From UHGV virus genome UHGV-0018639: a DNA stretch of 64,000 bases; one strand, written 5' to 3'. This document shows, piece by piece, positions 1 through 64,000 of this stretch. A program made the position numbers and the translations under genes. How positions within the stretch are numbered: the stretch's first letter is position 1; every line of letters begins with the position of its first letter. Origin of the DNA: a virus. The notes beneath the pieces were generated by a model, which worked only from the letters and a program-made list of their open reading frames with translations, did not search any database and was not told where the DNA came from.

Positions 1-802
1 CCTTTGAAAGTAAACATCCACAAGATAATACTTTTCCATAGTTAAGATTTCCGGGAGTGGCATAATGAGTTCTACCGCAATCACATTTACATTCCCACAA
101 AATCCCACCATTTTTATCGCGCTGGTCTGTAGGCTTTATCGCAACTAATCTGCCAAATCTTTTGCCAGTAATGTCTACAGTGATTTTACACCCGCAAGAT
201 TTTGTTGTGCCATTTCTGAGACTAGCCCCCATTACTACACAAGTATTACCACATTCACATTTACAATTCCAATAAGTATGATTTGAATAAGAATTTTTAA
301 AATTAGATTTAGATATAACTGTTAATTTTCCAAAAACCATTCCCGTCATATCTTTTTCTGATCCACGACAAGAAGCACTGCCACAACTAGACACTTCACC
401 ATATCTTAACGATGTGCCCCTCACATTAACAACTTTCCCACAATCACATTGACACTCCCAAATTACTTGACGATTTGGACCTCGTTCAGATAAAGGCCTT
501 TTTGCTATTAGAGTTCCAAATCTTTGATTGGTAATGTCTTTAAAATTGCATCTTATAATACCATTTTCCCGATTTTCTTCATACGCCTGTAAAGTTAATT
601 CTTGATGTTTACACCCGCAAGAGCGAGTTTTTCCAGACTTTAAATTATCTCCATAAACTTCTCTTCGTGTCCCACACTCACACTCACAAAGCCAAACCAC
701 TTTACCACTACGATTTTTAACTCTGTATAAAACAGTCCAAGCTCCAAACTTTTGCCCTCTTAAATCCTGAGCTTTTCCAACAGGAATCTCATCTTCATGC
801 AT
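1..802 (-). CDS. Cys-rich tandem-repeat protein; the C-terminal part runs off the window start
   Basis: Minus-strand ORF starting ATG at 800-802 (MHEDEIPVGK...). It reads open to position 1 and is absent from the ORF track because no stop is seen. It contains four tandem repeats of about 58 aa, FGxLxV...W-C-C-CG...L-YG...SCGC, which look like zinc ribbons. Confidence 0.5.
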   Translation of the reverse strand, partial: MHEDEIPVGKAQDLRGQKFGAWTVLYRVKNRSGKVVWLCECECGTRREVYGDNLKSGKTRSCGCKHQELTLQAYEENRENGIIRCNFKDITNQRFGTLIAKRPLSERGPNRQVIWECQCDCGKVVNVRGTSLRYGEVSSCGSASCRGSEKDMTGMVFGKLTVISKSNFKNSYSNHTYWNCKCECGNTCVVMGASLRNGTTKSCGCKITVDITGKRFGRLVAIKPTDQRDKNGGILWECKCDCGRTHYATPGNLNYGKVLSCGCLLSK

Positions 803-803
803 T

Positions 804-1025
804 TTATTCAACCTCTACTAAAATTATTATATTGTTATTTTCATTATTGAAACTAACATTTTTAACAATTTTATTATAATAAGGCTCTAATTTATCTAGG
901 AGTCTTCCAATTTTAGGGTTATTATCCATAATAATACGCCAGCAATATTCTCTTTCCTCAATTGAGGTAAAGAAATATATGCCATCTAAATTACAGAGAG
1001 AAATAAATTGCTCTAAATTAATCAT
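804..1025 (-). CDS. hypothetical protein (73 aa)
   Basis: ORF track entry, tightly packed in the minus-strand operon with start/stop overlaps. Confidence 0.4.
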   Translation of the reverse strand: MINLEQFISLCNLDGIYFFTSIEEREYCWRIIMDNNPKIGRLLDKLEPYYNKIVKNVSFNNENNNIIILVEVE

Positions 1026-1177
1026 GTATCTAGATTATCCTTTTCTTTATTTTCCTCAATTAACTCTTTAAAATATTTATACCAATAGCAGGACTTATCT
1101 GGTAGACAAGTCCTACACATAGCAGTTTTGCAATTACAGAATTCAAACAAAGGGCATTTATTCCATTTATTAGTCAT
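1022..1177 (-). CDS. small Cys-rich protein (about 51 aa, approximate coordinates)
   Basis: Minus-strand ORF I translated by eye (MTNKWNKCPLFEFCNCKTAMCRTCLPDKSCYW...). It fills the gap between 1025 and 1174 and overlaps its neighbours by ATGA. Confidence 0.3.
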   Translation of the reverse strand: MTNKWNKCPLFEFCNCKTAMCRTCLPDKSCYWYKYFKELIEENKEKDNLDT

Positions 1178-3036
1178 TCTCTGATCTCCGAAAAGTCTAC
1201 ATTCTGTATAATAAAGTCACGTCTTGGACTTACTTCACTTCCCATTAGGGAATAAAGTAAATCCATTGCTTCTTCATCATACTCTATCACGTCCATACGC
1301 TGATATTCAGGATCAAACATAGATTTACGTGCCTGATTGGGTTCAAGAGAACCGAGGCCCTTATTACGCTGAACTTCGCCCTTCACCTTGGTTTTATTTG
1401 CTTCATATTCTGCATCAGTAAAGAAATAAGACTCAGTTTTTCCATTATTAACAATCCACAAAGGAGAGCGCAGCCAACACAGTCTGCCCTCACGAATAAA
1501 CTGAGGAGCAATATGCGCTAAAGCCGCCATAATAAGCAGGCCAATATGATAGCCGTCACTATCAGCATCGGTACAGATAGCAAGCTTGCCATACCGAAGT
1601 TTTTTTGCATCATACTTTTCGGGTACAATATTCATAGCACTTAATAGCAATTTAATTTCTTCATTCTCATAAACCTTCTCATCAGGATTAGATAAAGCAT
1701 TGATAATTTTACCTCGAATGGCCATAATACCATACTTAGTATAATCACGGCCCTGCGCCAAGCCTCCTAGTGCAGAATCACCCTCAGCAATCAACAGAGT
1801 GGAGTCTTCTCCCAAAAATTCCGCGTCTTTTAATTTATCGCTCGAAAAAACTTTTCGTTTTTGATTTTTTTCAACTTCTTTAGAAGCATTTAAAACTTGC
1901 TGACGAGTGCGCTCAGCCGCTTGATCGGCCTTAGCCTCTTTTGTTAAAAGCTCCATAACCTTATCAAACTCGTCACGGTGCTTTCGCTCAAACTCCTCAA
2001 GCATTTGGCCGGTCGCACGTTGACACAAGCCACGGAGAACAGGATTGTTTACTTTTGTCTTTGTTTGATCACTGAAACTAGGCTGAGGAACTTTGCAGCT
2101 TACTGCATAAAACAAACCTTTTCGAAGAATATCAGGTGGAACTTCACCCTTTATTTTCTTTTTGAAAAAGTTTGTAAGTGCTGTCTTTACGCCTGTAAGA
2201 CTAGTACCACCTGCGGTATTTTCAAGTCCATTAGTAAAAACGTGCCATTCTTCATTGCGTCCATTTGTCCAACACATCACAATTTCAGCTTCTACGTTAT
2301 CTTCTTTCATTATAACGTGGAGAGGGGTTTTGTTTAGCGATTTACCCGCGCAAGTTTTCATAAAGTCAAGCAATCCATTCTTTGCGTGGTACTGAACTGT
2401 TTCCTCTTCCCCTTTTATATGATTATTCAAAATAAAAGTAAGAAATGGATAAAGATAAGACCAGTTGCGACACATTTCTTTTATATCAGAAAATTTGATG
2501 TTTATTGGCTCAAGATTATACACTTCTTGAGAGGGAATGAAATCAACAAACATCCCATGTGCTTTAGGATTATTAGGTTCACCGACTGTAAGTGAAACTT
2601 TATTTCCTTTTTCAAGTATCAATTCACATTCTTTTCCATCTCTCATTGATACCGCGCGAAACTTATCACTCGACAAAGCAGTGCCCTTTGCGCCAATGCC
2701 ATTGAGGCCACCAACATTTTGATAAATTTTATCATTGAATTTGCCACCACTATGAGGTAGTGTATAAATTGCTTCAAGAGCATCAATACTATCATCTCTC
2801 AAACCAAATGGACAGCCTCTTCCATTATCAAGCACGGTAATTCGATTTCCTTCATATAAATCAACAACAATGCGATCACAGTATCCCATAGTTGCTTCAT
2901 CTATTGAATTTGTGACGATTTCGCGCACGCACTGTAAAACACCTTGATTATCTGCACTGCCCATATACATGGCTACGCGAGTTCTTACCGCATCTCGAAA
3001 GTTTAATGTTTCAATTGAATTGGCATCATAACTCAT
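1174..3036 (-). CDS. type IIA DNA topoisomerase ATPase/Toprim subunit (GyrB/ParE, T4 gp39-like)
   Basis: 620 aa. It has a GHKL ATPase N-terminus (VREIVTNSIDE, LDNGRG, GLNGIGAKG) and the Toprim motif EGDSALGG. Confidence 0.85.
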   Translation of the reverse strand: MSYDANSIETLNFRDAVRTRVAMYMGSADNQGVLQCVREIVTNSIDEATMGYCDRIVVDLYEGNRITVLDNGRGCPFGLRDDSIDALEAIYTLPHSGGKFNDKIYQNVGGLNGIGAKGTALSSDKFRAVSMRDGKECELILEKGNKVSLTVGEPNNPKAHGMFVDFIPSQEVYNLEPINIKFSDIKEMCRNWSYLYPFLTFILNNHIKGEEETVQYHAKNGLLDFMKTCAGKSLNKTPLHVIMKEDNVEAEIVMCWTNGRNEEWHVFTNGLENTAGGTSLTGVKTALTNFFKKKIKGEVPPDILRKGLFYAVSCKVPQPSFSDQTKTKVNNPVLRGLCQRATGQMLEEFERKHRDEFDKVMELLTKEAKADQAAERTRQQVLNASKEVEKNQKRKVFSSDKLKDAEFLGEDSTLLIAEGDSALGGLAQGRDYTKYGIMAIRGKIINALSNPDEKVYENEEIKLLLSAMNIVPEKYDAKKLRYGKLAICTDADSDGYHIGLLIMAALAHIAPQFIREGRLCWLRSPLWIVNNGKTESYFFTDAEYEANKTKVKGEVQRNKGLGSLEPNQARKSMFDPEYQRMDVIEYDEEAMDLLYSLMGSEVSPRRDFIIQNVDFSEIRE

Positions 3037-3093
3037 TTTTTCATCTCCAATCTTATTTTTCTTTTTTAATTATAACAAAAATTGAGGAAGAAA

Positions 3094-3384
3094 TCAAATT
3101 TCTTCCTCTAAATTCATTCTGTCGATTTGTCTTTTATCTCTTGGCGAATGATCAACTGCCGCGCCATAGGTTCCTTTATGTCGATATGACGCATGACCAT
3201 TTTTGGTTTTAGTTTTCTTCGATTTTCCCGCCGTTATGTATTTACTTATTTCGCCACTATTGGCAAAATAACCATCCTCCGCCCCGGCAGAGCGCCCCGC
3301 ATGGTCAAGATGGGATAGTAAATGGCGGCGGTGTTTGATTTTTCTTTGGCGAGCTTCGCGCATTTCTTCTTTAGTTCGACTCAT
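3094..3384 (-). CDS. basic hypothetical protein (96 aa)
   Basis: ORF track entry, rich in Lys and Arg. Confidence 0.4.
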   Translation of the reverse strand: MSRTKEEMREARQRKIKHRRHLLSHLDHAGRSAGAEDGYFANSGEISKYITAGKSKKTKTKNGHASYRHKGTYGAAVDHSPRDKRQIDRMNLEEEI

Positions 3385-3787
3385 TTTTTACTTCAATCCT
3401 CATTAGCTCATTTTCACCGAAAGGAAGACTACTAAAAGAAACATTTGTTGTCAATCTTGTTTCAGTGCTCATTCTTGCTATTGCTGAATTTCCAATTCCT
3501 CCGGTGATTGAATTTGTTGAATAAAACTGTTCAATTGTTGTCAGTTTTGGTTTTACAAATTGTGTAATATAACAATCAATACCATTCCATTTTGTCTTTA
3601 TCTTTAAATAAAAAGGCTTTTCATTTTCAAAATCAATACAACTCATATCAAAATAAGTAGTCCCGCAATATGGGCACTTATTTAGTTCGGGTTCGATTGG
3701 AGCCGCGCAATTAGGACAATTTATCTTCAAGGCTTTTCTTCCTCCCAATTTGGTGGAACAAAATTTGTCGCAAAATCCCAAACCCAT
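3371..3787 (-). CDS. zinc-ribbon protein; the N-terminal extent is uncertain
   Basis: CPNCAAP...CPYCG motif. The start may be an internal TTG or ATG preceded by GGAGG, because the 5' end overlaps the next small ORF. Confidence 0.45.
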   Translation of the reverse strand: MGLGFCDKFCSTKLGGRKALKINCPNCAAPIEPELNKCPYCGTTYFDMSCIDFENEKPFYLKIKTKWNGIDCYITQFVKPKLTTIEQFYSTNSITGGIGNSAIARMSTETRLTTNVSFSSLPFGENELMRIEVKNESN

Positions 3788-3902
3788 TTACCACGCCACA
3801 CAAGAAAAAAGGTAGTGCCGCACGTGTTGTCAACATAAGTATCCAAAATGGGTTCAATTTTTTGTGTCTTTACATTTTTTGCTTTGAACATTTATTCCAC
3901 CA
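3738..3902 (-). CDS. small hypothetical protein (about 54 aa)
   Basis: ORF I found by eye (MFKAKNVKTQKIEP...) with RBS AAGGTGG upstream and a class-II promoter just upstream on the minus strand. Confidence 0.3.
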
Positions 3903-3914
3903 CCTTTTACTTTT

Positions 3915-3950
3915 ATTATATTATATCAAAATTTCTTTTCAAAATCAAAT
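3915..3950 (-). promoter_or_regulatory. class-II-like promoter on the minus strand
   Basis: Reverse complement reads TTGATT-N17-TATAATATAATAAAAG, upstream of minus gene 3738-3902. Confidence 0.5.
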
Positions 3951-4007
3951 TTGTAGAGTTTCAGTTATATTGGCCTACTTATATAAGTCAAAGGAGGGAT
4001 GATATCT

Positions 4008-4184
4008 ATGGCTGATACCAAAAAAGCCCCTGAGTGCCGTAATAGAATTATGGCATATGTTATGAATAAACGCATTAACTATCGTGTATTAGAAACTCTG
4101 TTGGACAATCTTGAAGCAGCTATTATTGCTGATAATAAAACCGAAGAAACACCGATTCAACCAGAAGGCCCCTCAGAGGGATAA
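4008..4184 (+). CDS. small hypothetical protein (58 aa)
   Basis: ATG 9 nt after AAGGAGG, followed by a bidirectional intrinsic terminator. Confidence 0.4.
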   Translation: MADTKKAPECRNRIMAYVMNKRINYRVLETLLDNLEAAIIADNKTEETPIQPEGPSEG

Positions 4185-4190
4185 ATTATG

Positions 4191-4224
4191 CGCCAGTCTT
4201 TTAAATAAGACTGGCGTTTTTTAT
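4191..4224. terminator. bidirectional intrinsic terminator
   Basis: Hairpin CGCCAGTCTT-TTAAATAA-GACTGGCG followed by TTTTTTATT; sits between convergent genes. Confidence 0.7.
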
Positions 4225-4466
4225 TTATCTTCAGAACTCCATTTGTTAAGAGTTTTTTGATCGACTCGCAGAATATATAAATCATCGTCCTCCCCATTTT
4301 TCTGAATGAGAAGTGTATTGATACCAAATCTATTCAAATGCGGCATAAACAAATATAGCCCTTCCAAAGTAGTGCCGCAGAAGTTCATATTACGCAGATT
4401 ATGATAAATAAACTGGCGTGTTGCTTCGTTTTCTCTTTCCCAATCTATTCTTTCTATCATTCCCAA
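4221..4466 (-). CDS. hypothetical protein (81 aa)
   Basis: ORF track entry. Its stop overlaps the helicase gene start. Confidence 0.45.
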   Translation of the reverse strand: MGMIERIDWERENEATRQFIYHNLRNMNFCGTTLEGLYLFMPHLNRFGINTLLIQKNGEDDDLYILRVDQKTLNKWSSEDK

Positions 4467-5566
4467 CTCCTAAATTTTTGTTCTTGTTCTTTTTTGACGC
4501 GACGGCGTTTTACCCATAAAAGAAAGTCCTGAGCACGTGTAATAGCGACATAAGCAAGGCGTCCTTCCTCAACCATATCAAGCGGCACTCTGTGGGTATA
4601 ATAATTCGGCTCAGGAATTGTTGCGCCAATTACTACAACCTTCTTTTGTTGAAGTCCCTTTGATGAATGTATTGTGAGGACTTTGACAGTATTCTGCTTC
4701 ATTTTTTCTTGAAGTTGACCAAGATTTACTTCTTTTTGCTTGAAAGTATCGCAAAAAATGCCGCGACTTTCAAGATAAGATTTGACAGTTTCAAGCTGCG
4801 CATTAGTGCGAGTCAATACAAACCATTCACCAAATTTGCCATCTTGAAGTATATAATTTGCAACTGTTTCCAAATTGTAAAGAATTGTAATCTTTTTTCC
4901 CATTTCATCGCGCATTAGAGTAGAATTGTCATAATAACCACAATTCATCCGCTCAATGGCCCATTTTGCGAATTCGTGAATAACACGCGAATTACGGAAA
5001 TTTTCAGATAGTTTATAAGTTGCTACTCCATCAGTCTGGCTCAAATTTACAATAAGGTCAGGATTACTACCCGCAAATGCATAGATTGTTTGCTTTTCAT
5101 CTCCTAATATTGTAAATCGTTTTGGGTTTACCATTTCCAGAATAAACTCAAACTGATGATTATTACTATCTTGTGCTTCATCAAGCAGCAAATGATCGAC
5201 AGGAAAGTTATTTACACAACGTGGGTTCTGTTTTACTAAATTAAATAGTTCATCAAAGTCTTCGCTTTCAATTGTTTCTCTAGTTGCAATTTGTTCAGTG
5301 TGAAGTAAAAAGTTTGCAAATGAATGAACAGTGCCACAAAATCCAATCTGTAAAGGCTCAAGACGATTTATAATTTCTTGCGCCGCATTATTTGTAAATG
5401 TAATAGCCACAATATGTGAGGGCAATGTTCCTTGAGATACAAGCCACTTTATGCGTTCAATAAGGCAAAAAGTCTTTGAAGTGCCTGCACTAGACATTAC
5501 GACAACCTTGTCTTCTGGCGCAGTTATTATTCTATGTTGCTGTTCTGTTATTTTTATTTCGTCCAT
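4457..5566 (-). CDS. UvrD/PcrA-like SF1 DNA helicase (short form)
   Basis: Walker A-like AGTSKT and the UvrD motif Ia AITFTNNAA. 369 aa. Confidence 0.75.
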   Translation of the reverse strand: MDEIKITEQQHRIITAPEDKVVVMSSAGTSKTFCLIERIKWLVSQGTLPSHIVAITFTNNAAQEIINRLEPLQIGFCGTVHSFANFLLHTEQIATRETIESEDFDELFNLVKQNPRCVNNFPVDHLLLDEAQDSNNHQFEFILEMVNPKRFTILGDEKQTIYAFAGSNPDLIVNLSQTDGVATYKLSENFRNSRVIHEFAKWAIERMNCGYYDNSTLMRDEMGKKITILYNLETVANYILQDGKFGEWFVLTRTNAQLETVKSYLESRGIFCDTFKQKEVNLGQLQEKMKQNTVKVLTIHSSKGLQQKKVVVIGATIPEPNYYTHRVPLDMVEEGRLAYVAITRAQDFLLWVKRRRVKKEQEQKFRSWE

Positions 5567-6336
5567 TATCCTACTCTCTCATTTAATCCAAATTTTTTTG
5601 TGTCATAAAATTCAGTCCAATATTTTTCGCGTTCAGTCAGCTTATCTTTTGAAACTTTTTCCAATAATTCAAAAGTAAAATTTTCAATCCCATCTTCCTC
5701 CATTATAGTATGAAGGCGCGAATGACTGATGGTGCCACAATGATAGGCAGACTTAGCGTGTTGAATCCAACGGTCGCGCACATTTGTGGATTTGCCTATA
5801 TAAATTTCGCCTGTTTTTTCGCGTGTGATTTTATAGATGCCACTTGGTTGTTCTCCGTTTAAGACACGGCGTGTCATTTCAAGGACAGGTTTAGCACAAT
5901 AAGTATCATATATCATTTTATCTATATCAATGCGGCGATTAAGTTTAGGGGCTATTTCGCGCAAGACTTGTATGTCATTTAATGCCTCAGGAGACAAATT
6001 GACTTTGAAGAAGGTCTGTTCTTCAATCTTTTTCTTTTCACGGCGTATATCTTCATTTAAAACTTCGCGGCGTTCGCGCAAAGCATCAAGAGCTTTTTGG
6101 ACAATATCACATTGATATTGCGCATCTTGTGTTTCTTGGTTTATTTGTTCTATTCGAGCGTTATATTGAAGTTCAACTTCATCAAGCTCTTGTCGATATT
6201 TCTCCCTTGCTTCTAAAACATTGCGCGCCGCTTCGTCTATAATTTCTTTTTCTTTTTGTAAAACTAAATTTTTTTTATAATAGTGAATGTATATAAAATT
6301 AGCAATTATCAGTGCAACTATTATGAATATGGCCAT
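5566..6336 (-). CDS. GIY-YIG nuclease domain protein with N-terminal TM helix and coiled coil
   Basis: C-terminal GIYKI...GEIYIGKSTNVRDRWIQH (GIY-YIG), a hydrophobic N-terminus and a long coiled coil. The likely true start is MAIFIIV, with AGGAGG 7 nt upstream. Confidence 0.7.
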   Translation of the reverse strand: MAIFIIVALIIANFIYIHYYKKNLVLQKEKEIIDEAARNVLEAREKYRQELDEVELQYNARIEQINQETQDAQYQCDIVQKALDALRERREVLNEDIRREKKKIEEQTFFKVNLSPEALNDIQVLREIAPKLNRRIDIDKMIYDTYCAKPVLEMTRRVLNGEQPSGIYKITREKTGEIYIGKSTNVRDRWIQHAKSAYHCGTISHSRLHTIMEEDGIENFTFELLEKVSKDKLTEREKYWTEFYDTKKFGLNERVG

Positions 6337-6339
6337 TAC

Positions 6340-6400
6340 AATTCCTCCTATATTTCTTACTATATATAAGTATATCATAAAAAATGCTGGAAGTCAAATT
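6340..6400 (-). promoter_or_regulatory. class-II-like promoter on the minus strand, overlapping a terminator hairpin
   Basis: Reverse complement reads TTGACT-N17-TATACTTATATATAGTAAGAAATATAGGAGG. The -35 lies inside the hairpin stem. Confidence 0.5.
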
Positions 6401-6414
6401 TTCTGACTTCCAGC
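6386..6414 (-). terminator. intrinsic terminator hairpin (GCTGGAAGTCA...TGACTTCCAGC)
   Basis: Perfect 11-bp stem followed on the minus strand by ATTTTTTAT. Confidence 0.6.
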
Positions 6415-6421
6415 TTATATA

Positions 6422-6907
6422 TTATGGGTTGGGTTCATCTTCTAATACTTGCCAACATGACATTCGTGTATAATATTTGTCTATATAACTATTACCTTTA
6501 AGCTCTTTATAATCTTTATAAAGAGTATCTAGCTGTTCTTTCACAGACATAGGAAAGGTTCGTGCATCTCGGTATGTATGATATATATCCATTATATTTG
6601 CACGTAATATATTTTTTTGGCTTACGGCTAGTAAATCTATTTGTTCACTTTGGTAGATGTTTGTCTCTTCAATTCTATCCAAGCGCTCATCTATCCCGTC
6701 AAGCCGCGTATCAATATTACCCAACTGCTCTTGTATAGGGGCGAGTTTCTTTTCAATTTCTTCTCCGACTTCTCCTGCTCGTCTCTGTTTTATTTTACTC
6801 CAAAGACCTTGGAAAAAGCCAAATTTTTTACAAATTTTTTCAAACCCATCAGCGACAAGATAAATAGTTATAATCATGCCACCAATAAGTTCTGGTGAAA
6901 GTTCCAT
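6422..6907 (-). CDS. coiled-coil hypothetical protein (161 aa)
   Basis: ORF track entry with a heptad-rich sequence. Confidence 0.5.
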   Translation of the reverse strand: MELSPELIGGMIITIYLVADGFEKICKKFGFFQGLWSKIKQRRAGEVGEEIEKKLAPIQEQLGNIDTRLDGIDERLDRIEETNIYQSEQIDLLAVSQKNILRANIMDIYHTYRDARTFPMSVKEQLDTLYKDYKELKGNSYIDKYYTRMSCWQVLEDEPNP

Positions 6908-6948
6908 TCGCTCACCTCCTCGTCCTATAAAAGTAGCCGTTAGTCAAC

Positions 6949-7359
6949 TTACTCTACAGAACTTTGGTGCGCCCGCCAAACTTCATCATTATGCCAGCGA
7001 GATTTTGCAAGATATTTATCTTTGAATAGTTCGTGTGCGTCAGTAAGCGAATAAATATCCCAAAATGGGATAATGTATAAGGGAATATGATTAGCTAGCG
7101 CATAACTGATTTTGCGGCGGTCGTGCTCTTGTTGCTTCAACAGGCCGCTACGCCCCCCGAAAACTTCATAATAATGCTGCTGGCCATTTACTTCAATAAG
7201 GCCAAATGGTGTTTTGAAGTCATAGCGGAAGCGTCCGCCGCGCAAGTCTGTGTAAGATACTTCCTTCTGGTAGTAAATGTGCGCCTTTTGAAGTAAATCG
7301 CCAATATAGTTCTCATAATGGCTAGGCATTACATTTCCTCTATCTGACGCCACAGGCAC
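6949..7359 (-). CDS. hypothetical protein (136 aa)
   Basis: ORF track entry that overlaps the ligase gene stop. Confidence 0.5.
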   Translation of the reverse strand: MPVASDRGNVMPSHYENYIGDLLQKAHIYYQKEVSYTDLRGGRFRYDFKTPFGLIEVNGQQHYYEVFGGRSGLLKQQEHDRRKISYALANHIPLYIIPFWDIYSLTDAHELFKDKYLAKSRWHNDEVWRAHQSSVE

Positions 7360-8438
7360 TCAGATTTATCCTTATCATCACGGAAACGCACAAATTTGGG
7401 GTGTCTGAGCATCTTATCATCTGTAAGTTGCATAGCACTTACTTCAATAACCCGCCCTGCATAGGTATCAGGATGGGATTTTATCTCTTCAGTAAGACCG
7501 CTAAGGAAGCCAATGGGATGAATCTTGTCATCATTATACACAGCAATTTCAAGACTACCAGCCATTCCATAGAAGAAAGATTTTGTAACTGGTTCATATT
7601 GCGCGCCCTTTGTAAATTCTTTATAGAAATTGCCTTTCTTGAACTCGTTTGTCTTAGTATCAAGCCAATATTCCCAAGTTTCAATTTCCTTACCAGTATA
7701 AGTCCGTGTAGGCTTTGTGTAACGTCCAGTAAAGAAACAATCTATTGTGTCTTCCAGCTCTTTCTTTATTTTGAGAGAAATCTTAGTGGAACGCTTGCCC
7801 GGTTGATAAAGCCCATTTTCATTTAGAATGACACCGCCTTCACCGCCAGCCGCGAGAGTATCAGCTATCATATTCCATAATTCCTGTCCCCAAAAATATT
7901 TGGCAGTTGAAACATAAAGGTGTCTATTATCTTGAATTATATTGTCTATGTAATACATATACGACATACGAACTTTTGCGGGACTGCCCATAAGGGACTT
8001 GCCATTCCAAGCTAGCACATCAAAAATATAGAAGTGGAGCTTGTCATCTTTCTGGCGTGCAATTGCTTTATCAGTAAGAGCGCCCATTACTTTAGTAACT
8101 TCACTAGATCCTTCGTGTGTCGGAAAATAAATTTCGCCAAGAGCACAAGTTCCAATCGGCAAGGCATCAAAAAATGATTGAAGTTGCGGAACGTGGTCGA
8201 GCTTATCAGCAAAATCACCACTTACACCACGAGAGCGGCTAAGTAGCATTATATTGTTATCTTCGTCTTTTACAAATTTAGAGAAGTAACCATCCATTTT
8301 TCGAGCGCCCATCCATTCACCAGAAAATACACGCTTACGTGCCTCTTCTTTTGGATCGCCTTTATAGGACTTTGGATGAGCATAATAACGCATCGGCTCC
8401 ATCTCTTTGAAATTAAATCCATCTATATAGCCAAGCAT
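7329..8438 (-). CDS. ATP-dependent polynucleotide ligase (DNA or RNA ligase, KxDG nucleotidyltransferase superfamily)
   Basis: Motif I ARKMDGY (KxDG), motif IV EGGVILNENG and motif V LKIKK. 369 aa, about the size of T7-type DNA ligase. Confidence 0.7.
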   Translation of the reverse strand: MLGYIDGFNFKEMEPMRYYAHPKSYKGDPKEEARKRVFSGEWMGARKMDGYFSKFVKDEDNNIMLLSRSRGVSGDFADKLDHVPQLQSFFDALPIGTCALGEIYFPTHEGSSEVTKVMGALTDKAIARQKDDKLHFYIFDVLAWNGKSLMGSPAKVRMSYMYYIDNIIQDNRHLYVSTAKYFWGQELWNMIADTLAAGGEGGVILNENGLYQPGKRSTKISLKIKKELEDTIDCFFTGRYTKPTRTYTGKEIETWEYWLDTKTNEFKKGNFYKEFTKGAQYEPVTKSFFYGMAGSLEIAVYNDDKIHPIGFLSGLTEEIKSHPDTYAGRVIEVSAMQLTDDKMLRHPKFVRFRDDKDKSECLWRQIEEM

Positions 8439-8507
8439 TTTGTAGCCTCCTATCTTTTCTTTTTTAGAAAGATTCTTTTTGTTTATTTTTCTTGAAGTAA
8501 TTTTTTC

Positions 8508-8566
8508 TTTTCTTGACTTATAAGTATTACTTATAAGTAAGACACATACATATCTTACCTATAAGT
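8508..8566. repeat. three ACTTATAAGT-type palindromic boxes upstream of the ligase gene
   Basis: GACTTATAAGTATTACTTATAAGTAAG....CCTATAAGTATAAC; the same motif recurs in the iteron field at 53.7-54.3 kb. Confidence 0.55.
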
Positions 8567-8608
8567 ATAACTTACATTTTATATTATATTTTTATAATAC
8601 GCTTTGGC

Positions 8609-9184
8609 TTACGTGTTTACTATACCAGAATTTTGGAAAGAAGTCAAATTTTTAATGAATCGCTTTGCTTCAACTTCCAAGTCCTCAAAAGTTTGATTGT
8701 TGTCTATTACATAATCATATTTGTAGTTAAGGACATTTGCATCAGCATGATTTGATGCCTTTGAAGCTTCTGCTGAATCGCGCCGTATAAGTAAGGTCGT
8801 ACCATTTGTGGCCTTCTTGAGCTTGTCAATTTCGGCAGGTTCGCGCACATCTACAAAAATGAAGCCTTTTCGCGGATCGATTTGATAGGACAGCAATTCA
8901 TCTTCAAACTCGCGCACGTATTTCATTATATCACGGAAAGGCGCATTGTTGTATGCACTCATTAGATCTTTTAAGTCTGACAGGAATTTACGATCACGTG
9001 GCTCTTTTACACCTTGCCAACCAACTTTCGCGGCAACCTCCTTTACCAAATCTACACTACTGCGCGCCCTATAATATGGACCAAGAATAAAGCTACACAT
9101 TTGTTCAAATGTAGTTTTACCACTACTGGGCGCGCCATTTACTATAACCACATTTACGTGGTTCTCAACTATGTTTGTGTCCAT
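8609..9184 (-). CDS. P-loop nucleotide/polynucleotide kinase
   Basis: Walker A GAPSSGKTT near the N-terminus. 191 aa. It lies between ligase and RNase H, so it could be a PNK-like 5'-kinase or a dNMP kinase. Confidence 0.6.
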   Translation of the reverse strand: MDTNIVENHVNVVIVNGAPSSGKTTFEQMCSFILGPYYRARSSVDLVKEVAAKVGWQGVKEPRDRKFLSDLKDLMSAYNNAPFRDIMKYVREFEDELLSYQIDPRKGFIFVDVREPAEIDKLKKATNGTTLLIRRDSAEASKASNHADANVLNYKYDYVIDNNQTFEDLEVEAKRFIKNLTSFQNSGIVNT

Positions 9185-9662
9185 TTTCTATTTCTCCTTG
9201 AATTTTCTTGCGGGCTTGCACTGCCATTTTATCAACTTCTTCATTATAAGCAATGCCAACGTGCCCACGCACTTTTTCCCATTTGAAGCGTTCATTCTCA
9301 AAATAAGGGATAAGTTCTTGCCAAAGTCTTTTGTTTGCGACAGGCTTTTTCTGTGAATTCAACCAGTTGTATTTCTGCCACGAGCAATACCATTTCTGGT
9401 CATAGCAGTTATGAATGTAGGCGCTGTCTGTAAATACCACACATTCATCAAAGCCAGTGAAGGGAGTTTGTTCGGTAAGATATTTCAGCCCCTCAATAAT
9501 GCTGCGCATTTCCATCTGATTGTTAGTTGCACCAACCTCACCGCCGCTCTGTCGAGTGATTATTCCTTTTCCTTTTTGAATAATCATGAAGGCCCAACCG
9601 CCAACAGCGCCTTCTTTTCCATTTTTACTGCAGGCGCCATCAGCCCATAGCTCATATGTCAT
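9165..9662 (-). CDS. rnhA: ribonuclease H (RNase HI family)
   Basis: ADGAC...TNNQMEM...KVRGHVGIAYNEEVDKMA, the classic RNase HI catalytic motifs. The start is taken at MTYELW and overlaps the upstream gene by 11 nt. Confidence 0.8.
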   Translation of the reverse strand: MTYELWADGACSKNGKEGAVGGWAFMIIQKGKGIITRQSGGEVGATNNQMEMRSIIEGLKYLTEQTPFTGFDECVVFTDSAYIHNCYDQKWYCSWQKYNWLNSQKKPVANKRLWQELIPYFENERFKWEKVRGHVGIAYNEEVDKMAVQARKKIQGEIENGHKHS

Positions 9663-10182
9663 AGATGGTTGCCCCTTTCGCAAAGTAGGCATCATAAATG
9701 TCAGAAAAAATATTGACATTTTCGACGCGATTGGCGTGAAGCTCGAAAGCAATCAAGTCAAGCGGATCGACTTTAACATCACCGCGTGGCTTAGCAAATG
9801 CACCCGCATAGCGGAAGTAATGAAACGCTTTTGGCCCAAACTCGCGCCAGACGAATTTGATATACGCGAACCAATTTTTTGCGGAAAGATAAATTTTTGC
9901 ATCCTTTGTAAAGATAACGGTCTTGAGAGCTAAATGTAGTATTGCTTTATAGTTACGGTCAGCCGTATCTACATTAATTGTAAATTGCAGGTCGCCACCC
10001 TGTATGTAATGCGCGAAATTGAGGTAAGTTATTTGGCAGAGATAATCATAGTAGCCGAACTTATCATTTACATCGACGAATTCATCAGAGCGCTCTTCTC
10101 CCGTTTTGAAATCATACATAATAGAAAACCTCCTTTTCCATTTTACTATATATAGTATAACATAAAACGCCCAAAATTTCAA
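9652..10182 (-). CDS. hypothetical protein (176 aa)
   Basis: ORF track entry, first gene of the minus-strand replication operon. Confidence 0.5.
   Translation of the reverse strand: MKFWAFYVILYIVKWKRRFSIMYDFKTGEERSDEFVDVNDKFGYYDYLCQITYLNFAHYIQGGDLQFTINVDTADRNYKAILHLALKTVIFTKDAKIYLSAKNWFAYIKFVWREFGPKAFHYFRYAGAFAKPRGDVKVDPLDLIAFELHANRVENVNIFSDIYDAYFAKGATIYDI
10128..10180 (-). promoter_or_regulatory. class-II-like promoter for the minus-strand replication operon
   Basis: Reverse complement reads TTGAAA-N17-TATACTATATATAGTAAAATGGAAAAGGAGG. Confidence 0.5.
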
Positions 10183-10269
10183 GTTTTCTCTCTTTTTTAG
10201 AGGATAGCTCGCACAAATTTACTTTATAATGGATAGAAATATTCAAATAATTTTAGGAGGTTTAACATA

Positions 10270-10554
10270 ATGGATATGTTAGCTCTTTTGCTTGCCGTTT
10301 CTATGATTGAGTGGTATATTATCGACAGAGCCAAGTCTGCGATTTGGGACCAGTTTTCTTTCGGTAAATACATCACTATGGCGGTCAGCCTGATTGCGTC
10401 CTTCTGTCTCGCCTTTGCTTTCAAGCTCGATGTGCTTGTTGCTGTTGGCCTTGTTGAGGAAGTTTCCAATGCGGGCATTATCCTGACTGGTTTTGCACTG
10501 TCCAGCGGCAGTTCTGCTATCGCTGAGATTGTTGGTGGAATTAGCGGTAAGTGA
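10270..10554 (+). CDS. small membrane protein (94 aa, 2-3 TM)
   Basis: Hydrophobic ORF followed by an intrinsic terminator. The antisense ORFs 10224-10605 are rejected. Confidence 0.5.
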   Translation: MDMLALLLAVSMIEWYIIDRAKSAIWDQFSFGKYITMAVSLIASFCLAFAFKLDVLVAVGLVEEVSNAGIILTGFALSSGSSAIAEIVGGISGK

Positions 10555-10564
10555 TATGATAAAT

Positions 10565-10597
10565 GGGAGTAGAATTTTTCTACTCCCAATTTTTTCT
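10565..10597 (+). terminator. intrinsic terminator
   Basis: GGGAGTAGAATTTTTCTACTCCC followed by AATTTTTTCT. Confidence 0.75.
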
Positions 10598-10718
10598 ATC
10601 CACACCTTTTATTATAATTATATAAAATATTTTGGGTTACGCTTTTAGCATAATCCATTTTTTTTATTTTTTCAAGTTTTTGAAAATTGCTTATCCATTG
10701 GATTTTATGAAAAAAAAT

Positions 10719-10758
10719 TTGATTTTTCAAAAAAATGATGATATAATAAATGTATAAA
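10719..10758 (+). promoter_or_regulatory. class-II promoter (TTGATT-N17-TATAAT + ATAAATG)
   Basis: -35 at 10719-24, -10 at 10742-47. Confidence 0.6.
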
Positions 10759-10772
10759 ATGAGAAAGGAGAT

Positions 10773-12125
10773 ATGTCAATGGTTAAAGTAGGATTGCGTT
10801 TTCTTGATAAAAATAATGACATTGGTAATAAAACATATTGGTATATTGTAAAAGATAAAAAGGTTTGGGCGGATTTAAATAAGGCCGCAATGATAAGCAT
10901 TTCGACTCAAAATTCAACGGCATTTAAAATTACAAATGAGACTGGATACGGATATAGAGATGCTTGGGTTGTTTGGGTTGATATTGATACAATAAAAGAG
11001 GGCGATGAAAAAGAACTCGTTGCTATAAGTGAAATTAGAGGATATGATGAAACAAGACCCAGAAAGAAGGTTTCTTTTCCTGTTTGGGGGATTTGTAGAA
11101 CAAATAGACCTGAGTGTTATGATAATTGTTTTTCCGAGCCTGTGTCGTATAACTTTGATGCCTCTTTAAATGATTCTGCTATAAGTAATGGTACATTTTA
11201 TCTTAATACTCCTGACAGTTATAAACCGCTCAAGGTTTCATTTGATGGTTCAATGTCTAATACGACAAACACTTGCGAGTCAGAGAATTCCAAACTTCAA
11301 TCTGTTTTTGCCAGCTCTAATACTACTTGTACACTAACTAATACTCTCACGACGTCTAATCTTGAAGACTTGAAAAATTTGATTTATAAAGAAAATTCAT
11401 CTATAATAAATATACAAAATAAAAAGGAGAAAAATGAAATGAATATGAAAATTTTTGATACCCAGTTTGGTAAAGTTGATGATGTAGCAATGTCCATTTA
11501 TGGCGCAACCTTCAAGACCGTTGGCACTGATGGTCTTGCGCGTTCTATCGCATATGATCCAAATACTCAGGAGTATATTGACGTCCCCAATGAGATGATT
11601 ATCGCAAAAGGCTCTTATTGCTATGCTATGCCTTGCACTGCTGATAATCTTCATATTGGCGAGTATATTCGTCATAATGGCGCATGGGCACGTGTAATTG
11701 ATGTTGATGATGCCGCGCGCATCGTTGTTGAAAAGATTGCTACTCGTGAGGTTGCAACCATTCTTCCCGTGCGTTCTATTTTTGGCTATTCGTTTTACAC
11801 TAAGCTTATTACGCCGTTTCAGAGTGGCTTTATGACGGCTGACGCAGAACATCCTTTCGGCAATATTCTTCCACTTCTTATGATGGGTGATGGTAAGATG
11901 GATGAAATGCTTCCGCTAATGTTTATGATGGGTCAGGGTAGTACCGCTCAGTTTGATATGTCAAACCCTATGATGCTTATGATGTTTATGGGTGATAAGA
12001 CTGATAAGGACTCTGATATGTTCAAGATGATGATGATGGCTTCTCTGTTTAATCAGGTGAAGTCCAAGTCTGACGCACATTTTTGTGAGTGTGATTGCTG
12101 TGATACAGAAAGGAAGTCTTACTAA
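10773..12125 (+). CDS. hypothetical two-domain protein with Met-rich C-terminal tail
   Basis: 450 aa. It has a low-complexity Ser/Thr/Asn linker containing an in-frame AAGGAG+ATG, and a C-terminus of MMGDGKMDEMLPLMFMMGQG...MMMMASLF. Confidence 0.55.
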   Translation: MSMVKVGLRFLDKNNDIGNKTYWYIVKDKKVWADLNKAAMISISTQNSTAFKITNETGYGYRDAWVVWVDIDTIKEGDEKELVAISEIRGYDETRPRKKVSFPVWGICRTNRPECYDNCFSEPVSYNFDASLNDSAISNGTFYLNTPDSYKPLKVSFDGSMSNTTNTCESENSKLQSVFASSNTTCTLTNTLTTSNLEDLKNLIYKENSSIINIQNKKEKNEMNMKIFDTQFGKVDDVAMSIYGATFKTVGTDGLARSIAYDPNTQEYIDVPNEMIIAKGSYCYAMPCTADNLHIGEYIRHNGAWARVIDVDDAARIVVEKIATREVATILPVRSIFGYSFYTKLITPFQSGFMTADAEHPFGNILPLLMMGDGKMDEMLPLMFMMGQGSTAQFDMSNPMMLMMFMGDKTDKDSDMFKMMMMASLFNQVKSKSDAHFCECDCCDTERKSY

Positions 12126-12595
12126 TGGATAGCCGTATTCAGTATTCAGTTGACTATGAAAATGGGGTTGTACTTGCTCGGTTCAATCCCGATGAAATAA
12201 TGGACGATCTTCTCAAGGAAACAATGTATCTTTCAAATAAGATGAATAATATAAATTTCCGCTGGAATAAGATTTTTGAATTATTTGAAAAGTTTCGCAA
12301 GGATAATAAGACGTCTCTTGATAATCTATGTAGCAAGGCTAAGTGCAATATGGATGCCGGTGATAAGTTTGACCTTGAGGTCGGTAAAGGGCTTGCGAGG
12401 CGTAGGCTTCTCGTCAAGGTAGCATCACTGCGCGCACGTTGGTTTTGGACACTTGAAATGGCAATGATGGATAACCTGTTCCGTCTGATGGATAGATATT
12501 GTCATCATCAGCAAATTGCTTGCGACTATGATGAGGAACTTGTCAATTATACTCTGTCCGGTGAGTTTTGCTCTGACCACGAACCGAAGTTCTGA
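12125..12595 (+). CDS. hypothetical protein (156 aa)
   Basis: ORF track entry, ATGA start/stop overlap. Confidence 0.5.
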   Translation: MDSRIQYSVDYENGVVLARFNPDEIMDDLLKETMYLSNKMNNINFRWNKIFELFEKFRKDNKTSLDNLCSKAKCNMDAGDKFDLEVGKGLARRRLLVKVASLRARWFWTLEMAMMDNLFRLMDRYCHHQQIACDYDEELVNYTLSGEFCSDHEPKF

Positions 12596-12609
12596 AAGGA
12601 GTGAGTGCT

Positions 12610-13149
12610 ATGCGAATTGCAAAGAACTTAGATAATTATGACTATACGAATCGACTGAAAATCCGTAACCTTGATAATACTGATATGCTTGATTTCAATT
12701 GCGGCGGAGCTGCTTTGATGACGTTCGATGGATTCGTTCCTGACCATGAGCGTGATTCGTATGAAGAAGGCATTGACGACGATATTGAAATGGGGCTTGA
12801 GTCTTGGGAAGTCATTGACAGACTTCTTTGGCGCGATGTTGATGAAATGCTGCATCTTTTTGCAGGTCGTCTTCGACTGGCTGACGCGGGAGAACAGCCG
12901 CAAGAAAATGAACGTCTTATCGCATATCGCGTAGCACTCTCTTATGAAGAAGATGATGGTTGTGGCACGCTGATTGATACTGACTTTCACTTTAAGTATA
13001 TGGATAGTGATGGGCAGTGGTATCAAAAAAGAGGTTTCTTCAACCCGATTGAGAAGTGTGATTTGTCTGCTGATTCAATTTGGGAATGTGGGCCTTTGTG
13101 CCCGCCTTATACATCAGATATTGTGTTTATGATGCTTACGAAAATTTGA
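12610..13149 (+). CDS. hypothetical acidic protein (about 179 aa)
   Basis: ATG 8 nt after AAGGAG; the ORF track's 12601 is an alternative start. Confidence 0.5.
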   Translation: MRIAKNLDNYDYTNRLKIRNLDNTDMLDFNCGGAALMTFDGFVPDHERDSYEEGIDDDIEMGLESWEVIDRLLWRDVDEMLHLFAGRLRLADAGEQPQENERLIAYRVALSYEEDDGCGTLIDTDFHFKYMDSDGQWYQKRGFFNPIEKCDLSADSIWECGPLCPPYTSDIVFMMLTKI

Positions 13150-13185
13150 TTTTCTTTCAGATTTTTTATATAATATATATAGAAA
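13146..13185 (+). promoter_or_regulatory. class-II promoter TTGATT-N17-TATAATATATATAGAAAG
   Basis: -35 at 13146-51, -10 at 13169-74, conserved ATATATAGAAA downstream. Confidence 0.7.
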
Positions 13186-13205
13186 GTTGAGAGAGGAGCT
13201 TGAAA

Positions 13206-13499
13206 ATGGCTAATCGTATAACCCCTGAACAAATAAAACAAATCAATTTAGCTTATCTTTCGTGCCATACATATAATGGCGCGGCAAAAGCAGCGGGTGT
13301 TAGCCCGTCAACAGCAAAGAAATATATCGATCCAAATTTTCAAGCTCCGGATACGAATATTGTAGCTAAAGTAGTAGAGCCGCTACCTATGAATACAATC
13401 AATCCGTTTGTGTGCGCGAGTGAAATTTTTGAAGCAACTCAGTTATCTGACGCAGAAAAATCTGAAATGCCATTGTTTTGGAAGGAGATTTTGATATGA
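13206..13499 (+). CDS. small helix-turn-helix DNA-binding protein
   Basis: YNGAAKAAGVSPSTAKKY is HTH-like. Class-II promoter immediately upstream. Confidence 0.55.
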   Translation: MANRITPEQIKQINLAYLSCHTYNGAAKAAGVSPSTAKKYIDPNFQAPDTNIVAKVVEPLPMNTINPFVCASEIFEATQLSDAEKSEMPLFWKEILI

Positions 13500-13777
13500 A
13501 AACTTGGTTTATGTATCGAGAGAATCCAGATGGGAAATTTACAATAGTTCCTATTTATAAAAACTTTGGTGAAGATTGGAAAATAATGGGATCTTGGGCG
13601 GTGCTTCCCGCACGGCTGTTTGGATTGAGTTGGGCCGATTATCTGCGTTATTGCAGACAGTGCGGCGCCGATGTGCGAGGTAAGGCGCACCAGTATCCTA
13701 TTATTGCGTGGGATAAGAAGAATGATGAGTTCTTGAATGAGTTGAATAAGCGCGCGAATGAGTTGATTAAAATTTGA
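13496..13777 (+). CDS. hypothetical protein (about 93 aa)
   Basis: ATG after GGAAGGAG; overlaps the previous stop (ATATGA). Confidence 0.5.
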   Translation: MKTWFMYRENPDGKFTIVPIYKNFGEDWKIMGSWAVLPARLFGLSWADYLRYCRQCGADVRGKAHQYPIIAWDKKNDEFLNELNKRANELIKI

Positions 13778-13813
13778 TTTTGGCTGAAATTTTTTGTATA
13801 ATATATACAGAAA
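13774..13813 (+). promoter_or_regulatory. class-II promoter driving tRNA-Leu(TAA) and the SPFH gene
   Basis: TTGATT 13774-79, N17, TATAAT 13797-802, ATATACAGAAAG. Confidence 0.7.
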
Positions 13814-13821
13814 GTTGAAAT

Positions 13822-13907
13822 GCGGGACTGGTGTAATTGGTAGCCACATTTGATTTAAGCTCAAATGGCCTTTGGTCGTAAGGGTTCGAGTCCCTTGTCC
13901 CGCACCA
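13822..13907 (+). tRNA. tRNA-Leu (anticodon TAA), type II
   Basis: Cloverleaf GCGGGAC..GTGTAATTGGTAGCCAC..anticodon loop TTTAAGC..long variable arm..AAGGGTTCGAGTCCCTT..GTCCCGCACCA. Sits directly behind a class-II promoter. Confidence 0.85.
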
Positions 13908-13974
13908 ATTGCCGTTTTCAGTGGCGGCTTAGAAACAGTTCTCAAAGAAGTATCAAAAAGAAAGGAGAAAATGA

Positions 13975-14877
13975 ATGTCATTTTTCGTAAGAACAGTAAC
14001 TGATCGGTATGGGGATACAAATACTTATCCTCGTTGGGGCAGAATAGTGGGGTGCGCTATAGGGGCACTACTTGTTCTAATTATAATTCTCTCTTGTTTT
14101 ACTAAAGTTCCTACTGGCAATACTGGTATTGTCACTACATTTGGTAAGGTTGAGAATTATACATTGGATTCAGGCTTTCATCTAAAAGCTCCGTGGCAGA
14201 AGATAGTTAAGATGGATAATCGAGTACAGAAGCAGAGTATTGATTTGATGTGTTTCTCTTCTGATATTCAGGAAGTCTCTATGACTTATACAATTAACTT
14301 CCAGATTAGTAAGAGCGATGCAATGACGATTTATTCTACCATCGGCACTCATTATTATGAAACCGTTATTATGCCTTGTATTACCGAGTCAGTTAAGACA
14401 GTTTGTGCACGATATACCGCAGAAGAGCTAGTGGGCATGAGAAGTGAACTTGCTTCAGCAATAGAGGAAGATCTTTCTGAGAAATTAATTAATTACAACA
14501 TAGAGCTTGTTTCTACTTCTGTTGAGAACATGGATTTCACTGATGTCTTTACTGATGCTGTTGAAGCAAAGCAGGTTGCAGCACAGAATAAGCTCACCGC
14601 ACAGACTCGTGCTGAGCAGGAAGTTATTGAAGCCGAAGCAGCGGCTAAGGTTCAGGTAATTCAGGCACAGGCTGATGCAGATGCAATGGTGGCTAAGGCT
14701 CAGGCCGAAGCAGAAGCGACTCGAATTCGTGCAGAAGCCGAAGCAGAAGCCAACGCGAAGGTTGCCGCGTCTCTAACAAATGCGCTAATTGATTATACTT
14801 ATGCACAGCATTGGGATGGTAAGTATCCTACCTATTATGGTGGTAATGGTACGACTCCTGTTATCGATCTTAGATAA
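13975..14877 (+). CDS. SPFH/band-7 (prohibitin/HflK-like) membrane protein
   Basis: N-terminal TM helix, an SPFH core (PTGNTGIVTTFGKV...) and a C-terminal Ala/Glu-rich coiled coil (AEAEAAAKVQVIQAQADADAMVAKAQAEAEA). 300 aa. Confidence 0.75.
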   Translation: MSFFVRTVTDRYGDTNTYPRWGRIVGCAIGALLVLIIILSCFTKVPTGNTGIVTTFGKVENYTLDSGFHLKAPWQKIVKMDNRVQKQSIDLMCFSSDIQEVSMTYTINFQISKSDAMTIYSTIGTHYYETVIMPCITESVKTVCARYTAEELVGMRSELASAIEEDLSEKLINYNIELVSTSVENMDFTDVFTDAVEAKQVAAQNKLTAQTRAEQEVIEAEAAAKVQVIQAQADADAMVAKAQAEAEATRIRAEAEAEANAKVAASLTNALIDYTYAQHWDGKYPTYYGGNGTTPVIDLR

Positions 14878-14915
14878 ATAAATGAGCTGGCATCTCAATA
14901 AACTGCCATTAATAT

Positions 14916-15000
14916 GGGTCAGTAGCGAATCGGCAAACGCAACGGGCTGTAAACCCGTCTCCTTCGGGAATAATTGGATCGACACCAATCTGACTCACCA
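14916..15000 (+). tRNA. tRNA-Tyr (anticodon GTA), type II
   Basis: GGGTCAG acceptor pairs CTGACTC-A-CCA. Anticodon stem ACGGG/CCCGT with loop CTGTAAA. T-loop ATCGACA (A54). Confidence 0.75.
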
Positions 15001-15116
15001 AGACGCAGCGGGTGTTAGATTTTCTACTGGGGAATACTGTGTCTAATATAGAGAAAATCATTTTTGTGAAATTCAAGTATATTCTAGCTAAATATACCGT
15101 AAAAGCCGGATTATAT

Positions 15117-15192
15117 GCCCAGATAGCTCAGTTGGTAGAGCAGGGGACTGAAAATTCCCGTGTCGCTGGTCCAATTCCAGCTCTGGGCACCA
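15117..15192 (+). tRNA. tRNA-Phe (anticodon GAA)
   Basis: GCCCAGA..GCTCAGTTGGTAGAGC..loop CTGAAAA..GCTGGTCCAATTCCAGC..TCTGGGCACCA. Canonical cloverleaf. Confidence 0.9.
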
Positions 15193-15364
15193 TTTTGGGA
15201 TTGTTTACTGCTTCTTGTTCCCTTGATCGTGAAAATGCATGAGTAGCGATTAAAAAACATCTAAGCGGCGTGCATCGTTGGCCATCTGAGGGCTGCGTTA
15301 AGGCTTAAAAGGCCACAATCGATTGGGGTTGGTAAACCTCCTGCGGGGAAGCTTCCATTATTAT

Positions 15365-15447
15365 GGGCAAGTGGTGGAACTGGTAGACACAACAGTCTTA
15401 GACGCTGTCGCTTCGGTATAGGGGTTCGAGTCCCCTCCTGCCCACCA
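15365..15447 (+). tRNA. tRNA-Leu (anticodon TAG), type II
   Basis: D arm GTGGAACTGGTAGACAC, anticodon loop CTTAGAC, T arm AGGGGTTCGAGTCCCCT, CCA end. One A-C mismatch in the acceptor stem. Confidence 0.75.
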
Positions 15448-15567
15448 TAAGTCTCCAAGAGGATGGATTTCGGCTAAACTACCACCGGCGCACAATGTGT
15501 GATATGTGGCTTTGTCATTTGTGGAGACTATAATAAATAAAAACGAAAGTAAGCCGACTTTTGAAAT

Positions 15568-15651
15568 GCAGGATTGGTGGAATTGGCAGACACGGTGGAT
15601 TCAAGTCCCACTGCTTTTAGCATAAGAGTTCAAGTCTCTTATCCTGCACCA
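15568..15651 (+). tRNA. tRNA-Leu (anticodon CAA), type II
   Basis: GCAGGAT acceptor, D arm GTGGAATTGGCAGACAC, loop TTCAAGT, variable hairpin TGCTTTTAGCA, T arm AAGAGTTCAAGTCTCTT, ATCCTGCACCA. Confidence 0.8.
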
Positions 15652-15780
15652 TTGGTGGTCACTAGGGTTGTATTCTTCTCAAGCCAAGTGAGTAGTGTTG
15701 ATGAAACGAAATAGATGGTAAACAAATAATTGAGATTAAGTATGCAACCCGTTGTATTATTTTAATGAAAGGAGATAAAA

Positions 15781-16365
15781 ATGTCAGCAAATTTTTATAT
15801 TAGCGATATCCATTTTGGGCATAAAAATATAATAAAATTTGATCATCGTCCTTTTAGTAGTGTTGATGAAATGAACAGCATACTTATTGCAAATTGGAAT
15901 GATATAGTTGGTCACAATGATAATATCTACGTTCTTGGTGATTTTTGCTGGGGTAAATCTGATGAGTGGATTGATATTCTGTCTCAACTCAAAGGTAATA
16001 AGTATCTCATTGCTGGTAATCACGACTTGCGTAATCCTCCTTCAGATGTGCGGCGTTTCTTTCAGGATTGGCGCGACTACAAAGAAATTTTTGACAATGG
16101 CCGCAAGGTTATAATGTGCCATTATCCAATTCCGTTCTATAAGTCAGACTATAATTCAGATACTTATATGTTGTTTGGTCATTTGCACACAACATTTGAG
16201 AATGGGTATATTGAGGATTTGCGCGAACGGATAGAGCACGATCCATATGAGCGTTCAGCAAAAAATCTTTGCCAGTTTTATAACGTTGGTTGTATGATGC
16301 CTTGGATGGAATACAAGCCGCACACGTTGGATGAGATTGTTGAGGGGTTTGGTAAATATCACTAA
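15781..16365 (+). CDS. calcineurin-like metallophosphoesterase
   Basis: DIHFGH, GDF and GNHD motifs. 194 aa. Confidence 0.75.
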   Translation: MSANFYISDIHFGHKNIIKFDHRPFSSVDEMNSILIANWNDIVGHNDNIYVLGDFCWGKSDEWIDILSQLKGNKYLIAGNHDLRNPPSDVRRFFQDWRDYKEIFDNGRKVIMCHYPIPFYKSDYNSDTYMLFGHLHTTFENGYIEDLRERIEHDPYERSAKNLCQFYNVGCMMPWMEYKPHTLDEIVEGFGKYH

Positions 16366-16375
16366 ACCCACATAT

Positions 16376-16464
16376 GCGGGATGAACTCAGACGGCTCTGA
16401 GACCGGTCTTGAAAACCGTGGGCAGGTGAAAGCTTGTGGGGATCGACACCTCCGTCCCGCGCCA
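16376..16464 (+). tRNA. tRNA-Ser (anticodon TGA), type II
   Basis: Anticodon arm CCGGT-CTTGAAA-ACCGT is near-identical to E. coli serT. Long variable arm, T-loop ATCGACA, GTCCCGC-G-CCA. Confidence 0.7.
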
Positions 16465-16468
16465 GTAT

Positions 16469-16556
16469 GCGGAGTCAACCAGTAAGGTGCTGGACTCGCC
16501 TGCTAAGCGATGTGTAGCTATTCGGCTATTTGGTTCGTGTCCAAGGCTCCGCGCCA
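16469..16556 (+). tRNA. tRNA-Ser (anticodon GCT), type II
   Basis: GCGGAGT acceptor, anticodon loop CTGCTAA, variable hairpin TAGCTATTCGGCTA, T arm TTTGGTTCGTGTCCAAG, GCTCCGC-G-CCA. Confidence 0.65.
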
Positions 16557-16560
16557 ATAT

Positions 16561-16636
16561 GTGTCCTTAGTCCAATCGGTAGAACAACAGACTGTTAATC
16601 TGTAGGGTATAGGTTCAAATCCTATAGGACACGCCA
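16561..16636 (+). tRNA. tRNA-Asn (anticodon GTT)
   Basis: GTGTCCT..anticodon stem ACAGA/TCTGT, loop CTGTTAA..T arm ATAGGTTCAAATCCTAT..AGGACAC-G-CCA. Confidence 0.85.
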
Positions 16637-16639
16637 TAT

Positions 16640-16716
16640 GCGCCATTAGCTCAGTTGGTAGTAGCACTTGATTTTTAATCAAGGAGTCCGCGGTTCAAGT
16701 CCGCGATGGCGCACCA
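16640..16716 (+). tRNA. tRNA-Lys (anticodon TTT)
   Basis: GCGCCAT..GCTCAGTTGGTAG..CTTGA-TTTTTAA-TCAAG..CGCGGTTCAAGTCCGCG..ATGGCGC-A-CCA. Confidence 0.9.
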
Positions 16717-16736
16717 TAATTTTTGGAGGAAGTAAA

Positions 16737-17858
16737 ATGAAATTAACAGAAAAGGGGGTTGCCGCGTTTGCCGCAGCGTTAGAGCACTGCCCCAATGAAT
16801 CTTTTTCAGCGGCCAGCCTTTCAGCAAAGTGCGGCGCCTCTATTTCTGCAGCTACACTCAATGGTATTGTCAATCAGGGACTTATGACTCGACTTGGTGG
16901 TTCGCCTGTCAAGTTTGAATTAGTGCCTAACGCGAAAGACTTGTATAGCAAGGCGCGCGAAGATAAGCCAGCCAACGAAAATCTTCGTAAAGCACAGGCC
17001 GCGAAAAATGATGAGTTTTATACTCGGTATCAGGATATCGAAAAAGAAGTCTTACAGTATGACTTGCGTGGCAAAAAGATTCTGTGCAATTGCAATGATG
17101 GGTTAGATAGTGAATTTACAAATTTCTTTATGGCAAATTTTGAAGCACTTGGACTCGCCGAAGTCGTTTGTCTGAGTTATGAGAAAGAAAAGCTTGCTTT
17201 CAAAACGGTTAGGCGCACACCCACAAAGCCCGATATAAAAGTTGAAGTAGCACGGATTCCCCTTAAAGGAAACGGGGCTTTTGATTCATGCGAAGGTCGA
17301 GAAGCTTTAGCGGCCTGTGATGTTGTTATCACTAATCCGCCGTTCAGTCGGTTTCGTGAATTTGTCAATTTGATTTTGTCTTACAAGAAAGACTTTTTGA
17401 TAATTGGCAGTAAAAACGCTATTACTTATAAAGAGTTCTTTCCTCTTCTAATGAATGGCAAAGTTCATATTGGCAATTATAATGTTTCTACTTTTAAACA
17501 GCCCGATGATACTGAGAAGAGATTTGGAAACATTGGTTGGTTTACGACCCTTCCTGTCGCAAAGGCCACACAGCCAATTCCTTTAACAGCAACCTACGAT
17601 TCCGTCAATTATCCTGCCTATGATAATTTTCATGCAATCGAGGTAAGCCGCACAGCTAACATTCCAAAAGATTATGATGGTGTGATGGGCGTTCCTATTT
17701 CATTCCTTGATAAGTTTTGTCCTACTCAATTTAAAATTGTTGGATGGAGCAGACATAATGATGAAGGAATGGACGGCGGATATTGGACGGGCGGTTGTGC
17801 AGATGCTACTATAAATGGTAAACGAGTTTATCGTAGAATTTTGATTCAGAAAATTTGA
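16737..17858 (+). CDS. N6-adenine DNA methyltransferase (NPPF motif)
   Basis: Motif IV VVITNPPFS with a SAM-binding region upstream. About 373 aa from the ATG 7 nt after GGAGG; the track's 16668 start would overlap tRNA-Lys. Its stop codon lies inside the -35 box of the next promoter. Confidence 0.7.
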   Translation: MKLTEKGVAAFAAALEHCPNESFSAASLSAKCGASISAATLNGIVNQGLMTRLGGSPVKFELVPNAKDLYSKAREDKPANENLRKAQAAKNDEFYTRYQDIEKEVLQYDLRGKKILCNCNDGLDSEFTNFFMANFEALGLAEVVCLSYEKEKLAFKTVRRTPTKPDIKVEVARIPLKGNGAFDSCEGREALAACDVVITNPPFSRFREFVNLILSYKKDFLIIGSKNAITYKEFFPLLMNGKVHIGNYNVSTFKQPDDTEKRFGNIGWFTTLPVAKATQPIPLTATYDSVNYPAYDNFHAIEVSRTANIPKDYDGVMGVPISFLDKFCPTQFKIVGWSRHNDEGMDGGYWTGGCADATINGKRVYRRILIQKI

Positions 17859-17894
17859 TTTTTATCAAAATTTTCGATATAATATATATAGAAA
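17855..17894 (+). promoter_or_regulatory. class-II promoter (its -35 contains the methyltransferase gene's TGA stop)
   Basis: TTGATT 17855-60, TATAAT 17878-83, ATATATAGAAAG. Confidence 0.7.
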
Positions 17895-18026
17895 GTTGAG
17901 AGAAATGGTTCTAACAAGCCAGCGTGCGCGCGAGTAAAAGTTGTTAGTAAGCGGTTGGCATACGTGATAAGCCATTGCCCCAGCGAGAAGATTTAATAAA
18001 TCTTCTTTGTTGGCGGTGTTCAATTT

Positions 18027-18100
18027 CGGGGATGTGGTGTAATGGTAGCACACTTGATTTGGGGTCAAGAAGAGTGGTTCAAATCCAACATTTCCGGCCA
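18027..18100 (+). tRNA. tRNA-Pro (anticodon TGG)-like, irregular stems
   Basis: Perfect anticodon arm CTTGA-TTTGGGG-TCAAG, D loop TAATGGTAG, T loop GGTTCAAATCC, 3' GCCA. The acceptor and D stems cannot both be made canonical. Confidence 0.5.
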
Positions 18101-18107
18101 TAAAAAT

Positions 18108-18194
18108 GCTGAGTTCCCATAGTGGTCGATTGGAGCGGTTTTGTAAGCCGCAGACTTCGTGTCCGCATCAGTTCGAATCTGATACTCAGCTCCA
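18108..18194 (+). tRNA. tRNA with anticodon TGT (Thr-like) and an unusual long variable arm
   Basis: Perfect acceptor GCTGAGT/ACTCAGC-T-CCA, anticodon arm GCGGT-TTTGTAA-GCCGC, T arm ATCAGTTCGAATCTGAT, and a 15-nt variable arm. 87 nt. Confidence 0.6.
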
Positions 18195-18198
18195 CTAT

Positions 18199-18274
18199 AA
18201 GAGAGTAGCCCAATAGGTAAGGCAGCAGTCTCCAAAACTGAAGATTAAAGGTTCAATTCCTTTCTCTCTTGCCA
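18199..18274 (+). tRNA. tRNA-Trp (anticodon CCA)
   Basis: AAGAGAG..CAGT-CTCCAAA-ACTG..AAAGGTTCAATTCCTTT..CTCTCTT-G-CCA. Confidence 0.8.
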
Positions 18275-18316
18275 ACAATTTCATTTTTTCATTTTTCAAA
18301 TTTCCTTTCTTAAAAT

Positions 18317-18356
18317 TTGACTTTTTCAAAAAATCTTGATATAATATATACATAAG
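18317..18356 (+). promoter_or_regulatory. class-II promoter driving ORF-free region A
   Basis: TTGACT 18317-22, N17, TATAAT 18340-45, ATATACATAAGATAAAG. Confidence 0.65.
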
Positions 18357-19089
18357 ATAAAGAAAAGAAAAAGTCAAAAGGAGGACGATGCTAGTGCCAC
18401 CTACACGTGGTATCCTCTGTTTTCGCTAAGAGCGCTGGCATATATTCAATTAAATAATACTAACTCAGTGAAGACGGAATTCGATGTTCCGGCTGAGAAA
18501 TTCTAGCTAGCACAGCAGAAACGAAACAAGGATACTTGTGGATACTGGACTGGGAGGCCATCGAGAGATGAGCCGAAGTAGAGCGGTTGCTCAAGTGGGA
18601 AGAAGAGCAGGAATTGTGCTGAGTGAATCGCAAGTAAACGCAGCCGTGGAGTGGCGGGCGCAATAGATAGCTTGGTGAATAGCCAAGCCGAATCCAAGTT
18701 AGGTTTTAGTTGGTGACTGTGACAATCCTTGGAAAAGCCAATAAGCTCGTTCCGTTGAGACGACAGGGAATGTGAAATCTGTCTTTGACACTCTACAGTA
18801 TCCGAGTAGCGGAACACAACGGGGACTTTAGATTAAAAAGATGTTGACAGTAATAGAAATTACTACTTTCTGAACATCCCGTGAAAGGTAGAGGTAATCA
18901 ATCCTCTGGCGGATTAGGCGACATTAGACACTTGGGGTTATCCAAGACTAACAAGTCAATGTTGTTGCTGGGGTAAGAAGTGTATGGGCGACGGCCTGTA
19001 TGCTCAGACTTATCTCCCGCGTGGCAGAATATGCTTGAAGGTTTATCGAGGTAGGGCGAAGGCCCAGTAATATTTAGTTGGATTTATAT
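18346..19089 (+). ncRNA. ORF-free transcribed region A (candidate structured RNA) between a class-II promoter and tRNA-Met
   Basis: About 745 nt with no ORF of 60 aa or more on the sense strand. GC is higher than in flanking DNA. It opens with AAAGGAGG plus a 13-codon ORF (MLVPPTRGILCFR) and ends in a tRNA followed by a terminator. Confidence 0.35.
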
Positions 19090-19162
19090 GGCAGGAAGAG
19101 AAGGTTCTCCGTTTGGCCTCATAAGCCAGACTTCGTAGGTTCGATTCCTACTCCTGCAACCA
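19090..19162 (+). tRNA. tRNA-Met (anticodon CAT), non-canonical, initiator-like
   Basis: Anticodon arm TTGGC-CTCATAA-GCCAG, T arm GTAGGTTCGATTCCTAC, TCCTGCA-A-CCA. G1-A72 mismatch, shortened D arm, terminator hairpin directly after. Confidence 0.6.
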
Positions 19163-19163
19163 A

Positions 19164-19192
19164 GGAAGATGCTTCTTCCTCCGTTTTAAAAA
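19164..19192 (+). terminator. intrinsic terminator after tRNA-Met
   Basis: GGAAGATGCTTCTTCC followed by TCCGTTTT. Confidence 0.55.
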
Positions 19193-19330
19193 ATGTCTTG
19201 AACGACAGGAGGTTTTGCTTATGGACATAACAAAATCTAATGAGGACTTTAGTCCAACGAACAAGGCAAAGAGTTGGGCTTCTCTATAAAAAAGCCCTCG
19301 TTTAAAAAAAATGAAAGGAAGTAAGAAAAA

Positions 19331-19759
19331 ATGAAGTATTATAGTGATGTTCTTCATAGTTTATTTGATACTCAGGATGCGCTCGAAAAAGCCGAAGCTG
19401 AGAAGAAAGAAAAAGATGACGAAAAAGTTCGTCAGAAGGAAAATGCTGATAAGCTCAAGGCCGAGGATAAGAAGCGTTTTCTTGAGCTAAGAGAGAGGTA
19501 TTTTAAAGCAAGTGTTGAGTATGAAGCATATTTTGATAAATTGCTGAATAACTACTCATTTAACACCATAATGGGCTGGGTGTCTGAAGCGGCTACTAAA
19601 AAGACCCAGACCCAGACCCAGATTAAGACGATAGATCAGACGGCTGAAAGTATTTTTGATGCTTGCAAGTCAGCTAAAACTGTCAAAACCGCAAAAACGG
19701 CGCGTGAGCCTGAAAATTTGGGAGAAATTCTTATTCGTATTTTTGAGGATATGCAGTAA
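19331..19759 (+). CDS. hypothetical protein (142 aa), Lys/Glu-rich coiled coil
   Basis: ORF track entry with RBS GAAAGGAAG upstream. Confidence 0.5.
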   Translation: MKYYSDVLHSLFDTQDALEKAEAEKKEKDDEKVRQKENADKLKAEDKKRFLELRERYFKASVEYEAYFDKLLNNYSFNTIMGWVSEAATKKTQTQTQIKTIDQTAESIFDACKSAKTVKTAKTAREPENLGEILIRIFEDMQ

Positions 19760-19762
19760 GAA

Positions 19763-20320
19763 TTTTAAATAAATCAGGTTACTTGATCATCGGGTTTCCT
19801 GCGGAGTTAAAGCTAAAACGTTAGCGGTGAATATGGCCATTCCCGCAAGCTCGGCGACTTGTTAGGCAATCGCGCTGATGTAAATTATTGATAAGGGAGC
19901 TTTGGTATAATTTATTCACTGGGGCTTTCCAAAAGTCGGACTCAAGCCTAAACTGAGTTCGCAGTGCTGAGGTCGGTATTCGCTCGGAGAGGATGCGTTA
20001 TTGAGCTAATTAGATTAGCATCAATGTGAGGCAACGGTGGCCAACTCTTAGAGAGCCACGCGATAGAGTTATGTTAAAAGGCAATACTCAGTATCGGTGC
20101 TACTAGGGTTGATAGACAAGTAGTAAAAGTCAGGTGAAGATAATACCGGCTGACATAATTGGGACGTAGCTATAGGCGTAGGCCGTGCCAGAACTAAAGT
20201 GTGCGGCACACGAAACCCAAGTCAGATGCGGGCGATTGAAACGGCGCCCTCAACCCATATAAGGTTTTACAAGAGATTTTCCTTGCGTTAGGCTAAAAAA
20301 TCTCTTTTCTATATAAATTT
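19763..20320 (+). ncRNA. ORF-free region B (candidate structured RNA) preceding tRNA-Gln
   Basis: About 560 nt with no ORF, higher GC and many local hairpins. Ends with tRNA-Gln and an intrinsic terminator. Confidence 0.3.
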
Positions 20321-20395
20321 AGAGGTATAGTGTAATTGGCAACACATCGGCCTTTGACGCCGTATTTATAGGTTCAAGTCCTGTTACCTCTGCCA
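20321..20395 (+). tRNA. tRNA-Gln (anticodon TTG)
   Basis: AGAGGTA..GTGTAATTGGCAACAC..CGGC-CTTTGAC-GCCG..ATAGGTTCAAGTCCTGT..TACCTCT-G-CCA. Confidence 0.8.
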
Positions 20396-20400
20396 ACAGC

Positions 20401-20434
20401 TCCACATTAGAAAAGCCTAATGTGGACTTTTTTA
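20401..20434 (+). terminator. intrinsic terminator after tRNA-Gln
   Basis: TCCACATTAGAAAAGCCTAATGTGGA followed by CTTTTTTAT. Confidence 0.7.
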
Positions 20435-20502
20435 TATATATCAGCTACAAAAAATCTACTTAGAAATGCGGGCAACCGCAAAACGTATCAAAGGAGGAGC
20501 CT

Positions 20503-21126
20503 ATGGAAGAATTAGGTCTGTTATTGGGTTTGGGAGATGATGCTAACTATCAGCTTGCTAATCCAAGCCTGTTAGCGTATTATAAAGAACTCAATGAGCG
20601 TCGTCTCTGGCTCGATTGCGAGGTAGATGATGAAGCGATAGGTGATATGTGCCGCCAGATTATTCATTGGAATAAGGAGGATGACACAATAGAGCCTTCG
20701 AAGAGGAAAAAGATTATTATCTATTTTGTCAGCCCCGGTGGTAGTTTAGACAGCTATCTATGGCTCAAAGACGTAATAAATCTGAGTATTACTCCAATAG
20801 TTGGCATTATGATGAGCCGCACAGCTAGCGCGGCTGCTCTTATTTACCTTCATTGTCACGAGCGTTATGCTCTTGAAAGCGCAAAGATTTTGTTCCACTA
20901 CGGTTCAATTTCTCTTGCACAGGACGCCGCGAATGCGATTGAATCGATGAAGAAGTATGAGCAAGAAGTTGGGAAGTTTGTTGATGTAATTCGTGAGCAC
21001 TCTGACTTTTCAGGCGAATATATTCGTGATAAGTTGGTAAAGGATTGGGAGCTTACGGCTGATGAAGCTCTTGAGCACGGCATTGTTCAAAAGATTGTAA
21101 GTGATATCAGCGAACTTTGGAACTAA
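20503..21126 (+). CDS. ClpP-family serine protease
   Basis: FVSPGGSLDS and GIMMSRTASAAALIY resemble ClpP INSPGG and GxAASMG. 207 aa. Confidence 0.7.
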   Translation: MEELGLLLGLGDDANYQLANPSLLAYYKELNERRLWLDCEVDDEAIGDMCRQIIHWNKEDDTIEPSKRKKIIIYFVSPGGSLDSYLWLKDVINLSITPIVGIMMSRTASAAALIYLHCHERYALESAKILFHYGSISLAQDAANAIESMKKYEQEVGKFVDVIREHSDFSGEYIRDKLVKDWELTADEALEHGIVQKIVSDISELWN

Positions 21127-21138
21127 AGGAGGACTCCT

Positions 21139-21453
21139 ATGGATAAATATACTGGCTATTACGAATGGCGCCCATCAGAGCAAGGGCTTGAGGACTTTTA
21201 TTCTGGCTTTTTTACTCCTGCGGGGATGGGTCTGGTAGAAAACCAGTATTTGATTATCTATGACGCTGATGGCAAAGTTATAGATAAATATTTTTGTAAG
21301 AACAACGAGTTTGAGAAAGTTCATTATATGACACTCCAAAGCGATTACTGCGGCGTTATCAAACCGCGCAATGTGTATCAGGAACTAGCAATTCACGCAC
21401 TGTTAGATAGGCGTGTTCCTGTAAAGGCGCTGGGTGGTGTTTTTGGTTCGGGT
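21139..21453 (+). CDS. phoH: PhoH-like ATPase, exon 1 (N-terminal part up to the Walker A glycines)
   Basis: Ends ...RVPVKALGGVFGSG, the PhoH P-loop start. The in-frame TAA at 21457 lies inside the intron. Confidence 0.65.
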
Positions 21454-21680
21454 AAATAACTTGCCCCTTCTTAGGGCGACCTAAGAATGAAAATCGCGTG
21501 AATTGCTGGAAACCTAAGCCGCGAGGTATGGTAATCAGCAGCCAAGCCGTTTAACAACGGAAGGTTCAACGACTATCCCGACAGGGAGTAGGGAGCAATC
21601 CCGAAGTGCGCGACAACTTTCAAAGTTGATGATATAGTCTAATCCCCTTTTGAAATATCGGGAAACCGAGGGTATAAATG
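21454..21680 (+). ncRNA. group I self-splicing intron (no homing-endonuclease ORF, about 227 nt; boundaries approximate)
   Basis: Core elements P GAATTGCTGGAAACC (21500), Q AATCAGCAGCC (21533), R GTTCAACGACTAT (21564) and S GATGATATAGTCT (21628). P4 shows compensatory pairing TGCTG/CAGCA and P7 pairs GACTAT/ATAGTC. A P1 is possible between the exon end CGGGT and GCCC, and the omega-G is G21680. Confidence 0.7.
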
Positions 21681-22211
21681 AAGGACTTCCTAATGAGCGG
21701 TGCCTGTTTCAGTCTTATCGAAAAAGGCATCTTTGAAAAACTCGTATATATACGCCCTAACATTACACTTGAAGGTGTGCCTGACATCGGCTATCTCAAG
21801 GGTGGAATGGATGAAAAACTTGAATGGACTTTAGCTCCATTATGGGATAAGTTCGGTGGCCGCGAAGCTACTCAAAATCTTGTTGCTTCTGGCAAGATTG
21901 AACTTGTGGCTTTGCCTTTTATTAAAGGTCGTAGCTTTGAGAACAGTATTATCTATGTAAGTGAAGGTCAAAATATAACCCGCAAAGTAGCTGGTAATAT
22001 TATAAGCCGCGCTGGTGAAAACACTGAGATTTGGATAAATGGCGACTATCACAGTCAAACTGACCGTAGAATGTTTGAGATTGATAATGGTATGCGCGCA
22101 ATGGAAGAGACTCTGAAGGGTAATTCATTATATGAAACCCTTTATCTCCCAATCACGGAACGTTCGGCTGTTGCACAGCTTGCTGGAATTGTTTGCAATA
22201 CTGAAAATTGA
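21681..22211 (+). CDS. phoH: PhoH-like ATPase, exon 2
   Basis: KDFLMSGA...RPNITLEGVPDIGYLKGGMDEKLEWTLAPLWD...VALPFIKGRSFENSIIYVSEGQNIT...INGDYHSQTD aligns with the PhoH Walker B and C-terminal blocks. Confidence 0.65.
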   Translation, partial: KDFLMSGACFSLIEKGIFEKLVYIRPNITLEGVPDIGYLKGGMDEKLEWTLAPLWDKFGGREATQNLVASGKIELVALPFIKGRSFENSIIYVSEGQNITRKVAGNIISRAGENTEIWINGDYHSQTDRRMFEIDNGMRAMEETLKGNSLYETLYLPITERSAVAQLAGIVCNTEN

Positions 22212-22317
22212 ACACTCTTTTTTAGAATGAAATTTCACTAAATCTACTTACTATTGCCACAGGCCAGTTAGTTCCGTAGTGGCAGCGGCGTTGAAAGGCT
22301 AACTGTTTATATATCGT

Positions 22318-22345
22318 GAGGGGCAATTGCCCCTCTTTTTTTATA
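22318..22345 (+). terminator. intrinsic terminator after phoH
   Basis: GAGGGGCAATTGCCCCTC followed by TTTTTTTAT. Confidence 0.75.
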
Positions 22346-22365
22346 TCTAAAAGGAGGGCTTGTAG

Positions 22366-24057
22366 ATGGGATCGGTTTATAATGATGTATTACATACTTA
22401 TTCGCCTTACGGCCCAAACAATTATATGCCGCGCACAGGCCGCTACAAATTCAAACAGCGACACAATTATGAGAGTAATATAAGAGCTTTGCGAGAAAAA
22501 GAGAATACTTTTTATAGCGCCATATTAGGGACAACAGTTTCCTCTTTTGGAGAATTTGTGCGGCAAGTCAAAGAAAAACTATCAAAATTTCAACAAGATA
22601 CAAATGCTTTGCGGCAATTGGATAATGACAGGCTTACTCAAGCACTTTATCGTAAATATGGTTTTTCTACAAAAGGGCAATGGGATCAAGATGCCACTTT
22701 TTCTCGTCTTGTCGTTAAATTGGATGCTTCTGTTGCTGAGAACACCTTAGATACTTACATTAAAAAGATAGAAAAAACTGTTATTGCTGAACTTCAAAAA
22801 ATAGGTCAAGTTGGAAAAACTGATTTAAAGCTATCAGTTAGTGGCAATTTGAAGACTGGCACACTTACTATAGACTTTGGTCTTGAAAAGGGTGCGATTG
22901 AGAAAAAACTAGACGAAACTGGCTTGTTAAAAGGTGTTGTCAATGCCACAATGGGGCGTAAGTTAAAAGTTGAAGCGCAAAGTCTTGAATGGTTTAAAAA
23001 CCAAATTTTGAATGATCCAAATTTGATAAGCTTGACAACTAATAAAAAAGAATTTGTTTGGGAGGCTAATTCAAAACTTAGGACGAAAGATAGAGAAGGC
23101 AATGCAAATCCTTTTGCGATAAGTAAAAAAGGTTTAGCAAAAAAGAATATTAGTCAACAACAGCAAATAGAGGAAGAAATCAAATCTTTTATAATGACTA
23201 CGATTGGTTATAGTCAAACATCGCAAGATTTTCAAAACGTTTTTCAAGAAGCTTGGCGCACGCAAATTTCTAGTCGGAAATTAGGTATTGCAGGATATAC
23301 TTGGAACGGCGCGATAGCTAATATAGTTGGTGCTTTTGGCGAGTTTCAAACTTATGTTTTATTCCAATACATTTCGCATTTGTTTGGGAAAAAAGCACAA
23401 GGTAAAATAGCTGATGCTTTTGCTAGTGGCGAGCAAATGAAAGCTGATATTCAGTTTTTCCAAGGGTTTGGCATCCAAGTAAAAAATTATTCTGGCTATG
23501 GCTCTGAACTAAAGGAGCTCAAATTTAATATTCATCCAAATAAGCTTATTCAATATCCACAAATCAGTGAATGGATTGGCTCAAGTTTTTCAGAATATAT
23601 TGCGAATTATTATTTCAATAAAGATATCAATCGCGCGCCATTTGCAAGCATTATTGATGGACTAAAGCGAGCTTTCGCTGAAATAGCTTCAATGGGGACA
23701 GCAGATGATGTGCCCGACACCGTCTGTCTTTATAATTTAGGTGGTGGTTATCTAATCCCAGCATCAGATTTACTTGAGCAAGTTTATTTACAGTCTTATC
23801 GCTTAGACGATACTCAAGTTGCGATTACATCCGCTTTTGAAGGCTCTACAAATAAGGAGTTTCATAAAAAGAAAAAAGGAAAAGATGGAAAACAACAAGA
23901 GCCAACTTTTCTGAAATACTGGGAAAAGGATGGAGAAAGTTGGAAGCCAAAGGATGAGAACAGAAACCTCTACGCACAAATGCTCAATTCAAAAATTTCA
24001 ATCCGCGCGGTTGTCCCTTATGAACAATTTCTCCGCGAGGGTTATAAATTATGGTGA
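22366..24057 (+). CDS. large hypothetical protein (563 aa)
   Basis: ORF track entry with a GGAGG RBS and a terminator upstream. Confidence 0.55.
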   Translation: MGSVYNDVLHTYSPYGPNNYMPRTGRYKFKQRHNYESNIRALREKENTFYSAILGTTVSSFGEFVRQVKEKLSKFQQDTNALRQLDNDRLTQALYRKYGFSTKGQWDQDATFSRLVVKLDASVAENTLDTYIKKIEKTVIAELQKIGQVGKTDLKLSVSGNLKTGTLTIDFGLEKGAIEKKLDETGLLKGVVNATMGRKLKVEAQSLEWFKNQILNDPNLISLTTNKKEFVWEANSKLRTKDREGNANPFAISKKGLAKKNISQQQQIEEEIKSFIMTTIGYSQTSQDFQNVFQEAWRTQISSRKLGIAGYTWNGAIANIVGAFGEFQTYVLFQYISHLFGKKAQGKIADAFASGEQMKADIQFFQGFGIQVKNYSGYGSELKELKFNIHPNKLIQYPQISEWIGSSFSEYIANYYFNKDINRAPFASIIDGLKRAFAEIASMGTADDVPDTVCLYNLGGGYLIPASDLLEQVYLQSYRLDDTQVAITSAFEGSTNKEFHKKKKGKDGKQQEPTFLKYWEKDGESWKPKDENRNLYAQMLNSKISIRAVVPYEQFLREGYKLW

Positions 24058-24063
24058 TTCAAA

Positions 24064-24318
24064 ATGCTTTATTTCGCACAATGCGGCAGCCCTGTCAACT
24101 ATGAATCCTTTATTGTTGATGCCGAAAGCCTTTCGGATGTTGTGGAATGGATAAAGGACTTCTCTTCAATTGATGAGGAGCCGCAGGACGAAGACCAAAC
24201 ATATGCTTCTGCTATATCTGGACATTTGTGGTATAACATTGAACAGTTTGATTCTCGTAATGAGGAACATTCTGATGTTTTATCACAAATGAATGGAATC
24301 CCACTCTGTATAGAGTAA
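24064..24318 (+). CDS. acidic hypothetical protein (84 aa)
   Basis: ORF track entry. Confidence 0.45.
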   Translation: MLYFAQCGSPVNYESFIVDAESLSDVVEWIKDFSSIDEEPQDEDQTYASAISGHLWYNIEQFDSRNEEHSDVLSQMNGIPLCIE

Positions 24319-24323
24319 AAACT

Positions 24324-24362
24324 TGATTTTCGACGAAATTTTCGTTATAATAAATTGTAAAA
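24324..24362 (+). promoter_or_regulatory. class-II promoter variant
   Basis: TTGATT 24324-29, N16, TATAAT 24346-51. Confidence 0.55.
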
Positions 24363-24369
24363 AGTTTTA

Positions 24370-24711
24370 TTGGGAGAGATACATATGGAAACTAAAAAAG
24401 ACATAAACGTTTCAATATCCAAAGAAGATTTTATTGGCTTGTTGATTTCAGCCGTTGAATATGATGATTGGATAGATATGCTGGACAAAAATGGAATTTC
24501 TCTCAACGCTCCTGCACTCGATGGCGTAACTCGTAAGATAATAGACTTCTTCGAGAGAGTGCTGGATGACGATGAGGGAGCAATAAAATACTACCTTTGG
24601 GGTATTGCTGGTGGGCATTATAAATCTGAAAAGAGAATGATAACCCACACAGGAAAACCCATACTTATTGAAAGCGCGGAAGATGTTTGGAATTATCTTA
24701 CAAATAAATAA
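24370..24711 (+). CDS. hypothetical protein (113 aa)
   Basis: Preceded by a class-II promoter and followed by an intrinsic terminator. Confidence 0.5.
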   Translation: MGEIHMETKKDINVSISKEDFIGLLISAVEYDDWIDMLDKNGISLNAPALDGVTRKIIDFFERVLDDDEGAIKYYLWGIAGGHYKSEKRMITHTGKPILIESAEDVWNYLTNK

Positions 24712-24719
24712 GACACTTA

Positions 24720-24751
24720 CAGGTCGTGAGAAATCACGGCCTGTTTTTATT
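24720..24751 (+). terminator. intrinsic terminator
   Basis: CAGGTCGTGAGAAATCACGGCCTG followed by TTTTTATT. Confidence 0.75.
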
Positions 24752-24809
24752 GGACTAAAGAACAGTTTTAGCTACTTTACAGAAGAGAAAATCTGTGAGG
24801 TGAGAAACA

Positions 24810-25139
24810 ATGGTTCGTGGTGGTACACACCGTCATAATTTCTATATTCCATTCGACGCGGCACAAATTGAAAAAGTATTTGTGTCTTACTCTCAGAATG
24901 GAGAAATAATTTTGGAAAAATCAACAGATGATTGCGTATTCAACTCTACCAAAAATTGCCTTCAAGTTGATTTATCCCAAGAAGATACTTTGTCTTTTGC
25001 CGCGCCCGGAATTATTACGACACCAGAACGGAGCCTCGTGATTATTCAACTCAGAGTCTTATTGGCAAATGGACACAGTTATGTATCCGCACCAATCAAA
25101 GAAAGATTGTTTGATGTTCTGAAAGGAGGACAAATCTAA
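24810..25139 (+). CDS. hypothetical (structural?) protein (109 aa)
   Basis: ORF track entry, first gene of the tail-fibre block. Confidence 0.5.
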   Translation: MVRGGTHRHNFYIPFDAAQIEKVFVSYSQNGEIILEKSTDDCVFNSTKNCLQVDLSQEDTLSFAAPGIITTPERSLVIIQLRVLLANGHSYVSAPIKERLFDVLKGGQI

Positions 25140-25306
25140 TGCTTAGAACTATTGATGAAATAGAGCACATTAGTGAGGACTATCAAGTCAAGTTCTATGA
25201 TTATGAGAAGACTTTCTATGGCTCAACCTCCAATCCTGATGAATCCGATGATAATGTCATTATATATGATGGCGGTGGCGTCTCTGGCTGGACGAAGGAG
25301 AAATGA
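25139..25306 (+). CDS. small hypothetical protein (about 55 aa)
   Basis: ORF I found by eye, MLRTIDEIEHISEDYQVKFYDYEK..., with TAATG and ATGA overlaps to its neighbours. Confidence 0.35.
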   Translation: MLRTIDEIEHISEDYQVKFYDYEKTFYGSTSNPDESDDNVIIYDGGGVSGWTKEK

Positions 25307-25686
25307 TGGCAAGAGTAATAAAAATCACATTTCAACTACGTCGCGGTCTGCACGATAAATGGATTGAAGAGAACCCAATACTCAGTGAAGGAGAGCCAGC
25401 CTTTGAGACAGATACCTTCCGTCTGAAAATTGGCGATGGCAAAACCGCGTATCAGGCTTTACCTTATATTGGTGGAGATGGGAGTGAGGATGACGCCCGC
25501 GTGGTAAATGCGGATACTCACTATGATTTTCCATCTATAGGCAAGGCCAATACGATATATAAGGCAGATAAAGAAAGAACTCTCTATCAATGGGATGAAG
25601 AAACATTGACTTATGTTTCACTAAATTCTTTTGAAAATGTAAAAATTATCCACGGAGGGAACGCTGATGGCTACAACTACATTTAA
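25303..25686 (+). CDS. short tail-fibre-like protein carrying only the HylP-type N-terminal domain
   Basis: N-terminus ...WIEENPILSEGEPAFETDTFRLKIGDGKTAYQALPYIGG is shared with three downstream fibre genes. Confidence 0.55.
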   Translation: MMARVIKITFQLRRGLHDKWIEENPILSEGEPAFETDTFRLKIGDGKTAYQALPYIGGDGSEDDARVVNADTHYDFPSIGKANTIYKADKERTLYQWDEETLTYVSLNSFENVKIIHGGNADGYNYI

Positions 25687-26920
25687 TACCCGCATAGTCC
25701 TGCGCAATGATAGTACAGCAAAGTGGCTTGAGAATAAAGATCAAGTCTTGCTCAAGGGCGAACTTGGTGTCGAATTCGAAGCTGATGGCGGCGTCAAGAT
25801 AAAAATTGGCGACGGCGCGAAAACTTGGGAGCAACTTGAATATTTCGGTGGAGCAAGCGCCGCACAAGTCTTTCAAGCCGAGTCCGCTGATGCAGCAGGC
25901 GATATTGCAGCAATTACTACCGCAGTAGGTGATGCGAAACTTCAATCTGGCGATTTCGCTATTGTAAGCCACGATATTGATGGCACGCATAAATCTTATA
26001 CAGCTTATGTTTATGATGGTAAAAACTGGAAAGCAATGGACGGCAACTATGATGCGTCCAATGTTTATTTCGGCGATAACATTACAATGGCTGGCTCTTA
26101 CAGCCAAATCGGGAATTTGACCAAAACTCAAAATGGTACAGCAACTTTTGCTGTCAAAGGTAAGTCTGTTGCTGAAGCTTTTACTCAAATTTTCTCTAAA
26201 AGACTTCAGCCCGGTGCTCCTACTCAGCCGTCTGTTAGCTTGACCTTTAGCCAAGCAAAAGCTTATGAAGTCGGTACTACTGTTACTCCGACTTGGAGCG
26301 CGACTTTGAGCACTGGTTCTTATACTTATGGCCCTGCTACTGGTATTACCGCTACGGCTTGGGAAATTAGTGATACGGCTGGCAATACTGCTACTACAGC
26401 AAGCGGCTCTTTTGATGCTATTACTGTTGCTGATGGTACTAACTACAAAATAACCGCTAAAGCAACTCATGGAGCTGGCGCAGTTGCAAATGATAATCTT
26501 GGTAGTCCGTCTAGCCCAGAAGTCAAAATTGCGGCTGGTTCTAAGAGTAAAACTTCTGATGCAATCACTGGCTACCGCAATACTTTCTATGGCACTAAAA
26601 CTACAAAGGATGCACTTGATAGTGCGGCGATTCGTAGCTTGTCTAACAAATCCAATACTGCTTGGGCCAATGGTAAGTCTTTCACCGTGCAAATTCCCGT
26701 TGGCGCTGTTCGTGTTGTTTTTGCTTATCCTGCGACGCTGCGTGATGTCAACTCCGTAAAGGATGTTAATGGCTTGAACGCGGAAATCAAGAGTGCATTT
26801 GCTAAATCCACTATTGCTGTTGAAGGCGCAAATGGTGCGACTGCAATTGACTATAAAGTTTATACGACTGATTTTGCTGAGCCTGTCGCAAAGGCAAACA
26901 GCTACACTATCACAATTTGA
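25667..26920 (+). CDS. tail fibre protein (HylP-like N-terminal domain)
   Basis: MATTTFNTRIVLRNDSTAKWLENKDQVLLKGELGVEFEADGGVKIKIGDGAKTWEQLEYFGG, then a Thr/Ser/Gly/Ala-rich beta-rich body. Confidence 0.65.
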   Translation: MATTTFNTRIVLRNDSTAKWLENKDQVLLKGELGVEFEADGGVKIKIGDGAKTWEQLEYFGGASAAQVFQAESADAAGDIAAITTAVGDAKLQSGDFAIVSHDIDGTHKSYTAYVYDGKNWKAMDGNYDASNVYFGDNITMAGSYSQIGNLTKTQNGTATFAVKGKSVAEAFTQIFSKRLQPGAPTQPSVSLTFSQAKAYEVGTTVTPTWSATLSTGSYTYGPATGITATAWEISDTAGNTATTASGSFDAITVADGTNYKITAKATHGAGAVANDNLGSPSSPEVKIAAGSKSKTSDAITGYRNTFYGTKTTKDALDSAAIRSLSNKSNTAWANGKSFTVQIPVGAVRVVFAYPATLRDVNSVKDVNGLNAEIKSAFAKSTIAVEGANGATAIDYKVYTTDFAEPVAKANSYTITI

Positions 26921-26938
26921 TAAAGGAGGGAAAACATA

Positions 26939-28234
26939 ATGGCATTGACATTTGGTACTCTTGATTTTGCTGTTGCTTTTAGCCGTCAGACGGCATTCCC
27001 TCTGGACGCTAAAAGTTATTTTGAAAGTTTAGAACTTGCTCAAGCAGCCGCGGCAACCGCGCAAGAAGCAGGCAGTTCTGAAACCGTTTATTATTTTGGC
27101 CAAACTATTGCTGTTGTTGAAAATAGCAAGGCTACTCTTTATGTAATTCAGCCTGACAAAACTCTCAAAGAGGTTGGCGGCAATATTGCCATCAATGAGA
27201 ACGTTTTTGTTAAAACTGATGATAAGCTTGACCTTCTTGGATTTGCTGGCGCTGTTGCTGGTGCGCAACTTGTTAAAAGCGCCGATGGTAAACTTAGCTG
27301 GGTAAAGCCAGACACTACTACAGTTGAGGGGCTTTCAACAAGCGTAACGGCTCTCGAACATACCGTTAATGGTTATACTGATGATGATGGTGTTGTTCAC
27401 GAAGGTCTTGGCACTAAGGTTTCTACTTTGGAAACTAAAGTGGGTAATGTCTATACAAAGTCTGAAGTTGATGCAAAAGTTTCCAGTGTTATGCGCTATA
27501 AAGGTAGCAAAGATACCTACGCCGAGCTGCCTTCTGAGGGGAACGAAATCGGTGATGTTTGGAATGTTGTAGGCGCTGATACCACAAATGGCGTGCGCGC
27601 CGGTGATAACTTTGCTTGGAATGGCACTGGTTGGGATAACCTTGGCGGCGCAGTTGTTCTTGATGGTTATGCGACCAAAGATGACCTCATTGGAAAAGTT
27701 GATAAGGTTGAAGGCTCTCGTTTGATGACTTCAGCCGAAGGCGAAAAACTGGCTGGTATAGCGGCTGGCGCGGAAGTCAATGTTGTAAAGTCTGTCGATG
27801 ATGCAGAATTTACACTTGATGAGAATGGTAAGCTCAACATTAAGGCTCTTGGTCAAAGTAAGATAACTGGCTTGGCCGATGCACTTGCTGGTAAGGTTTC
27901 TACTGAAGCTGGCAAGGGACTGTCCTCTAATGACTATACTGACGCTGAAAAGGAAAAATTGGGCGCAATTGAAGCTGGTTCTCAAGTGAACATCCTTGAA
28001 GCCATCTCCATTGGCGGCACTGATGCTCCTATTTCCGACAAGAAAGTTGATATTCCTGTTGCTACTGCCGAGAAGCTTGGTGTTGTTAAGAGTTCTTCTG
28101 AGAAAGACCAAATTGCGGTTGGTGCAGACGGTATTATGTCTATCAATACAGTAAGTCTTTCTAAGATAGTTCAGGCAGCTGATGAAACTCTCATCATAAA
28201 TGGCGGCAATAGTGGCCTTACTATAGGAGAGTGA
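26939..28234 (+). CDS. tail fibre / structural protein with (T/S)xxEKxKLxxIxAGxxVN repeats
   Basis: TDAEKEKLGAIEAGSQVNILEAI...KKVDIPVATAEKLGVVKSS, the phage side-fibre repeat motif. Confidence 0.6.
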   Translation: MALTFGTLDFAVAFSRQTAFPLDAKSYFESLELAQAAAATAQEAGSSETVYYFGQTIAVVENSKATLYVIQPDKTLKEVGGNIAINENVFVKTDDKLDLLGFAGAVAGAQLVKSADGKLSWVKPDTTTVEGLSTSVTALEHTVNGYTDDDGVVHEGLGTKVSTLETKVGNVYTKSEVDAKVSSVMRYKGSKDTYAELPSEGNEIGDVWNVVGADTTNGVRAGDNFAWNGTGWDNLGGAVVLDGYATKDDLIGKVDKVEGSRLMTSAEGEKLAGIAAGAEVNVVKSVDDAEFTLDENGKLNIKALGQSKITGLADALAGKVSTEAGKGLSSNDYTDAEKEKLGAIEAGSQVNILEAISIGGTDAPISDKKVDIPVATAEKLGVVKSSSEKDQIAVGADGIMSINTVSLSKIVQAADETLIINGGNSGLTIGE

Positions 28235-28239
28235 TATAA

Positions 28240-29715
28240 ATGGCAAACACTACATTCAATACAAGAATACAGAATAAGATAGACACTTTTGCAAATTGGC
28301 AAACCAACAACCCCAAGTTGCTGAATGGTGAAATTGCAATTGTTGTCGTCCCCGCAAAAGCTGGCGCGGTTGCTCAAGAGCCAGCCATCCTGTTCAAGGT
28401 TGGCGATGGTGTTAAGTTATTCAAAGAGCTTAGTTGGGCTAGCAGCATTGCAGCCGACGTTTATGACTGGGCGAAAGCATCTACTAAACCGTCTTACACC
28501 GCCGATGAAATTGATGGTTTGGAAGGCTACATTGCTGGCCAGATTCAGGATACCGATACTCAATATAAGATTGAAGTTGATGCTGAAGATGCGCGCAAGT
28601 ATTACCTGTATTCCAAAGATAAGGGCGGCGCTTGGGGCACTACTCCTGTAAGCACCATTACCATTCCTGCCGATAAGGTCTATACACTTGTCGAAGGCGC
28701 AACTAATGGTACTGTAAAGTTTGATGGCACTGATGTTAAGGTCCACGGGCTTGGCTCCGCGGCTTATACTGAATCTACTGCATATGACGAGGCTGGTGCG
28801 GCTAACACTGCACTGCAAAATGCAAAGGTCTATGCAGACGGCAAAGATGATGCGATTGCTGAAGCTAAAACCGCAGGCGATAATGCGCAAGCCGCTGTTG
28901 ATGCACTGAGTGGCAAAGTTGGCACTGTTCCTGATGATAAGACTGTTGTCCAAATGATTGCTGATGCGCAAACCGCGGCAACTTATGATGATACAACCAT
29001 CAAGGCATCCATTAAAGCTAACACTGATGCTATCGCCAAACTAAATGGCGCGAATACTGTTGACGGTTCTGTCGATAAAAAGATAAAAGATGCAATCAAT
29101 AAATTTGCGACTGATGTCAGCGACAATAATACTGTTGACACTTTCAAAGAATTGATTGATTATGCGGCCAGCCACCAAGGTGAATATTCTACTCTTTCTG
29201 GTGAAGTTCAAAAGAACACGACCGCAATAGCAACTTTGAATGGCACTGGCGCTGGCTCTGTCAGCAAGACCGTTAGTGATGCAGTTGATGCCGCAAAAAC
29301 TGAGCTTCAGGGCAATATTGACAATAAAGTTGATAAGGTTGATGGCAAGGGCCTCTCCACTAATGACTATACGACAACTGAGAAGACCAAGCTTTCTGGA
29401 ATTGCCGAAGGTGCTCAGGTCAATGTCATTGAAGAAATTCAAGTCAATGGGACAAAAGTCGCTCCTTCTGGTAAGAAGGTCAATATTCCTGTCCCGACTG
29501 GCGCGCTGGCAAGTAAGAGCGAAGTAGCTAAAACGGACTTGGCCGCGGCTCTTAAAACTGAAATTGAAGGGAAGGTCAATTCAGCCGATTGTGGCGACAT
29601 TATTTCTCATAACGCAAGTGAGTTTGCTGTCGCTAATCACAATCACAAAATTGAAGATCTAACTCAAACAGATTATATAATTTTTAACTGCGGTTCTTCT
29701 TCTACGGTAATATAA
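28240..29715 (+). CDS. tail fibre protein (HylP-like N-terminal domain, long coiled-coil shaft)
   Basis: MANTTFNTRIQNKIDTFANWQTNNPKLLNGEIAIV...KVGDGVKLFKELSWAS, plus TTEKTKLSGIAEGAQVNVIEEI. Confidence 0.65.
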   Translation: MANTTFNTRIQNKIDTFANWQTNNPKLLNGEIAIVVVPAKAGAVAQEPAILFKVGDGVKLFKELSWASSIAADVYDWAKASTKPSYTADEIDGLEGYIAGQIQDTDTQYKIEVDAEDARKYYLYSKDKGGAWGTTPVSTITIPADKVYTLVEGATNGTVKFDGTDVKVHGLGSAAYTESTAYDEAGAANTALQNAKVYADGKDDAIAEAKTAGDNAQAAVDALSGKVGTVPDDKTVVQMIADAQTAATYDDTTIKASIKANTDAIAKLNGANTVDGSVDKKIKDAINKFATDVSDNNTVDTFKELIDYAASHQGEYSTLSGEVQKNTTAIATLNGTGAGSVSKTVSDAVDAAKTELQGNIDNKVDKVDGKGLSTNDYTTTEKTKLSGIAEGAQVNVIEEIQVNGTKVAPSGKKVNIPVPTGALASKSEVAKTDLAAALKTEIEGKVNSADCGDIISHNASEFAVANHNHKIEDLTQTDYIIFNCGSSSTVI

Positions 29716-29723
29716 ATCTACGA

Positions 29724-29770
29724 AAACCCGCCTCGTTTTTAAAACGAACGGGGCGGGTATTTCTATTTTA
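29724..29770 (+). terminator. intrinsic terminator after the long fibre gene
   Basis: AAACCCGCCTCGTTTTTAAAACGAACGGGGCGGGT followed by ATTTCTATTTT. Confidence 0.65.
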
Positions 29771-29782
29771 GGAGGTTTTTCA

Positions 29783-30208
29783 ATGGCTCGTGAATTTCTT
29801 TCAAGAATACAAAATAAACGAGACACCAGTACGAACTGGACAAAAAACAACCCCATAATTCTCAATGGCGAAATTATTCTGGTTGACACAGCGGAAGGTG
29901 AACTCCGCGCAAAAATTGGTGATGGAACTAAAACTTATAAACAGCTGCCATTTTCGGATGAGGTATTGAAAAGCCTCATAAATACGGTGGCGCAAAATGC
30001 AGAGAAAAATGTAATTGTTGGTATTCAGAAAAATGGAACGGATATTAGTGTAAATACCTCTACTCGTAAGGCAAATATCACCGTTCCAACAAAGACGTCT
30101 GAGCTAACTAATGACAGCAGTTTTATCAAAGGTCCTTTTCTAACAGAAGATGAGGTCGATATGATTTGTGGAACGGCTGTGGCAAATGCTTCTAATTTGA
30201 CTTACTAA
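29783..30208 (+). CDS. tail fibre protein (HylP-like N-terminal domain, 141 aa)
   Basis: MAREFLSRIQNKRDTSTNWTKNNPIILNGEIILVDTAEGELRAKIGDGTKTYKQLPF. Confidence 0.6.
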   Translation: MAREFLSRIQNKRDTSTNWTKNNPIILNGEIILVDTAEGELRAKIGDGTKTYKQLPFSDEVLKSLINTVAQNAEKNVIVGIQKNGTDISVNTSTRKANITVPTKTSELTNDSSFIKGPFLTEDEVDMICGTAVANASNLTY

Positions 30209-30230
30209 TTGGAGTAAAGGAGGAATACAA

Positions 30231-31094
30231 ATGGCGCAAACTGAAAAACCCGTAGGCACTCAAGGCATAACACGTCTATGGTATAATTTTATACAGAAAT
30301 TAAATACTACGAAAACTGAACTTCAAGCGGATATTGGCAATAAGGTTGATAAAGAAACTGGCAAAGGGTTGTCATCCAATGACTATACTTCTGGTGAAAA
30401 ATCTAAGCTTGCTGGTATTGCGGCGGGTGCAAATAATTATAGTCTGCCCAAAGCTGGAAGTTCTCTTGGCGGTGTCCAAAGTGGTGGTGACGTGTCTATT
30501 GCAAATGGCTTGATTTCTTATAAATCCACAATGCCCATAGCAAAAGGTGGCACTGGAGCAACCACAGCGGCACAAGCCTGTACGAATTTAGGAGCTTTAC
30601 CTACGGCTGGTGGTACAATGACTGGCCCACTCAAGCTGACAAAAAATGTTCACTATGGCACGACTGAACCTTCTAACCCAGCCGCCGGTCAAATGTTTTT
30701 GAAAGAAGTTAATGTGGCGCAACTTGTATACCCAGTTGGTGCGATTTATATGTCAACTGTTGCAACTAATCCAAAGACGCTTTTTGGCTTTGGTACATGG
30801 GAACAGATTAAGGATACATTTTTACTGGCCGCTGGCTCAACTTATAATGCTGGTTCGACAGGTGGTGAAGCGGAGGTAACATTAGCAACAAAGCAAATAC
30901 CCTCGCACAACCACGCAATCTTTTATCCGAATGCAGGCGCCGGAAATAACTATGCCCCGATTGGTTATCCGAATGTCGGTAGCAAGAGCACATATTGGGC
31001 AGTAGGTTCCTATACAGGTGATGTTGGTGGCGGAGAAGCTCATAACAATATGCCACCTTATTTGGCGGTTTATGTTTGGAAGAGAACAGCATAA
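30231..31094 (+). CDS. tail fibre protein with phage tail-collar domain
   Basis: GEKSKLAGIAAGANNY, KGGTGATTAAQACTNLGA, and the C-terminal GGEAEVTLATKQIPSHNHA...HNNMPPYLAVYVWKRTA collar-domain signature. Confidence 0.75.
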   Translation: MAQTEKPVGTQGITRLWYNFIQKLNTTKTELQADIGNKVDKETGKGLSSNDYTSGEKSKLAGIAAGANNYSLPKAGSSLGGVQSGGDVSIANGLISYKSTMPIAKGGTGATTAAQACTNLGALPTAGGTMTGPLKLTKNVHYGTTEPSNPAAGQMFLKEVNVAQLVYPVGAIYMSTVATNPKTLFGFGTWEQIKDTFLLAAGSTYNAGSTGGEAEVTLATKQIPSHNHAIFYPNAGAGNNYAPIGYPNVGSKSTYWAVGSYTGDVGGGEAHNNMPPYLAVYVWKRTA

Positions 31095-31108
31095 GGTAGG
31101 TGTTCTAA

Positions 31109-32164
31109 ATGGCGCAGATATCTTATCGTGTTGAAAATACGATTTATAACTGGAGCACAACATCGTATCTAAACTATACAACATCATATAATTCACTAAC
31201 CAATCAAACTACAGTTAATTTTGAAAGTTGCGACCAGTCCTATTGGGGCACAGCGAATTATGGTACAAGTGTCACAACAAATATTACAGTCACAGCGGTC
31301 GATAATACTTCTAGCGTGGAGACTTCTTATCTTAAAATTGACGGGCATACGAATGGTGGTACAAAACAATTTATTGGAACCCCATCTCCTGTTTCTGTCG
31401 TGGTGACGCACTCATCAGTAAGTGGTGCAAAACGTGTTAAGATTGACGTTTCTACAGCAATTTTCGTAGCAATGAGTGGTAGTATCCAGAAAACAGCAAA
31501 TGGTTCTGGTACAGCAACCGCTACTTCTGGCACTCATTATCCTAAGCGAACTTTATCAATCAGCGCTGAAAATGCGACTGTAACTTGCCAACGCACAAGC
31601 TCACCTGCTGGTGCGGGAACTGGTATATTGACAAATGGCGCAACGATTTATGATAATGATGTTTTGAAATTTACCTTTACTCCAGCAGCTAATTATACAA
31701 TCAAGACTCACACCGTAAATGGAACTACATTTACATCTGGTCATTCACATACTGTTAGTGGCAATGTCACTGTTGTCGTAGTTGCCGAGCCATCAATTTT
31801 TACATTGTCTCTCAACTATGATAGTGGTGTAAATTTAACGGTTAAACGAAATGGTACAACCTTAGCGAACGGAGCCGTATTGAATAAAGGAGAAGTTTTG
31901 ACTATTACTTATAGTTTAAAAGATGATAGTACAACCTCCATTCAAGAAGCGACTTTAAACGGTATCACAATTTCGTCTGGTGCAACTCATACTGTTAATA
32001 GTAGTGTTATTGTTCGAGTTTATTCTCAAACGAAACAAACTCAATGTATGGTTTATCAAGCTAAAGTGTATAACGGCTCAAGCTGGGTAAATGTGGGCTT
32101 AGTTGAATTCTATGACTCGAAGTGGAAGTATTATGGATACTTGGGTGCCGGGTCTGGTATGTGA
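31109..32164 (+). CDS. Ser/Thr-rich tail fibre or receptor-binding-like protein (351 aa)
   Basis: Low-complexity Thr/Ser/Asn/Gly beta-rich sequence, placed between the fibres and the lysin. Confidence 0.5.
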   Translation: MAQISYRVENTIYNWSTTSYLNYTTSYNSLTNQTTVNFESCDQSYWGTANYGTSVTTNITVTAVDNTSSVETSYLKIDGHTNGGTKQFIGTPSPVSVVVTHSSVSGAKRVKIDVSTAIFVAMSGSIQKTANGSGTATATSGTHYPKRTLSISAENATVTCQRTSSPAGAGTGILTNGATIYDNDVLKFTFTPAANYTIKTHTVNGTTFTSGHSHTVSGNVTVVVVAEPSIFTLSLNYDSGVNLTVKRNGTTLANGAVLNKGEVLTITYSLKDDSTTSIQEATLNGITISSGATHTVNSSVIVRVYSQTKQTQCMVYQAKVYNGSSWVNVGLVEFYDSKWKYYGYLGAGSGM

Positions 32165-32212
32165 ATAAGAAATATAAACCAATTGAGGTTTTACAAAAGG
32201 AGATCAATTCAA

Positions 32213-33194
32213 ATGATAGGTGTAGATCTAAATCAATATCGTAATCTACCCGATTACACACAACTTAAAAAGGATGGCTATGAGTTTGCTATTATAAAAT
32301 TGGCAACTGGTGTATCCTTTACTAATCCTTTATTTCAAACCCAGTTTAGTGGTTGTAAGTCAGCCGGCCTCAACATTGGCGTTTATACTCGTGCCGACAA
32401 GCAACCTACAAGCGGTGCACAGGAAGCTGCCTATGCACTTAATATACTGGGTAATCGTCACGTAGATTTCCCCATTTACTATGACGTAGAGGGAGAAACA
32501 CTAAATCTTTCAAAAGACAAACTGACTCAGCTGATTCTTGATTTTGGTGAAGCAATAAAACGTGCAGGATATCGTTGGGGTATTTATACATCCCGCGCAC
32601 ATTTCAAGTGCTTTGACCTTGACAAGCTAAAAGAGGCTGGCGCATCTATATGGTGTGCCGCCTATGACACACAAGCTGGAATGGAGTGCGACATTTGGCA
32701 AAAGTCAGATAAAGGCTCTATTACAGGATATTCTGGACCAGTTGATGTGGATGTTTTATATAATGAAAGCATAATACAGAAGGAGGAAAATAAAATGAGT
32801 TTGAATTTGATAAAATGTTTTCAAACACAGGGCGCGTGGTATAATCAAACCACAAATGGTACTCCTGTTGGGGTATGTTGGCATGATACTGGCGCTGGTA
32901 ATCCAACATTGAAGCGTTATGTTCAGCCATCTACTAATGACCCTGATTATAATTATTTTATAAATCTTATCGGTAAGAACAATAATGGCAATCACTGGAA
33001 TCGTATGGCTGCAAATCAGGCAGGGTTAAATGCTTGGATTGGTCAGCTTGCAGACGGTAGCGTTGCTACTATTCAAGCTGGCCCTTGGGAGAAACGTCCT
33101 TGGGGCGTTGGCTCTGGTAAATATGGTTCACTCAATGGTGATAAGAATGTACCTAATGATAAGTTTTGGATCCAGTTTGAGATTACATCATCGT
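32213..33194 (+). CDS. endolysin exon 1: GH25 muramidase plus the first half of an amidase-like domain
   Basis: GH25 blocks GVDLNQY..DGYEFAIIKLATG..GLNIGVYTRA..FPIYYDVEG..WGIYTS..IWCAAY. The second domain begins VGVCWHDTGAG. There is an internal in-frame AGGAGG-N8-ATG at about 32789. The ORF-track stop at 33206 lies in the intron. Confidence 0.65.
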
Positions 33195-33525
33195 TAGTCT
33201 CCGCGTAAAGCGATTTGCGTGTAAAAATACATATCGAATTGCTGGGAAACTGTAAAGCTATTCTTGCTACAACGTAAGGATGAAATAAGCCTAAGCGTGA
33301 AAGCCGCGAAAGCAGAAAGAAAAGAATAGATGGCGTATGGTCAAATCCTAAGCGCCGTATAATTGGCAATCAGCAGCTAAGCCTTGAATAGAGGAAAGTT
33401 CAACGACTAAGTGCCTTGCAAGCGATTGGCAAGGACAGTGGTATGTGGCTCATTGAGCTAAAGATATAGTCTGTGCTTCGAGAGAAATCCGAAGGAGCGA
33501 AAGCTCAGTGCGGGGTAGCGACCCG
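33195..33525 (+). ncRNA. group I self-splicing intron (no ORF, about 331 nt; boundaries approximate)
   Basis: Core elements P GAATTGCTGGGAAAC (33236), Q AATCAGCAGC (33368), R GTTCAACGACTAA (33398) and S AAGATATAGTCT (33461), nearly identical to the phoH intron. P1 pairs exon ATCGT with GCGAT (33210), and omega-G is G33525. Confidence 0.65.
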
Positions 33526-34604
33526 TTCTAAACACAAACAGATGCGATGATTACGCACACAACCAGCCTTGCCGCAAGGCTTACTTCGAGCAAGCTTATC
33601 AACAAGCTGTCGAATTTACCGCCTACATTTGCCAACTCTACAATATAGATCCGTTTGGCACTGTCAACTATCGCGGCCACGATGTCCCGACAATTTGTTG
33701 CCACTATGACAGCTATAAGCTCGGCTTCGGCTCTAACCACGGCGACGTCTATCTTTGGTTTAATCGTTTCGGCAAGACAATGGATGACGTTAGACGTGAT
33801 GTCGGCGCACTGATGGGTAAGGTTGTTGTTCCTGACACTCCTGGCCCCGTCATTCCGACTCAACCGTCTAAGCCTTCTAACCCCTATCCGACTCTCAGAG
33901 TTGGCACGCACAGCTCAGCCGTCAAAACTGCACAGCAGCGCCTTATCGCGCACGGTTATAGTGTAGGTTCTGCTGGCGCTGATGGTTGGTTTGGTGAGGG
34001 CACTCTTAATGCCGTCAAGAAATTCCAGTCCGCCAAAGGTTTGACCGTTGATGGTATAATTGGTTCTGCTACTTGGACAGCACTCAATAAGGAGCCAGAG
34101 AAAAAGGAAGAACCCGTCAAGCCTGTGCAACCAAGTGAGCCAGCTAAGCCTGTCCAACCATCCACTAACCGCCCGACAATCGGCGTTGGTGATAGTGGAG
34201 CTTACGTAAAAGAAGCTCAAACAATGTTGAAAAAGCTCGGCTATGACATTGGTAAATATGGTGCCGATGGTGTATTTGGCAACTCTACTAAAGCAGCAGT
34301 TCTCAATTTCCAAAAGAAAAACAATCTTGCCGCTGACGGTATTGTTGGCCCAAATACTTGGGTCGAACTTGACAAGCAAGTTGCCGCACTGTCAAAAAAG
34401 TCTGACAGCTCTAATGGTGTCCCATTCCTTGTCCGAGTAAACTCCAACGCTCTCAATATTCGCAAAGGCCCCGGCACTAACTATGCGATAGCTCGTGTGA
34501 TTACTGACCGCGGCACTTATACAATTATTGAGGTGTCTGGTGAATGGGGTAAACTCAAGAGCGGCGCTGGCTGGATAAATCTGAATTATACTACTAGAGT
34601 TTGA
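33526..34604 (+). CDS. endolysin exon 2: amidase-like C-half, two PG_binding_1 domains, C-terminal SH3b
   Basis: The frame is open from 33519 and joins the 33780 ORF. It contains ...AYQQAVEFTAYICQLYNIDPFGTVNYRGHDVP..., two AVKTAQQRLIAHGY...DGWFG...TW motifs and NIRKGPGTNYAIARVITDRGTYTIIEVSGEWGKLKSGAGWINLNY. The spliced product is about 686 aa. Confidence 0.6.
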
Positions 34605-34609
34605 TACAT

Positions 34610-34641
34610 GACACTCCTGTTTATCAGGAGTGTCTTTTTTA
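34610..34641 (+). terminator. intrinsic terminator after the endolysin
   Basis: GACACTCCTGTTTATCAGGAGTGTC followed by TTTTTTAT. Confidence 0.8.
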
Positions 34642-34648
34642 TGCAAAA

Positions 34649-34689
34649 TTTGATTTTTTTGAAACGATATGTTATAATATATATAGAAA
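34649..34689 (+). promoter_or_regulatory. class-II promoter
   Basis: TTGATT, N18, TATAATATATATAGAAAATGAG. Confidence 0.65.
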
Positions 34690-34707
34690 ATGAGAAAAGG
34701 AGCTAAC

Positions 34708-34962
34708 AAAATGACTTCAAAAGAACTGGTAATAAAAGTGCTCGATAATCACGGTTGTCAGGATGTGTATGCAATCGCGCGTGATGCTAAAAGATTGTTC
34801 AAGGAAGATATAACTCCTTCGTCTGCTGGCGCGGCGCTCCGTTCACTGGCAAAAGAAGGAGAGGTTGGCTCCTCACGAGATGGCAACGGCCGCACAATTT
34901 ATTGGCTGGCCCGCACGAATGGATATCATTGGGACGGCTATTTGAAAGGAGAGGATGAATAA
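34708..34962 (+). CDS. small hypothetical protein (84 aa)
   Basis: ATG after AAAGGAG, class-II promoter upstream. Confidence 0.5.
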   Translation, partial: KMTSKELVIKVLDNHGCQDVYAIARDAKRLFKEDITPSSAGAALRSLAKEGEVGSSRDGNGRTIYWLARTNGYHWDGYLKGEDE

Positions 34963-35346
34963 GTGGATGATAAGAATCGTGGCTATGATGTTTGGGAAAA
35001 CGGTAAGATAATTTATGAGAATGTTCCAATGGATTTTGTTGTCAAGCTGATAAATCAGAGTGGCTCGTCGCTTACAATAATGCCACGCAGTGAGATAATA
35101 GAGCTTGGAACTGGACGGTGGCCACATAATCTGTCGAATGAAGAGCTGATTCAGGAGAATTCGTCTCTTCTTGATGACCTGATGAAGGTTTCAGATGAGC
35201 TAGCCGATACTCGCGCACAGCTTGGTGAGGCGCAGGCGGCTCTTCACTATATGCGGCATTTGTATGAGCAGTTGGAAAGTAAGTATGCAGAGGTCAAACG
35301 TGTGTATAAGCAAATGGAAGGAGCGTTAGAAAAATGCGAACTCTAA
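34963..35346 (+). CDS. hypothetical protein with C-terminal coiled coil (127 aa)
   Basis: ORF track entry. Confidence 0.5.
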   Translation: MDDKNRGYDVWENGKIIYENVPMDFVVKLINQSGSSLTIMPRSEIIELGTGRWPHNLSNEELIQENSSLLDDLMKVSDELADTRAQLGEAQAALHYMRHLYEQLESKYAEVKRVYKQMEGALEKCEL

Positions 35347-35690
35347 ACCGTAAGAAGGCACTTCGCCGTGTAAATAAAGTCGTGCGCGAACTTAATGAAG
35401 GAATAAAACAAGACAATCTTTGGCATGGGCGTTTTTGGATTAGACAGAAGGAATTCTATGTCAGGCCCTATCCTGACAATTCGGGGCTTGAGGGTGTTGT
35501 TGTGCTTGAGTTTCATGACCTCAAGACTGGTTATACAAGCGACAAAATTTTCGACCTGATAAATTTTGAAGCTCCTTTCACTTGGCACATCTGGCGCGAC
35601 CTCAACAATTTCATCGTCGAAGAGTGTGACGTATGGCGTAAGGAAGGCCGCGATGCCCTTTACTCTGATACTACGGTTTATAGACCGTAA
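35334..35690 (+). CDS. hypothetical protein (118 aa)
   Basis: ORF track entry. Confidence 0.5.
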   Translation: MRTLNRKKALRRVNKVVRELNEGIKQDNLWHGRFWIRQKEFYVRPYPDNSGLEGVVVLEFHDLKTGYTSDKIFDLINFEAPFTWHIWRDLNNFIVEECDVWRKEGRDALYSDTTVYRP

Positions 35691-35693
35691 AAT

Positions 35694-35733
35694 TTGATTT
35701 TTCACAAAATTTTAGCTATAATATATATAGAAA
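35694..35733 (+). promoter_or_regulatory. class-II promoter
   Basis: TTGATT 35694-99, N17, TATAAT 35717-22, ATATATAGAAAATGA. Confidence 0.7.
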
Positions 35734-35755
35734 ATGAAAGTGAGGGAAAGAATAA

Positions 35756-36100
35756 ATGAAGAAAATTCTGATACTTACAGCCGAAGGTGCGACTCAGTAT
35801 TTTATTCGCCAGAACACAACAGTGCGGCGGTGTGATAAGAGTGAGGTTCTTTCCCTTATGCTTAAGCCGCATCTCTTCAAAGTAGAGCGACGCCGCATCA
35901 ACGGTGGGGACTTGTGTGCAAATGTTTCGCGCGATGTGGATAGGACGTCGAAGCGTCGATTCGACAAGACATGGTATGCGGCCTATCTTCTGACTTGTTT
36001 CAACTGTTTGTTCCTTGGGTTCAATAGTTCGTTGCCTGATGAAGATTGCGAACATTTCGACACACTGTGGGAATATGCTAAAACTGGAAAAGTTTCGTAA
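35756..36100 (+). CDS. hypothetical protein (114 aa)
   Basis: Class-II promoter upstream. Confidence 0.5.
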   Translation: MKKILILTAEGATQYFIRQNTTVRRCDKSEVLSLMLKPHLFKVERRRINGGDLCANVSRDVDRTSKRRFDKTWYAAYLLTCFNCLFLGFNSSLPDEDCEHFDTLWEYAKTGKVS

Positions 36101-36114
36101 AGGAGGAATGTCTA

Positions 36115-36357
36115 ATGGGTAAAAGTCCAATGCTTGTTCACCAGATACTGCGTGATTGGCGCGAAGAAAGTAAAAGCCCTCCTTTTTCATACAGCTTTGA
36201 TTGGGTGAAAAGACAGATTGATATCTATACGGCGCGGCCCGGCCTTTTGATTGGTAAGGGTGGTTCATTAGCTGAGAAGTATATTGGGGAAATGAAAGCG
36301 GCATATCCTTCTTTCAATATTCGGTTTCACGAACTTGAATTGCATTATGTCAAATAA
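36115..36357 (+). CDS. small KH-domain-like RNA-binding protein
   Basis: IGKGG (the GXXG loop) in PGLLIGKGGSLAEKYIGEM. 80 aa. Confidence 0.5.
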   Translation: MGKSPMLVHQILRDWREESKSPPFSYSFDWVKRQIDIYTARPGLLIGKGGSLAEKYIGEMKAAYPSFNIRFHELELHYVK

Positions 36358-36372
36358 GAAAGGAGCATATCA

Positions 36373-37212
36373 ATGATAAATCCGCAGGAATATGTGAATA
36401 AGGCATATCAGCTTGGTGAAAAGGTTTATGGTAATCGTCTTATATTTGCCGCGCATTATGGTTCTTTCAATTATGGCCTTGCTGATGAAGAAAGCGATTG
36501 TGATGTTATGCTGATTGTAATGCCGTCAATGGATGAGATTATACGATGTGATGTTACTGATACGACGCTGAGATGTGCTCCTGAAGGCGACATCAAAGTA
36601 ATTGATGTGCGCACTTTTGTCAAGCGCCTTTGTGATGCTGACCTTAATTCCCTTCAGTGTCTCTATGCGCCCTATCATAAGTGGGATGAATATTGGGATG
36701 ATATTTTTGCATCTCTGCGCAATGGTGAGTTCCTTTGGGACGTTACAATGATGAATCCGACCGAACTTTTCTACAATATGCGGGGTGTAATAGCCCGCGC
36801 GAGTAAGCGAATGGAAAGAGTCAGTGAGGAAAAGCCTTTCAGTCCATCAGATTCTAAGATGATTTATAACGCAATGAGAATGATTGATCTTGCTGATCTT
36901 TTGTCAGATGAGATTGAGGATGATGGACTTGGCGTTTGTAACGATATCAATTTGTTTTCTTGGGAATATGGTATTCATAGTAAACATGATTTGATGGCAA
37001 TGAAACGTGGTCTTTATTCCTATCAAGCTGCGCATAGTTGCATCGACGGCTGTTTGGAACAGATTGATGAATATCGGGATATATTCATCAATGACAGTAT
37101 GTTAGAGAAAGTTGAGGATGGCCGTATATGTCAGCGCCTTGAGCGAATGATAGAGGCCGCGATTTATAAGCTTTATTTTGAGGGAAAATCTTTTCCGCAA
37201 TTTTGGTCATAA
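36373..37212 (+). CDS. minimal Pol-beta-fold nucleotidyltransferase
   Basis: GSFNYGLADEESDCDVMLIV is a GS-x10-DxD NTase signature. 279 aa with a helical C-terminal domain. Confidence 0.6.
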   Translation: MINPQEYVNKAYQLGEKVYGNRLIFAAHYGSFNYGLADEESDCDVMLIVMPSMDEIIRCDVTDTTLRCAPEGDIKVIDVRTFVKRLCDADLNSLQCLYAPYHKWDEYWDDIFASLRNGEFLWDVTMMNPTELFYNMRGVIARASKRMERVSEEKPFSPSDSKMIYNAMRMIDLADLLSDEIEDDGLGVCNDINLFSWEYGIHSKHDLMAMKRGLYSYQAAHSCIDGCLEQIDEYRDIFINDSMLEKVEDGRICQRLERMIEAAIYKLYFEGKSFPQFWS

Positions 37213-37215
37213 AAA

Positions 37216-37255
37216 TTTGATTTTCTCTCAAATTTTATGTATAATATATATAGAA
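37216..37255 (+). promoter_or_regulatory. class-II promoter driving a tRNA and ORF-free region C
   Basis: TTGATT, N17, TATAAT 37239-44, ATATATAGAAAGTGAG. Confidence 0.7.
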
Positions 37256-37272
37256 AGTGAGAGAAAGATATG

Positions 37273-37347
37273 AGCTGGATAGCTCAGTTGGTAGAGAGCT
37301 AACATTTGGAAGGTTAGAGGGCGATGGTTCGAATCCATCTCTGGCTC
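37273..37347 (+). tRNA. tRNA, anticodon uncertain (TGG/Pro-like), possibly with a 9-nt anticodon loop; no encoded CCA
   Basis: AGCTGGA..GCTCAGTTGGTAGAGAGC..CTAAC-ATTTGGAAG-GTTAG..GATGGTTCGAATCCATC..TCTGGCT-C. Good acceptor, D and T arms. The anticodon stem is either 5 bp with a 9-nt loop, or a 7-nt loop TTTGGAA closed by an A-G pair. Confidence 0.55.
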
Positions 37348-38195
37348 AATTATTTAAATAAGACAGTAGATGAACTAAAATGAAATTCTACTGTCGGATG
37401 CTTCGCTCCATCCATTACGAACAGAGCGAACCCCGCAAGTCTGAGGGTGAGAGACTGAGTTTTTTGGTAATCTTAAACCAACGTCGGGATAAGTGGCGTT
37501 ACATCTTATCAAAAAATCCGTCTGACTGCAGTAAGGGCGGTTGGTTTGTAGGTTTGCCAACAGGTATAAGTCTGGATATCAATAAATACCTACCAAAGAG
37601 GAGTCGGGTTGGAGTCCTCCGGTGCGGTTGATGACCTAGGCCGCACACATATGTTAGGTTAGTTCAGTAGGAAGAATTACTCCCGTCAAGGAGAGAGTTG
37701 AGTTCGAATCTCAAACCTATCCTTGGTTTGATAAGCCAAGAATTTTATCAGGTGCGGCCCTTTGTCGTCGGTCGAGACTCCGTCCGGAAATGAGCTACGT
37801 CTAAGTAAGAAGCGTAAACTTAGCGCTGATGTGCGTGATGCATTGGTTGCGTGTCCAAAACACGATAGGTTTAGTTGGGTTTTCTACACAAAATTCAACT
37901 GAGTCAGACCGCTCACATGAAGGTCGAGGGTTCCACTCCCCTGACGAAAAGCCAATCGGAAAATCTCTTGGTTTTCTCAATTTTGTCAGTAGTTAGTCGC
38001 ACTGATGAAATTGCTTTTTAGAGTAAGGTGTGTAAGTAGCTAAAGAGATGACGCCTCTTTTCTACTTAAAAACCAAGTTATCCGCCTCTGCTTGGCCGCC
38101 CTAACATTTTAAATGAGGGTGAAATGCGTGGAAGGTAGTCAAAAATGGGGACTGCCGCATAGTTGGTTTTGGAGCGTTGCCAGCTACGGAAAGAT
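37348..38195 (+). ncRNA. ORF-free region C (candidate structured RNA / pseudo-tRNA) between two tRNAs
   Basis: About 850 nt with no ORF of 60 aa or more. It contains at least one degenerate tRNA-like element (about 37646-37725, with T arm TTGAGTTCGAATCTCAA) and many GC-rich hairpins. Confidence 0.3.
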
Positions 38196-38275
38196 GGTGC
38201 GTTAGGCGAATTGGTAGAGCCGCTACCCTTTCAAGGTAGAGTTTTTTGGGAGTTCAAGCCTCCCACGCATCACCA
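38196..38275 (+). tRNA. tRNA-Glu (anticodon TTC)
   Basis: GGTGCGT..CTACC-CTTTCAA-GGTAG..GGGAGTTCAAGCCTCCC..ACGCATC-A-CCA, followed by a terminator hairpin. Confidence 0.7.
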
Positions 38276-38310
38276 CTATATTTCTTTTTTATATTTCCTT
38301 TTCTTAGAGT

Positions 38311-38345
38311 CCCGCGTAGATTAGCTACGCGGGATTTGATTTTTT
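38311..38345 (+). terminator. intrinsic terminator after tRNA-Glu
   Basis: CCCGCGTAGATTAGCTACGCGGG followed by ATTTGATTTTTT. Confidence 0.65.
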
Positions 38346-38375
38346 AAAGAATTTTTATTATAATATATATAGAAA
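38336..38375 (+). promoter_or_regulatory. class-II promoter
   Basis: TTGATT 38336-41, N17, TATAAT 38359-64, ATATATAGAAAGTGA. Confidence 0.7.
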
Positions 38376-38399
38376 GTGAAAAGAAAGGAATTTTAAAAA

Positions 38400-38696
38400 A
38401 TGATAAAAGCAATTATTCTTGATGATGGTTATCATTCCAATGATGTGGTAATAAAGTTCGGGGAAAATTATAAGAGTGTTTCTCTTGTATATTTTTTGAA
38501 TCTGCTCTGTAAGCGTCATGACTCTGATTATGAAGTAAAGACCATTCACTTTGAGGATATTGGGGATGATGCCGCGGCGGAATGGTTTGAAATTCTAAAC
38601 AATATGAGCTATTGTTCGTCTACTGTTCAGTCTTGCGAAGAGTTTGAGAAGCTCTGGGAGTCTGACGAGGTTGTAGATGGAATAGATGTGTATTGA
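38400..38696 (+). CDS. hypothetical protein (98 aa)
   Basis: ORF track entry, class-II promoter upstream. Confidence 0.5.
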   Translation: MIKAIILDDGYHSNDVVIKFGENYKSVSLVYFLNLLCKRHDSDYEVKTIHFEDIGDDAAAEWFEILNNMSYCSSTVQSCEEFEKLWESDEVVDGIDVY

Positions 38697-38711
38697 AAAA
38701 GGAGAACTTCA

Positions 38712-39029
38712 ATGAATCTTTGGGTTGATGATATTAGAACTCCGCCTTTTGATAGCTATATATGGGCACGTTCTGTGAATGAAGCTATTACCGCCATCAA
38801 ATCCTATGAGAGGAACTTTGCTGGTGGCGGCACTATTTTTATTAGCCTCGATCATGATGCAGGCGATTTTGCAGAGGATGGAGGAAATTATATTCGCGTT
38901 TTGGACTGGCTTGAGCAGACAGGAATTGTAGATACTGGATACTTTTTCCATCTTCATACTCAAAACCCCGTAGGAAGAGAAAATATGGAGAGAATTATTA
39001 GAAAAAATGGATGGAGGTTAGTAAAATAA
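38712..39029 (+). CDS. hypothetical protein (105 aa)
   Basis: ORF track entry. Confidence 0.5.
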   Translation: MNLWVDDIRTPPFDSYIWARSVNEAITAIKSYERNFAGGGTIFISLDHDAGDFAEDGGNYIRVLDWLEQTGIVDTGYFFHLHTQNPVGRENMERIIRKNGWRLVK

Positions 39030-39370
39030 TGGATGCTTTGGAATTTATTCGTGAGAGAAGGCGTATGTGTAAGTCTTTTGGCGACAGTTGTCATGATTGC
39101 CCTGCTCATCCAAAGGGCTATTGCATAGCCTTTGATGGGGAGGAGGCAATTCCTATTGTCAAAAAGTGGTCTGCTGAACACTCGCATAAGACACGGCAGA
39201 GTATTTTTCTGGAGCAATATCCAGAAACAGAACTTGACGGATTTGGTGTAATGACGCTTTGCCCGGCTATGATTTCTAAAGCTTATAGGGGTAGTTATGG
39301 AGGGTGTAGGAACCCAGATGATAATTGTAATGATTGCTGTCATAAATTTTGGGAACAGGAGGTAGAATAA
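39029..39370 (+). CDS. Cys-rich protein, paralog 1 of a tandem pair
   Basis: MDALEFIRERRRMCKSFGDSCHDCPA...KWSAEHSHKTRQSIFL...FWEQEVE. Confidence 0.55.
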   Translation: MDALEFIRERRRMCKSFGDSCHDCPAHPKGYCIAFDGEEAIPIVKKWSAEHSHKTRQSIFLEQYPETELDGFGVMTLCPAMISKAYRGSYGGCRNPDDNCNDCCHKFWEQEVE

Positions 39371-39696
39371 TGGACGCTGTGGAATTTATTAAGGAACGCA
39401 ACCGAATGTGTAAATCTTTTGGTGATTGCTCTAATTGTCCTGCTGGTAAGAATATCTGCTGTAATACTTATGAATGGCAAGAGGAACTTGCCGCCGTTGT
39501 TGAAAAGTGGTCTACTGAACATCCTCGCAAGACGCGCCAAAGCGAGTTTTTGAAACAATTTCCTTATGCGAGTTGCTTTGATGGTGTCGTGGTAATTTGT
39601 CCTAAAGTAGTTGATACTTATTTTTCTTGCCCTGCTGATGCTAATATTAATTGTTCCGCTTGTAAGTATGGATTCTGGCTGCAGGAGGTAAAATGA
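39370..39696 (+). CDS. Cys-rich protein, paralog 2 of a tandem pair
   Basis: MDAVEFIKERNRMCKSFGDCSNCPA...KWSTEHPRKTRQSEFL...FWLQEVK, colinear with the upstream gene. Confidence 0.55.
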   Translation: MDAVEFIKERNRMCKSFGDCSNCPAGKNICCNTYEWQEELAAVVEKWSTEHPRKTRQSEFLKQFPYASCFDGVVVICPKVVDTYFSCPADANINCSACKYGFWLQEVK

Positions 39697-39697
39697 T

Positions 39698-40168
39698 ATG
39701 GAAACAGTAAATTGCCTTCGTTGTGATTTTCATCATAAGGATAATGGAAACTGTACCGCTGTTGGGGGATTTTGTACGGCGGTACCGGCTGCACATTGCC
39801 CGATGTTGCGGAAATATTTAGATACGGGGCTGACGCCGGAACTTGTGCAAGAAACTGCAGAATTAGCAATATGGGTACATGAAAATGGACTTGAAAAGAT
39901 TAAAGAATGGATTAAAGCCGACAGGGACGGGAGATTAGTGGTATTGTCCTCTAACAAAGCGTTGACCAATGCAGATCGTATGCGAACCGCGACAAATCAG
40001 CAGTTGGCGGAACTGTTATATGACAATCAAAAAGAACTTTGTAGATTAATATATAAAACTCTTGGGTTTAAGAACGAGCTAAAGTTTTCAGAGGACTATT
40101 CGGATATTTTAGCGTGGCTGAACGCTTCTGAAAAAGGCGAAGAAAACCTTGGAGGAGACAAAGGATGA
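39698..40168 (+). CDS. hypothetical Cys-containing protein (156 aa)
   Basis: ORF track entry. Confidence 0.5.
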   Translation: METVNCLRCDFHHKDNGNCTAVGGFCTAVPAAHCPMLRKYLDTGLTPELVQETAELAIWVHENGLEKIKEWIKADRDGRLVVLSSNKALTNADRMRTATNQQLAELLYDNQKELCRLIYKTLGFKNELKFSEDYSDILAWLNASEKGEENLGGDKG

Positions 40169-40245
40169 TTGAATTAATACCTTGCCCGTTTTGCGGCGGT
40201 AAAGCAGAATGGAATAAAAAGAACAAAGCACCCCAGTGTTCATAG
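40165..40245 (+). pseudogene. truncated Lar-like zinc-ribbon ORF (26 aa)
   Basis: MIELIPCPFCGGKAEWNKKNKAPQCS* resembles the Lar restriction-alleviation N-terminus (M.ELKPCPFCG) but stops early. Confidence 0.3.
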
Positions 40246-40350
40246 TGTAAAGCAACAATACCATCTGCTGGGGTGTATTTCAAAAATATTTTGATAAGAA
40301 TTATAGATATCGCCAATATATGGTTGGGCTTTGGAATAGGAGGGTTGACA

Positions 40351-40674
40351 ATGGCTAAATACATCGAACTCGAAAGAGCACTTGCATTAATACGACCGGA
40401 TGCGCCAGAGGATGAAAAAGTCGCTATCACAATCACAACTGCCAAAAAACTCCTTCGGAATCTTTTGGATCGTGCACCGGCCGCTGATGCTGCGCGAGTG
40501 ATGCATGGGAAATGGATATCATTAACCGATTGTTCGAACGCAGGGGTATATTGCTCAATTTGTCATAAGAAAGTATATAAGGAAGATTACGCTTGGTGTA
40601 ATAAAAAAAATAAAGTAAGGTCATCATATTGTCCTAACTGTGGCGCGAAAATGGACGGAGGCATAAATGGCTGA
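40351..40674 (+). CDS. zinc-ribbon protein (C-terminal CxxCGAKMDG), paralog a
   Basis: ...VMHGKWISLTDCSNAGVYCSICHKK...YCPNCGAKMDGGING. The start is taken at MAKYIELE. Confidence 0.5.
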   Translation: MAKYIELERALALIRPDAPEDEKVAITITTAKKLLRNLLDRAPAADAARVMHGKWISLTDCSNAGVYCSICHKKVYKEDYAWCNKKNKVRSSYCPNCGAKMDGGING

Positions 40675-40918
40675 CTATATTGAACGTAAAGTTGTTAAGG
40701 AGCTACTCAATATTAACTATGGCGGCTATCTTGATGCCGTAGATCGTATCCCTGCTGCAGACGTTGTCCCGGTGGTGCATGGGCGGTGGGCGCATCTTGG
40801 CGGAGACGAATGGTGTTGTTCTGCTTGTGGCTTTGTTCTTACCACTGAGGGTAGCTGGGATAAGCCTACTAAAAAATACTGCGAGGATTGCGGCGCGAAG
40901 ATGGATGGAGACAAATAA
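40667..40918 (+). CDS. zinc-ribbon protein (C-terminal CxxCGAKMDG), paralog b
   Basis: ...VVHGRWAHLGGDEWCCSACGF...YCEDCGAKMDGDK. Confidence 0.5.
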   Translation: MADYIERKVVKELLNINYGGYLDAVDRIPAADVVPVVHGRWAHLGGDEWCCSACGFVLTTEGSWDKPTKKYCEDCGAKMDGDK

Positions 40919-41092
40919 ATGACACGTAAGAAATTTATGAAACTTTGTATGGCTAATTTTGGCTATTCTCGAAATGAGGCTGAGGAATCGGCCAGTCATA
41001 TTATTGAACTCAATAAAAATTATATTGCCTCATATAAAGAAAGATATAATTTTATTTTAAGGCTTCGCCAGTCAAGGGAAATGTTTAAATGA
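40919..41092 (+). CDS. small hypothetical protein (57 aa)
   Basis: ORF I found by eye, MTRKKFMKLCMANFGYSRNEAEE...; TAAATG junction. Confidence 0.35.
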   Translation: MTRKKFMKLCMANFGYSRNEAEESASHIIELNKNYIASYKERYNFILRLRQSREMFK

Positions 41093-41134
41093 TGCACTTT
41101 GTATGATAAAAGGAAATGTATCAAGGAGGAATTA

Positions 41135-41440
41135 ATGAGTAAATGTAATTGTTATCACGAAAGGTCAGAACGTAGATATATTTTTAATACTTTTACTGGG
41201 ATACCAGAAACCTCATATCTTAGCACATATGGAGTCTGCTATGGCACAAAAGAATGTGATGTGTGCGGCTGTGAAGGTGATGAAACTAAATGTAGTTTCT
41301 ATCCTGAAAAGCGCGAAAAAGCCATTCAAGCTAATACTATGGCTTTTGAAAAACCAGCGTGTGTTAACTGCCCATCTAATCCTAAGAATGGTGGAGATGG
41401 AATTTGTTTTTGTATCTTGGGACAAGATTTGATTTATTGA
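41135..41440 (+). CDS. Cys-rich hypothetical protein (about 101 aa)
   Basis: ATG after AAGGAGG; CNCYHERSE...CDVCGCEGDETKC...CVNCPSN. Confidence 0.5.
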   Translation: MSKCNCYHERSERRYIFNTFTGIPETSYLSTYGVCYGTKECDVCGCEGDETKCSFYPEKREKAIQANTMAFEKPACVNCPSNPKNGGDGICFCILGQDLIY

Positions 41441-41448
41441 GGTAAAAT

Positions 41449-41613
41449 ATGAAACAAACAATTGAATTAAATGCAAAAGATATCGAGCGGCTAATTGCAA
41501 AAGAGTTTAATGTTAAAGAAGAGCAAGTAATTGTCTCGCTCGGTAAAGTATATAGTGGAGATGGAATTGGCGAGAATAAGGATTATAAGATTTATGCTAT
41601 TGTGAATAAGTAA
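41449..41613 (+). CDS. small hypothetical protein (54 aa)
   Basis: ORF I found by eye, MKQTIELNAKDIERLIAKEF... Confidence 0.35.
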   Translation: MKQTIELNAKDIERLIAKEFNVKEEQVIVSLGKVYSGDGIGENKDYKIYAIVNK

Positions 41614-41633
41614 CTTTGGAATGAGGTGTAAGT

Positions 41634-41882
41634 ATGATTTGTTATCATTGTAAAAATGTAGACGCTTGTCCTTTATTTAGACATGCGTATTCTATGTCTG
41701 AAGATTTTGAGATTCTCAAATGCAAGAATTATGATGAAGTAAGTAAATATAAATACAGACTTATTGCGAAGAATGACGATCTTTTGCATTTAATTTATGA
41801 TTACTTTACAGATAACGTTAGTGGAGAGCATAGTGACGAAGAAGTAAAAGAAGCAATTACAAGTGCTATATGGAGTTTGTGA
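41634..41882 (+). CDS. hypothetical protein (82 aa)
   Basis: ORF track entry. Confidence 0.5.
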   Translation: MICYHCKNVDACPLFRHAYSMSEDFEILKCKNYDEVSKYKYRLIAKNDDLLHLIYDYFTDNVSGEHSDEEVKEAITSAIWSL

Positions 41883-41892
41883 GGCGAAAGTT

Positions 41893-42249
41893 ATGACAGA
41901 AACAATAAACTGTGTATATGAAACCCCTTGTGAATGGTGTTCAAAATGGGACAAGAAGTGTGATAAAAAGGCACCAGAGCGCGGGCAAAGAGTCAAGTGT
42001 CATCCTATTGATGATGCATTCGCTAATAAAATGTGCCAATCAGAATTTGATCACGAATGGGTATGTATTGGAATATCTACGGTAGGAACGGAATATATAT
42101 GTAGAAAATGCTTTGCTCGAAAAAATATTATGTATGAATTAGGGACAGAGGGTATTCCAACACTGACTACTACAACCGCAAAACAAGCGGCTTGTGTCAA
42201 TTATTTAGTAAATACAAAAAATGATGGAGAAAAGAAAGTAGATAGATGA
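41893..42249 (+). CDS. Cys-rich hypothetical protein (118 aa)
   Basis: ATG after GAGG; CVYETPCEWCSKWDKKCD... Confidence 0.5.
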   Translation: MTETINCVYETPCEWCSKWDKKCDKKAPERGQRVKCHPIDDAFANKMCQSEFDHEWVCIGISTVGTEYICRKCFARKNIMYELGTEGIPTLTTTTAKQAACVNYLVNTKNDGEKKVDR

Positions 42250-42386
42250 CAAGACTTGAATGTGCAATGGAACTTTTGAAGATATATCATAGATATGATT
42301 ATCCTAATTTGGAGGATACGAAAGCAATTGCCTATGCGATTATGGAAATTGGTAAAAGTGAGCTAAGAGAAGAAATAAAAGATTAA
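42246..42386 (+). CDS. small hypothetical protein (46 aa)
   Basis: ATGA overlap; MTRLECAMELLKIY... Confidence 0.35.
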   Translation: MTRLECAMELLKIYHRYDYPNLEDTKAIAYAIMEIGKSELREEIKD

Positions 42387-42483
42387 GCTGGCAAGATAAA
42401 ACAAGGTAATAGCGCGAACTATTGTAAAATTTGAAAAATGATATTTGACAAATCAATATTTTATAATATAATGACAATACAAA

Positions 42484-42590
42484 ACTAAAGTTCCACACAT
42501 AATAAGTTAAATTTATCAATTGACTTAGAAGCGTGGAACTTGTTTTTTTATAAAAATTGAGTTATAATATATATAGAAAATGAGGAAAAG
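42484..42590 (+). repeat. terminator-promoter cassette copy 1
   Basis: Inverted repeat GTTCCACAC...GTGGAAC, then CTTGTTTTTTTATAAAAATTGAGTTATAATATATATAGAAAATGAGGA. About 85% identical to copies 2 and 3. Confidence 0.65.
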
Positions 42591-42603
42591 GAGATTAGAA
42601 ATT

Positions 42604-42951
42604 ATGAATGAACATTTGGAGAACATTATATACTCAATCAATCATGCGGTGGCTAAAGCGGCGATTCATCGGTCGAATGGACTGAAACCTGAAGATACCA
42701 CCTACCATCGTGGGATAGATATCGCATATGACCTTCATTCAATATGCGAAATTATCAATAAAGACGCTGGCGAAGATTTTGTGGGAGTGGAAGCAACAAA
42801 AGTTTACGAAGTAGAGTTTTTCGATATGCACGACGATTCTTTCGGTAATACAATTCAAGGCAACAAATCTACTATTTGTATTGGGATGTTGCCTCTTATC
42901 AGATATAAGAATGATGGAATACGCGGTGCGTGGTATATTTATAAGGATTGA
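42604..42951 (+). CDS. hypothetical protein (115 aa)
   Basis: First gene after terminator-promoter cassette 1. Confidence 0.5.
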   Translation: MNEHLENIIYSINHAVAKAAIHRSNGLKPEDTTYHRGIDIAYDLHSICEIINKDAGEDFVGVEATKVYEVEFFDMHDDSFGNTIQGNKSTICIGMLPLIRYKNDGIRGAWYIYKD

Positions 42952-42962
42952 GAGGGCTGTAA

Positions 42963-43466
42963 ATGAAAATATTACTCTTTTTGCTGGGTTTCGCTGTGGT
43001 TTTTGCTATTGCTGTAATAGCAATAGCAAAAATAGTAAACTACTTCCGCGGTAAGCGGCCTGTTGATTACGAATATACACTTGAGAAGATCAAAGTCTTT
43101 TTAGATTTTTCTACTTTTAAGTCTTTTTATCTCGCGGCACCAGAAAATTTCAATCTTAAAGATGAAACTGTCTATTTTAACGAGAAGGGTTATGGAAGTT
43201 CAAGTTATCGTACTCGTATAGGGTTCAAAACACTTGCTGACTTGTGGGCCTATCAGGATTGGAAAGAGGAGATTGACTCCAAAAAAGAGAATGCTGAAAA
43301 TGATGAAGCAACCCTCAAATTTTGTCAGTCAATGACGCGCGTTTTGGAAAAGAAAAAGCAGGCTGAACTCAAGAAAGCACAGAACGCTGCGCAAGATAGT
43401 ATCAATATTATTGACAACCTTATGAGAGAAGAGCGTCCTTTACCGCCACGACAGATTCAATTTTAG
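42963..43466 (+). CDS. membrane-anchored hypothetical protein (167 aa)
   Basis: N-terminal TM helix LLFLLGFAVVFAIAVIAIA. Confidence 0.5.
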   Translation: MKILLFLLGFAVVFAIAVIAIAKIVNYFRGKRPVDYEYTLEKIKVFLDFSTFKSFYLAAPENFNLKDETVYFNEKGYGSSSYRTRIGFKTLADLWAYQDWKEEIDSKKENAENDEATLKFCQSMTRVLEKKKQAELKKAQNAAQDSINIIDNLMREERPLPPRQIQF

Positions 43467-43478
43467 GAGGTAAATAAA

Positions 43479-43718
43479 ATGTTCCAAAATTTTTACAAGT
43501 GCGAGTATGGACACGGCTTGTGTAAAGCTCCAGAGACACAGTGCCCGCACTGGCAGGGTGTATTCTGTGAGTTAGACGAACAGAGAAAAAGGTCTATTTC
43601 TCAGGAACATTTTGTGCGGGATTGCCATAAATGTGTTTATGAACTTGTATGTGATGGTAATCCTGTAGATTGTAAGAAATATAGGAGAGACGCGCTGGAT
43701 GGAGGGTATTATGGATAA
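43479..43718 (+). CDS. Cys-rich hypothetical protein (79 aa)
   Basis: ORF track entry. Confidence 0.5.
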   Translation: MFQNFYKCEYGHGLCKAPETQCPHWQGVFCELDEQRKRSISQEHFVRDCHKCVYELVCDGNPVDCKKYRRDALDGGYYG

Positions 43719-44031
43719 GTATAATTTTCTTGAGGCGAAAGATGCTATTTTTAGACTTTTGGCCGACTACTGCATACCTATTGAAAAAGATGGGGTATAT
43801 TATATGTCTCATAAATATCACAGCTCCTATCAAAAGGCTTTTCAGGCTCTTGGCATAGAGCAGGATGAAGTTCCACTTATGGATTTTTGTCAGATGTGGG
43901 AAGAGAATAACCGTGATACTTGGGGTCTTTGGAACTTCGGATATATTTATTATGGAGCAACCGCACAGATGTATTATGATACAATTGTTGAGAATTATCT
44001 TGCGCGAGTTGATGGAGTGGAGGATGACTGA
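43711..44031 (+). CDS. hypothetical protein (about 106 aa)
   Basis: Start at MDKYNF. Confidence 0.5.
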   Translation: MDKYNFLEAKDAIFRLLADYCIPIEKDGVYYMSHKYHSSYQKAFQALGIEQDEVPLMDFCQMWEENNRDTWGLWNFGYIYYGATAQMYYDTIVENYLARVDGVEDD

Positions 44032-44208
44032 TGGGCGGCGAAGAAATACTTTGGCGCAATACTTATAGAATGAGTCATTGTATTGATTGCCCAAATTCAT
44101 TGTGTGGGCGTTGCACTGATGATATGATAGTTTGTCAGTGGCGTAGGCTTTTGGATAACTTGGGAGATTGGTTTGAAAGTGAGGAGAATAAAAATGAGTC
44201 TAACTGAA
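44032..44208 (+). CDS. small Cys-rich protein (about 58 aa, coordinates +/-1)
   Basis: ORF I found by eye, MGGEEILWRNTYRMSHCIDCPNSLCGRCTDD... Confidence 0.3.
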
Positions 44209-44547
44209 TATGCATCAATTGACGAAATCAAGCGTTGCTTAGAGGACGCTTGTGAGCCTTTTCTCGTAAGCCCACTTAGCGCTTGGAACGGCCATTGCCT
44301 TTATGAGTGGTATGACATAGAGAACATTTTGGACACGGCGTCTACGGTTGATTTGACGGACAGTCGCGCGAAAGGTGAGTGGCTTGACTTGGACAAGAAT
44401 TTTGAAACAAAGCATCCGCCTCTCGCAATATGTAGTTGTTGTGAGAGTGCAAACTATGTCAATGCCATTCGTCTCAAAGATAAGGTAAGAATACTGACAA
44501 GATTCTGCGGACGTTGCGGCGCGGAATTGGAATATAAGGGGAATTAA
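44194..44547 (+). CDS. zinc-ribbon hypothetical protein (about 117 aa)
   Basis: ...CSCCESANY...CGRCGAELEYKGN. Confidence 0.5.
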   Translation: MSLTEYASIDEIKRCLEDACEPFLVSPLSAWNGHCLYEWYDIENILDTASTVDLTDSRAKGEWLDLDKNFETKHPPLAICSCCESANYVNAIRLKDKVRILTRFCGRCGAELEYKGN

Positions 44548-44549
44548 AA

Positions 44550-44879
44550 ATGGCGTGTAAATATTTTGATACAGTAAAAAAGCAGCATTATGTCTATGAT
44601 CGTGTGAATGGTTCGTTCAGCGGCCAGATTGCGGATATGGAATATTATGTCTGCAAAGCCACAAACGACCGTGCAATCTGCACGTGCGGCGGTTGTGTAG
44701 ATAAGTGCGATTATTATAGGCCGAGTGCAGTCAAGCAATTGGAAGCGCTAAGTATCAGTCGAGATGCAATTAATCTGCTTTATCATGATGGAATCATTGA
44801 TGAGGAAGATAATGATGCGCTGAATATCGTATGGCGGTGTGCTGAGCGAGAGATAAGGAGTGCCGAATGTCTGGAATGA
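44550..44879 (+). CDS. Cys-rich hypothetical protein (109 aa)
   Basis: ORF track entry. Confidence 0.5.
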   Translation: MACKYFDTVKKQHYVYDRVNGSFSGQIADMEYYVCKATNDRAICTCGGCVDKCDYYRPSAVKQLEALSISRDAINLLYHDGIIDEEDNDALNIVWRCAEREIRSAECLE

Positions 44880-45211
44880 CGATTCTTACACAACATCCGA
44901 TTGTTGAATATGCTGGACAAGTTTGGGTTGTTTTGGCAGCTATTGCTTTTAGTCTTACAGTTAGTTTTTTGATAGTGGCGCTAATTTGTCGTTCGACCGA
45001 ATCCTTGGGTCTGTGTGTTATTTTTCTTCTTGCTCTTTTCGCTTTTTGTGTGATTGGAAAAGTGCATTATAAAGAAGTCGAAACTGGCCGCTATGAATAT
45101 CAAGTTCTTCTTGATGAAACCTGCGACATAAACGAGCTTGCCTCCCACTATGATATAATAGGTCAAGACGGTCTAATCTGGACAATTCAAGATAAAGAAC
45201 CCATTGAATAA
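44867..45211 (+). CDS. membrane protein (114 aa, 2 TM)
   Basis: Hydrophobic N-terminal half. Confidence 0.5.
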   Translation: MSGMTILTQHPIVEYAGQVWVVLAAIAFSLTVSFLIVALICRSTESLGLCVIFLLALFAFCVIGKVHYKEVETGRYEYQVLLDETCDINELASHYDIIGQDGLIWTIQDKEPIE

Positions 45212-45216
45212 ATTTA

Positions 45217-45311
45217 TTAGTTCCGCACACTTTTAAGTTGAACTTATCATTCTACTTAGAGGGCGCGGAACTTGTTTTTTTATAAAAATTACGTTATAAT
45301 ATATATAGAAA
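45217..45311 (+). repeat. terminator-promoter cassette copy 2
   Basis: GTTCCGCAC...GCGCGGAAC, then CTTGTTTTTTTATAAAAATTACGTTATAATATATATAGAAAATGAG. Confidence 0.65.
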
Positions 45312-45325
45312 ATGAGAAAGGGAGT

Positions 45326-45760
45326 ATGAATAAAATGAAGATTTGGAGTGTTAGTGTTCCGAATACGTTCAATGGACTGAGCAATACTTCTTTGTTTATA
45401 AATGAAGAAGATGCTAAGGATAAATTCAATAGGTTCAAAGACCGTGGCGCGACGATGGGGCAGGTTGATGACATTTGGAATTTCTGTGCGCGCAATTTTG
45501 ACGATGTTCTTATTGATGTGATTGAATCGTTCTATGATGAGCGTGGTCGTTTCAATCCAGGGAAAGAAACTGAGGATGGCGAGTCTATTGACATTGACAG
45601 CGCGCTGATGGATGTATGTTATGATGTATTTGGAAATTCGGATTATTTCAATGTTGATACTCATTGGGGTGATGACTATAGTAGCCGCTGCTTTATCGCA
45701 GTAAGCTGGAATTGTGAGGGCGAAAATCGCCTGTTCACCGATGTGGAGTTAATAGACTAA
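45326..45760 (+). CDS. acidic hypothetical protein (about 144 aa)
   Basis: First gene after cassette 2; start at MNKMKIW after GGGAG. Confidence 0.5.
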   Translation: MNKMKIWSVSVPNTFNGLSNTSLFINEEDAKDKFNRFKDRGATMGQVDDIWNFCARNFDDVLIDVIESFYDERGRFNPGKETEDGESIDIDSALMDVCYDVFGNSDYFNVDTHWGDDYSSRCFIAVSWNCEGENRLFTDVELID

Positions 45761-45761
45761 G

Positions 45762-46001
45762 ATGTTAGTTGATGATGTAGTTCAGAATGGATATGAGGTT
45801 TGCGCCTTTACTTTTTTCAATAATTCGTGTGAGGCAATTGGCGAAGAATTTTTGGAATGCTTCGATGCTATGGCGTTCAAAGCTCATTTTGGATTTCAGT
45901 TTCGCGTAGCATTATACAATTGGGATAATGAATACTACATTGTGCTGTTTCGTGATGGGATAGCTGTTGAAGCACATAAGGAGGAAAAGAAAAATGGATA
46001 G
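45762..46001 (+). CDS. hypothetical protein (79 aa)
   Basis: ORF track entry. Confidence 0.45.
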   Translation: MLVDDVVQNGYEVCAFTFFNNSCEAIGEEFLECFDAMAFKAHFGFQFRVALYNWDNEYYIVLFRDGIAVEAHKEEKKNG

Positions 46002-46191
46002 GACAAATGATTGTTCGAGATTTCCCAAACTTCTGATGCGGTATGGCAATAGGATGCATCGTATTGATGTGACTGATAAGGATAATCATTCCATTGAGGT
46101 AAGTGTGTGGGATCTGGATGGAGAGATATTTCTGATGAAGCGCACAGATGGCGGCGTTGATATATGTGAGAAAATTGGGATGAGGATGTGA
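45994..46191 (+). CDS. hypothetical protein (about 65 aa)
   Basis: Start at MDRTNDC. Confidence 0.4.
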   Translation: MDRTNDCSRFPKLLMRYGNRMHRIDVTDKDNHSIEVSVWDLDGEIFLMKRTDGGVDICEKIGMRM

Positions 46192-46195
46192 ATAA

Positions 46196-46678
46196 ATGAG
46201 TAAACTTGGTTGGATTTGTTTGATAAGATTTGATGATAAAGGAGACGCGTCTAAGGATATATTCCCTGTGGTTTATGAAAATAAAACTTATTGGTGGTGT
46301 AAGCGTTATGGGTCTGATATGATTACTTTTTATGTAAAACCTGACATTGCTTATCAAGACCCTTATATCGGTAAAGTGTTAACTTACACTGAATTTTTCA
46401 ATTTTTATAGGACATCACCACATCCTAAGAATAAATCTTATCTTGTATATGTCGCGGGGAATGAACAGAAAAATTTCTCTTGGATAAAGACACGCTTGCC
46501 TGCTGAGAGAAAACTTGAAAAAACTCTTGCTGATATTGAAAGATATAACAGGCAGCTAGGCGCATATGAACGCCAAAGAGATAATACGATAAGAGAGATT
46601 GAAAAGCTTGAGCTTTCTCTTAAACAAGCCAAGGAAGAGTTGGAAGAACTGGAGAAGGAGGTCGCGCAGAATGAGTAG
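46196..46678 (+). CDS. hypothetical protein with C-terminal coiled coil (160 aa)
   Basis: ORF track entry. Confidence 0.5.
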   Translation: MSKLGWICLIRFDDKGDASKDIFPVVYENKTYWWCKRYGSDMITFYVKPDIAYQDPYIGKVLTYTEFFNFYRTSPHPKNKSYLVYVAGNEQKNFSWIKTRLPAERKLEKTLADIERYNRQLGAYERQRDNTIREIEKLELSLKQAKEELEELEKEVAQNE

Positions 46679-47189
46679 ACTTATCATAATGACCGGCCCG
46701 TGTTGTGCGGGTAAAACAACTTTTGTCAACAAGATGAAAGAGGAAGGCAAACTTGATGGCTTTGTCATTATAAGCCCTGAAGATGTTTATGAGGCCATAA
46801 ATGGCAGCGCGGCAGACCGTTCTAATAGAGAATGGGCTTGGCTTTTGATTTGGCATAGAATTCTGGCCAATATGCAGAGCGGCATTGATACGCTTGTTGA
46901 TGCGAACGCACCGACTGAATGCGCGCGAACTCAGTATTTAGAGTGGTTTAGGGGTTTTACATCTCACGAGCTTATTTATATTGACACTAATGTTTCAACT
47001 CTTTGTCAGCATAATGAAAAGCGCGCTGAGCGTAAATTGTGCGGCTGGGACTTGATAACTCAGTGGCGCAACTATGAAAATCCAGCAAATGACTGCCACA
47101 TAGATGAGTGGGATTCTTTTATGTGTTGGACTTCAAATGAAGATGGTAGTTTTACTTTGACTAAGAAGCATAAGAAAGGAGAATTCTAA
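46671..47189 (+). CDS. P-loop kinase / AAA_33-like NTPase
   Basis: Walker A MTGPCCAGKTT at the N-terminus. About 172 aa. Overlaps the next gene with ATGA. Confidence 0.6.
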   Translation: MSRLIIMTGPCCAGKTTFVNKMKEEGKLDGFVIISPEDVYEAINGSAADRSNREWAWLLIWHRILANMQSGIDTLVDANAPTECARTQYLEWFRGFTSHELIYIDTNVSTLCQHNEKRAERKLCGWDLITQWRNYENPANDCHIDEWDSFMCWTSNEDGSFTLTKKHKKGEF

Positions 47190-47917
47190 TGAACATACAG
47201 ATTTCCGCGCCGTATCAGCCTTGTGCATATCATTGCCCGTTTTGCGTGGCGCGTGGGCATAAACACGGTTATAAATTTGATGACCTTTATAGCGCTGATG
47301 AACAGCGTTATTTCAATCGTCTGTCTAATTTTCTCACTAACTATTGTGATAAGACTAACACGTGGCCTACTGTCATAATTACAGGTGAGTGCGACCCTTC
47401 TCAGAATATGAGATGGGCAACTAAAGTGGCAAACCTGTGTAGTGATTTGGGTTGCAAAGTTGAGTTTCAGACGCATAACCTGTCTTTGAAAGAAAGCGAT
47501 ATACCGCACGCAATTGACGTTTTGTCTTATTCAATAACGAATGTTCGCGAATATCTGTCGGCTTGGCGCTATGTAAAGCCAAAATGGTGCGTCAATCGTA
47601 TGGTGATGATATTACGCGATGGTTTTGAGTTCTTGGACAAGGACAACTTCTCTCCGATGGGCTTTGACCAGATTACATTCAAGGCGCTAAATTATGGTGA
47701 GAGTGATGTAATCAACAAGTGGATTGATGAACACACTCCTGCATCTATCGACAATTTCTACGACATAATGGAAAGTCGCAATGGTTCGACCCTTTCTGTC
47801 CGTGTTGATACCACGTGCCAGCAGGCCGAGGGACGCTATTATGTGTTCAGAACTGACGGTTATGTCTACGACAGTTGGGAAGCATCAATTCCTCTCGCTG
47901 AGTGCCATATTCATTAA
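47189..47917 (+). CDS. radical SAM domain protein
   Basis: CAYHCPFC (CxxxCxxC) near the N-terminus, then IITGE. 242 aa. Translationally coupled to the kinase. Confidence 0.6.
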   Translation: MNIQISAPYQPCAYHCPFCVARGHKHGYKFDDLYSADEQRYFNRLSNFLTNYCDKTNTWPTVIITGECDPSQNMRWATKVANLCSDLGCKVEFQTHNLSLKESDIPHAIDVLSYSITNVREYLSAWRYVKPKWCVNRMVMILRDGFEFLDKDNFSPMGFDQITFKALNYGESDVINKWIDEHTPASIDNFYDIMESRNGSTLSVRVDTTCQQAEGRYYVFRTDGYVYDSWEASIPLAECHIH

Positions 47918-47938
47918 AAATAATAAGAATATTTAAAT

Positions 47939-47978
47939 TTGAAATTCCTCAAAATTTTTGCTATAATTATTATAGAAA
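47939..47978 (+). promoter_or_regulatory. class-II promoter variant (TTGAAA-N17-TATAAT)
   Basis: TATAATTATTATAGAAAATAAGG. Confidence 0.5.
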
Positions 47979-47998
47979 ATAAGGAAAGGAAATATAAA

Positions 47999-48238
47999 AT
48001 GAACAAGAATGATTGGATTCGATATCAAAAGGCGCAGCCGCTCAATGGAGAAAGAGTTTGGGTTTTGCCTTATAGCCCCTATGTGCCGTGGCCTTATCTT
48101 GATTTGGTAGAGCTGTGTGAGTATCAGTGGAATCAGTTGGTATGTGATTTTGAGTGGGTAGTTCTCCGCACTGGAGAGAGGCTGAAAACAAGTGAAATGG
48201 ATTATTGGTGCACAGTTAGTGTGCCAGAAAGGTGGTAA
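47999..48238 (+). CDS. hypothetical protein (about 79 aa)
   Basis: Start at MNKNDWIRYQ after AAGGAAAGGA. Confidence 0.45.
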   Translation: MNKNDWIRYQKAQPLNGERVWVLPYSPYVPWPYLDLVELCEYQWNQLVCDFEWVVLRTGERLKTSEMDYWCTVSVPERW

Positions 48239-48242
48239 AATA

Positions 48243-48503
48243 ATGCTGAGATTCAAGGCAACTTATTGGGACGAATTTATAGACGGAAATGGCGGAAATG
48301 GCGATGAGCATACCGTTTGGGGTGTTTGCGAAGGGCCATCTTTCGTTGAAGCAACAAGGCGCATTGAGGATGCGTTTGGTAAGGACCTTCTGAGTGTTGA
48401 AGTTATGGCTGGGGACGATTATGATGACGAGATTTTTCTGATTGACCCCGATAGTGAAGGCTGGCTCCGCACGGCGCTTTCAAATATTCAGAGAAATAAG
48501 TAA
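48243..48503 (+). CDS. hypothetical protein (about 86 aa)
   Basis: ORF track frame; start at MLRFKAT. Confidence 0.45.
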   Translation: MLRFKATYWDEFIDGNGGNGDEHTVWGVCEGPSFVEATRRIEDAFGKDLLSVEVMAGDDYDDEIFLIDPDSEGWLRTALSNIQRNK

Positions 48504-48539
48504 AACGAATACAAAACAAAATTGAAAGGAATTTGTAAA

Positions 48540-49007
48540 ATGAAGAAGATTATATCTACGATTTGTCTAATTCTTTTGTGCGGAGTTATGCTTGCACTGA
48601 TGACTGGTTGTGGTGCGACCGCCGCACAGACTGTTGAAACAAAAAGTACGGCAACGTCTGCCCCTATTACACCTGTCCCCATAACGCCAGAACCGACACC
48701 TTCTACTACGCTTAAATCTCTCAATGACCCTATTGCTGGTAATTGGATTATGTATCAGGCTGAGGTAAATGGCGTCGCTGTTGGCCCTGAAATAATTGTT
48801 GATTGGGGCTATACTCTGACAATTGATTCTGACGGTTATGCAGTTCTTATAACAAGTGATGATACCATTTATAGTGTTGCTGAATATACAAAGAGTGATG
48901 GCCAGTTTGATTGGTATGATATTGGTGCGATGGCTATTATTTATGATACTAAGAATGATGTACTTGCACTAACTAACTACTCTGATGTATTTTACTACGC
49001 TAGATAA
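48540..49007 (+). CDS. lipoprotein (signal peptide and lipobox LMTGC)
   Basis: MKKIISTICLILLCGVMLALMTGCGAT. Confidence 0.6.
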   Translation: MKKIISTICLILLCGVMLALMTGCGATAAQTVETKSTATSAPITPVPITPEPTPSTTLKSLNDPIAGNWIMYQAEVNGVAVGPEIIVDWGYTLTIDSDGYAVLITSDDTIYSVAEYTKSDGQFDWYDIGAMAIIYDTKNDVLALTNYSDVFYYAR

Positions 49008-49016
49008 TCTCTTTTA

Positions 49017-49106
49017 TACGGTTCCCGCACAAGTAAGTCTTTTTGTAGGACAGAAAGTGCGGGAACTTGTTTTTTTATAAAAATTGAGTTATAATATATA
49101 TAGAAA
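49017..49106 (+). repeat. terminator-promoter cassette copy 3
   Basis: GTTCCCGCAC...GTGCGGGAAC, then CTTGTTTTTTTATAAAAATTGAGTTATAATATATATAGAAAATGAGGAG. Confidence 0.65.
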
Positions 49107-49123
49107 ATGAGGAGGGAAGTAAA

Positions 49124-49348
49124 ATGAAGTATAGAATGACAGTGTATGATAGAGAAGGTAAGTTTTATACATCTACTATCTTGCGCCCCAATATTGGGAC
49201 ACTTGGTCAGTATTATACATTTAGAGAATTGGTTGAGAATGAAACGATACGCACTATTTGCCCTAAGATGATGCGTGCTTTCACACCGATAAATGATGAT
49301 GGATATGATGAAGTTGAAGAATCTTTTGTGCTAATGGCGGAGGGTTGA
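49124..49348 (+). CDS. hypothetical protein (74 aa)
   Basis: First gene after cassette 3. Confidence 0.5.
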   Translation: MKYRMTVYDREGKFYTSTILRPNIGTLGQYYTFRELVENETIRTICPKMMRAFTPINDDGYDEVEESFVLMAEG

Positions 49349-49350
49349 GT

Positions 49351-49506
49351 AATGAAAGAGAATTTATCCAAGTCTGAAACAGCAATGCCGCACGATCAGT
49401 TAGCTCAGTGGTGCGCGCTCCGTAAGAAATGCCAGAAATTCACAAACAAGAAAACTTACACGCGGAAAGAGAAACATCGTAAGCGAATTGAAGATAGCGA
49501 AGCTTG
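49351..49506 (+). CDS. small basic protein (51 aa)
   Basis: ORF I found by eye, MKENLSKSETAMPHDQLAQWCALRKKCQK... Confidence 0.3.
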
Positions 49507-49543
49507 AAAAAATAAAAAATTTTTGATATAATATATATAGAAA
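49504..49543 (+). promoter_or_regulatory. class-II promoter (TTGAAA-N17-TATAAT)
   Basis: -10 at 49527-32, ATATATAGAAAGTGAGG. Confidence 0.6.
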
Positions 49544-49556
49544 GTGAGGGAAGAGA

Positions 49557-50114
49557 ATGAAACATTACAAGATTTACGGCGCGACTTGCTACAGTTTTGA
49601 AGCTCCAGTAGGCAAAGACCAGATTGTCAGAGTTGAATTTATGCCGGAGGAGGACGATACGGAGGACGTTTCGACTTTCTATATTGGGCTGCTCGTTTAT
49701 GATAAGCGCAAACGCAATCATGCCCTTAATCGCTGGATTGGCCTTGTCAATTTGGATGAAGATGGGTATGTGCGTGGCGATGAATATCCGATAACTGGAA
49801 AACATCAGTTTGAAACCTTTGCTGTCGCACGCAAGCTATTTCTTGAAGGAATTGAAAATGTGCGGCATATGTATTGTTCTTCTTCTCTTACCTTTATTGT
49901 TGGAACGAGCGAGGAAAAACGCGCGCGAGTGTATGATAGATTTTTGAGTCGTTATGGATGGCGGGCGCATGGTGCCAATGATTACGCCGCTCAGTTTGGA
50001 TATAGTTGGAAATGGAGTAAGTATTACCTTCCCAAAGGCTGGGATGAGTTTTTGGAATGTGAAAACAGTTTGGCTAAAAAGGAGAATGAGTATGTTGAAC
50101 TCGCATTTGATTGA
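49557..50114 (+). CDS. hypothetical protein (185 aa)
   Basis: Class-II promoter upstream. Confidence 0.5.
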   Translation: MKHYKIYGATCYSFEAPVGKDQIVRVEFMPEEDDTEDVSTFYIGLLVYDKRKRNHALNRWIGLVNLDEDGYVRGDEYPITGKHQFETFAVARKLFLEGIENVRHMYCSSSLTFIVGTSEEKRARVYDRFLSRYGWRAHGANDYAAQFGYSWKWSKYYLPKGWDEFLECENSLAKKENEYVELAFD

Positions 50115-50150
50115 AACCGCATCTGAACGAAATAAGATTGGAGTAGCAAG

Positions 50151-50471
50151 ATGATAAATGAGTCTGAAAGATGTTATACGGCAGCTGAAGTTGGTAATAT
50201 GATTTCTACCGTTGAATGGCATTATGGTGATGAATGGGGACCGAATGGAATTACGGCACTAGAGGATATGCTAGGTATTGATCATTTTGGTGATGAAGTA
50301 GCTGAATGGGCGCGCACTGACCATTCGCCGCAAGGTTATATTAGTATCAGTGAATTGCTCAAAAAGATGATAGAAATTAAACAGCAAGATTTGGATGTAA
50401 AAAACTTTGTAAAAATATTGACGACTTGGGTTCTAACAAACCAAGATAACACGGTGGTGATAATGAAATGA
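50151..50471 (+). CDS. hypothetical protein (106 aa)
   Basis: ORF track entry. Confidence 0.5.
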   Translation: MINESERCYTAAEVGNMISTVEWHYGDEWGPNGITALEDMLGIDHFGDEVAEWARTDHSPQGYISISELLKKMIEIKQQDLDVKNFVKILTTWVLTNQDNTVVIMK

Positions 50472-50926
50472 CAAGGGAAGTCCGAGAAGTCCTCGCGGAG
50501 GCCCTCGCAATCGCATCTGCATTATTGCTATTTTCTACCCTTGCAGTTTGTCTAATAATGGCAAGTCGCGGCGGGCAGCCTGAAGAAAAGAATTGGCTTG
50601 TTCAGTCATGGGCACAGGTTCAAGGCGTTTGGGAAAGTGAGTCTTATACCGATCAGAATGGTGAGATACATTCATTAGCTTATAGTGAAATGCACGAACT
50701 AATAATAAGTGGAGATTCAATTGTTTCAACTTATTGTGGTAGTTCAAACACTGGCCGCATTTGGCTGTGGGCGATTGACGATGAAACATATATTTATCAT
50801 ACGACTATTGGCTTGACAATTGGATTTACAAAAGATACCTTTGGTGCGACGCCTGATGGTGGAAATGTTGTATGGTATTGCCGCGCGAGTGAGTCAGAAA
50901 TTGGATTTGAGATGTCTAATAAGTAG
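50468..50926 (+). CDS. membrane-anchored hypothetical protein (152 aa)
   Basis: N-terminal TM ALAIASALLLFSTLAVCLIMA. Confidence 0.5.
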   Translation: MTREVREVLAEALAIASALLLFSTLAVCLIMASRGGQPEEKNWLVQSWAQVQGVWESESYTDQNGEIHSLAYSEMHELIISGDSIVSTYCGSSNTGRIWLWAIDDETYIYHTTIGLTIGFTKDTFGATPDGGNVVWYCRASESEIGFEMSNK

Positions 50927-50961
50927 GGCGAGCGTCCAAATGAAAATTATAAGTTGAAAAT

Positions 50962-51001
50962 TTGATTTTCTCTCAAATTTTCGATATAATATATATGTAA
51001 G
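50962..51001 (+). promoter_or_regulatory. class-II promoter
   Basis: TTGATT 50962-67, N17, TATAAT 50985-90, ATATATGTAAGATAAAG. Confidence 0.65.
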
Positions 51002-51068
51002 ATAAAGAAAGAAACAAAACAAAAACAAATGGCGCGTGCGGCCCTACCGACGAGAAGGAGAAAATAGA

Positions 51069-51443
51069 ATGACTATTAGAGAGCTTTATGTTGCAGTTAT
51101 CAATGGCGAGATGAATGATGAGATGGTTGAGAAGGCTACTGCGCTTCTGGCCACGATGGACAAGGCGAAGGAAACCGCGAAGAACAAGCCCAGTAAGGCC
51201 GCTCTGACCAATGAGAAGTATCTGGCTTACCTCAAGGCCAATGTGCTTACCAGTGAGGGTAAGATTGGTTCTGAGCTGGCTGATGCGCTGACCAATGCGT
51301 TTGCTGAGGACTTCAGCGAGAAGTCCTGCTCTGCTACCAAGGTTGCAAGTATTCTGAAGGCTAGCATCGCTGATGGTTCTGTTGTCAAGGGCAAGACCAA
51401 GATTGACAAGAGCGAGCGCACTACCTATGCGCTTGCTGAGTAA
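51069..51443 (+). CDS. hypothetical Lys/Ala-rich protein (about 124 aa)
   Basis: Start at MTIRELYV; GC-richer than its neighbours; followed by hairpins. Confidence 0.5.
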   Translation: MTIRELYVAVINGEMNDEMVEKATALLATMDKAKETAKNKPSKAALTNEKYLAYLKANVLTSEGKIGSELADALTNAFAEDFSEKSCSATKVASILKASIADGSVVKGKTKIDKSERTTYALAE

Positions 51444-51668
51444 GGCAGGCAAGCAAGTCAGTTGAACTGACAGGACGCGTCGTCCTGAAAAACCAATAAG
51501 ACTTACGCCCCGTTGGACATACCGACGGGGCGCTTTCACTATAAAGGAAGGCAAGGCCGCACAAATTTGCGGACGCACGTGTGAGTTTGAAAAAATCGTC
51601 GCTAGGAGCCACGAAAAATTTGAGAAAAACGTATATGTGAAGAACTACATTCTGGGAGGTATTTTGGA

Positions 51669-52064
51669 ATGAATTTGACTGATAAAACTGATGCTGGAGT
51701 GAATGGAATAATAGAAAAAGAAAGTGATGAAATAGAAATATCTACATATAAAAGTCGCCGCGTAGACCGATTACCAGAAATAAATATGAAGAGATTTTTA
51801 CTAGACAAAGGGCCATCTTTTGAAACAAATAATGATTGGTATTATGCGATGCGAGAATTGAGCTATAATGCTTTCAAGCTTTGGATGTGGATGGCTAGCG
51901 GAGATTCTCAAAAATATATCACTGTGAGATATTTAAAACGACTTTTTAGTTTATCTGATAGTGGCTATAATATAGCTATCACAGAATTGAAAGAAAAAAA
52001 TTATTTACAAGAAGTTGGAGATGGGAAATTTTTCTTTGCGCGGGCAAAAGATTGGAGGACGTAA
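51669..52064 (+). CDS. Rep-like winged-helix protein (N-terminal domain paralog of the downstream initiator)
   Basis: ...AFKLWMWMASGDSQKYITVRYLKRLFSLSDSGYNIAITELKEKNYL is colinear with LYLYLASNADGFNLELSPAAILEKLDIKKSTYYNAINTLEELGYI in the next Rep-like gene. Confidence 0.55.
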   Translation: MNLTDKTDAGVNGIIEKESDEIEISTYKSRRVDRLPEINMKRFLLDKGPSFETNNDWYYAMRELSYNAFKLWMWMASGDSQKYITVRYLKRLFSLSDSGYNIAITELKEKNYLQEVGDGKFFFARAKDWRT

Positions 52065-52125
52065 AGGAGGCGATGTTTAACTAATATAGTTGTATTAAGC
52101 GCCAATTTGAAAGGAGAAATACGGA

Positions 52126-52404
52126 ATGAGCCAAAAAATATTCGAGTGCTACAGTTTACGATTGGCTATGTATCTTATTGATCAAGGGTTTATAGTAATA
52201 AGACTGCGCCCTGACATTAAGAAAAGTGGCAATATGGTTTACTTTTTCAATGAAACTTCTGCTCTTAGAAAAGCGGTAGGGGATTTTAAGAGCACTCATT
52301 CAAAATTGTCTACAAAGGAGTCTACATATGAGTGTGCCAAATCAGAAAATAATACGTATATCAAAGAAGAAATACAAGGAGAACTTTCTCCAAATAGGGA
52401 TTGA
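52126..52404 (+). CDS. small hypothetical protein (92 aa)
   Basis: Strong RBS GAAAGGAGAAA; 77-nt overlap with the next gene in the +1 frame. Confidence 0.45.
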   Translation: MSQKIFECYSLRLAMYLIDQGFIVIRLRPDIKKSGNMVYFFNETSALRKAVGDFKSTHSKLSTKESTYECAKSENNTYIKEEIQGELSPNRD

Positions 52405-53179
52405 TGAATGGATGGAAGCCGCGCGAGTATTGAATCCGGGCGGTTTGAAATTATATCTCTATTTAGCGTCTAATGCTGACGGGTTTAATTTGGAATTGAG
52501 TCCTGCGGCAATTCTTGAAAAGTTAGATATAAAGAAATCAACATATTATAATGCGATAAATACCCTTGAGGAGTTAGGGTATATCAACTTAGTTCAAGGG
52601 AATATTTATCAGTTTACTACAACCCCTGTTTCCAAAAATTTGGAAAAAGAGGTTGATTCCAAGAATTTGGAAAAGACAGCCAATTCCAAAAAATTGGAAA
52701 ATGGAGATAAGAAGCCACCAATTTTTTCCAAAAATTTGGAAGCTGCGGAGGTAAGTAAGCCAAAAATTGATAAAAAGAATGAAAATACTAATTTTGACAT
52801 TTCCAAAAACTTGGAAAGTGATTCCAATTCTTTGGAAAGTGATTCCAAAAAATTAGACCAAACTTTCCAAAAAATTACTATAGAAATAGATAAAATAGAT
52901 AATATAGATAAAATAAATAATGTTCGGCCTTTTGATGAAAAAAGAAAAGAAGAGTTGAGAGAAGATATTTCAGATGGTGGCTATATAAAGTCAAAGAAGG
53001 AATGGGTTATAGACAGGTTTCATCATTTTAGGCAGGAGCCACATGATATGCAAATTCATCGGTTATCTTTTTATGGCTATTCCATAGAAGAGGCTGAGTT
53101 TATTGTTAAAGAAATTTTGAGCGAAGAAAAGATGAAAAGAGTAGAAAGAAGTTTAGGGATAATGCCGCTTGAACCCTAA
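52328..53179 (+). CDS. putative replication initiator (wHTH N-terminal domain, SKNLE repeats)
   Basis: The N-terminal winged-helix block is typical of plasmid/phage Rep proteins. Its central region has 5 or more copies of the peptide (S)KNLE(K/S), encoded by the same TTCCAAAAATTTGGAA palindromes that recur in the downstream iteron field. Confidence 0.55.
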   Translation: MSVPNQKIIRISKKKYKENFLQIGIDEWMEAARVLNPGGLKLYLYLASNADGFNLELSPAAILEKLDIKKSTYYNAINTLEELGYINLVQGNIYQFTTTPVSKNLEKEVDSKNLEKTANSKKLENGDKKPPIFSKNLEAAEVSKPKIDKKNENTNFDISKNLESDSNSLESDSKKLDQTFQKITIEIDKIDNIDKINNVRPFDEKRKEELREDISDGGYIKSKKEWVIDRFHHFRQEPHDMQIHRLSFYGYSIEEAEFIVKEILSEEKMKRVERSLGIMPLEP

Positions 53180-53254
53180 AAACCAGAAAATCTCCTAAGA
53201 ACCAACCCTTTTCGGTTTTTCGGTTCGCGCGTCTTTAGGTAGGGTAAGTAAGTT

Positions 53255-53625
53255 AGTTGAATTTTCCAAAAATTTGGAAAGACTATAAGTCTAGCTTGCT
53301 CTATGACCTCGCGCGAAGGCAACGCCGCATCCGTAAGTAGGACAGTTGTGTAAGTCAAGTCAAATGTCAAGAAAGTAAAACAAAATGTCAAGCCTTTCAA
53401 CAGACTTGACATTTGACTTGACACATTTGACATTTGACTTGACATTTATCTTACTTACAATCTTACCTACACGTGCGCCTTCACCAATTTTGGTAGGAAC
53501 GCCGCCCTGTAAGTAAGACAGGAATTTTGGGACGTTAGAATTTTCCAAAAATTTGGTAAGTGCGGCGTGCTAGAAAAATTCTAGAAATTTTGGGGCGAGA
53601 GAATTTTCCAAAAATTCCACCGTTG
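53255..53625. repeat. TTTTCCAAAAATTTGGAAAG palindromes (3 or more copies), also embedded within the rep-like gene 52328-53179
   Basis: Copies at about 53263, 53533 and 53603; related TTCCAAAATTTGGAAG copies at about 54625, 54768 and 54990; at least 5 copies inside the Rep ORF, where they encode the SKNLE repeats. Confidence 0.55.
53368..53452. repeat. TTGACATTTGAC direct-repeat cluster (5 or more copies)
   Basis: CAAATGTCAAG...AAATGTCAAG...GACTTGACATTTGACTTGACACATTTGACATTTGACTTGACATTT. Confidence 0.6.
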
Positions 53626-53754
53626 ATGGAGTAAGAAAAATTGTGAAAAATTTGTGAATTTTTCAGTTGGACAGAAAATTTTAGGACTGTGAATTTTAGG
53701 AGAGTAAGTAAATCTCCTACACTTTATATTGTAAGTAAGGCATATAAGTAAGGT

Positions 53755-54075
53755 AGATAAGTTAACTTATAAGTAGGACTTATAAGTAAGACTTATAAGT
53801 TAACTGTGTGTTTTACTTATAAGTTAACTGATAATTCAATCTATAAGTTAACTGACAGTCCAACCTATAAGTTAACTGATAACTCAACCGACTCCAAACC
53901 GCCTCGCGGGAGAGAGCACAAGTTCCACCTATAAGTCAACTGAACCCCAAACTATGCGTCCTACCTATAAGTTAACGGGAGGTTTGCGTGTGGGGGAAAG
54001 CGACCGACTCAGCGGGCGTATGCTGTTGTACCGTAGCTCTCAACTGCGTAGCCAACCTATAAGTCAACGAACACA
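53755..54075. repeat. iteron array: 11 or more copies of (A/C)CTATAAGT(T/C)AAC(T/G) at about 24-bp spacing
   Basis: ACTTATAAGTAGGACTTATAAGTAAGACTTATAAGTTAACTG...CTTATAAGTTAACTGA x4...CCTATAAGTCAACTG...CCTATAAGTTAACGG...CCTATAAGTCAACGA, with further copies at 54255-54285. Confidence 0.7.
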
Positions 54076-54784
54076 CAAGCGAACGCCCACTCCACATCGC
54101 TCGGTCATGTAATGGTCGAGGCCTTGTGCGGGGTATGGGGGGAGGCGTTTTTATGTAATTTTTTGGATATAATGTCAAATTTTATGCAAAATCAAGTTTC
54201 TTTTTTATAGAAAATATACAAAAAAATGAATAAATATGCATTTTCTCATGAGGCCGCGACTATACGTTTAACCTATAAGTAATACTTATAAGTAGGGCCT
54301 ACCTAACCTCTCCTCCAATTTTGGGGGGGAATTTTTTATGCCAAATGTGACAATGTCAAGTTTTACTTACACAACCAGCGCGGCCGTCGTTTTAACTAAC
54401 TTATTTTCTAACTTACTGGTAATCCCACAATTATAAACACCACTGGTTTTATTCTCCCAAACATTTGTAAGTTCTTTCTTGAAAAGACTTGCGCGCACAC
54501 AATTTTTTCGTGGCTCAGAATGAATAAATTACGGTTGGATGGTGCGACTTGCCCTACTTACAGGTGCGCCCGCCCAGAATTTCCCAGTTTTTCCAAAATT
54601 TTCCAACTTTTTTAGATTTTGTCAATTTTCCAAAATTTGGAAGTCGCGCACGGTTGAACGGCATACCTGACGGTCAGAAAAGTTGTTTTTTTTTACAATG
54701 TAGAGTTTTGTGACTTACTATACAATAAAAACAGAAATCGCGCTGGAAGAAATTTCCAGCTTATGTAAAAATTTGGAAGCGCCG

Positions 54785-54945
54785 CTGTGTAGGTTCCAGC
54801 TTATATAGGTTGGAAAAATTTTCCAGCTGCTGGTTTATTCTTCTAATTTTCCAGCTGGGCATTGTCGTAGTTGCTGCGTTTCAGTTTTTCTCCAGCTGCT
54901 ACGCTTTCCAGCTTTTCCAGCTGCTATATGTTTCAGCTGCTGGGA
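54785..54945. repeat. TTCCAGCTGCT direct repeats (6 or more copies)
   Basis: TTCCAGCTTAT, TTCCAGCTGCTGG, TTCCAGCTGGG, TCCAGCTGCTACGCTTTCCAGCTTTTCCAGCTGCTATATGTTTCAGCTGCTGG. Confidence 0.6.
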
Positions 54946-55107
54946 CCGATGGTGAGTGGAGGCGACCGCACGTGTGGGTTGGTAAAATTTGGAATTACTT
55001 CCAAAATTTGGAAGGCGGGCAAATGGAAGAAATTTACATTCTTCCGACTGGAAGGAAACTGACAATAAAACCCAATTTTTGGAAACTGAAAAATTTGAAA
55101 ATAATAA

Positions 55108-55127
55108 TTTAGACTAAAGTAGTCTAA
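55108..55127. promoter_or_regulatory. isolated copy of the palindrome (TTTAGACTAAAGTAGTCTAA) at the distal end of the early cluster
   Basis: Same half-sites. It lies just beyond the terminator of the last minus-strand gene, with no promoter attached. Confidence 0.45.
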
Positions 55128-55166
55128 TTTTTTATAAAATACAGAAAAGGGAGATTATCCCTTTTC
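55128..55166 (-). terminator. intrinsic terminator of the early cluster (its stem contains the exonuclease stop codon)
   Basis: Minus strand reads GAAAAGGGATAATCTCCCTTTTC followed by TGTATTTTAT. Confidence 0.6.
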
Positions 55167-56039
55167 TGACATTTTCTGCAAAAAAGCTTCAACTGTGCCA
55201 AGTTCACGGAATGGAAAATACAGTATGCCAAACTGATAATTGCCTTTTGTTCGCTTGTGAATTTCCGCAAAGATTTTACTTTCTATTTCTGCGTCAGAAA
55301 GTGCGGTATGCTCTTCATCAAAATCAAAATCTTTTGCAAGGAATCGAAACGACGTTTCCGCGCTTGTCTTGAAATATTTCCCGCTTGCCGTTATCCATTC
55401 ATTATCTACACAAGCCTGCTTATATTCATCATTGTTGAGCAAATGCCGCGCCGACAGTCCCCACAAATCAAACAGGGGATAAGCAACGCCGTGAAAACGA
55501 AATACATCACCTTCAAATTCGCGGCGGCTTTCGTGCGTTCTGCCGCTTGCAATGTTTTCACAAATGCGTTCCTGCAAGGCAAGCCACGAATGAAACTGCG
55601 GGGAATAAAGATTGTTTATATAAAGCTCTGTAAATGGAATTGCTTTCTTGAAGTCAAACATTGAGTTATACGCACCTACGGCGGAAACTTCGGACAAATC
55701 ACGCTCAAGAACGGTAATAGCGTGCTTCCAGTCGGTCAGCTTGATTTCGCCGCGCTCAAGGCGTTCAAGGTAAATCGGGCGTTTGCTTGCATAATATGCA
55801 GTGTCAAAGATTTCCGGAACGCTGAAAATTTCGCTTATCAGGAAAGAGCGGCGGCGATATACACGGCCTTTCGCGTCAATTATCTGCCAGCCTAAATCAT
55901 ATATCAGCGGCTTAGCAATAGCAACTTTCTGCTTCGCGGCGGCGTCTAACTTTGCGGCGTAGGGCAGTGTAGCAGTCTCACAGTCAAGAACCATGTAATA
56001 CTTGCGGCGGCGGTCGAGTCTCTTTTCCATTTTTATCAA
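55155..56039 (-). CDS. DEDDh 3'-5' exonuclease (DnaQ/RNase T-like)
   Basis: Exo I MVLDCETAT, Exo II YNSMFDFKKA, Exo III HTALSDAEIESKIF. 294 aa. Confidence 0.75.
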   Translation of the reverse strand: MIKMEKRLDRRRKYYMVLDCETATLPYAAKLDAAAKQKVAIAKPLIYDLGWQIIDAKGRVYRRRSFLISEIFSVPEIFDTAYYASKRPIYLERLERGEIKLTDWKHAITVLERDLSEVSAVGAYNSMFDFKKAIPFTELYINNLYSPQFHSWLALQERICENIASGRTHESRREFEGDVFRFHGVAYPLFDLWGLSARHLLNNDEYKQACVDNEWITASGKYFKTSAETSFRFLAKDFDFDEEHTALSDAEIESKIFAEIHKRTKGNYQFGILYFPFRELGTVEAFLQKMSEKG

Positions 56040-56099
56040 TTCCTTTTTTTGTTAATGTCAAGGGTCTGCCTTCGCTCCCTTGCAAGTATTATTATAGCA

Positions 56100-56167
56100 C
56101 CGCCGCGCAAGAAAGTCAATTGTTAGTTTTTTCACAAGGCTTGTTTTTTAGACTAACTTAGTCTAAA
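56100..56167 (-). promoter_or_regulatory. early-class operator and promoter: palindrome TTTAGACTAACTTAGTCTAAA plus TTGAC(A/T)-N17 -10
   Basis: Palindrome 56147-67. Confidence 0.6.
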
Positions 56168-56193
56168 AAAGCCTATAAAAAATGGGAACTTTT

Positions 56194-56529
56194 TCAAGTT
56201 CCCTTCTTTTCTGCCGCTTTTGCTTCGCGGCGTGCCTTGTCGCGTGCAATCTTCTTTTCCTTTTCGGCGGCTTTCGCGGCGGCCTTTTCTTTCTTGTCAT
56301 TCAGCTTGATTGCGTAATCCTCGCGGCGGCTATAACAGTCATCGCCTTCAAGCTCCTTTGGAACTTTTATAACTACCTGAATACAGCCTTCTTCGCCGTC
56401 ATCAGCAGCAACGGGGAAAGAAAAAGTATTCGCGGCTTCCAGCCCCACATCTTCGCCGTTTTCCTTCGCACAATTCATAAAGAATTCAACGAACTTCGCG
56501 CGCATAGCATTAGCATTTTTAACTGTCAT
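56194..56529 (-). CDS. hypothetical protein with Lys/Ala-rich basic tail (111 aa)
   Basis: GC-richer than flanking DNA; own operator-promoter. Confidence 0.5.
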   Translation of the reverse strand: MTVKNANAMRAKFVEFFMNCAKENGEDVGLEAANTFSFPVAADDGEEGCIQVVIKVPKELEGDDCYSRREDYAIKLNDKKEKAAAKAAEKEKKIARDKARREAKAAEKKGT

Positions 56530-56557
56530 TTTTCATATCTCCTTTTCATTTGGTAAT

Positions 56558-56627
56558 TGTATTTTATCATATAAACTGCGAATTGTCAATATCTTTTTTC
56601 TAGAAATTTAGACTAACTTAGTCTAAA
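56558..56627 (-). promoter_or_regulatory. early-class operator and promoter
   Basis: Palindrome 56607-27; minus strand reads TTGACA-N17-TAAAAT. Confidence 0.65.
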
Positions 56628-56654
56628 ATTTTGGCGGCGGGATTGCTCCCGCAT

Positions 56655-56891
56655 TTAAATCTCTTCGATTGAATTGTAATTTTCTTCCCAAAAGACTTCC
56701 ATATCTTCCTGCTTCAGTTCATTAAGAAGGCAGTCGATATTGTCTCTTGCCTGCCGAAAATCATCCTCATATGTACCACGCTCTTCGCTGCTGGTATAAA
56801 GGTCGTCAAGCAGTGCGGCGGCGTCTTTAAGAATTTTCTCGTCATAGTCATCCAGAACATAACGCTTCTTAGTGCAAGTCTTAATTATCAT
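56655..56891 (-). CDS. acidic hypothetical protein (78 aa)
   Basis: ORF track entry; own operator-promoter. Confidence 0.5.
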   Translation of the reverse strand: MIIKTCTKKRYVLDDYDEKILKDAAALLDDLYTSSEERGTYEDDFRQARDNIDCLLNELKQEDMEVFWEENYNSIEEI

Positions 56892-56924
56892 TTTTAAAAT
56901 CTCCTTTTCTTATTTTGTAAATAA

Positions 56925-56992
56925 AGTATAACATAATTTTTTTGAAAAGTCAAGTTTTTTTGTGCTGTGGTTTTAGACTAACTTAGTCTAAA
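56925..56992 (-). promoter_or_regulatory. early-class operator and promoter
   Basis: Palindrome 56972-92. Confidence 0.6.
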
Positions 56993-57021
56993 TGACGTGA
57001 GAGACATTGGTCTCTCAAGTT

Positions 57022-57198
57022 TCAATCTTTTTTGGTTCCAAACATCTGTTCCCAGCGCCAGTCATTGAATGAAATGTTCTGATGTTCACACCTATCACAG
57101 ATTGCCCCATTGTCGCAAGGGCGATTGCCATTTTCATCGGCATAGCAGTGACAAACTTCACTTAAATAACGACTGTATAAATAAACCATTTTATCCAT
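57022..57198 (-). CDS. small Cys-rich protein (about 58 aa)
   Basis: ORF I found by eye, MDKMVYLYSRYLSEVCHCYADENGNRPCDNGAICDRCEHQ...; own operator-promoter. Confidence 0.4.
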   Translation of the reverse strand: MDKMVYLYSRYLSEVCHCYADENGNRPCDNGAICDRCEHQNISFNDWRWEQMFGTKKD

Positions 57199-57224
57199 TG
57201 TTTTTTCTCCTTTTTTTATTGTGT

Positions 57225-57284
57225 TTGTATTATAACACCATAGTGTGCATTTGTCAACTCTGTTTTAGACTACAATAGTCTAAA
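57225..57284 (-). promoter_or_regulatory. early-class operator and promoter
   Basis: Palindrome TTTAGACTACAATAGTCTAAA 57264-84; TTGACA-N17-TATAAT. Confidence 0.65.
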
Positions 57285-57301
57285 AACCCAAAACGGGAAA
57301 A

Positions 57302-57769
57302 TCAATTTGACTTTCCCAGAATCTTCAAAATTCCATACATTTCTTTTTCATTGAATGCATTGATGCCCCATTCTTCACGGTTACGCGCTTCATCGTCAAA
57401 GAGAATTGCTTCATCATCATAGAATGAGCAGACCGTTGATTTCGGCGTTCCATAAGGAACAACACGAATTTCATCAAACTGGACACTTTTCAAATGAGTT
57501 GCAAGCCATTCTTTTTTTGCTTGCTCAATTAGAGCAAGATACGCTGCACTTGCTGTTTTACTTCCCCAAGAGACAATACAAATTTTATATCCCATTTTCT
57601 TCAGCTTATTCAACTGCCGCGCGAGTGTGCGCATATTGCCGAGCGGGTCAGCATATAAATATGGAGTGGGAATACTTTTCTGCAGACACTCAAGCCATTG
57701 CGGATATGAATAAAAATCAACTATTGTTCCGTCCATATCAAAGACGATTGCGGGCTTGTGGTTATACAT
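57302..57769 (-). CDS. HAD-superfamily hydrolase / phosphatase
   Basis: Motif I FDMDGTIVD. 155 aa. Confidence 0.7.
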   Translation of the reverse strand: MYNHKPAIVFDMDGTIVDFYSYPQWLECLQKSIPTPYLYADPLGNMRTLARQLNKLKKMGYKICIVSWGSKTASAAYLALIEQAKKEWLATHLKSVQFDEIRVVPYGTPKSTVCSFYDDEAILFDDEARNREEWGINAFNEKEMYGILKILGKSN

Positions 57770-57789
57770 AAATCATAATTTCCTTTCTT

Positions 57790-57868
57790 ATTTTGTAAAA
57801 TAAGTATAACATAAATGCGCGGCATTGTCAAGTTTTTTTGTGAGTGGTTTTAGACTAACTTAGTCTAA
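57790..57868 (-). promoter_or_regulatory. early-class operator and promoter
   Basis: Palindrome 57848-68; TTGACA-N17-TATACT. Confidence 0.6.
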
Positions 57869-57896
57869 AAAAGAAAAAACTGGTAAAAATTACCAG

Positions 57897-58094
57897 TCAA
57901 AGATATGTAAATTCTTTTGTTGGCTCATAAGGCACGATTGTGTATGATGAATTTTTGAAGCCCAACTGCCGTGAAAGCCGTTTATTTTCTTCCACTATGC
58001 GCTTGCACTCTTTTTCATCAGTAGAAGCTCCGATTATAACTCCATTATCATAATAGTAATCGGTTGCGCGGTGATATACAAAATAGATTGTCAT
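57897..58094 (-). CDS. hypothetical protein (65 aa)
   Basis: ORF track entry. Confidence 0.45.
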   Translation of the reverse strand: MTIYFVYHRATDYYYDNGVIIGASTDEKECKRIVEENKRLSRQLGFKNSSYTIVPYEPTKEFTYL

Positions 58095-58107
58095 TCTTTC
58101 GCTCTCC

Positions 58108-58338
58108 TTACATTATAATTCTAAAATCAATTTTTGGAATTTTTACTACTTCGTTTTGCTCAAAGGAAAACGGTTCACCTGAACTCAAGTCAATGGCATT
58201 GAAATCATCTCCATCATCTAAACTCATAAACTTTTGAGTTTTTAAGTAAATGGCCATATCTTCACCTATGATTACTTCACTAACAGGAACATCACAAAAA
58301 TTTTTTTCTTCCCATTGAAAATCTTTAGTTATTTTCAT
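58108..58338 (-). CDS. hypothetical protein, family A copy 1 (76 aa)
   Basis: Paralog of 60050-60283, sharing DD(L)FNAI(A/D)LS(D/S)GE...I(P/V)...(E/D)...I.M. Confidence 0.5.
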   Translation of the reverse strand: MKITKDFQWEEKNFCDVPVSEVIIGEDMAIYLKTQKFMSLDDGDDFNAIDLSSGEPFSFEQNEVVKIPKIDFRIIM

Positions 58339-58359
58339 TATATTTAATTCCTTTCTTTT

Positions 58360-58425
58360 AGTGTCTATATTATATCATAATGTGCCAATTTTGTCAACTA
58401 TTGTTTTAGACTATGGTAGTCTAAA
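58360..58425 (-). promoter_or_regulatory. early-class operator and promoter
   Basis: Palindrome TTTAGACTATGGTAGTCTAAA 58405-25; TTGACA-N17-TATAAT. Confidence 0.65.
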
Positions 58426-58453
58426 ACGCCCTAAAAGAGCGAGAAAATCTCGC

Positions 58454-58675
58454 TCAATTTTCAAGAATAAATCTATATTTTACTTTACAACATGGCGTGT
58501 CGTCACCTACCCAGAATAACTCTCCATTATCGAGATAAACCGCGTTGCCTTCATCGGTCGTATCTGTTTTTATAAAGATATTGGCAGGGTCAATTTCTTT
58601 ATAAAGAACTTCACCGCGCGAAAAACCACAAAAGGGAGAACTTTCCTTACCATTGCGCAAATCTTCAATATACAT
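58454..58675 (-). CDS. hypothetical protein, family B copy 1 (73 aa)
   Basis: Paralog of 59813-60034 (MYIEDLRNGKESSPF...DEGNAVYLDNGELF...KYRFILEN). Confidence 0.5.
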   Translation of the reverse strand: MYIEDLRNGKESSPFCGFSRGEVLYKEIDPANIFIKTDTTDEGNAVYLDNGELFWVGDDTPCCKVKYRFILEN

Positions 58676-58711
58676 TTTTGTTTCCTCCTTAAATTCTTTT
58701 CAATAAATGCC

Positions 58712-58849
58712 AAGAGCCAATGCGAAAAACTACACGGTAAATAGCGCGGCCTATACGGACTTCTTCGCCCCTCTGGAATTTGTTATTTGACGCTTTGCCG
58801 AAATCCCATCCGCAATAGCCGAAAATTTCATTCATTACGCTTGCCTCCC
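58712..58849 (-). CDS. small hypothetical protein (about 45 aa)
   Basis: ORF I found by eye, MNEIFGYCGWDFGKASNNKFQRGEEVRIGRAIYRVVF... Confidence 0.3.
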
Positions 58850-58854
58850 TTTCT

Positions 58855-58928
58855 TGACTACATCATATCATATTTTTTAGGAAATGTCAATAAAAATTTT
58901 AGAAACTTTTAGACTAACTTAGTCTAAA
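58855..58928 (-). promoter_or_regulatory. early-class operator and promoter
   Basis: Palindrome 58908-28, plus an extra half-site TTTGTCTAAA at 58930. Confidence 0.6.
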
Positions 58929-58972
58929 ATTTGTCTAAAAAAGAAATGGGATTTTCTCCCATTTCTCTCGGT

Positions 58973-59344
58973 TTACTTCTCTATGAAGTAAACCTTGCGC
59001 TTGCCCACCTTCGGGAACTTACGCTCTTCCACGCTGATAAGGCCATCCTTCACAAGTCCGCGGGCAATCGCGCCTGCCTTGTTATGTGTGATTTCAAGAG
59101 CTTCGCCCAGCTCCGTCTCGGTCAGGCCGTCACAGCCGTCCGCGTTCAGCGTCTCCATGATTGCGGCGCGGATAGGCGCGTTCTCCTTCTCTGACTTCTC
59201 TGCGGCCTTGCTCTTGCGCTGGTCGTTGCGGCGGTCAAGATTGGACAGAGCTTCCACACAATAGGCGTTCAGCTCGTCGGTCAGGTCATACTTCTCCATC
59301 ATGGTGGTGAAAAACTCGCGTGCGGTCATCTTCTTGTCGTTCAT
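58973..59344 (-). CDS. putative winged-helix DNA-binding protein (GC-rich, about 57% GC)
   Basis: ...GLTETELGEALEITHNKAGAIARGLVKDGLISVEE...KVGKRKVYF has a wHTH-like C-terminal half. Its strikingly higher GC than the AT-rich neighbours suggests horizontal acquisition. Confidence 0.5.
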   Translation of the reverse strand: MNDKKMTAREFFTTMMEKYDLTDELNAYCVEALSNLDRRNDQRKSKAAEKSEKENAPIRAAIMETLNADGCDGLTETELGEALEITHNKAGAIARGLVKDGLISVEERKFPKVGKRKVYFIEK

Positions 59345-59409
59345 AGCATTTCCTTTCTAAATGGCGCTAAGGTCGCCGCCCTTATTAGTGCGGGGCTTTA
59401 TCTCCCCTT

Positions 59410-59485
59410 CACGATTATTATTATAGCACAATATCGCGGAAAGTCAACAATTATTTTTTGGATTTTTAGACTATCTTAGTCTAAA
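59410..59485 (-). promoter_or_regulatory. early-class operator and promoter (upstream of the GC-rich wHTH gene)
   Basis: Palindrome TTTAGACTATCTTAGTCTAAA 59465-85. Confidence 0.6.
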
Positions 59486-59503
59486 AGCAAAAAAGAAGAT
59501 TTA

Positions 59504-59689
59504 TTAATCTTCTTCATCCCATTCTTTTATAAGGGCGAGCGAACCATCTTCTAAAATTTTCCAAATTTCATAGTATTTGGTTTCATCAAGAGGCGCAGTT
59601 CTCCAATCATCAACTATACGCTCAGGAATAATTGCGGCGTCACATTCCCATTGGTCACTTAAAGGGCGTGCTTCGCATATAAGATACAT
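59504..59689 (-). CDS. acidic hypothetical protein (61 aa)
   Basis: ORF track entry. Confidence 0.45.
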   Translation of the reverse strand: MYLICEARPLSDQWECDAAIIPERIVDDWRTAPLDETKYYEIWKILEDGSLALIKEWDEED

Positions 59690-59714
59690 TTTTAAAATCT
59701 CCTTTTCTTTTTTT

Positions 59715-59780
59715 AGTAATTGTATTATATCTCAAAGTTTCTAAAAAGTCAAGTCGTGTTTTAGACCAACTTAGTCTAAA
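59715..59780 (-). promoter_or_regulatory. early-class operator and promoter
   Basis: Palindrome TTTAGACCAACTTAGTCTAAA 59760-80. Confidence 0.6.
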
Positions 59781-59812
59781 AAAGTTTTTCTGAAAAAGAG
59801 CGGGAGAACCGC

Positions 59813-60034
59813 TCAATTTTCAATGGTGAATGTATATTTTACGGGAAAACAAAGTTCTTGCGGACTTACTTTAAAAACCTCCCCATTGTCAACGTAAACG
59901 GCGTTACCTTCGTCAGTTTCGTCTATTTTCATAAAAAATTCATTGGGGTCGCATTTTTTGACAAGTAAGGCTCCTTTTTCAAAAGAGTCAAAAGGAAATA
60001 CCGTCTTTGAATTGCGTAAATCCTGTACATACAT
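59813..60034 (-). CDS. hypothetical protein, family B copy 2 (73 aa)
   Basis: MYVQDLRNSKTVFPF...DEGNAVYVDNGEVF...KYTFTIEN. Confidence 0.5.
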   Translation of the reverse strand: MYVQDLRNSKTVFPFDSFEKGALLVKKCDPNEFFMKIDETDEGNAVYVDNGEVFKVSPQELCFPVKYTFTIEN

Positions 60035-60049
60035 TTTTTCAAATCTCCT

Positions 60050-60283
60050 TTACATTTCAATTTCAAGGTTATATTCTGTGGGAATCCAAACAATTTCATC
60101 TATGTCAAAAAGTCGGAGTTCTCCATCAGAAAGTGCGATTGCATTGAAGAGGTCATCTTCATCTTCTCGGCGTATTGTTGTAGTAGAAATATAAGGCTTG
60201 CCGCAGTCATCGAGAAAAAGCTGACCATAATCAACAAAACCATAACTCGTTCCGAAATTGCCTGTCTTAACTTTGTAATTCAT
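60050..60283 (-). CDS. hypothetical protein, family A copy 2 (77 aa)
   Basis: Paralog of 58108-58338. Confidence 0.5.
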   Translation of the reverse strand: MNYKVKTGNFGTSYGFVDYGQLFLDDCGKPYISTTTIRREDEDDLFNAIALSDGELRLFDIDEIVWIPTEYNLEIEM

Positions 60284-60299
60284 TTTTAATTCCCCCTTT

Positions 60300-60376
60300 A
60301 GTGTCTATATTGTATCATATACCGCACGAATTGTCAATAAAAATTTCAGAAACTTTTTAGACTAACGTAGTCTAAA
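60300..60376 (-). promoter_or_regulatory. early-class operator and promoter
   Basis: Palindrome TTTAGACTAACGTAGTCTAAA 60356-76; TTGACA upstream. Confidence 0.6.
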
Positions 60377-60398
60377 ATTTTAGAAAAAGGAAGATTTT

Positions 60399-60707
60399 TC
60401 AACCTTCCTCTTCGTCATGCTGGAATATGAGAGTAAAAGACATATACTCATCGAGATACCGCGCGGTCTGTGGATTAATGTCAAAGTCGTCACATACATC
60501 CGCGGCGCTTTCTTCCTTGCTATAATAACGACAAGTCTGGAGCGGGCTAGTCAAATCAATGACTGGAACATTAACATTAGCCGTGGTTGCTGGCCGTCCT
60601 ATGACAAGAAGTCGGGTGCGGCCTTCATGGTTTTCGCCATAAATTGCGTAAAGATTGCCAATTTCAACCAGTCCGCTTATCACTGTACCAATATCAAATT
60701 CAACCAT
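60399..60707 (-). CDS. hypothetical protein (about 102 aa)
   Basis: Start at MVEFDIGTV after AAAGGAG. The ORF-track start at 60770 would overlap the promoter. Confidence 0.5.
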   Translation of the reverse strand: MVEFDIGTVISGLVEIGNLYAIYGENHEGRTRLLVIGRPATTANVNVPVIDLTSPLQTCRYYSKEESAADVCDDFDINPQTARYLDEYMSFTLIFQHDEEEG

Positions 60708-60734
60708 TTTTTTAAATCTCCTTTTTTTATTTTG

Positions 60735-60808
60735 TAAATATATAATACCATACCCCGCATGATTTGTCAATGTATTTTTTCACAAAATTTAGACCAACTT
60801 AGTCTAAA
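60735..60808 (-). promoter_or_regulatory. early-class operator and promoter
   Basis: Palindrome 60788-808. Confidence 0.6.
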
Positions 60809-60833
60809 AATTCCAAAAACCAAAAAGTGGAAA

Positions 60834-61223
60834 TTACTTTCCACTCATTGGACACACGGCTAAGCCGCGCTCAGTTAAATATTTGATTGCTTTTTCGCCG
60901 TCGTGGTAGTTTAAAATGTCTTGAATTGATGGATGTGCTTTATCATACTTAAAGCAAAAAGAAATATCAATATCTTTTTGTTTCTTCTCATTTGCTATCG
61001 GGAGACAATCTTCCCATTTAGCAAAACGGCGAAAGCCTTTTCTATTTTTTTCAACGCTGACACCGCTAGTATATCCTTTGTTAAAATACTCTTCTAATAA
61101 ATCCCAACTGCCGTGAACTTCTTTATCTTTGGGAATTTCATCATCAAGGTGGAAGCCCTTCGACGTGATATCTATAAGTTTATTGTTATAATATGTATAA
61201 ACCCATCCATAAAATGCCTTCAT
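60834..61223 (-). CDS. hypothetical protein (about 129 aa)
   Basis: Start at MKAFYGWVY after GGAAGG, abutting the upstream membrane-protein gene. Confidence 0.45.
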   Translation of the reverse strand: MKAFYGWVYTYYNNKLIDITSKGFHLDDEIPKDKEVHGSWDLLEEYFNKGYTSGVSVEKNRKGFRRFAKWEDCLPIANEKKQKDIDISFCFKYDKAHPSIQDILNYHDGEKAIKYLTERGLAVCPMSGK

Positions 61224-61441
61224 TTCGCCACTTCCTTCCCCACGCCAAGAACAATTTTTGTAATCCACAGAATAAGCCACATTAGAAACGCGGTTTTTGC
61301 GCTGAACGCAAAAGCAATAACGCCCAACTTAGTGAGCGCCCACCACAATACCCAAATCAGGCCGAGAGTAAATCCCGCGCTTATCGCGCTAAGCAGGGCA
61401 ACAATGATAATTCCAAGAATGACTGCGAAAGTTTTATTCAT
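61220..61441 (-). CDS. small membrane protein (73 aa, 2 TM)
   Basis: VILGIIIVALLSAISAGFTLGLIWVLWWAL... Confidence 0.5.
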   Translation of the reverse strand: MNKTFAVILGIIIVALLSAISAGFTLGLIWVLWWALTKLGVIAFAFSAKTAFLMWLILWITKIVLGVGKEVAK

Positions 61442-61464
61442 TTTTTATCAATTCCTTTCCGGTT

Positions 61465-61541
61465 TTGTAAGACAAGTATAACATATAAATTTTGGTTTGT
61501 CAACCAATTTTCTAAGAATTTTTAGACTAAGATAGTCTAAA
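61465..61541 (-). promoter_or_regulatory. early-class operator and promoter
   Basis: Palindrome TTTAGACTAAGATAGTCTAAA 61521-41. Confidence 0.6.
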
Positions 61542-61569
61542 TTTGGTAGAAATTCCAAAAAAGCGGGGC

Positions 61570-61806
61570 TTAAAAGCCCCGCCCGAACATTTTTTCTAGT
61601 TTTCTTTCATATTCAAGCTGTGCGAGCCGTTCCTCTTCTTCCTCTTGCTCAGCTTCCTCTTCCTCTTCGAGCCGCAGGTCGTTATACCAAGCGTAATCAT
61701 CACATTCTTCAGCGGGATTGCCGTCTATACAGCAATAACCATTCTTATAATAGGGGCAATCAATATCGCCTTCAGCAGGGCAAGTATAAGATGAAAATTC
61801 CTTCAT
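61570..61806 (-). CDS. Cys-rich protein with poly-Glu tail (about 78 aa)
   Basis: MKEFSSYTCPAEGDIDCPYYKNGYCCIDG...EEEEEAEQEEEEE; start after AAGGAG. Confidence 0.5.
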   Translation of the reverse strand: MKEFSSYTCPAEGDIDCPYYKNGYCCIDGNPAEECDDYAWYNDLRLEEEEEAEQEEEEERLAQLEYERKLEKMFGRGF

Positions 61807-61829
61807 TGTGGTATCTCCTTCACTCAATT

Positions 61830-61904
61830 TCTGTACCAAGTATAACACATAACCGCGCACTTGTCAATAAGAAATTTTGGCAATTTTAGACTAAGATAGT
61901 CTAA
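61830..61904 (-). promoter_or_regulatory. early-class operator and promoter
   Basis: Palindrome 61884-904. Confidence 0.6.
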
Positions 61905-61922
61905 ATTTTGAGCGGGAACTTT

Positions 61923-62234
61923 TCAGTTCCCTTTGTTCCAATCTTCAGAAATGCGATCAAAGACTTCTTCAGATGTAAGCCAACCCTCAACAGAATCGCC
62001 ATTGCGAGTCAGACCCATTATTTCGAGAAGCCCTTCTTCATGTCCATAACTGCCGCTATGACAAATTGCATCACAAATCAAATTCTTTCCGTGGCCGTAA
62101 TATCGCACAGAAGGCATCCCTATAACATAGTCTATTCGATAGGGAATTTTTGCCTCTTGCAGAAGCCACTCAAGTTTGCCCATTTCAATATATTTTATTT
62201 CAATTCCGCATGAGTCCTTCTTTATCAGTTCCAT
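61923..62234 (-). CDS. hypothetical protein (103 aa)
   Basis: ORF track entry. Confidence 0.5.
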   Translation of the reverse strand: MELIKKDSCGIEIKYIEMGKLEWLLQEAKIPYRIDYVIGMPSVRYYGHGKNLICDAICHSGSYGHEEGLLEIMGLTRNGDSVEGWLTSEEVFDRISEDWNKGN

Positions 62235-62254
62235 TTTTCAAAAACTCCTTTTCT

Positions 62255-62332
62255 TATTGTATTTATATAATATCACAAAATTTTCGTAAGTCAACCCACA
62301 AAAAATTCCAATTTAGACTATGATAGTCTAAA
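62255..62332 (-). promoter_or_regulatory. early-class operator and promoter
   Basis: Palindrome TTTAGACTATGATAGTCTAAA 62312-32. Confidence 0.6.
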
Positions 62333-62362
62333 ATTCTGAAAAAGTTTGAGCTTTATCAGCTC

Positions 62363-62542
62363 AAACAAATTCTGCAAAAGAGCGCTCCACAGCTCTTGCA
62401 TCTTCGCGGCGACACTCAACCCTTATCAGGTTATCGCCTAGATGCTCTACAAAGCAGGGAATATTAGCCTCTAGCAGATTCATCGCTCGAATAAATTCGG
62501 GCGCGTTCGCATCTTCAACATAAATTTCCTTTATATACATTT
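62363..62542 (-). CDS. small hypothetical protein (about 59 aa)
   Basis: ORF I found by eye, MYIKEIYVEDANAPEFIRAMNLLEANIPCFVEHL... Confidence 0.35.
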
Positions 62543-62559
62543 GGTAATCAATTCCTTTC

Positions 62560-62643
62560 TCTCAATTTCTGTATTTATTATATCACAAATTTTCTATAAT
62601 GTCAAATCCATTTTCTTTCCAATTTAGACTATAATAGTCTAAA
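62560..62643 (-). promoter_or_regulatory. early-class operator and promoter
   Basis: Palindrome TTTAGACTATAATAGTCTAAA 62623-43. Confidence 0.6.
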
Positions 62644-62684
62644 ACAAAAATTTTCGTAAAAAAAGGAGCGGGAAATAATCCCGC

Positions 62685-62966
62685 TCAATTCCAGCCGCGC
62701 ATTTTCCAGCACAGAGCATCGCCCGGCTGCCCGTAGCAGATGTTCGGGTGCAGAATAACCTCACCTTCGAGGATTCCGAGCTTTTCGCAGAACTCCTCGA
62801 TCAGCACGTCGGTAGCTTCAATGCGCGCCTGCTCCAGCGTGTCGGCTGACGGAGCTTCCAGCTCTCCCCAGCTAATAAGGACACTATTCACAATCGGCGG
62901 CAGGCGGTGAGCGTTCGCGGCAACGTAGGCGCAGAGTTCACGGTAATTTATGGCGGTAGTAGTCAT
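62685..62966 (-). CDS. hypothetical protein (about 93 aa, GC-rich; weak HicB-antitoxin-like N-terminus)
   Basis: Start at MTTTAINYREL after AAGGGGGA. About 55% GC. Confidence 0.45.
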   Translation of the reverse strand: MTTTAINYRELCAYVAANAHRLPPIVNSVLISWGELEAPSADTLEQARIEATDVLIEEFCEKLGILEGEVILHPNICYGQPGDALCWKMRGWN

Positions 62967-62989
62967 TGGAAAATCCCCCTTTTCAAGTA

Positions 62990-63062
62990 TGACTAATTTT
63001 ACCACGGATTCACGGAAATGTCAATGGCCAAGGATTTCCATTTTAGACTATGATAGTCTAAA
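62990..63062 (-). promoter_or_regulatory. early-class operator and promoter
   Basis: Palindrome 63042-62. Confidence 0.6.
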
Positions 63063-63161
63063 TTTTTTTGTTTGTGAAATAACTAACGAATTTCGGTAAA
63101 ATTTTCACAAAGCGTAATCGTTTGTGAAATAACAAACAAACTTTTTCAAAAAAAGGAACGG

Positions 63162-63518
63162 TCAAATGACCGCTCCAATTTTTCCCATTTTCTGCCATTT
63201 TGTAATTATTTTCCAATTTTCGGACGCCTGCCGCACAAGCGATGAAGGCGCGGTTTTGCCGTGCGCGTTGAATATGTCATTGATTTGCTTGACTGTCGCA
63301 GGATAGAATGTTATCAGAACGCCGCGTTTCCCGCGCACAAAAGCAATAGCATTGTCAGTTATATCAATGTGCGCGGCGCGTTCAGCGTCGTAGAATGTGG
63401 CATAGGTCTGCCCTATGCCAAGTTCAGATATAAGAAGCGCGCGGTCGACACGCTCTGAACTAACGTGCCGACTCGCGCGCCGTGCCTTATACATTGTGTG
63501 TCTGGTCGTAGACCGCAC
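63162..63518 (-). CDS. hypothetical basic protein (118 aa)
   Basis: ORF track entry, GC-rich. Confidence 0.45.
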   Translation of the reverse strand: MRSTTRHTMYKARRASRHVSSERVDRALLISELGIGQTYATFYDAERAAHIDITDNAIAFVRGKRGVLITFYPATVKQINDIFNAHGKTAPSSLVRQASENWKIITKWQKMGKIGAVI

Positions 63519-63580
63519 CAGCTATCAGGCCGACAGCTCCAAGGAAAGCGAAGAGAGCGAATCCAAGCGTAAAGTACATA

Positions 63581-63856
63581 TCACTCATCCTCCTTCAACA
63601 TCTGGAACTGGTCATACAGTTCCCAGCGCACATACACGACCAGCTCCGGCCAGCGGGGGCTGTCGTAGCTCAAGCGGGCGCAAAAGCTCACGACTGTCGC
63701 AGTGTCCAGCTCATCTTCAGACCACCAACGGCGGTGTACGGCGTAACCGTCCTTTCCGTTGTGGGTCGCGTACTCCAGCCGATAGCCCGTTGTGGCTTCG
63801 TAAAGCGCAATGTGGTTGTCCTGCTGGTTCAGGCTTTTCAATTGTCCAAGTGTCAT
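63581..63856 (-). CDS. hypothetical protein (91 aa)
   Basis: RBS AGGAAGGAG; a GC hairpin lies upstream. Confidence 0.45.
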   Translation of the reverse strand: MTLGQLKSLNQQDNHIALYEATTGYRLEYATHNGKDGYAVHRRWWSEDELDTATVVSFCARLSYDSPRWPELVVYVRWELYDQFQMLKEDE

Positions 63857-63913
63857 TTTAATGTTCTCCTTCCTAAAATTGGAGCGGCTTGTTAGGCCGC
63901 TCCGTTGTTGTTG

Positions 63914-64000
63914 TCAGATTGTTTCCGGCAGGGTCATGCCGTCAAATTCGCGGATATCATACACGGTTTCAGGGTCATAAACGTAGCCGTAGTTTTCAGC
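63914..64000 (-). CDS. C-terminal end of a gene that continues past the window end
   Basis: Open minus-strand frame ...AENYGYVYDPETVYDIREFDGMTLPETI*. Confidence 0.35.
   Translation of the reverse strand, partial: AENYGYVYDPETVYDIREFDGMTLPETI

Follow-up and report, generated by a model that had tools for sequence, protein, structure and literature searches.

There are 17 copies of a palindrome, TTTAGACTA-N3-TAGTCTAAA, located between positions 55108 and 63062 of the analysed 64-kb stretch of DNA (the window), which comes from an uncultured gut phage. The element is probably a contact-dependent operator of one phage-encoded protein, whose likely task would be early shut-off, and it resides in PeSL-like gene cassettes that shuffle among related phages. 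Palindromic sites of this kind are known in principle; what is new is the form seen here, together with its probable regulator.

Palindrome copies and conservation

A search with TTTAGACTANNNTAGTCTAAA at no more than two mismatches gives 17 matches, where sequence shuffles predict 0.01. Three of the matches (55108, 59760 and 60788) deviate at a single position, and the other 14 are exact. The same search did not find the palindrome in the other 55 kb of the window. Both the number of copies and their confinement to this region therefore agree with an earlier sequence-only reading of this DNA. That reading described a perfect 9+3+9 repeat. The inverted repeat stands, but its invariant core is 8+3+8, TTAGACTA-N3-TAGTCTAA, and the outermost T/A is variable and exhibits no covariation. 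The motif search of this and related phage genomes that had been suggested reveals 369 unique copies in relatives, with a perfect 16-bp core in 356 of them. Among these copies, variation is seen in the 3-bp centre and the outer bases, and also in the spacers and the promoter hexamers. Rare core variants at good promoters derive from some five independent events, and all are sense-strand A-to-G changes that retain G-T wobble pairing.

Organization of the cluster

A near-consensus minus-strand sigma-A promoter, TTGAC(A/T)-N16/17-(TGn)TAnnnT, follows 16 of the 17 palindromes and scores 10-12 of 12, the cassette promoter elements being TTGACA, a 17-bp spacer, TGn and TATAAT (promoters were called by consensus and terminators by fold prediction). 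A separate stable stem-loop is located 0-11 nt upstream of every palindrome (z -2.7 to -7.1). Before 16 of the copies this is the hairpin that ends the upstream gene, in most cases with a T-run, and before the first copy (63042) it is a TTTGTGAAA...TTTCACAAA inverted repeat. Thus, the unit consists of a terminator, a palindrome and a promoter. The earlier view that the palindrome itself is not a terminator is supported. The separate terminators had been overlooked.

With five bicistronic units among them, the 16 promoters serve 21 ORFs, where about 17 independently promoted small genes had been counted. The coupling to sigma70-type promoters proposed for every copy holds for 16 of them, with spacers of 16 or 17 bp rather than uniformly 17 bp. 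The last copy (55108) has no downstream promoter. Relatives likewise retain a terminal copy without a promoter, which a purely promoter-centred model does not explain.

All genes of the cluster are on the minus strand. The first gene is represented in the window by its last 29 codons (63914-64000); in full it encodes 207 amino acids (aa; L202:415-1038, wherein the overlapping DNA is identical), and both the promoter and the half-site of this gene are outside the window, about 0.7 kb past its end. The rest of the first operon (63162-63856) is without a palindrome and contains ORFs of 91 aa (63581-63856), 33 aa (63487-63588, a membrane peptide) and 110 aa (63162-63494). A terminator-like hairpin at 63176-63155 closes this operon.

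In the cassettes that follow, the palindrome is exact and is separated from the -35 hexamer by 17 bp unless indicated otherwise. Copy 1 (63042-63062; -35 at 63024-63019, -10 at 63001-62996) precedes a gene for 93 aa (62685-62966), copy 2 (62623-62643; -35 at 62605-62600, -10 at 62582-62577) one for 59 aa (62361-62540), and copy 3 (62312-62332; -35 at 62294-62289, promoter spacer 16 bp, -10 at 62272-62267) one for 103 aa (61923-62234). Copy 4 (61885-61905; -35 at 61867-61862, -10 at 61844-61839) is found in front of a gene for a Cys-rich protein of 78 aa with an acidic tail (61570-61806). Copy 5 (61521-61541; -35 at 61503-61498, -10 at 61480-61475) serves cassette 5 (60834-61441), which encodes a membrane protein of 73 aa (61220-61441) and a protein of 129 aa (60834-61223). 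Copy 6 (60788-60808; -35 at 60770-60765, -10 at 60747-60742) has one mismatch, sense-strand TGGTCTAAA, and precedes a gene for 102 aa (60399-60707). With a gap of 18 bp, copy 7 (60356-60376; -35 at 60337-60332, -10 at 60314-60309) is followed by cassette 7 (59813-60283), with ORFs of 77 aa (60050-60283) and 73 aa (59813-60034), the latter a paralogue of 58454-58675. Copy 8 (59760-59780; one mismatch, TGGTCTAAA; gap 7 bp; -35 at 59752-59747, -10 at 59729-59724) precedes a gene for 61 aa (59504-59689).

The promoter of copy 9 (59465-59485; -35 at 59447-59442, promoter spacer 16 bp, -10 at 59425-59420) drives, with a 5'UTR of about 75 nt, the gene for a wHTH protein of 123 aa (58973-59344) that is modelled as a long helix plus a winged helix. 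Copy 10 (58908-58928; -35 at 58890-58885, -10 at 58867-58862) precedes ORFs of 48 aa (58689-58835) and 73 aa (58454-58675) in cassette 10 (58454-58835), and an additional half-site-like TTTTAGACAAA is present just upstream of this copy. Copy 11 (58405-58425; gap 7 bp; -35 at 58397-58392, -10 at 58374-58369) precedes ORFs of 76 aa (58108-58338) and 65 aa (57897-58094) in cassette 11 (57897-58338). Copy 12 (57849-57869; -35 at 57831-57826, -10 at 57808-57803) is in front of a gene for a HAD-family protein of 155 aa that resembles 5'(3')-deoxyribonucleotidase (57302-57769). Copies 13 (57264-57284; gap 6 bp; -35 at 57257-57252, -10 at 57234-57229) and 14 (56972-56992; gap 18 bp; -35 at 56953-56948, -10 at 56930-56925) precede genes for 58 aa (57022-57198) and 78 aa (56655-56891). 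The products of the last two cassettes are conserved in all lineages. Copy 15 (56607-56627; -35 at 56589-56584, -10 at 56566-56561) precedes the gene for a 111-aa protein with a Lys/Ala-rich basic tail (56194-56529), and copy 16 (56147-56167; gap 27 bp; -35 at 56119-56114, -10 at 56096-56091) that for a DEDDh-type exonuclease-like protein of 291 aa (55155-56030), which matches phrog_20187 and whose motifs (DxE, NxxxFD, Hx4D) were read by eye. The terminal copy 17 (55108-55128), whose position is also conserved in relatives, carries an outer mismatch. The earlier gene identifications, namely the DEDDh-like exonuclease, the HAD/5'-nucleotidase, the wHTH protein and the paralogues, all hold.

Helical phasing relative to the promoter

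The distance from palindrome to -35 hexamer had been given loosely as 7-17 bp. Among the 16 promoter-bearing copies this gap is quantised at 6/7 bp (n=3), 17/18 bp (n=12) or 27 bp (n=1), in steps of one helical turn, a 10-bp regularity that the sequence-only reading had overlooked. Gaps of 6-8, 16-18 or 27-29 bp are found in 305 of the 308 good-promoter copies. There are 108 independent families of downstream genes (cassettes), all within those gap classes, and nine orthologous families change class by exactly 10 bp. Spacers do not resemble one another in sequence (pairwise identity 33-38% among 70 different 7-mers and 96 different 17-mers), and those of 17 bp have an A-tract that occupies -9 to -5 with respect to the -35. 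More distant relatives exhibit gaps of 8, 18, 28 and 38 bp. On the assumption of a transcription start 7 nt beyond the -10, the palindrome is centred at about -53, -63 or -73. The centre is thus one of three integral helical turns from the promoter, which would always place a bound protein on the same face of RNA polymerase.

Operator classes and half-sites in relatives

There are at least four operator classes among closely related phages, as well as lineages without any palindrome. The palindromes TTAGACTA/TAGTCTAA, TTAGACGT/ACGTCTAA, TTAGATGT/ACATCTAA and TCGTACGT/ACGTACGA share a common architecture, and those of sister lineages covary such that both arms change in step. The palindrome-less lineages use the same kind of promoters, with UP-like A/T tracts alone. 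In classes A, B and D, an isolated half-site that matches the class is located in the first gene's core promoter or next to it, and in class E the matched half-site abuts a -10-like hexamer about 0.5 kb upstream of this gene. In 11 of 18 loci, the exact half-site 7-mer occurs no more than 160 nt upstream of this gene (background 0.02 per 160 nt), and the count is 14 of 18 if three class-A loci with the site about 168 nt upstream are included.

The covarying classes and the class-matched isolated half-sites therefore indicate that the duplex is recognized by a phage-encoded protein. The earlier proposal of an operator for one sequence-specific regulator is supported by the dyad symmetry, the conservation of the core, the helical phasing and the matched half-sites at the first-gene promoter.

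Candidate regulators

The strongest candidate for a protein that binds the palindrome is the 207-aa orphan product of the first gene. Its family is represented in all 12 palindrome-bearing loci and in none of five palindrome-less loci, and nine further loci fetched with this protein all carry multi-copy palindromes, giving 21 of 21 versus 0 of 5, a co-occurrence for which shared descent may be a partial cause. E41, D61, E78 and K80 are invariant at a family identity of 21-40%, and this conserved E..D..ExK pattern suggests an active nuclease over a regulator. Searches detected no DNA-binding domain in the protein and no Pfam, PHROG, PADLOC or PDB relative, and its single-sequence structure model has a pLDDT of 34. 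Two highly divergent subtypes (~25% identity) share one class-B palindrome.

The wHTH gene (58973-59344) is the most conserved of the cluster, and its product had been named as a possible cognate regulator. We do not retain it, since it correlates poorly with the palindrome and does not correlate with palindrome class. The same recognition helix is found with a class B palindrome, with a class D palindrome and with none, and the wHTH helices of distant class-B phages are quite dissimilar.

Cassette shuffling

Relatives differ by cassette-level indels whose boundaries are at the junctions, and 35% of 143 homology-block ends are within 5 nt of a palindrome versus 6.4% expected. The cassettes resemble PeSLs, wherein the T4-type junction is a conserved patch for shuffling through homologous recombination (PMC2839356, PMC4122927). 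Cassette shuffling had been overlooked in the sequence-only reading.

Alternative explanations

The same operator and protein could instead form a class-I-type activator system, in which the product of an immediate-early first operon recruits polymerase, via the alpha C-terminal domain, to 16 delayed-early units and represses its own promoter through the half-site. Centres that step by one turn from about -53 to -73 are the classical class I geometry, as known from CRP class I sites. The spacer A-tract is where a proximal UP subsite is expected, and the first operon alone lacks a full operator. However, an activator should be unneeded because the target promoters are near-consensus. Moreover, the weaker promoters are the first gene's own, and palindrome-less lineages use the same promoter kind on UP-like A/T tracts alone. 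We consider this arrangement unlikely, but an autorepressing activator would yield identical anatomy. Exploitation of a host transcription factor would suit early promoters, which have to function before any phage protein exists, and weak CodY-box-like sequences are present in the spacers and the neighbouring repeat region (24 matches versus 11.6 expected). This reading is scarcely credible given that the exact palindrome is found at seven loci in 185,579 scanned species genomes, which is chance level (two are short phage-like MAG contigs), that closely related phages differ in operator class or have none, and that matched half-sites occur at a phage gene's own promoter.

Perhaps the first gene, whose product has a PD-(D/E)xK-like motif, encodes a site-specific nuclease or nickase that targets the palindrome. 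Breaks or nicks at the cassette junctions would then stimulate recombination and cassette exchange or destroy the early template, with any effect on transcription being secondary. The invariant candidate catalytic residues, the perfect co-occurrence with the palindrome, the clustering of homology breakpoints and a core conservation more like that of restriction or homing sites fit this idea. We nonetheless find it improbable: cleavage has no role for phasing to the -35 and -10, the half-site in the first gene's own core promoter resembles regulation, ordinary homologous recombination also predicts breakpoints at conserved junctions, and the fold is suggested by a sequence pattern only. A hairpin or cruciform in single-stranded DNA, extruded DNA or read-through RNA, acting as a structural signal, processing site or 3'-end stabiliser rather than a duplex protein site, is very improbable. 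The perfect 9-10-bp arms and 3-nt loop have predicted stabilities of -6.1 (DNA) and -7.8 (RNA) kcal/mol, the changes between classes are compensatory across both arms, and the A-to-G variants fit the G-T/G-U wobble expected of a sense-strand hairpin. Several upstream hairpins lack a T-run, and therefore read-through is plausible. However, the isolated half-sites cannot fold, the outermost positions vary without covariation, the element is flanked by predicted terminators and promoters, phasing in steps of 10 bp belongs to the geometry of a duplex, and a dimeric protein equally predicts dyad covariation. It is more doubtful still that the palindrome is solely a recombination linker, a T4-type conserved patch that gene conversion keeps uniform and that has no binding protein of its own. 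The PeSL precedent, the cassette-level indels and the placement of terminator-promoter cassettes around small ORFan genes in a hypervariable region agree with it, but gene conversion homogenises contiguous tracts, whereas here the arms are invariant while centre and flanks vary. The dyad symmetry, phasing, class covariation and half-sites would all be left unexplained.

Proposed function

In the model we favour, the palindrome would be the operator of one phage-encoded, sequence-specific and probably dimeric DNA-binding protein, positioned between the stem-loop of the upstream gene and a near-consensus extended -10 sigma-A promoter. Instead of acting by simple occlusion, the bound protein would contact polymerase, most plausibly at the UP-element zone or the alpha C-terminal domains. 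The near-consensus promoters and the half-site in or beside the first gene's core promoter lead us to infer a repressor. There are precedents for such contact repression from upstream. GalR acts in this manner at OE, position -60.5 (PMC4693257), as does phi29 p4 at the A2c promoter according to Monsalve 1996, as cited in PMC11806353. SPBRE, the binding element for the MrpR repressor in SPbeta (PMC10516654), ends 7 nt upstream of a -35-like hexamer at aimR and yonX by our own reading of NC_001884.

The repressor, for which the product of the first gene (ending at 63914) is the best candidate, may act once an initial burst is over, shutting off the 16 early units together and subsequently throttling its own operon. 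Secondarily, the terminator-operator-promoter junctions would serve as boundaries for the gain, loss and swap of cassettes among related phages.

Palindromes and promoters of the early gene cluster

There are 17 sites in the window that match TTTAGACTANNNTAGTCTAAA with up to two mismatches (14 exact, three with one mismatch), and all are located within 55108-63062. The other 55 kb hold none, and 0.01 sites are expected from shuffled sequence. The intergenic gaps of this minus-strand cluster share one order of parts, namely the stop codon of the upstream gene, a stable stem-loop that mostly has a T-run after it, the palindrome, a spacer, a promoter (TTGAC(A/T), 16-17 bp, TGn, TAnnnT), an AAGGAG-type RBS and the next gene. 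A consensus scan returns 16 such promoters, which match at 10-12 of 12 positions and mostly carry the extended -10 TG. The last palindrome copy, at 55108, has no promoter, and this promoter-less terminal copy is conserved in relatives. Because five units hold two ORFs each, the 16 promoters serve 21 ORFs. The gap from palindrome to -35 is 6 or 7 bp for three copies, 17 or 18 bp for 12 and 27 bp for one.

Thus, the confinement of the 17 copies to this region, first described in a reading made from the sequence only, is confirmed, and other parts of that description are refined. A promoter had been assigned to every copy, which is true for all except 55108. About 17 independently promoted genes had been proposed; the separate promoters stand, but not the gene count. 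Likewise, the promoters are indeed downstream of the palindrome, but the reported spacing of 7-17 bp gives way to quantised gaps.

The same reading had argued that the palindrome is not an intrinsic terminator, and we agree. Where a terminator would have a GC-rich stem and a U-tract, the palindrome has an AT-rich stem followed by A residues, and a separate stem-loop is located upstream of every copy. The 50-nt segments 5' of all 17 copies are predicted to fold better than shuffles (z -2.7 to -7.1). The stem-loop before the first copy, at 63042, is an inverted repeat (TTTGTGAAA...TTTCACAAA), and the other 16 are gene-end hairpins. Promoters for the N4 virion RNA polymerase consist of a short hairpin (3-nt loop) whose centre is immediately upstream of the start site, and involve no sigma-70 promoter. 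The present element is instead found 50-75 bp upstream of predicted starts and next to consensus sigma-A promoters, and its half-sites also occur alone.

Two further features of the cluster deserve mention. Two exact direct copies of GTTATTTCACAAAC (63070 and 63120) and an inverted partner, CTTTGTGAAAATTTT, are present in 63070-63150 on the minus strand, between the first-operon terminator and the first palindrome copy. No further copies are present in the window, and the set could be a second operator or an element that marks a boundary. In addition, long 5' UTRs of 60-130 nt are found in three units, those of a winged-helix (wHTH) protein (leader at 59345-59420), an exonuclease (leader at 56031-56090) and the first operon (290-414 of locus L202, from the window's own genome), and each starts with a GC-rich hairpin directly after the predicted start. 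Corresponding leaders in the other cassettes measure 20-35 nt. The long leaders could be 5' stabilisers or translational control elements.

Conservation and helical phasing of the palindrome

Exact-match scans find the palindrome in four IMG/VR contigs and in dozens of metagenome contigs with 70-90% DNA identity to the window. The search of related genomes recommended in the sequence-only reading proved productive, in that multi-copy loci yield 369 unique copies, 356 of which have a perfect 16-bp core (TTAGACTA-N3-TAGTCTAA). The centre and the outermost positions vary freely, as do the spacers. This constraint on the arms, independent of centre and flanks, is expected of the dyad-symmetric operator of a dimeric regulator.

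Among the 308 copies with a good promoter, the gap is 6-8 bp for 123, 16-18 bp for 169 and 27-29 bp for 13, such that 305 copies fall within three classes and only three do not. The spacers themselves share essentially no sequence similarity: there are 70 different 7-mers and 96 different 17-mers, and pairwise identities are 33-38%. When copies are clustered by downstream gene, every one of 108 independent cassette families falls in the three classes, and members of nine orthologous families from different genomes are exactly one class apart (7 and 17 bp, or 17 and 27 bp). These three observations demonstrate selection on spacer length, and thus on the helical face. Such a fixed geometry relative to the promoter is expected of an operator for a dimeric regulator. 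If transcription starts about 7 nt after the -10 element, the operators would be centred near -53, -63 and -73. In the 17-bp spacers there is an A-tract, 5-9 bp ahead of the -35, at the expected position of a proximal UP subsite.

The three central nucleotides show a single bias, with no G at position 10 and no C at position 12. Extended recognition by a protein was considered as the cause, but the bias is accounted for by genome-wide avoidance of CTAG (O/E 0.43), which explains why the centre never starts with G or ends with C. CTAG is one of six 4-bp palindromes depleted over the whole window, along with CATG (0.25), GATC (0.30), GTAC (0.34), CCGG (0.38) and TTAA (0.51), which suggests restriction avoidance. 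Rare core variants at good promoters (59760 and 60788 in the window, and others in L043, L065 and L066-L068) represent about five independent events. All are A-to-G changes on the promoter-sense strand that retain G-T wobble pairing, a weak hint of a structure in the sense strand, or simply the result of strand-biased mutation.

Palindrome classes in sister lineages

Starting from distant homologues of the wHTH protein and of the cluster's first gene, we reached related phages with the same architecture and other palindromes. If the sequence in the window is called class A, then there are 15 loci with class B (TTAGACGT-N3-ACGTCTAA), and one each with class D (TTAGATGT-N3-ACATCTAA, locus L186) and class E (TCGTACGT-N3-ACGTACGA, locus L197). 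Changes between classes are symmetric in both arms. The gaps are again 7/8, 17/18 or 27/28 bp, and the class-B locus L198 additionally has gaps of 37-39 bp.

In a fifth group of five loci (L091, L096 and L183-L185), no TTAGA-type palindrome was found. The promoters of this group (TTGACA) are located behind near-consensus UP A/T tracts (AAAATTTTTTTGGAAAAA), and GCCCGGGC or ACTTTA-N6-TAAAGT elements are present upstream at unphased distances. The first gene is also different, and encodes about 160 amino acids with a GSD...SxKS motif.

Half-sites at the first-gene promoter

The gene that begins the cluster is represented in the window only by its last 29 codons (63914-64000), and the full gene (product of 207 amino acids) is seen at L202:415-1038. 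Its promoter is the sole promoter of the cluster that has no palindrome upstream. In classes A, B and D, there is one isolated half-site of the matching class in or against the core promoter. These are cAGTCTAAAAattcTTGACT in the class-A loci L188 and L202, TTGACAgTTAGACGc, TTTAGACGTatgtTATTAT and TTGACAaatGCGTCTAAtcgtgtTATAAT in the class-B loci L088, L085 and L198, respectively, and ggTTAGATGT TAATAT in L186. In L197 (class E), the half-site TTCGTACGTgcTAATAT is located about 0.5 kb upstream of the annotated first gene. In 11 of 18 loci, the 160 nt preceding the first gene contain an exact 7-mer half-site, against a background of 0.02 per 160 nt. Three class-A loci have the 7-mer at about 168 nt, and their inclusion raises the count to 14 of 18.

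A lone half-site cannot form a hairpin, and therefore the sequence appears to be read as duplex DNA, as expected of an operator for a dimeric regulator. The reading factor probably controls the first operon as well, and negative autoregulation of this operon is the simplest reading. A separate observation comes from the window's own genome, where a TTTTAGACA half-site and a cAGTCTAAA half-site, inverted and about 40 bp apart (L202:197-257), are found upstream of the first gene. This pair looks like a palindrome split by an insertion.

Candidates for the regulator

One possibility is that a host factor reads the palindrome. A scan of 185,579 species genomes in GTDB for the exact 18-base pattern found seven loci, two of which are on short phage-like contigs, and about ten loci are expected by chance (596 Gb / 4^18). 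With matches at the chance level, a host regulon is rejected and a host factor is an unlikely reader of the palindrome. A different kind of site is enriched in the window, since weak matches to the CodY box (AATTTTCWGAAAATT, 2-3 mismatches) number 24 versus 11.6 expected. They are concentrated in a repeat region (53260, 53539, 53602 and 54624; AATTTTCCAAAAATT in three copies) and in the 17-bp spacers between operator and promoter (56936, 58894, 59735, 60341, 60775 and 61506).

The sequence-only reading had named the wHTH protein encoded at 58973-59344 as a candidate. This gene is the best conserved of the cluster and the commonest (15 of 17 large contigs), and the confidently predicted structure (pLDDT 87) combines a long helix with a winged helix for which there are weak Foldseek matches (E about 3e-3) to MarR-, ArsR- and PadR-type proteins. 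The recognition helix is THNKAGAIARGLV in class A versus THNKAG(A/S)L(A/V)RQLV elsewhere. However, the latter type accompanies class B, class D and loci that lack any palindrome. There are also 2-4 paralogues per genome, and distant class-B phages have quite different helices. For these reasons, we no longer favour this protein. It belongs to an uncharacterised, phage-specific family with more than 1000 members in public data. A second paralogue, whose recognition helix differs, maps to 51069-51443 on the plus strand and thus lies beyond the array of cassettes, with equivalents elsewhere (e.g. L083:14748-15110), and more distant relatives carry 3-4 paralogues.

Presence/absence profiles over 17 loci reveal exactly one family that tracks the palindrome, that of the first gene. 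All 12 loci with palindromes have it (the window is counted by its C-terminal fragment), and none of the five palindrome-less loci does. Nine more loci retrieved with the first-gene protein all have multi-copy palindromes. The first gene, although mostly outside the window, is thus the best candidate for the regulator. Its product (166-209 amino acids) has no match in searches of Pfam, PHROGs, NCBIfam, PADLOC or the PDB, and a single-sequence AlphaFold model is unusable (pLDDT 34). Searches with the remaining early proteins gave only weak wHTH, HAD and DEDD signals. In 11 first-gene protein sequences, E41, D61, E78 and K80 are invariant, with a spacing that fits a PD-(D/E)xK core, and the protein may have a nuclease fold. 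Because this E..D..ExK pattern in the sequence suggests catalysis, the protein could act as a nuclease or nickase.

Genome setting and exchange of cassettes

The window is identical over a 151-nt overlap to scaffold_86 of ERZ28614903, a metagenomic contig of 132,582 bp that extends 951 nt past position 64000. On one side, the early cluster is flanked by a divergent YonF-like large terminase that is 40% identical to that of Geobacillus virus E3, and genes matching YonG_N, YonD_N and YonB are near it. The other flank is 1.9 kb of repeat-rich, non-coding DNA. Genes for topoisomerase II, a helicase, a ligase and RNase H are found in the remainder of the window, as are 15-16 tRNAs (13822-20395 and 37272-38275, in the plus-strand part), a full-length ROOL RNA (18440-19085, plus strand, 269 bits) and two group I introns (21444-21662 and 33145-33494, plus strand). 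A search of the early region against Rfam found nothing.

More than 100 IMG/VR contigs of 50-145 kb encode a topoisomerase that is 54-98% identical to that of the window, and so the clade is large. Its samples include human gut and buffalo rectum, and one phage-like fragment is binned with a MAG of the Acutalibacteraceae; Acutalibacteraceae/Oscillospirales are the candidate hosts. No cultured phage is similar to the region. Among 50,697 phage records, there is no megablast match and no tblastn match to the wHTH protein, and comparison with the early regions of Geobacillus E3 and Phass-1 was not informative.

The repeat-rich stretch (53200-55100), towards which transcription of the early cluster runs, lacks long ORFs and is dense in short direct repeats (CTTATAAGTTAACTG/TATAAGTAAG, TTGACATTTGACTTGACA, GAATTTTCCAAAAATTTGG and TTCCAGCTG). 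It adjoins an ORF (52328-53179, plus strand) whose product of 283 amino acids has weak matches to HTH_36/TrmB/MarR-type winged helices. Together, these look like the iterons and initiator of a replication origin, or another cis-acting region. At the opposite end of the cluster, two assemblies made independently (132.6 and 129.3 kb) both stop 415-452 nt before the first early gene (L202:1-415 and L189:1-452; about 64540-64950 in virtual window coordinates), in direct repeats of the GAATTTTGAAATTTTTG type. These ends may be the physical terminus of the genome. If so, then the early cluster would be the first DNA at one end, as are the terminal early regions of T5 or SPO1.

Relatives differ in gene content by whole cassettes. 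There are 143 ends of homology blocks (HSPs), which are not mutually independent, and 35% of these fall within 5 nt of a palindrome (6.4% expected) and 47% inside intervals that comprise palindrome and promoter (15.8% expected).

Comparison with known systems

Promoter-early stem-loop (PeSL) cassettes of T4-like phages can form mini-circles by recombination between cassettes (PMC2839356, PMC4122927). The present cassettes resemble PeSLs in combining a terminator stem-loop with a strong sigma-70-type early promoter between small ORFans of a hyperplastic region with variable gene content, and in having insertion, deletion and replacement breakpoints between relatives at these junctions. However, an additional, invariant palindrome in phase with the promoter is missing from PeSLs, in which the stem-loop is the GC-rich terminator itself, at a variable position within the promoter. 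The two systems also belong to different phage groups, with hosts of different phyla. The present phages have a YonF-like terminase and SPbeta/E3-like morphogenesis genes and are not T4-like myoviruses. The PeSL concept leaves the palindrome itself unexplained, because gene conversion would not spare the centre and flanks.

In the Bacillus phage SPbeta (about 134 kb), an AT-rich dyad element called SPBRE has about 10 intergenic copies and is bound by MrpR/YopR, a repressor with a tyrosine-recombinase fold (PMC10516654). Both systems have a repeated AT-rich dyad at early promoters, which is read by a single phage repressor in the case of SPBRE. Our reading of NC_001884 gives SPBRE as AAATACAAAAAATATGTAT, which ends 7 nt upstream of a -35-like hexamer at aimR and yonX, the same distance as the shortest gap class here. 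The morphogenesis genes of the present phages are distant homologues of YonB/D/F/G. In contrast, the SPBRE sequence is unrelated to the class-A core, is imperfect, and adjoins the RBS in other SPbeta promoters. Copies are more numerous in the present system, which also has a perfect core with strict 10-bp phasing, and the clade is apparently virulent. A tblastn search with YopR gave no match in the window or the fetched loci, which cover about half of the genome and in which such a search would miss remote homologues. With matches to YonF, YonG and YonH only and no homologue of an SPbeta regulator in these sequences, homology of the two regulatory systems appears unlikely.

GalR bound at OE (-60.5) represses galP1 from upstream by contacting RNA polymerase (PMC4693257), and the phi29 protein p4 represses the early A2c promoter from upstream, reportedly also by polymerase contact (Monsalve et al. 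1996, PMC38568). In these systems, a dimer about 60-70 bp upstream on a defined helix face inhibits initiation via the alpha subunit, not by occlusion. Repression by p4 reportedly depends on a strong core promoter, a finding of Monsalve et al. from 1997. GalR and p4 are unrelated proteins that act at single sites and single promoters, whereas the present operator is common to 16-30 promoters, at three or four phased distances, and would act by a mechanism that we infer.

The conserved inverted repeats of phiC31, the stoperators of mycobacteriophage L5 and the C1 operators of P1 define multi-operator regulons for temperate-phage immunity. As proposed for the present system, many dispersed, closely similar intergenic sites among early genes are read by one phage repressor. 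The sites of L5 and P1 are not symmetric, and the effect of stoperators is on elongation and depends on their orientation. We know of no report that places any of these sites at 10-bp-quantised positions upstream of the -35. Text searches of the literature for the motif strings and for similar architectures found nothing relevant.

Possible function and significance

A single recognition sequence is located on one helix face upstream of 16 strong promoters, the operator classes covary, half-sites are present at the first operon, and the first gene co-occurs with the palindrome. The earlier proposal of a regulon under one regulator therefore holds in outline, on the evidence of arms, phasing and half-sites, but not with the regulator that had been named. 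Probably a dimeric protein of the phage binds the palindromes and touches RNA polymerase. One possibility is that this protein is an activator, an immediate-early product that switches on the delayed-early units, and the operator geometry fits this equally well. We nevertheless favour repression, because the promoters are already near consensus, the half-sites of classes B and D are positioned where they would occlude polymerase, and there are precedents for contact-dependent repression from about -60 to -70. The repressor site for MrpR, 7 nt upstream of the -35 at aimR and yonX, adds to this preference. Under this reading, transcription of the early genes would be shut off in a coordinated way.

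Precedents for the principle are SPBRE/MrpR, PeSL cassettes and the multi-operator regulons of phages. The new features are the perfect 8-3-8 palindrome, its strict 10-bp phasing over more than 100 promoters, covariation in at least four classes, and a candidate regulator that is an orphan with a nuclease-like motif. A broader and rather doubtful scenario, which we offer tentatively, is that an orphan protein with a core like that of restriction endonucleases (PD-(D/E)xK), encoded by the very first gene at one end of the genome, was recruited as a helical-phase-dependent master regulator of 16-30 shuffling early cassettes. Operator and regulator would then have diversified together within a large clade of uncultured phages from gut and rumen, giving at least four specificity classes that would work like immunity or exclusion groups in these apparently virulent phages. 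If so, early promoters of a superinfecting phage would be silenced whenever the resident phage belongs to its class.

There are more than 100 independent strong promoters that have the operator only at integral helical turns, and sister lineages in which the operator sequence has been swapped or lost. With this natural set, the rules by which contact-dependent control works at sigma-A promoters of Clostridia-infecting phages can be tested directly, and a completely uncharacterised protein family is nominated as the regulator. The operator classes also constitute a set of orthogonal operator-promoter parts and a simple marker by which early 'host-takeover' regions can be found in this large and abundant clade of uncultured phages. 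Finally, the operator-bearing junctions are the points at which early genes are exchanged, which ties regulation to genome plasticity in these phages.
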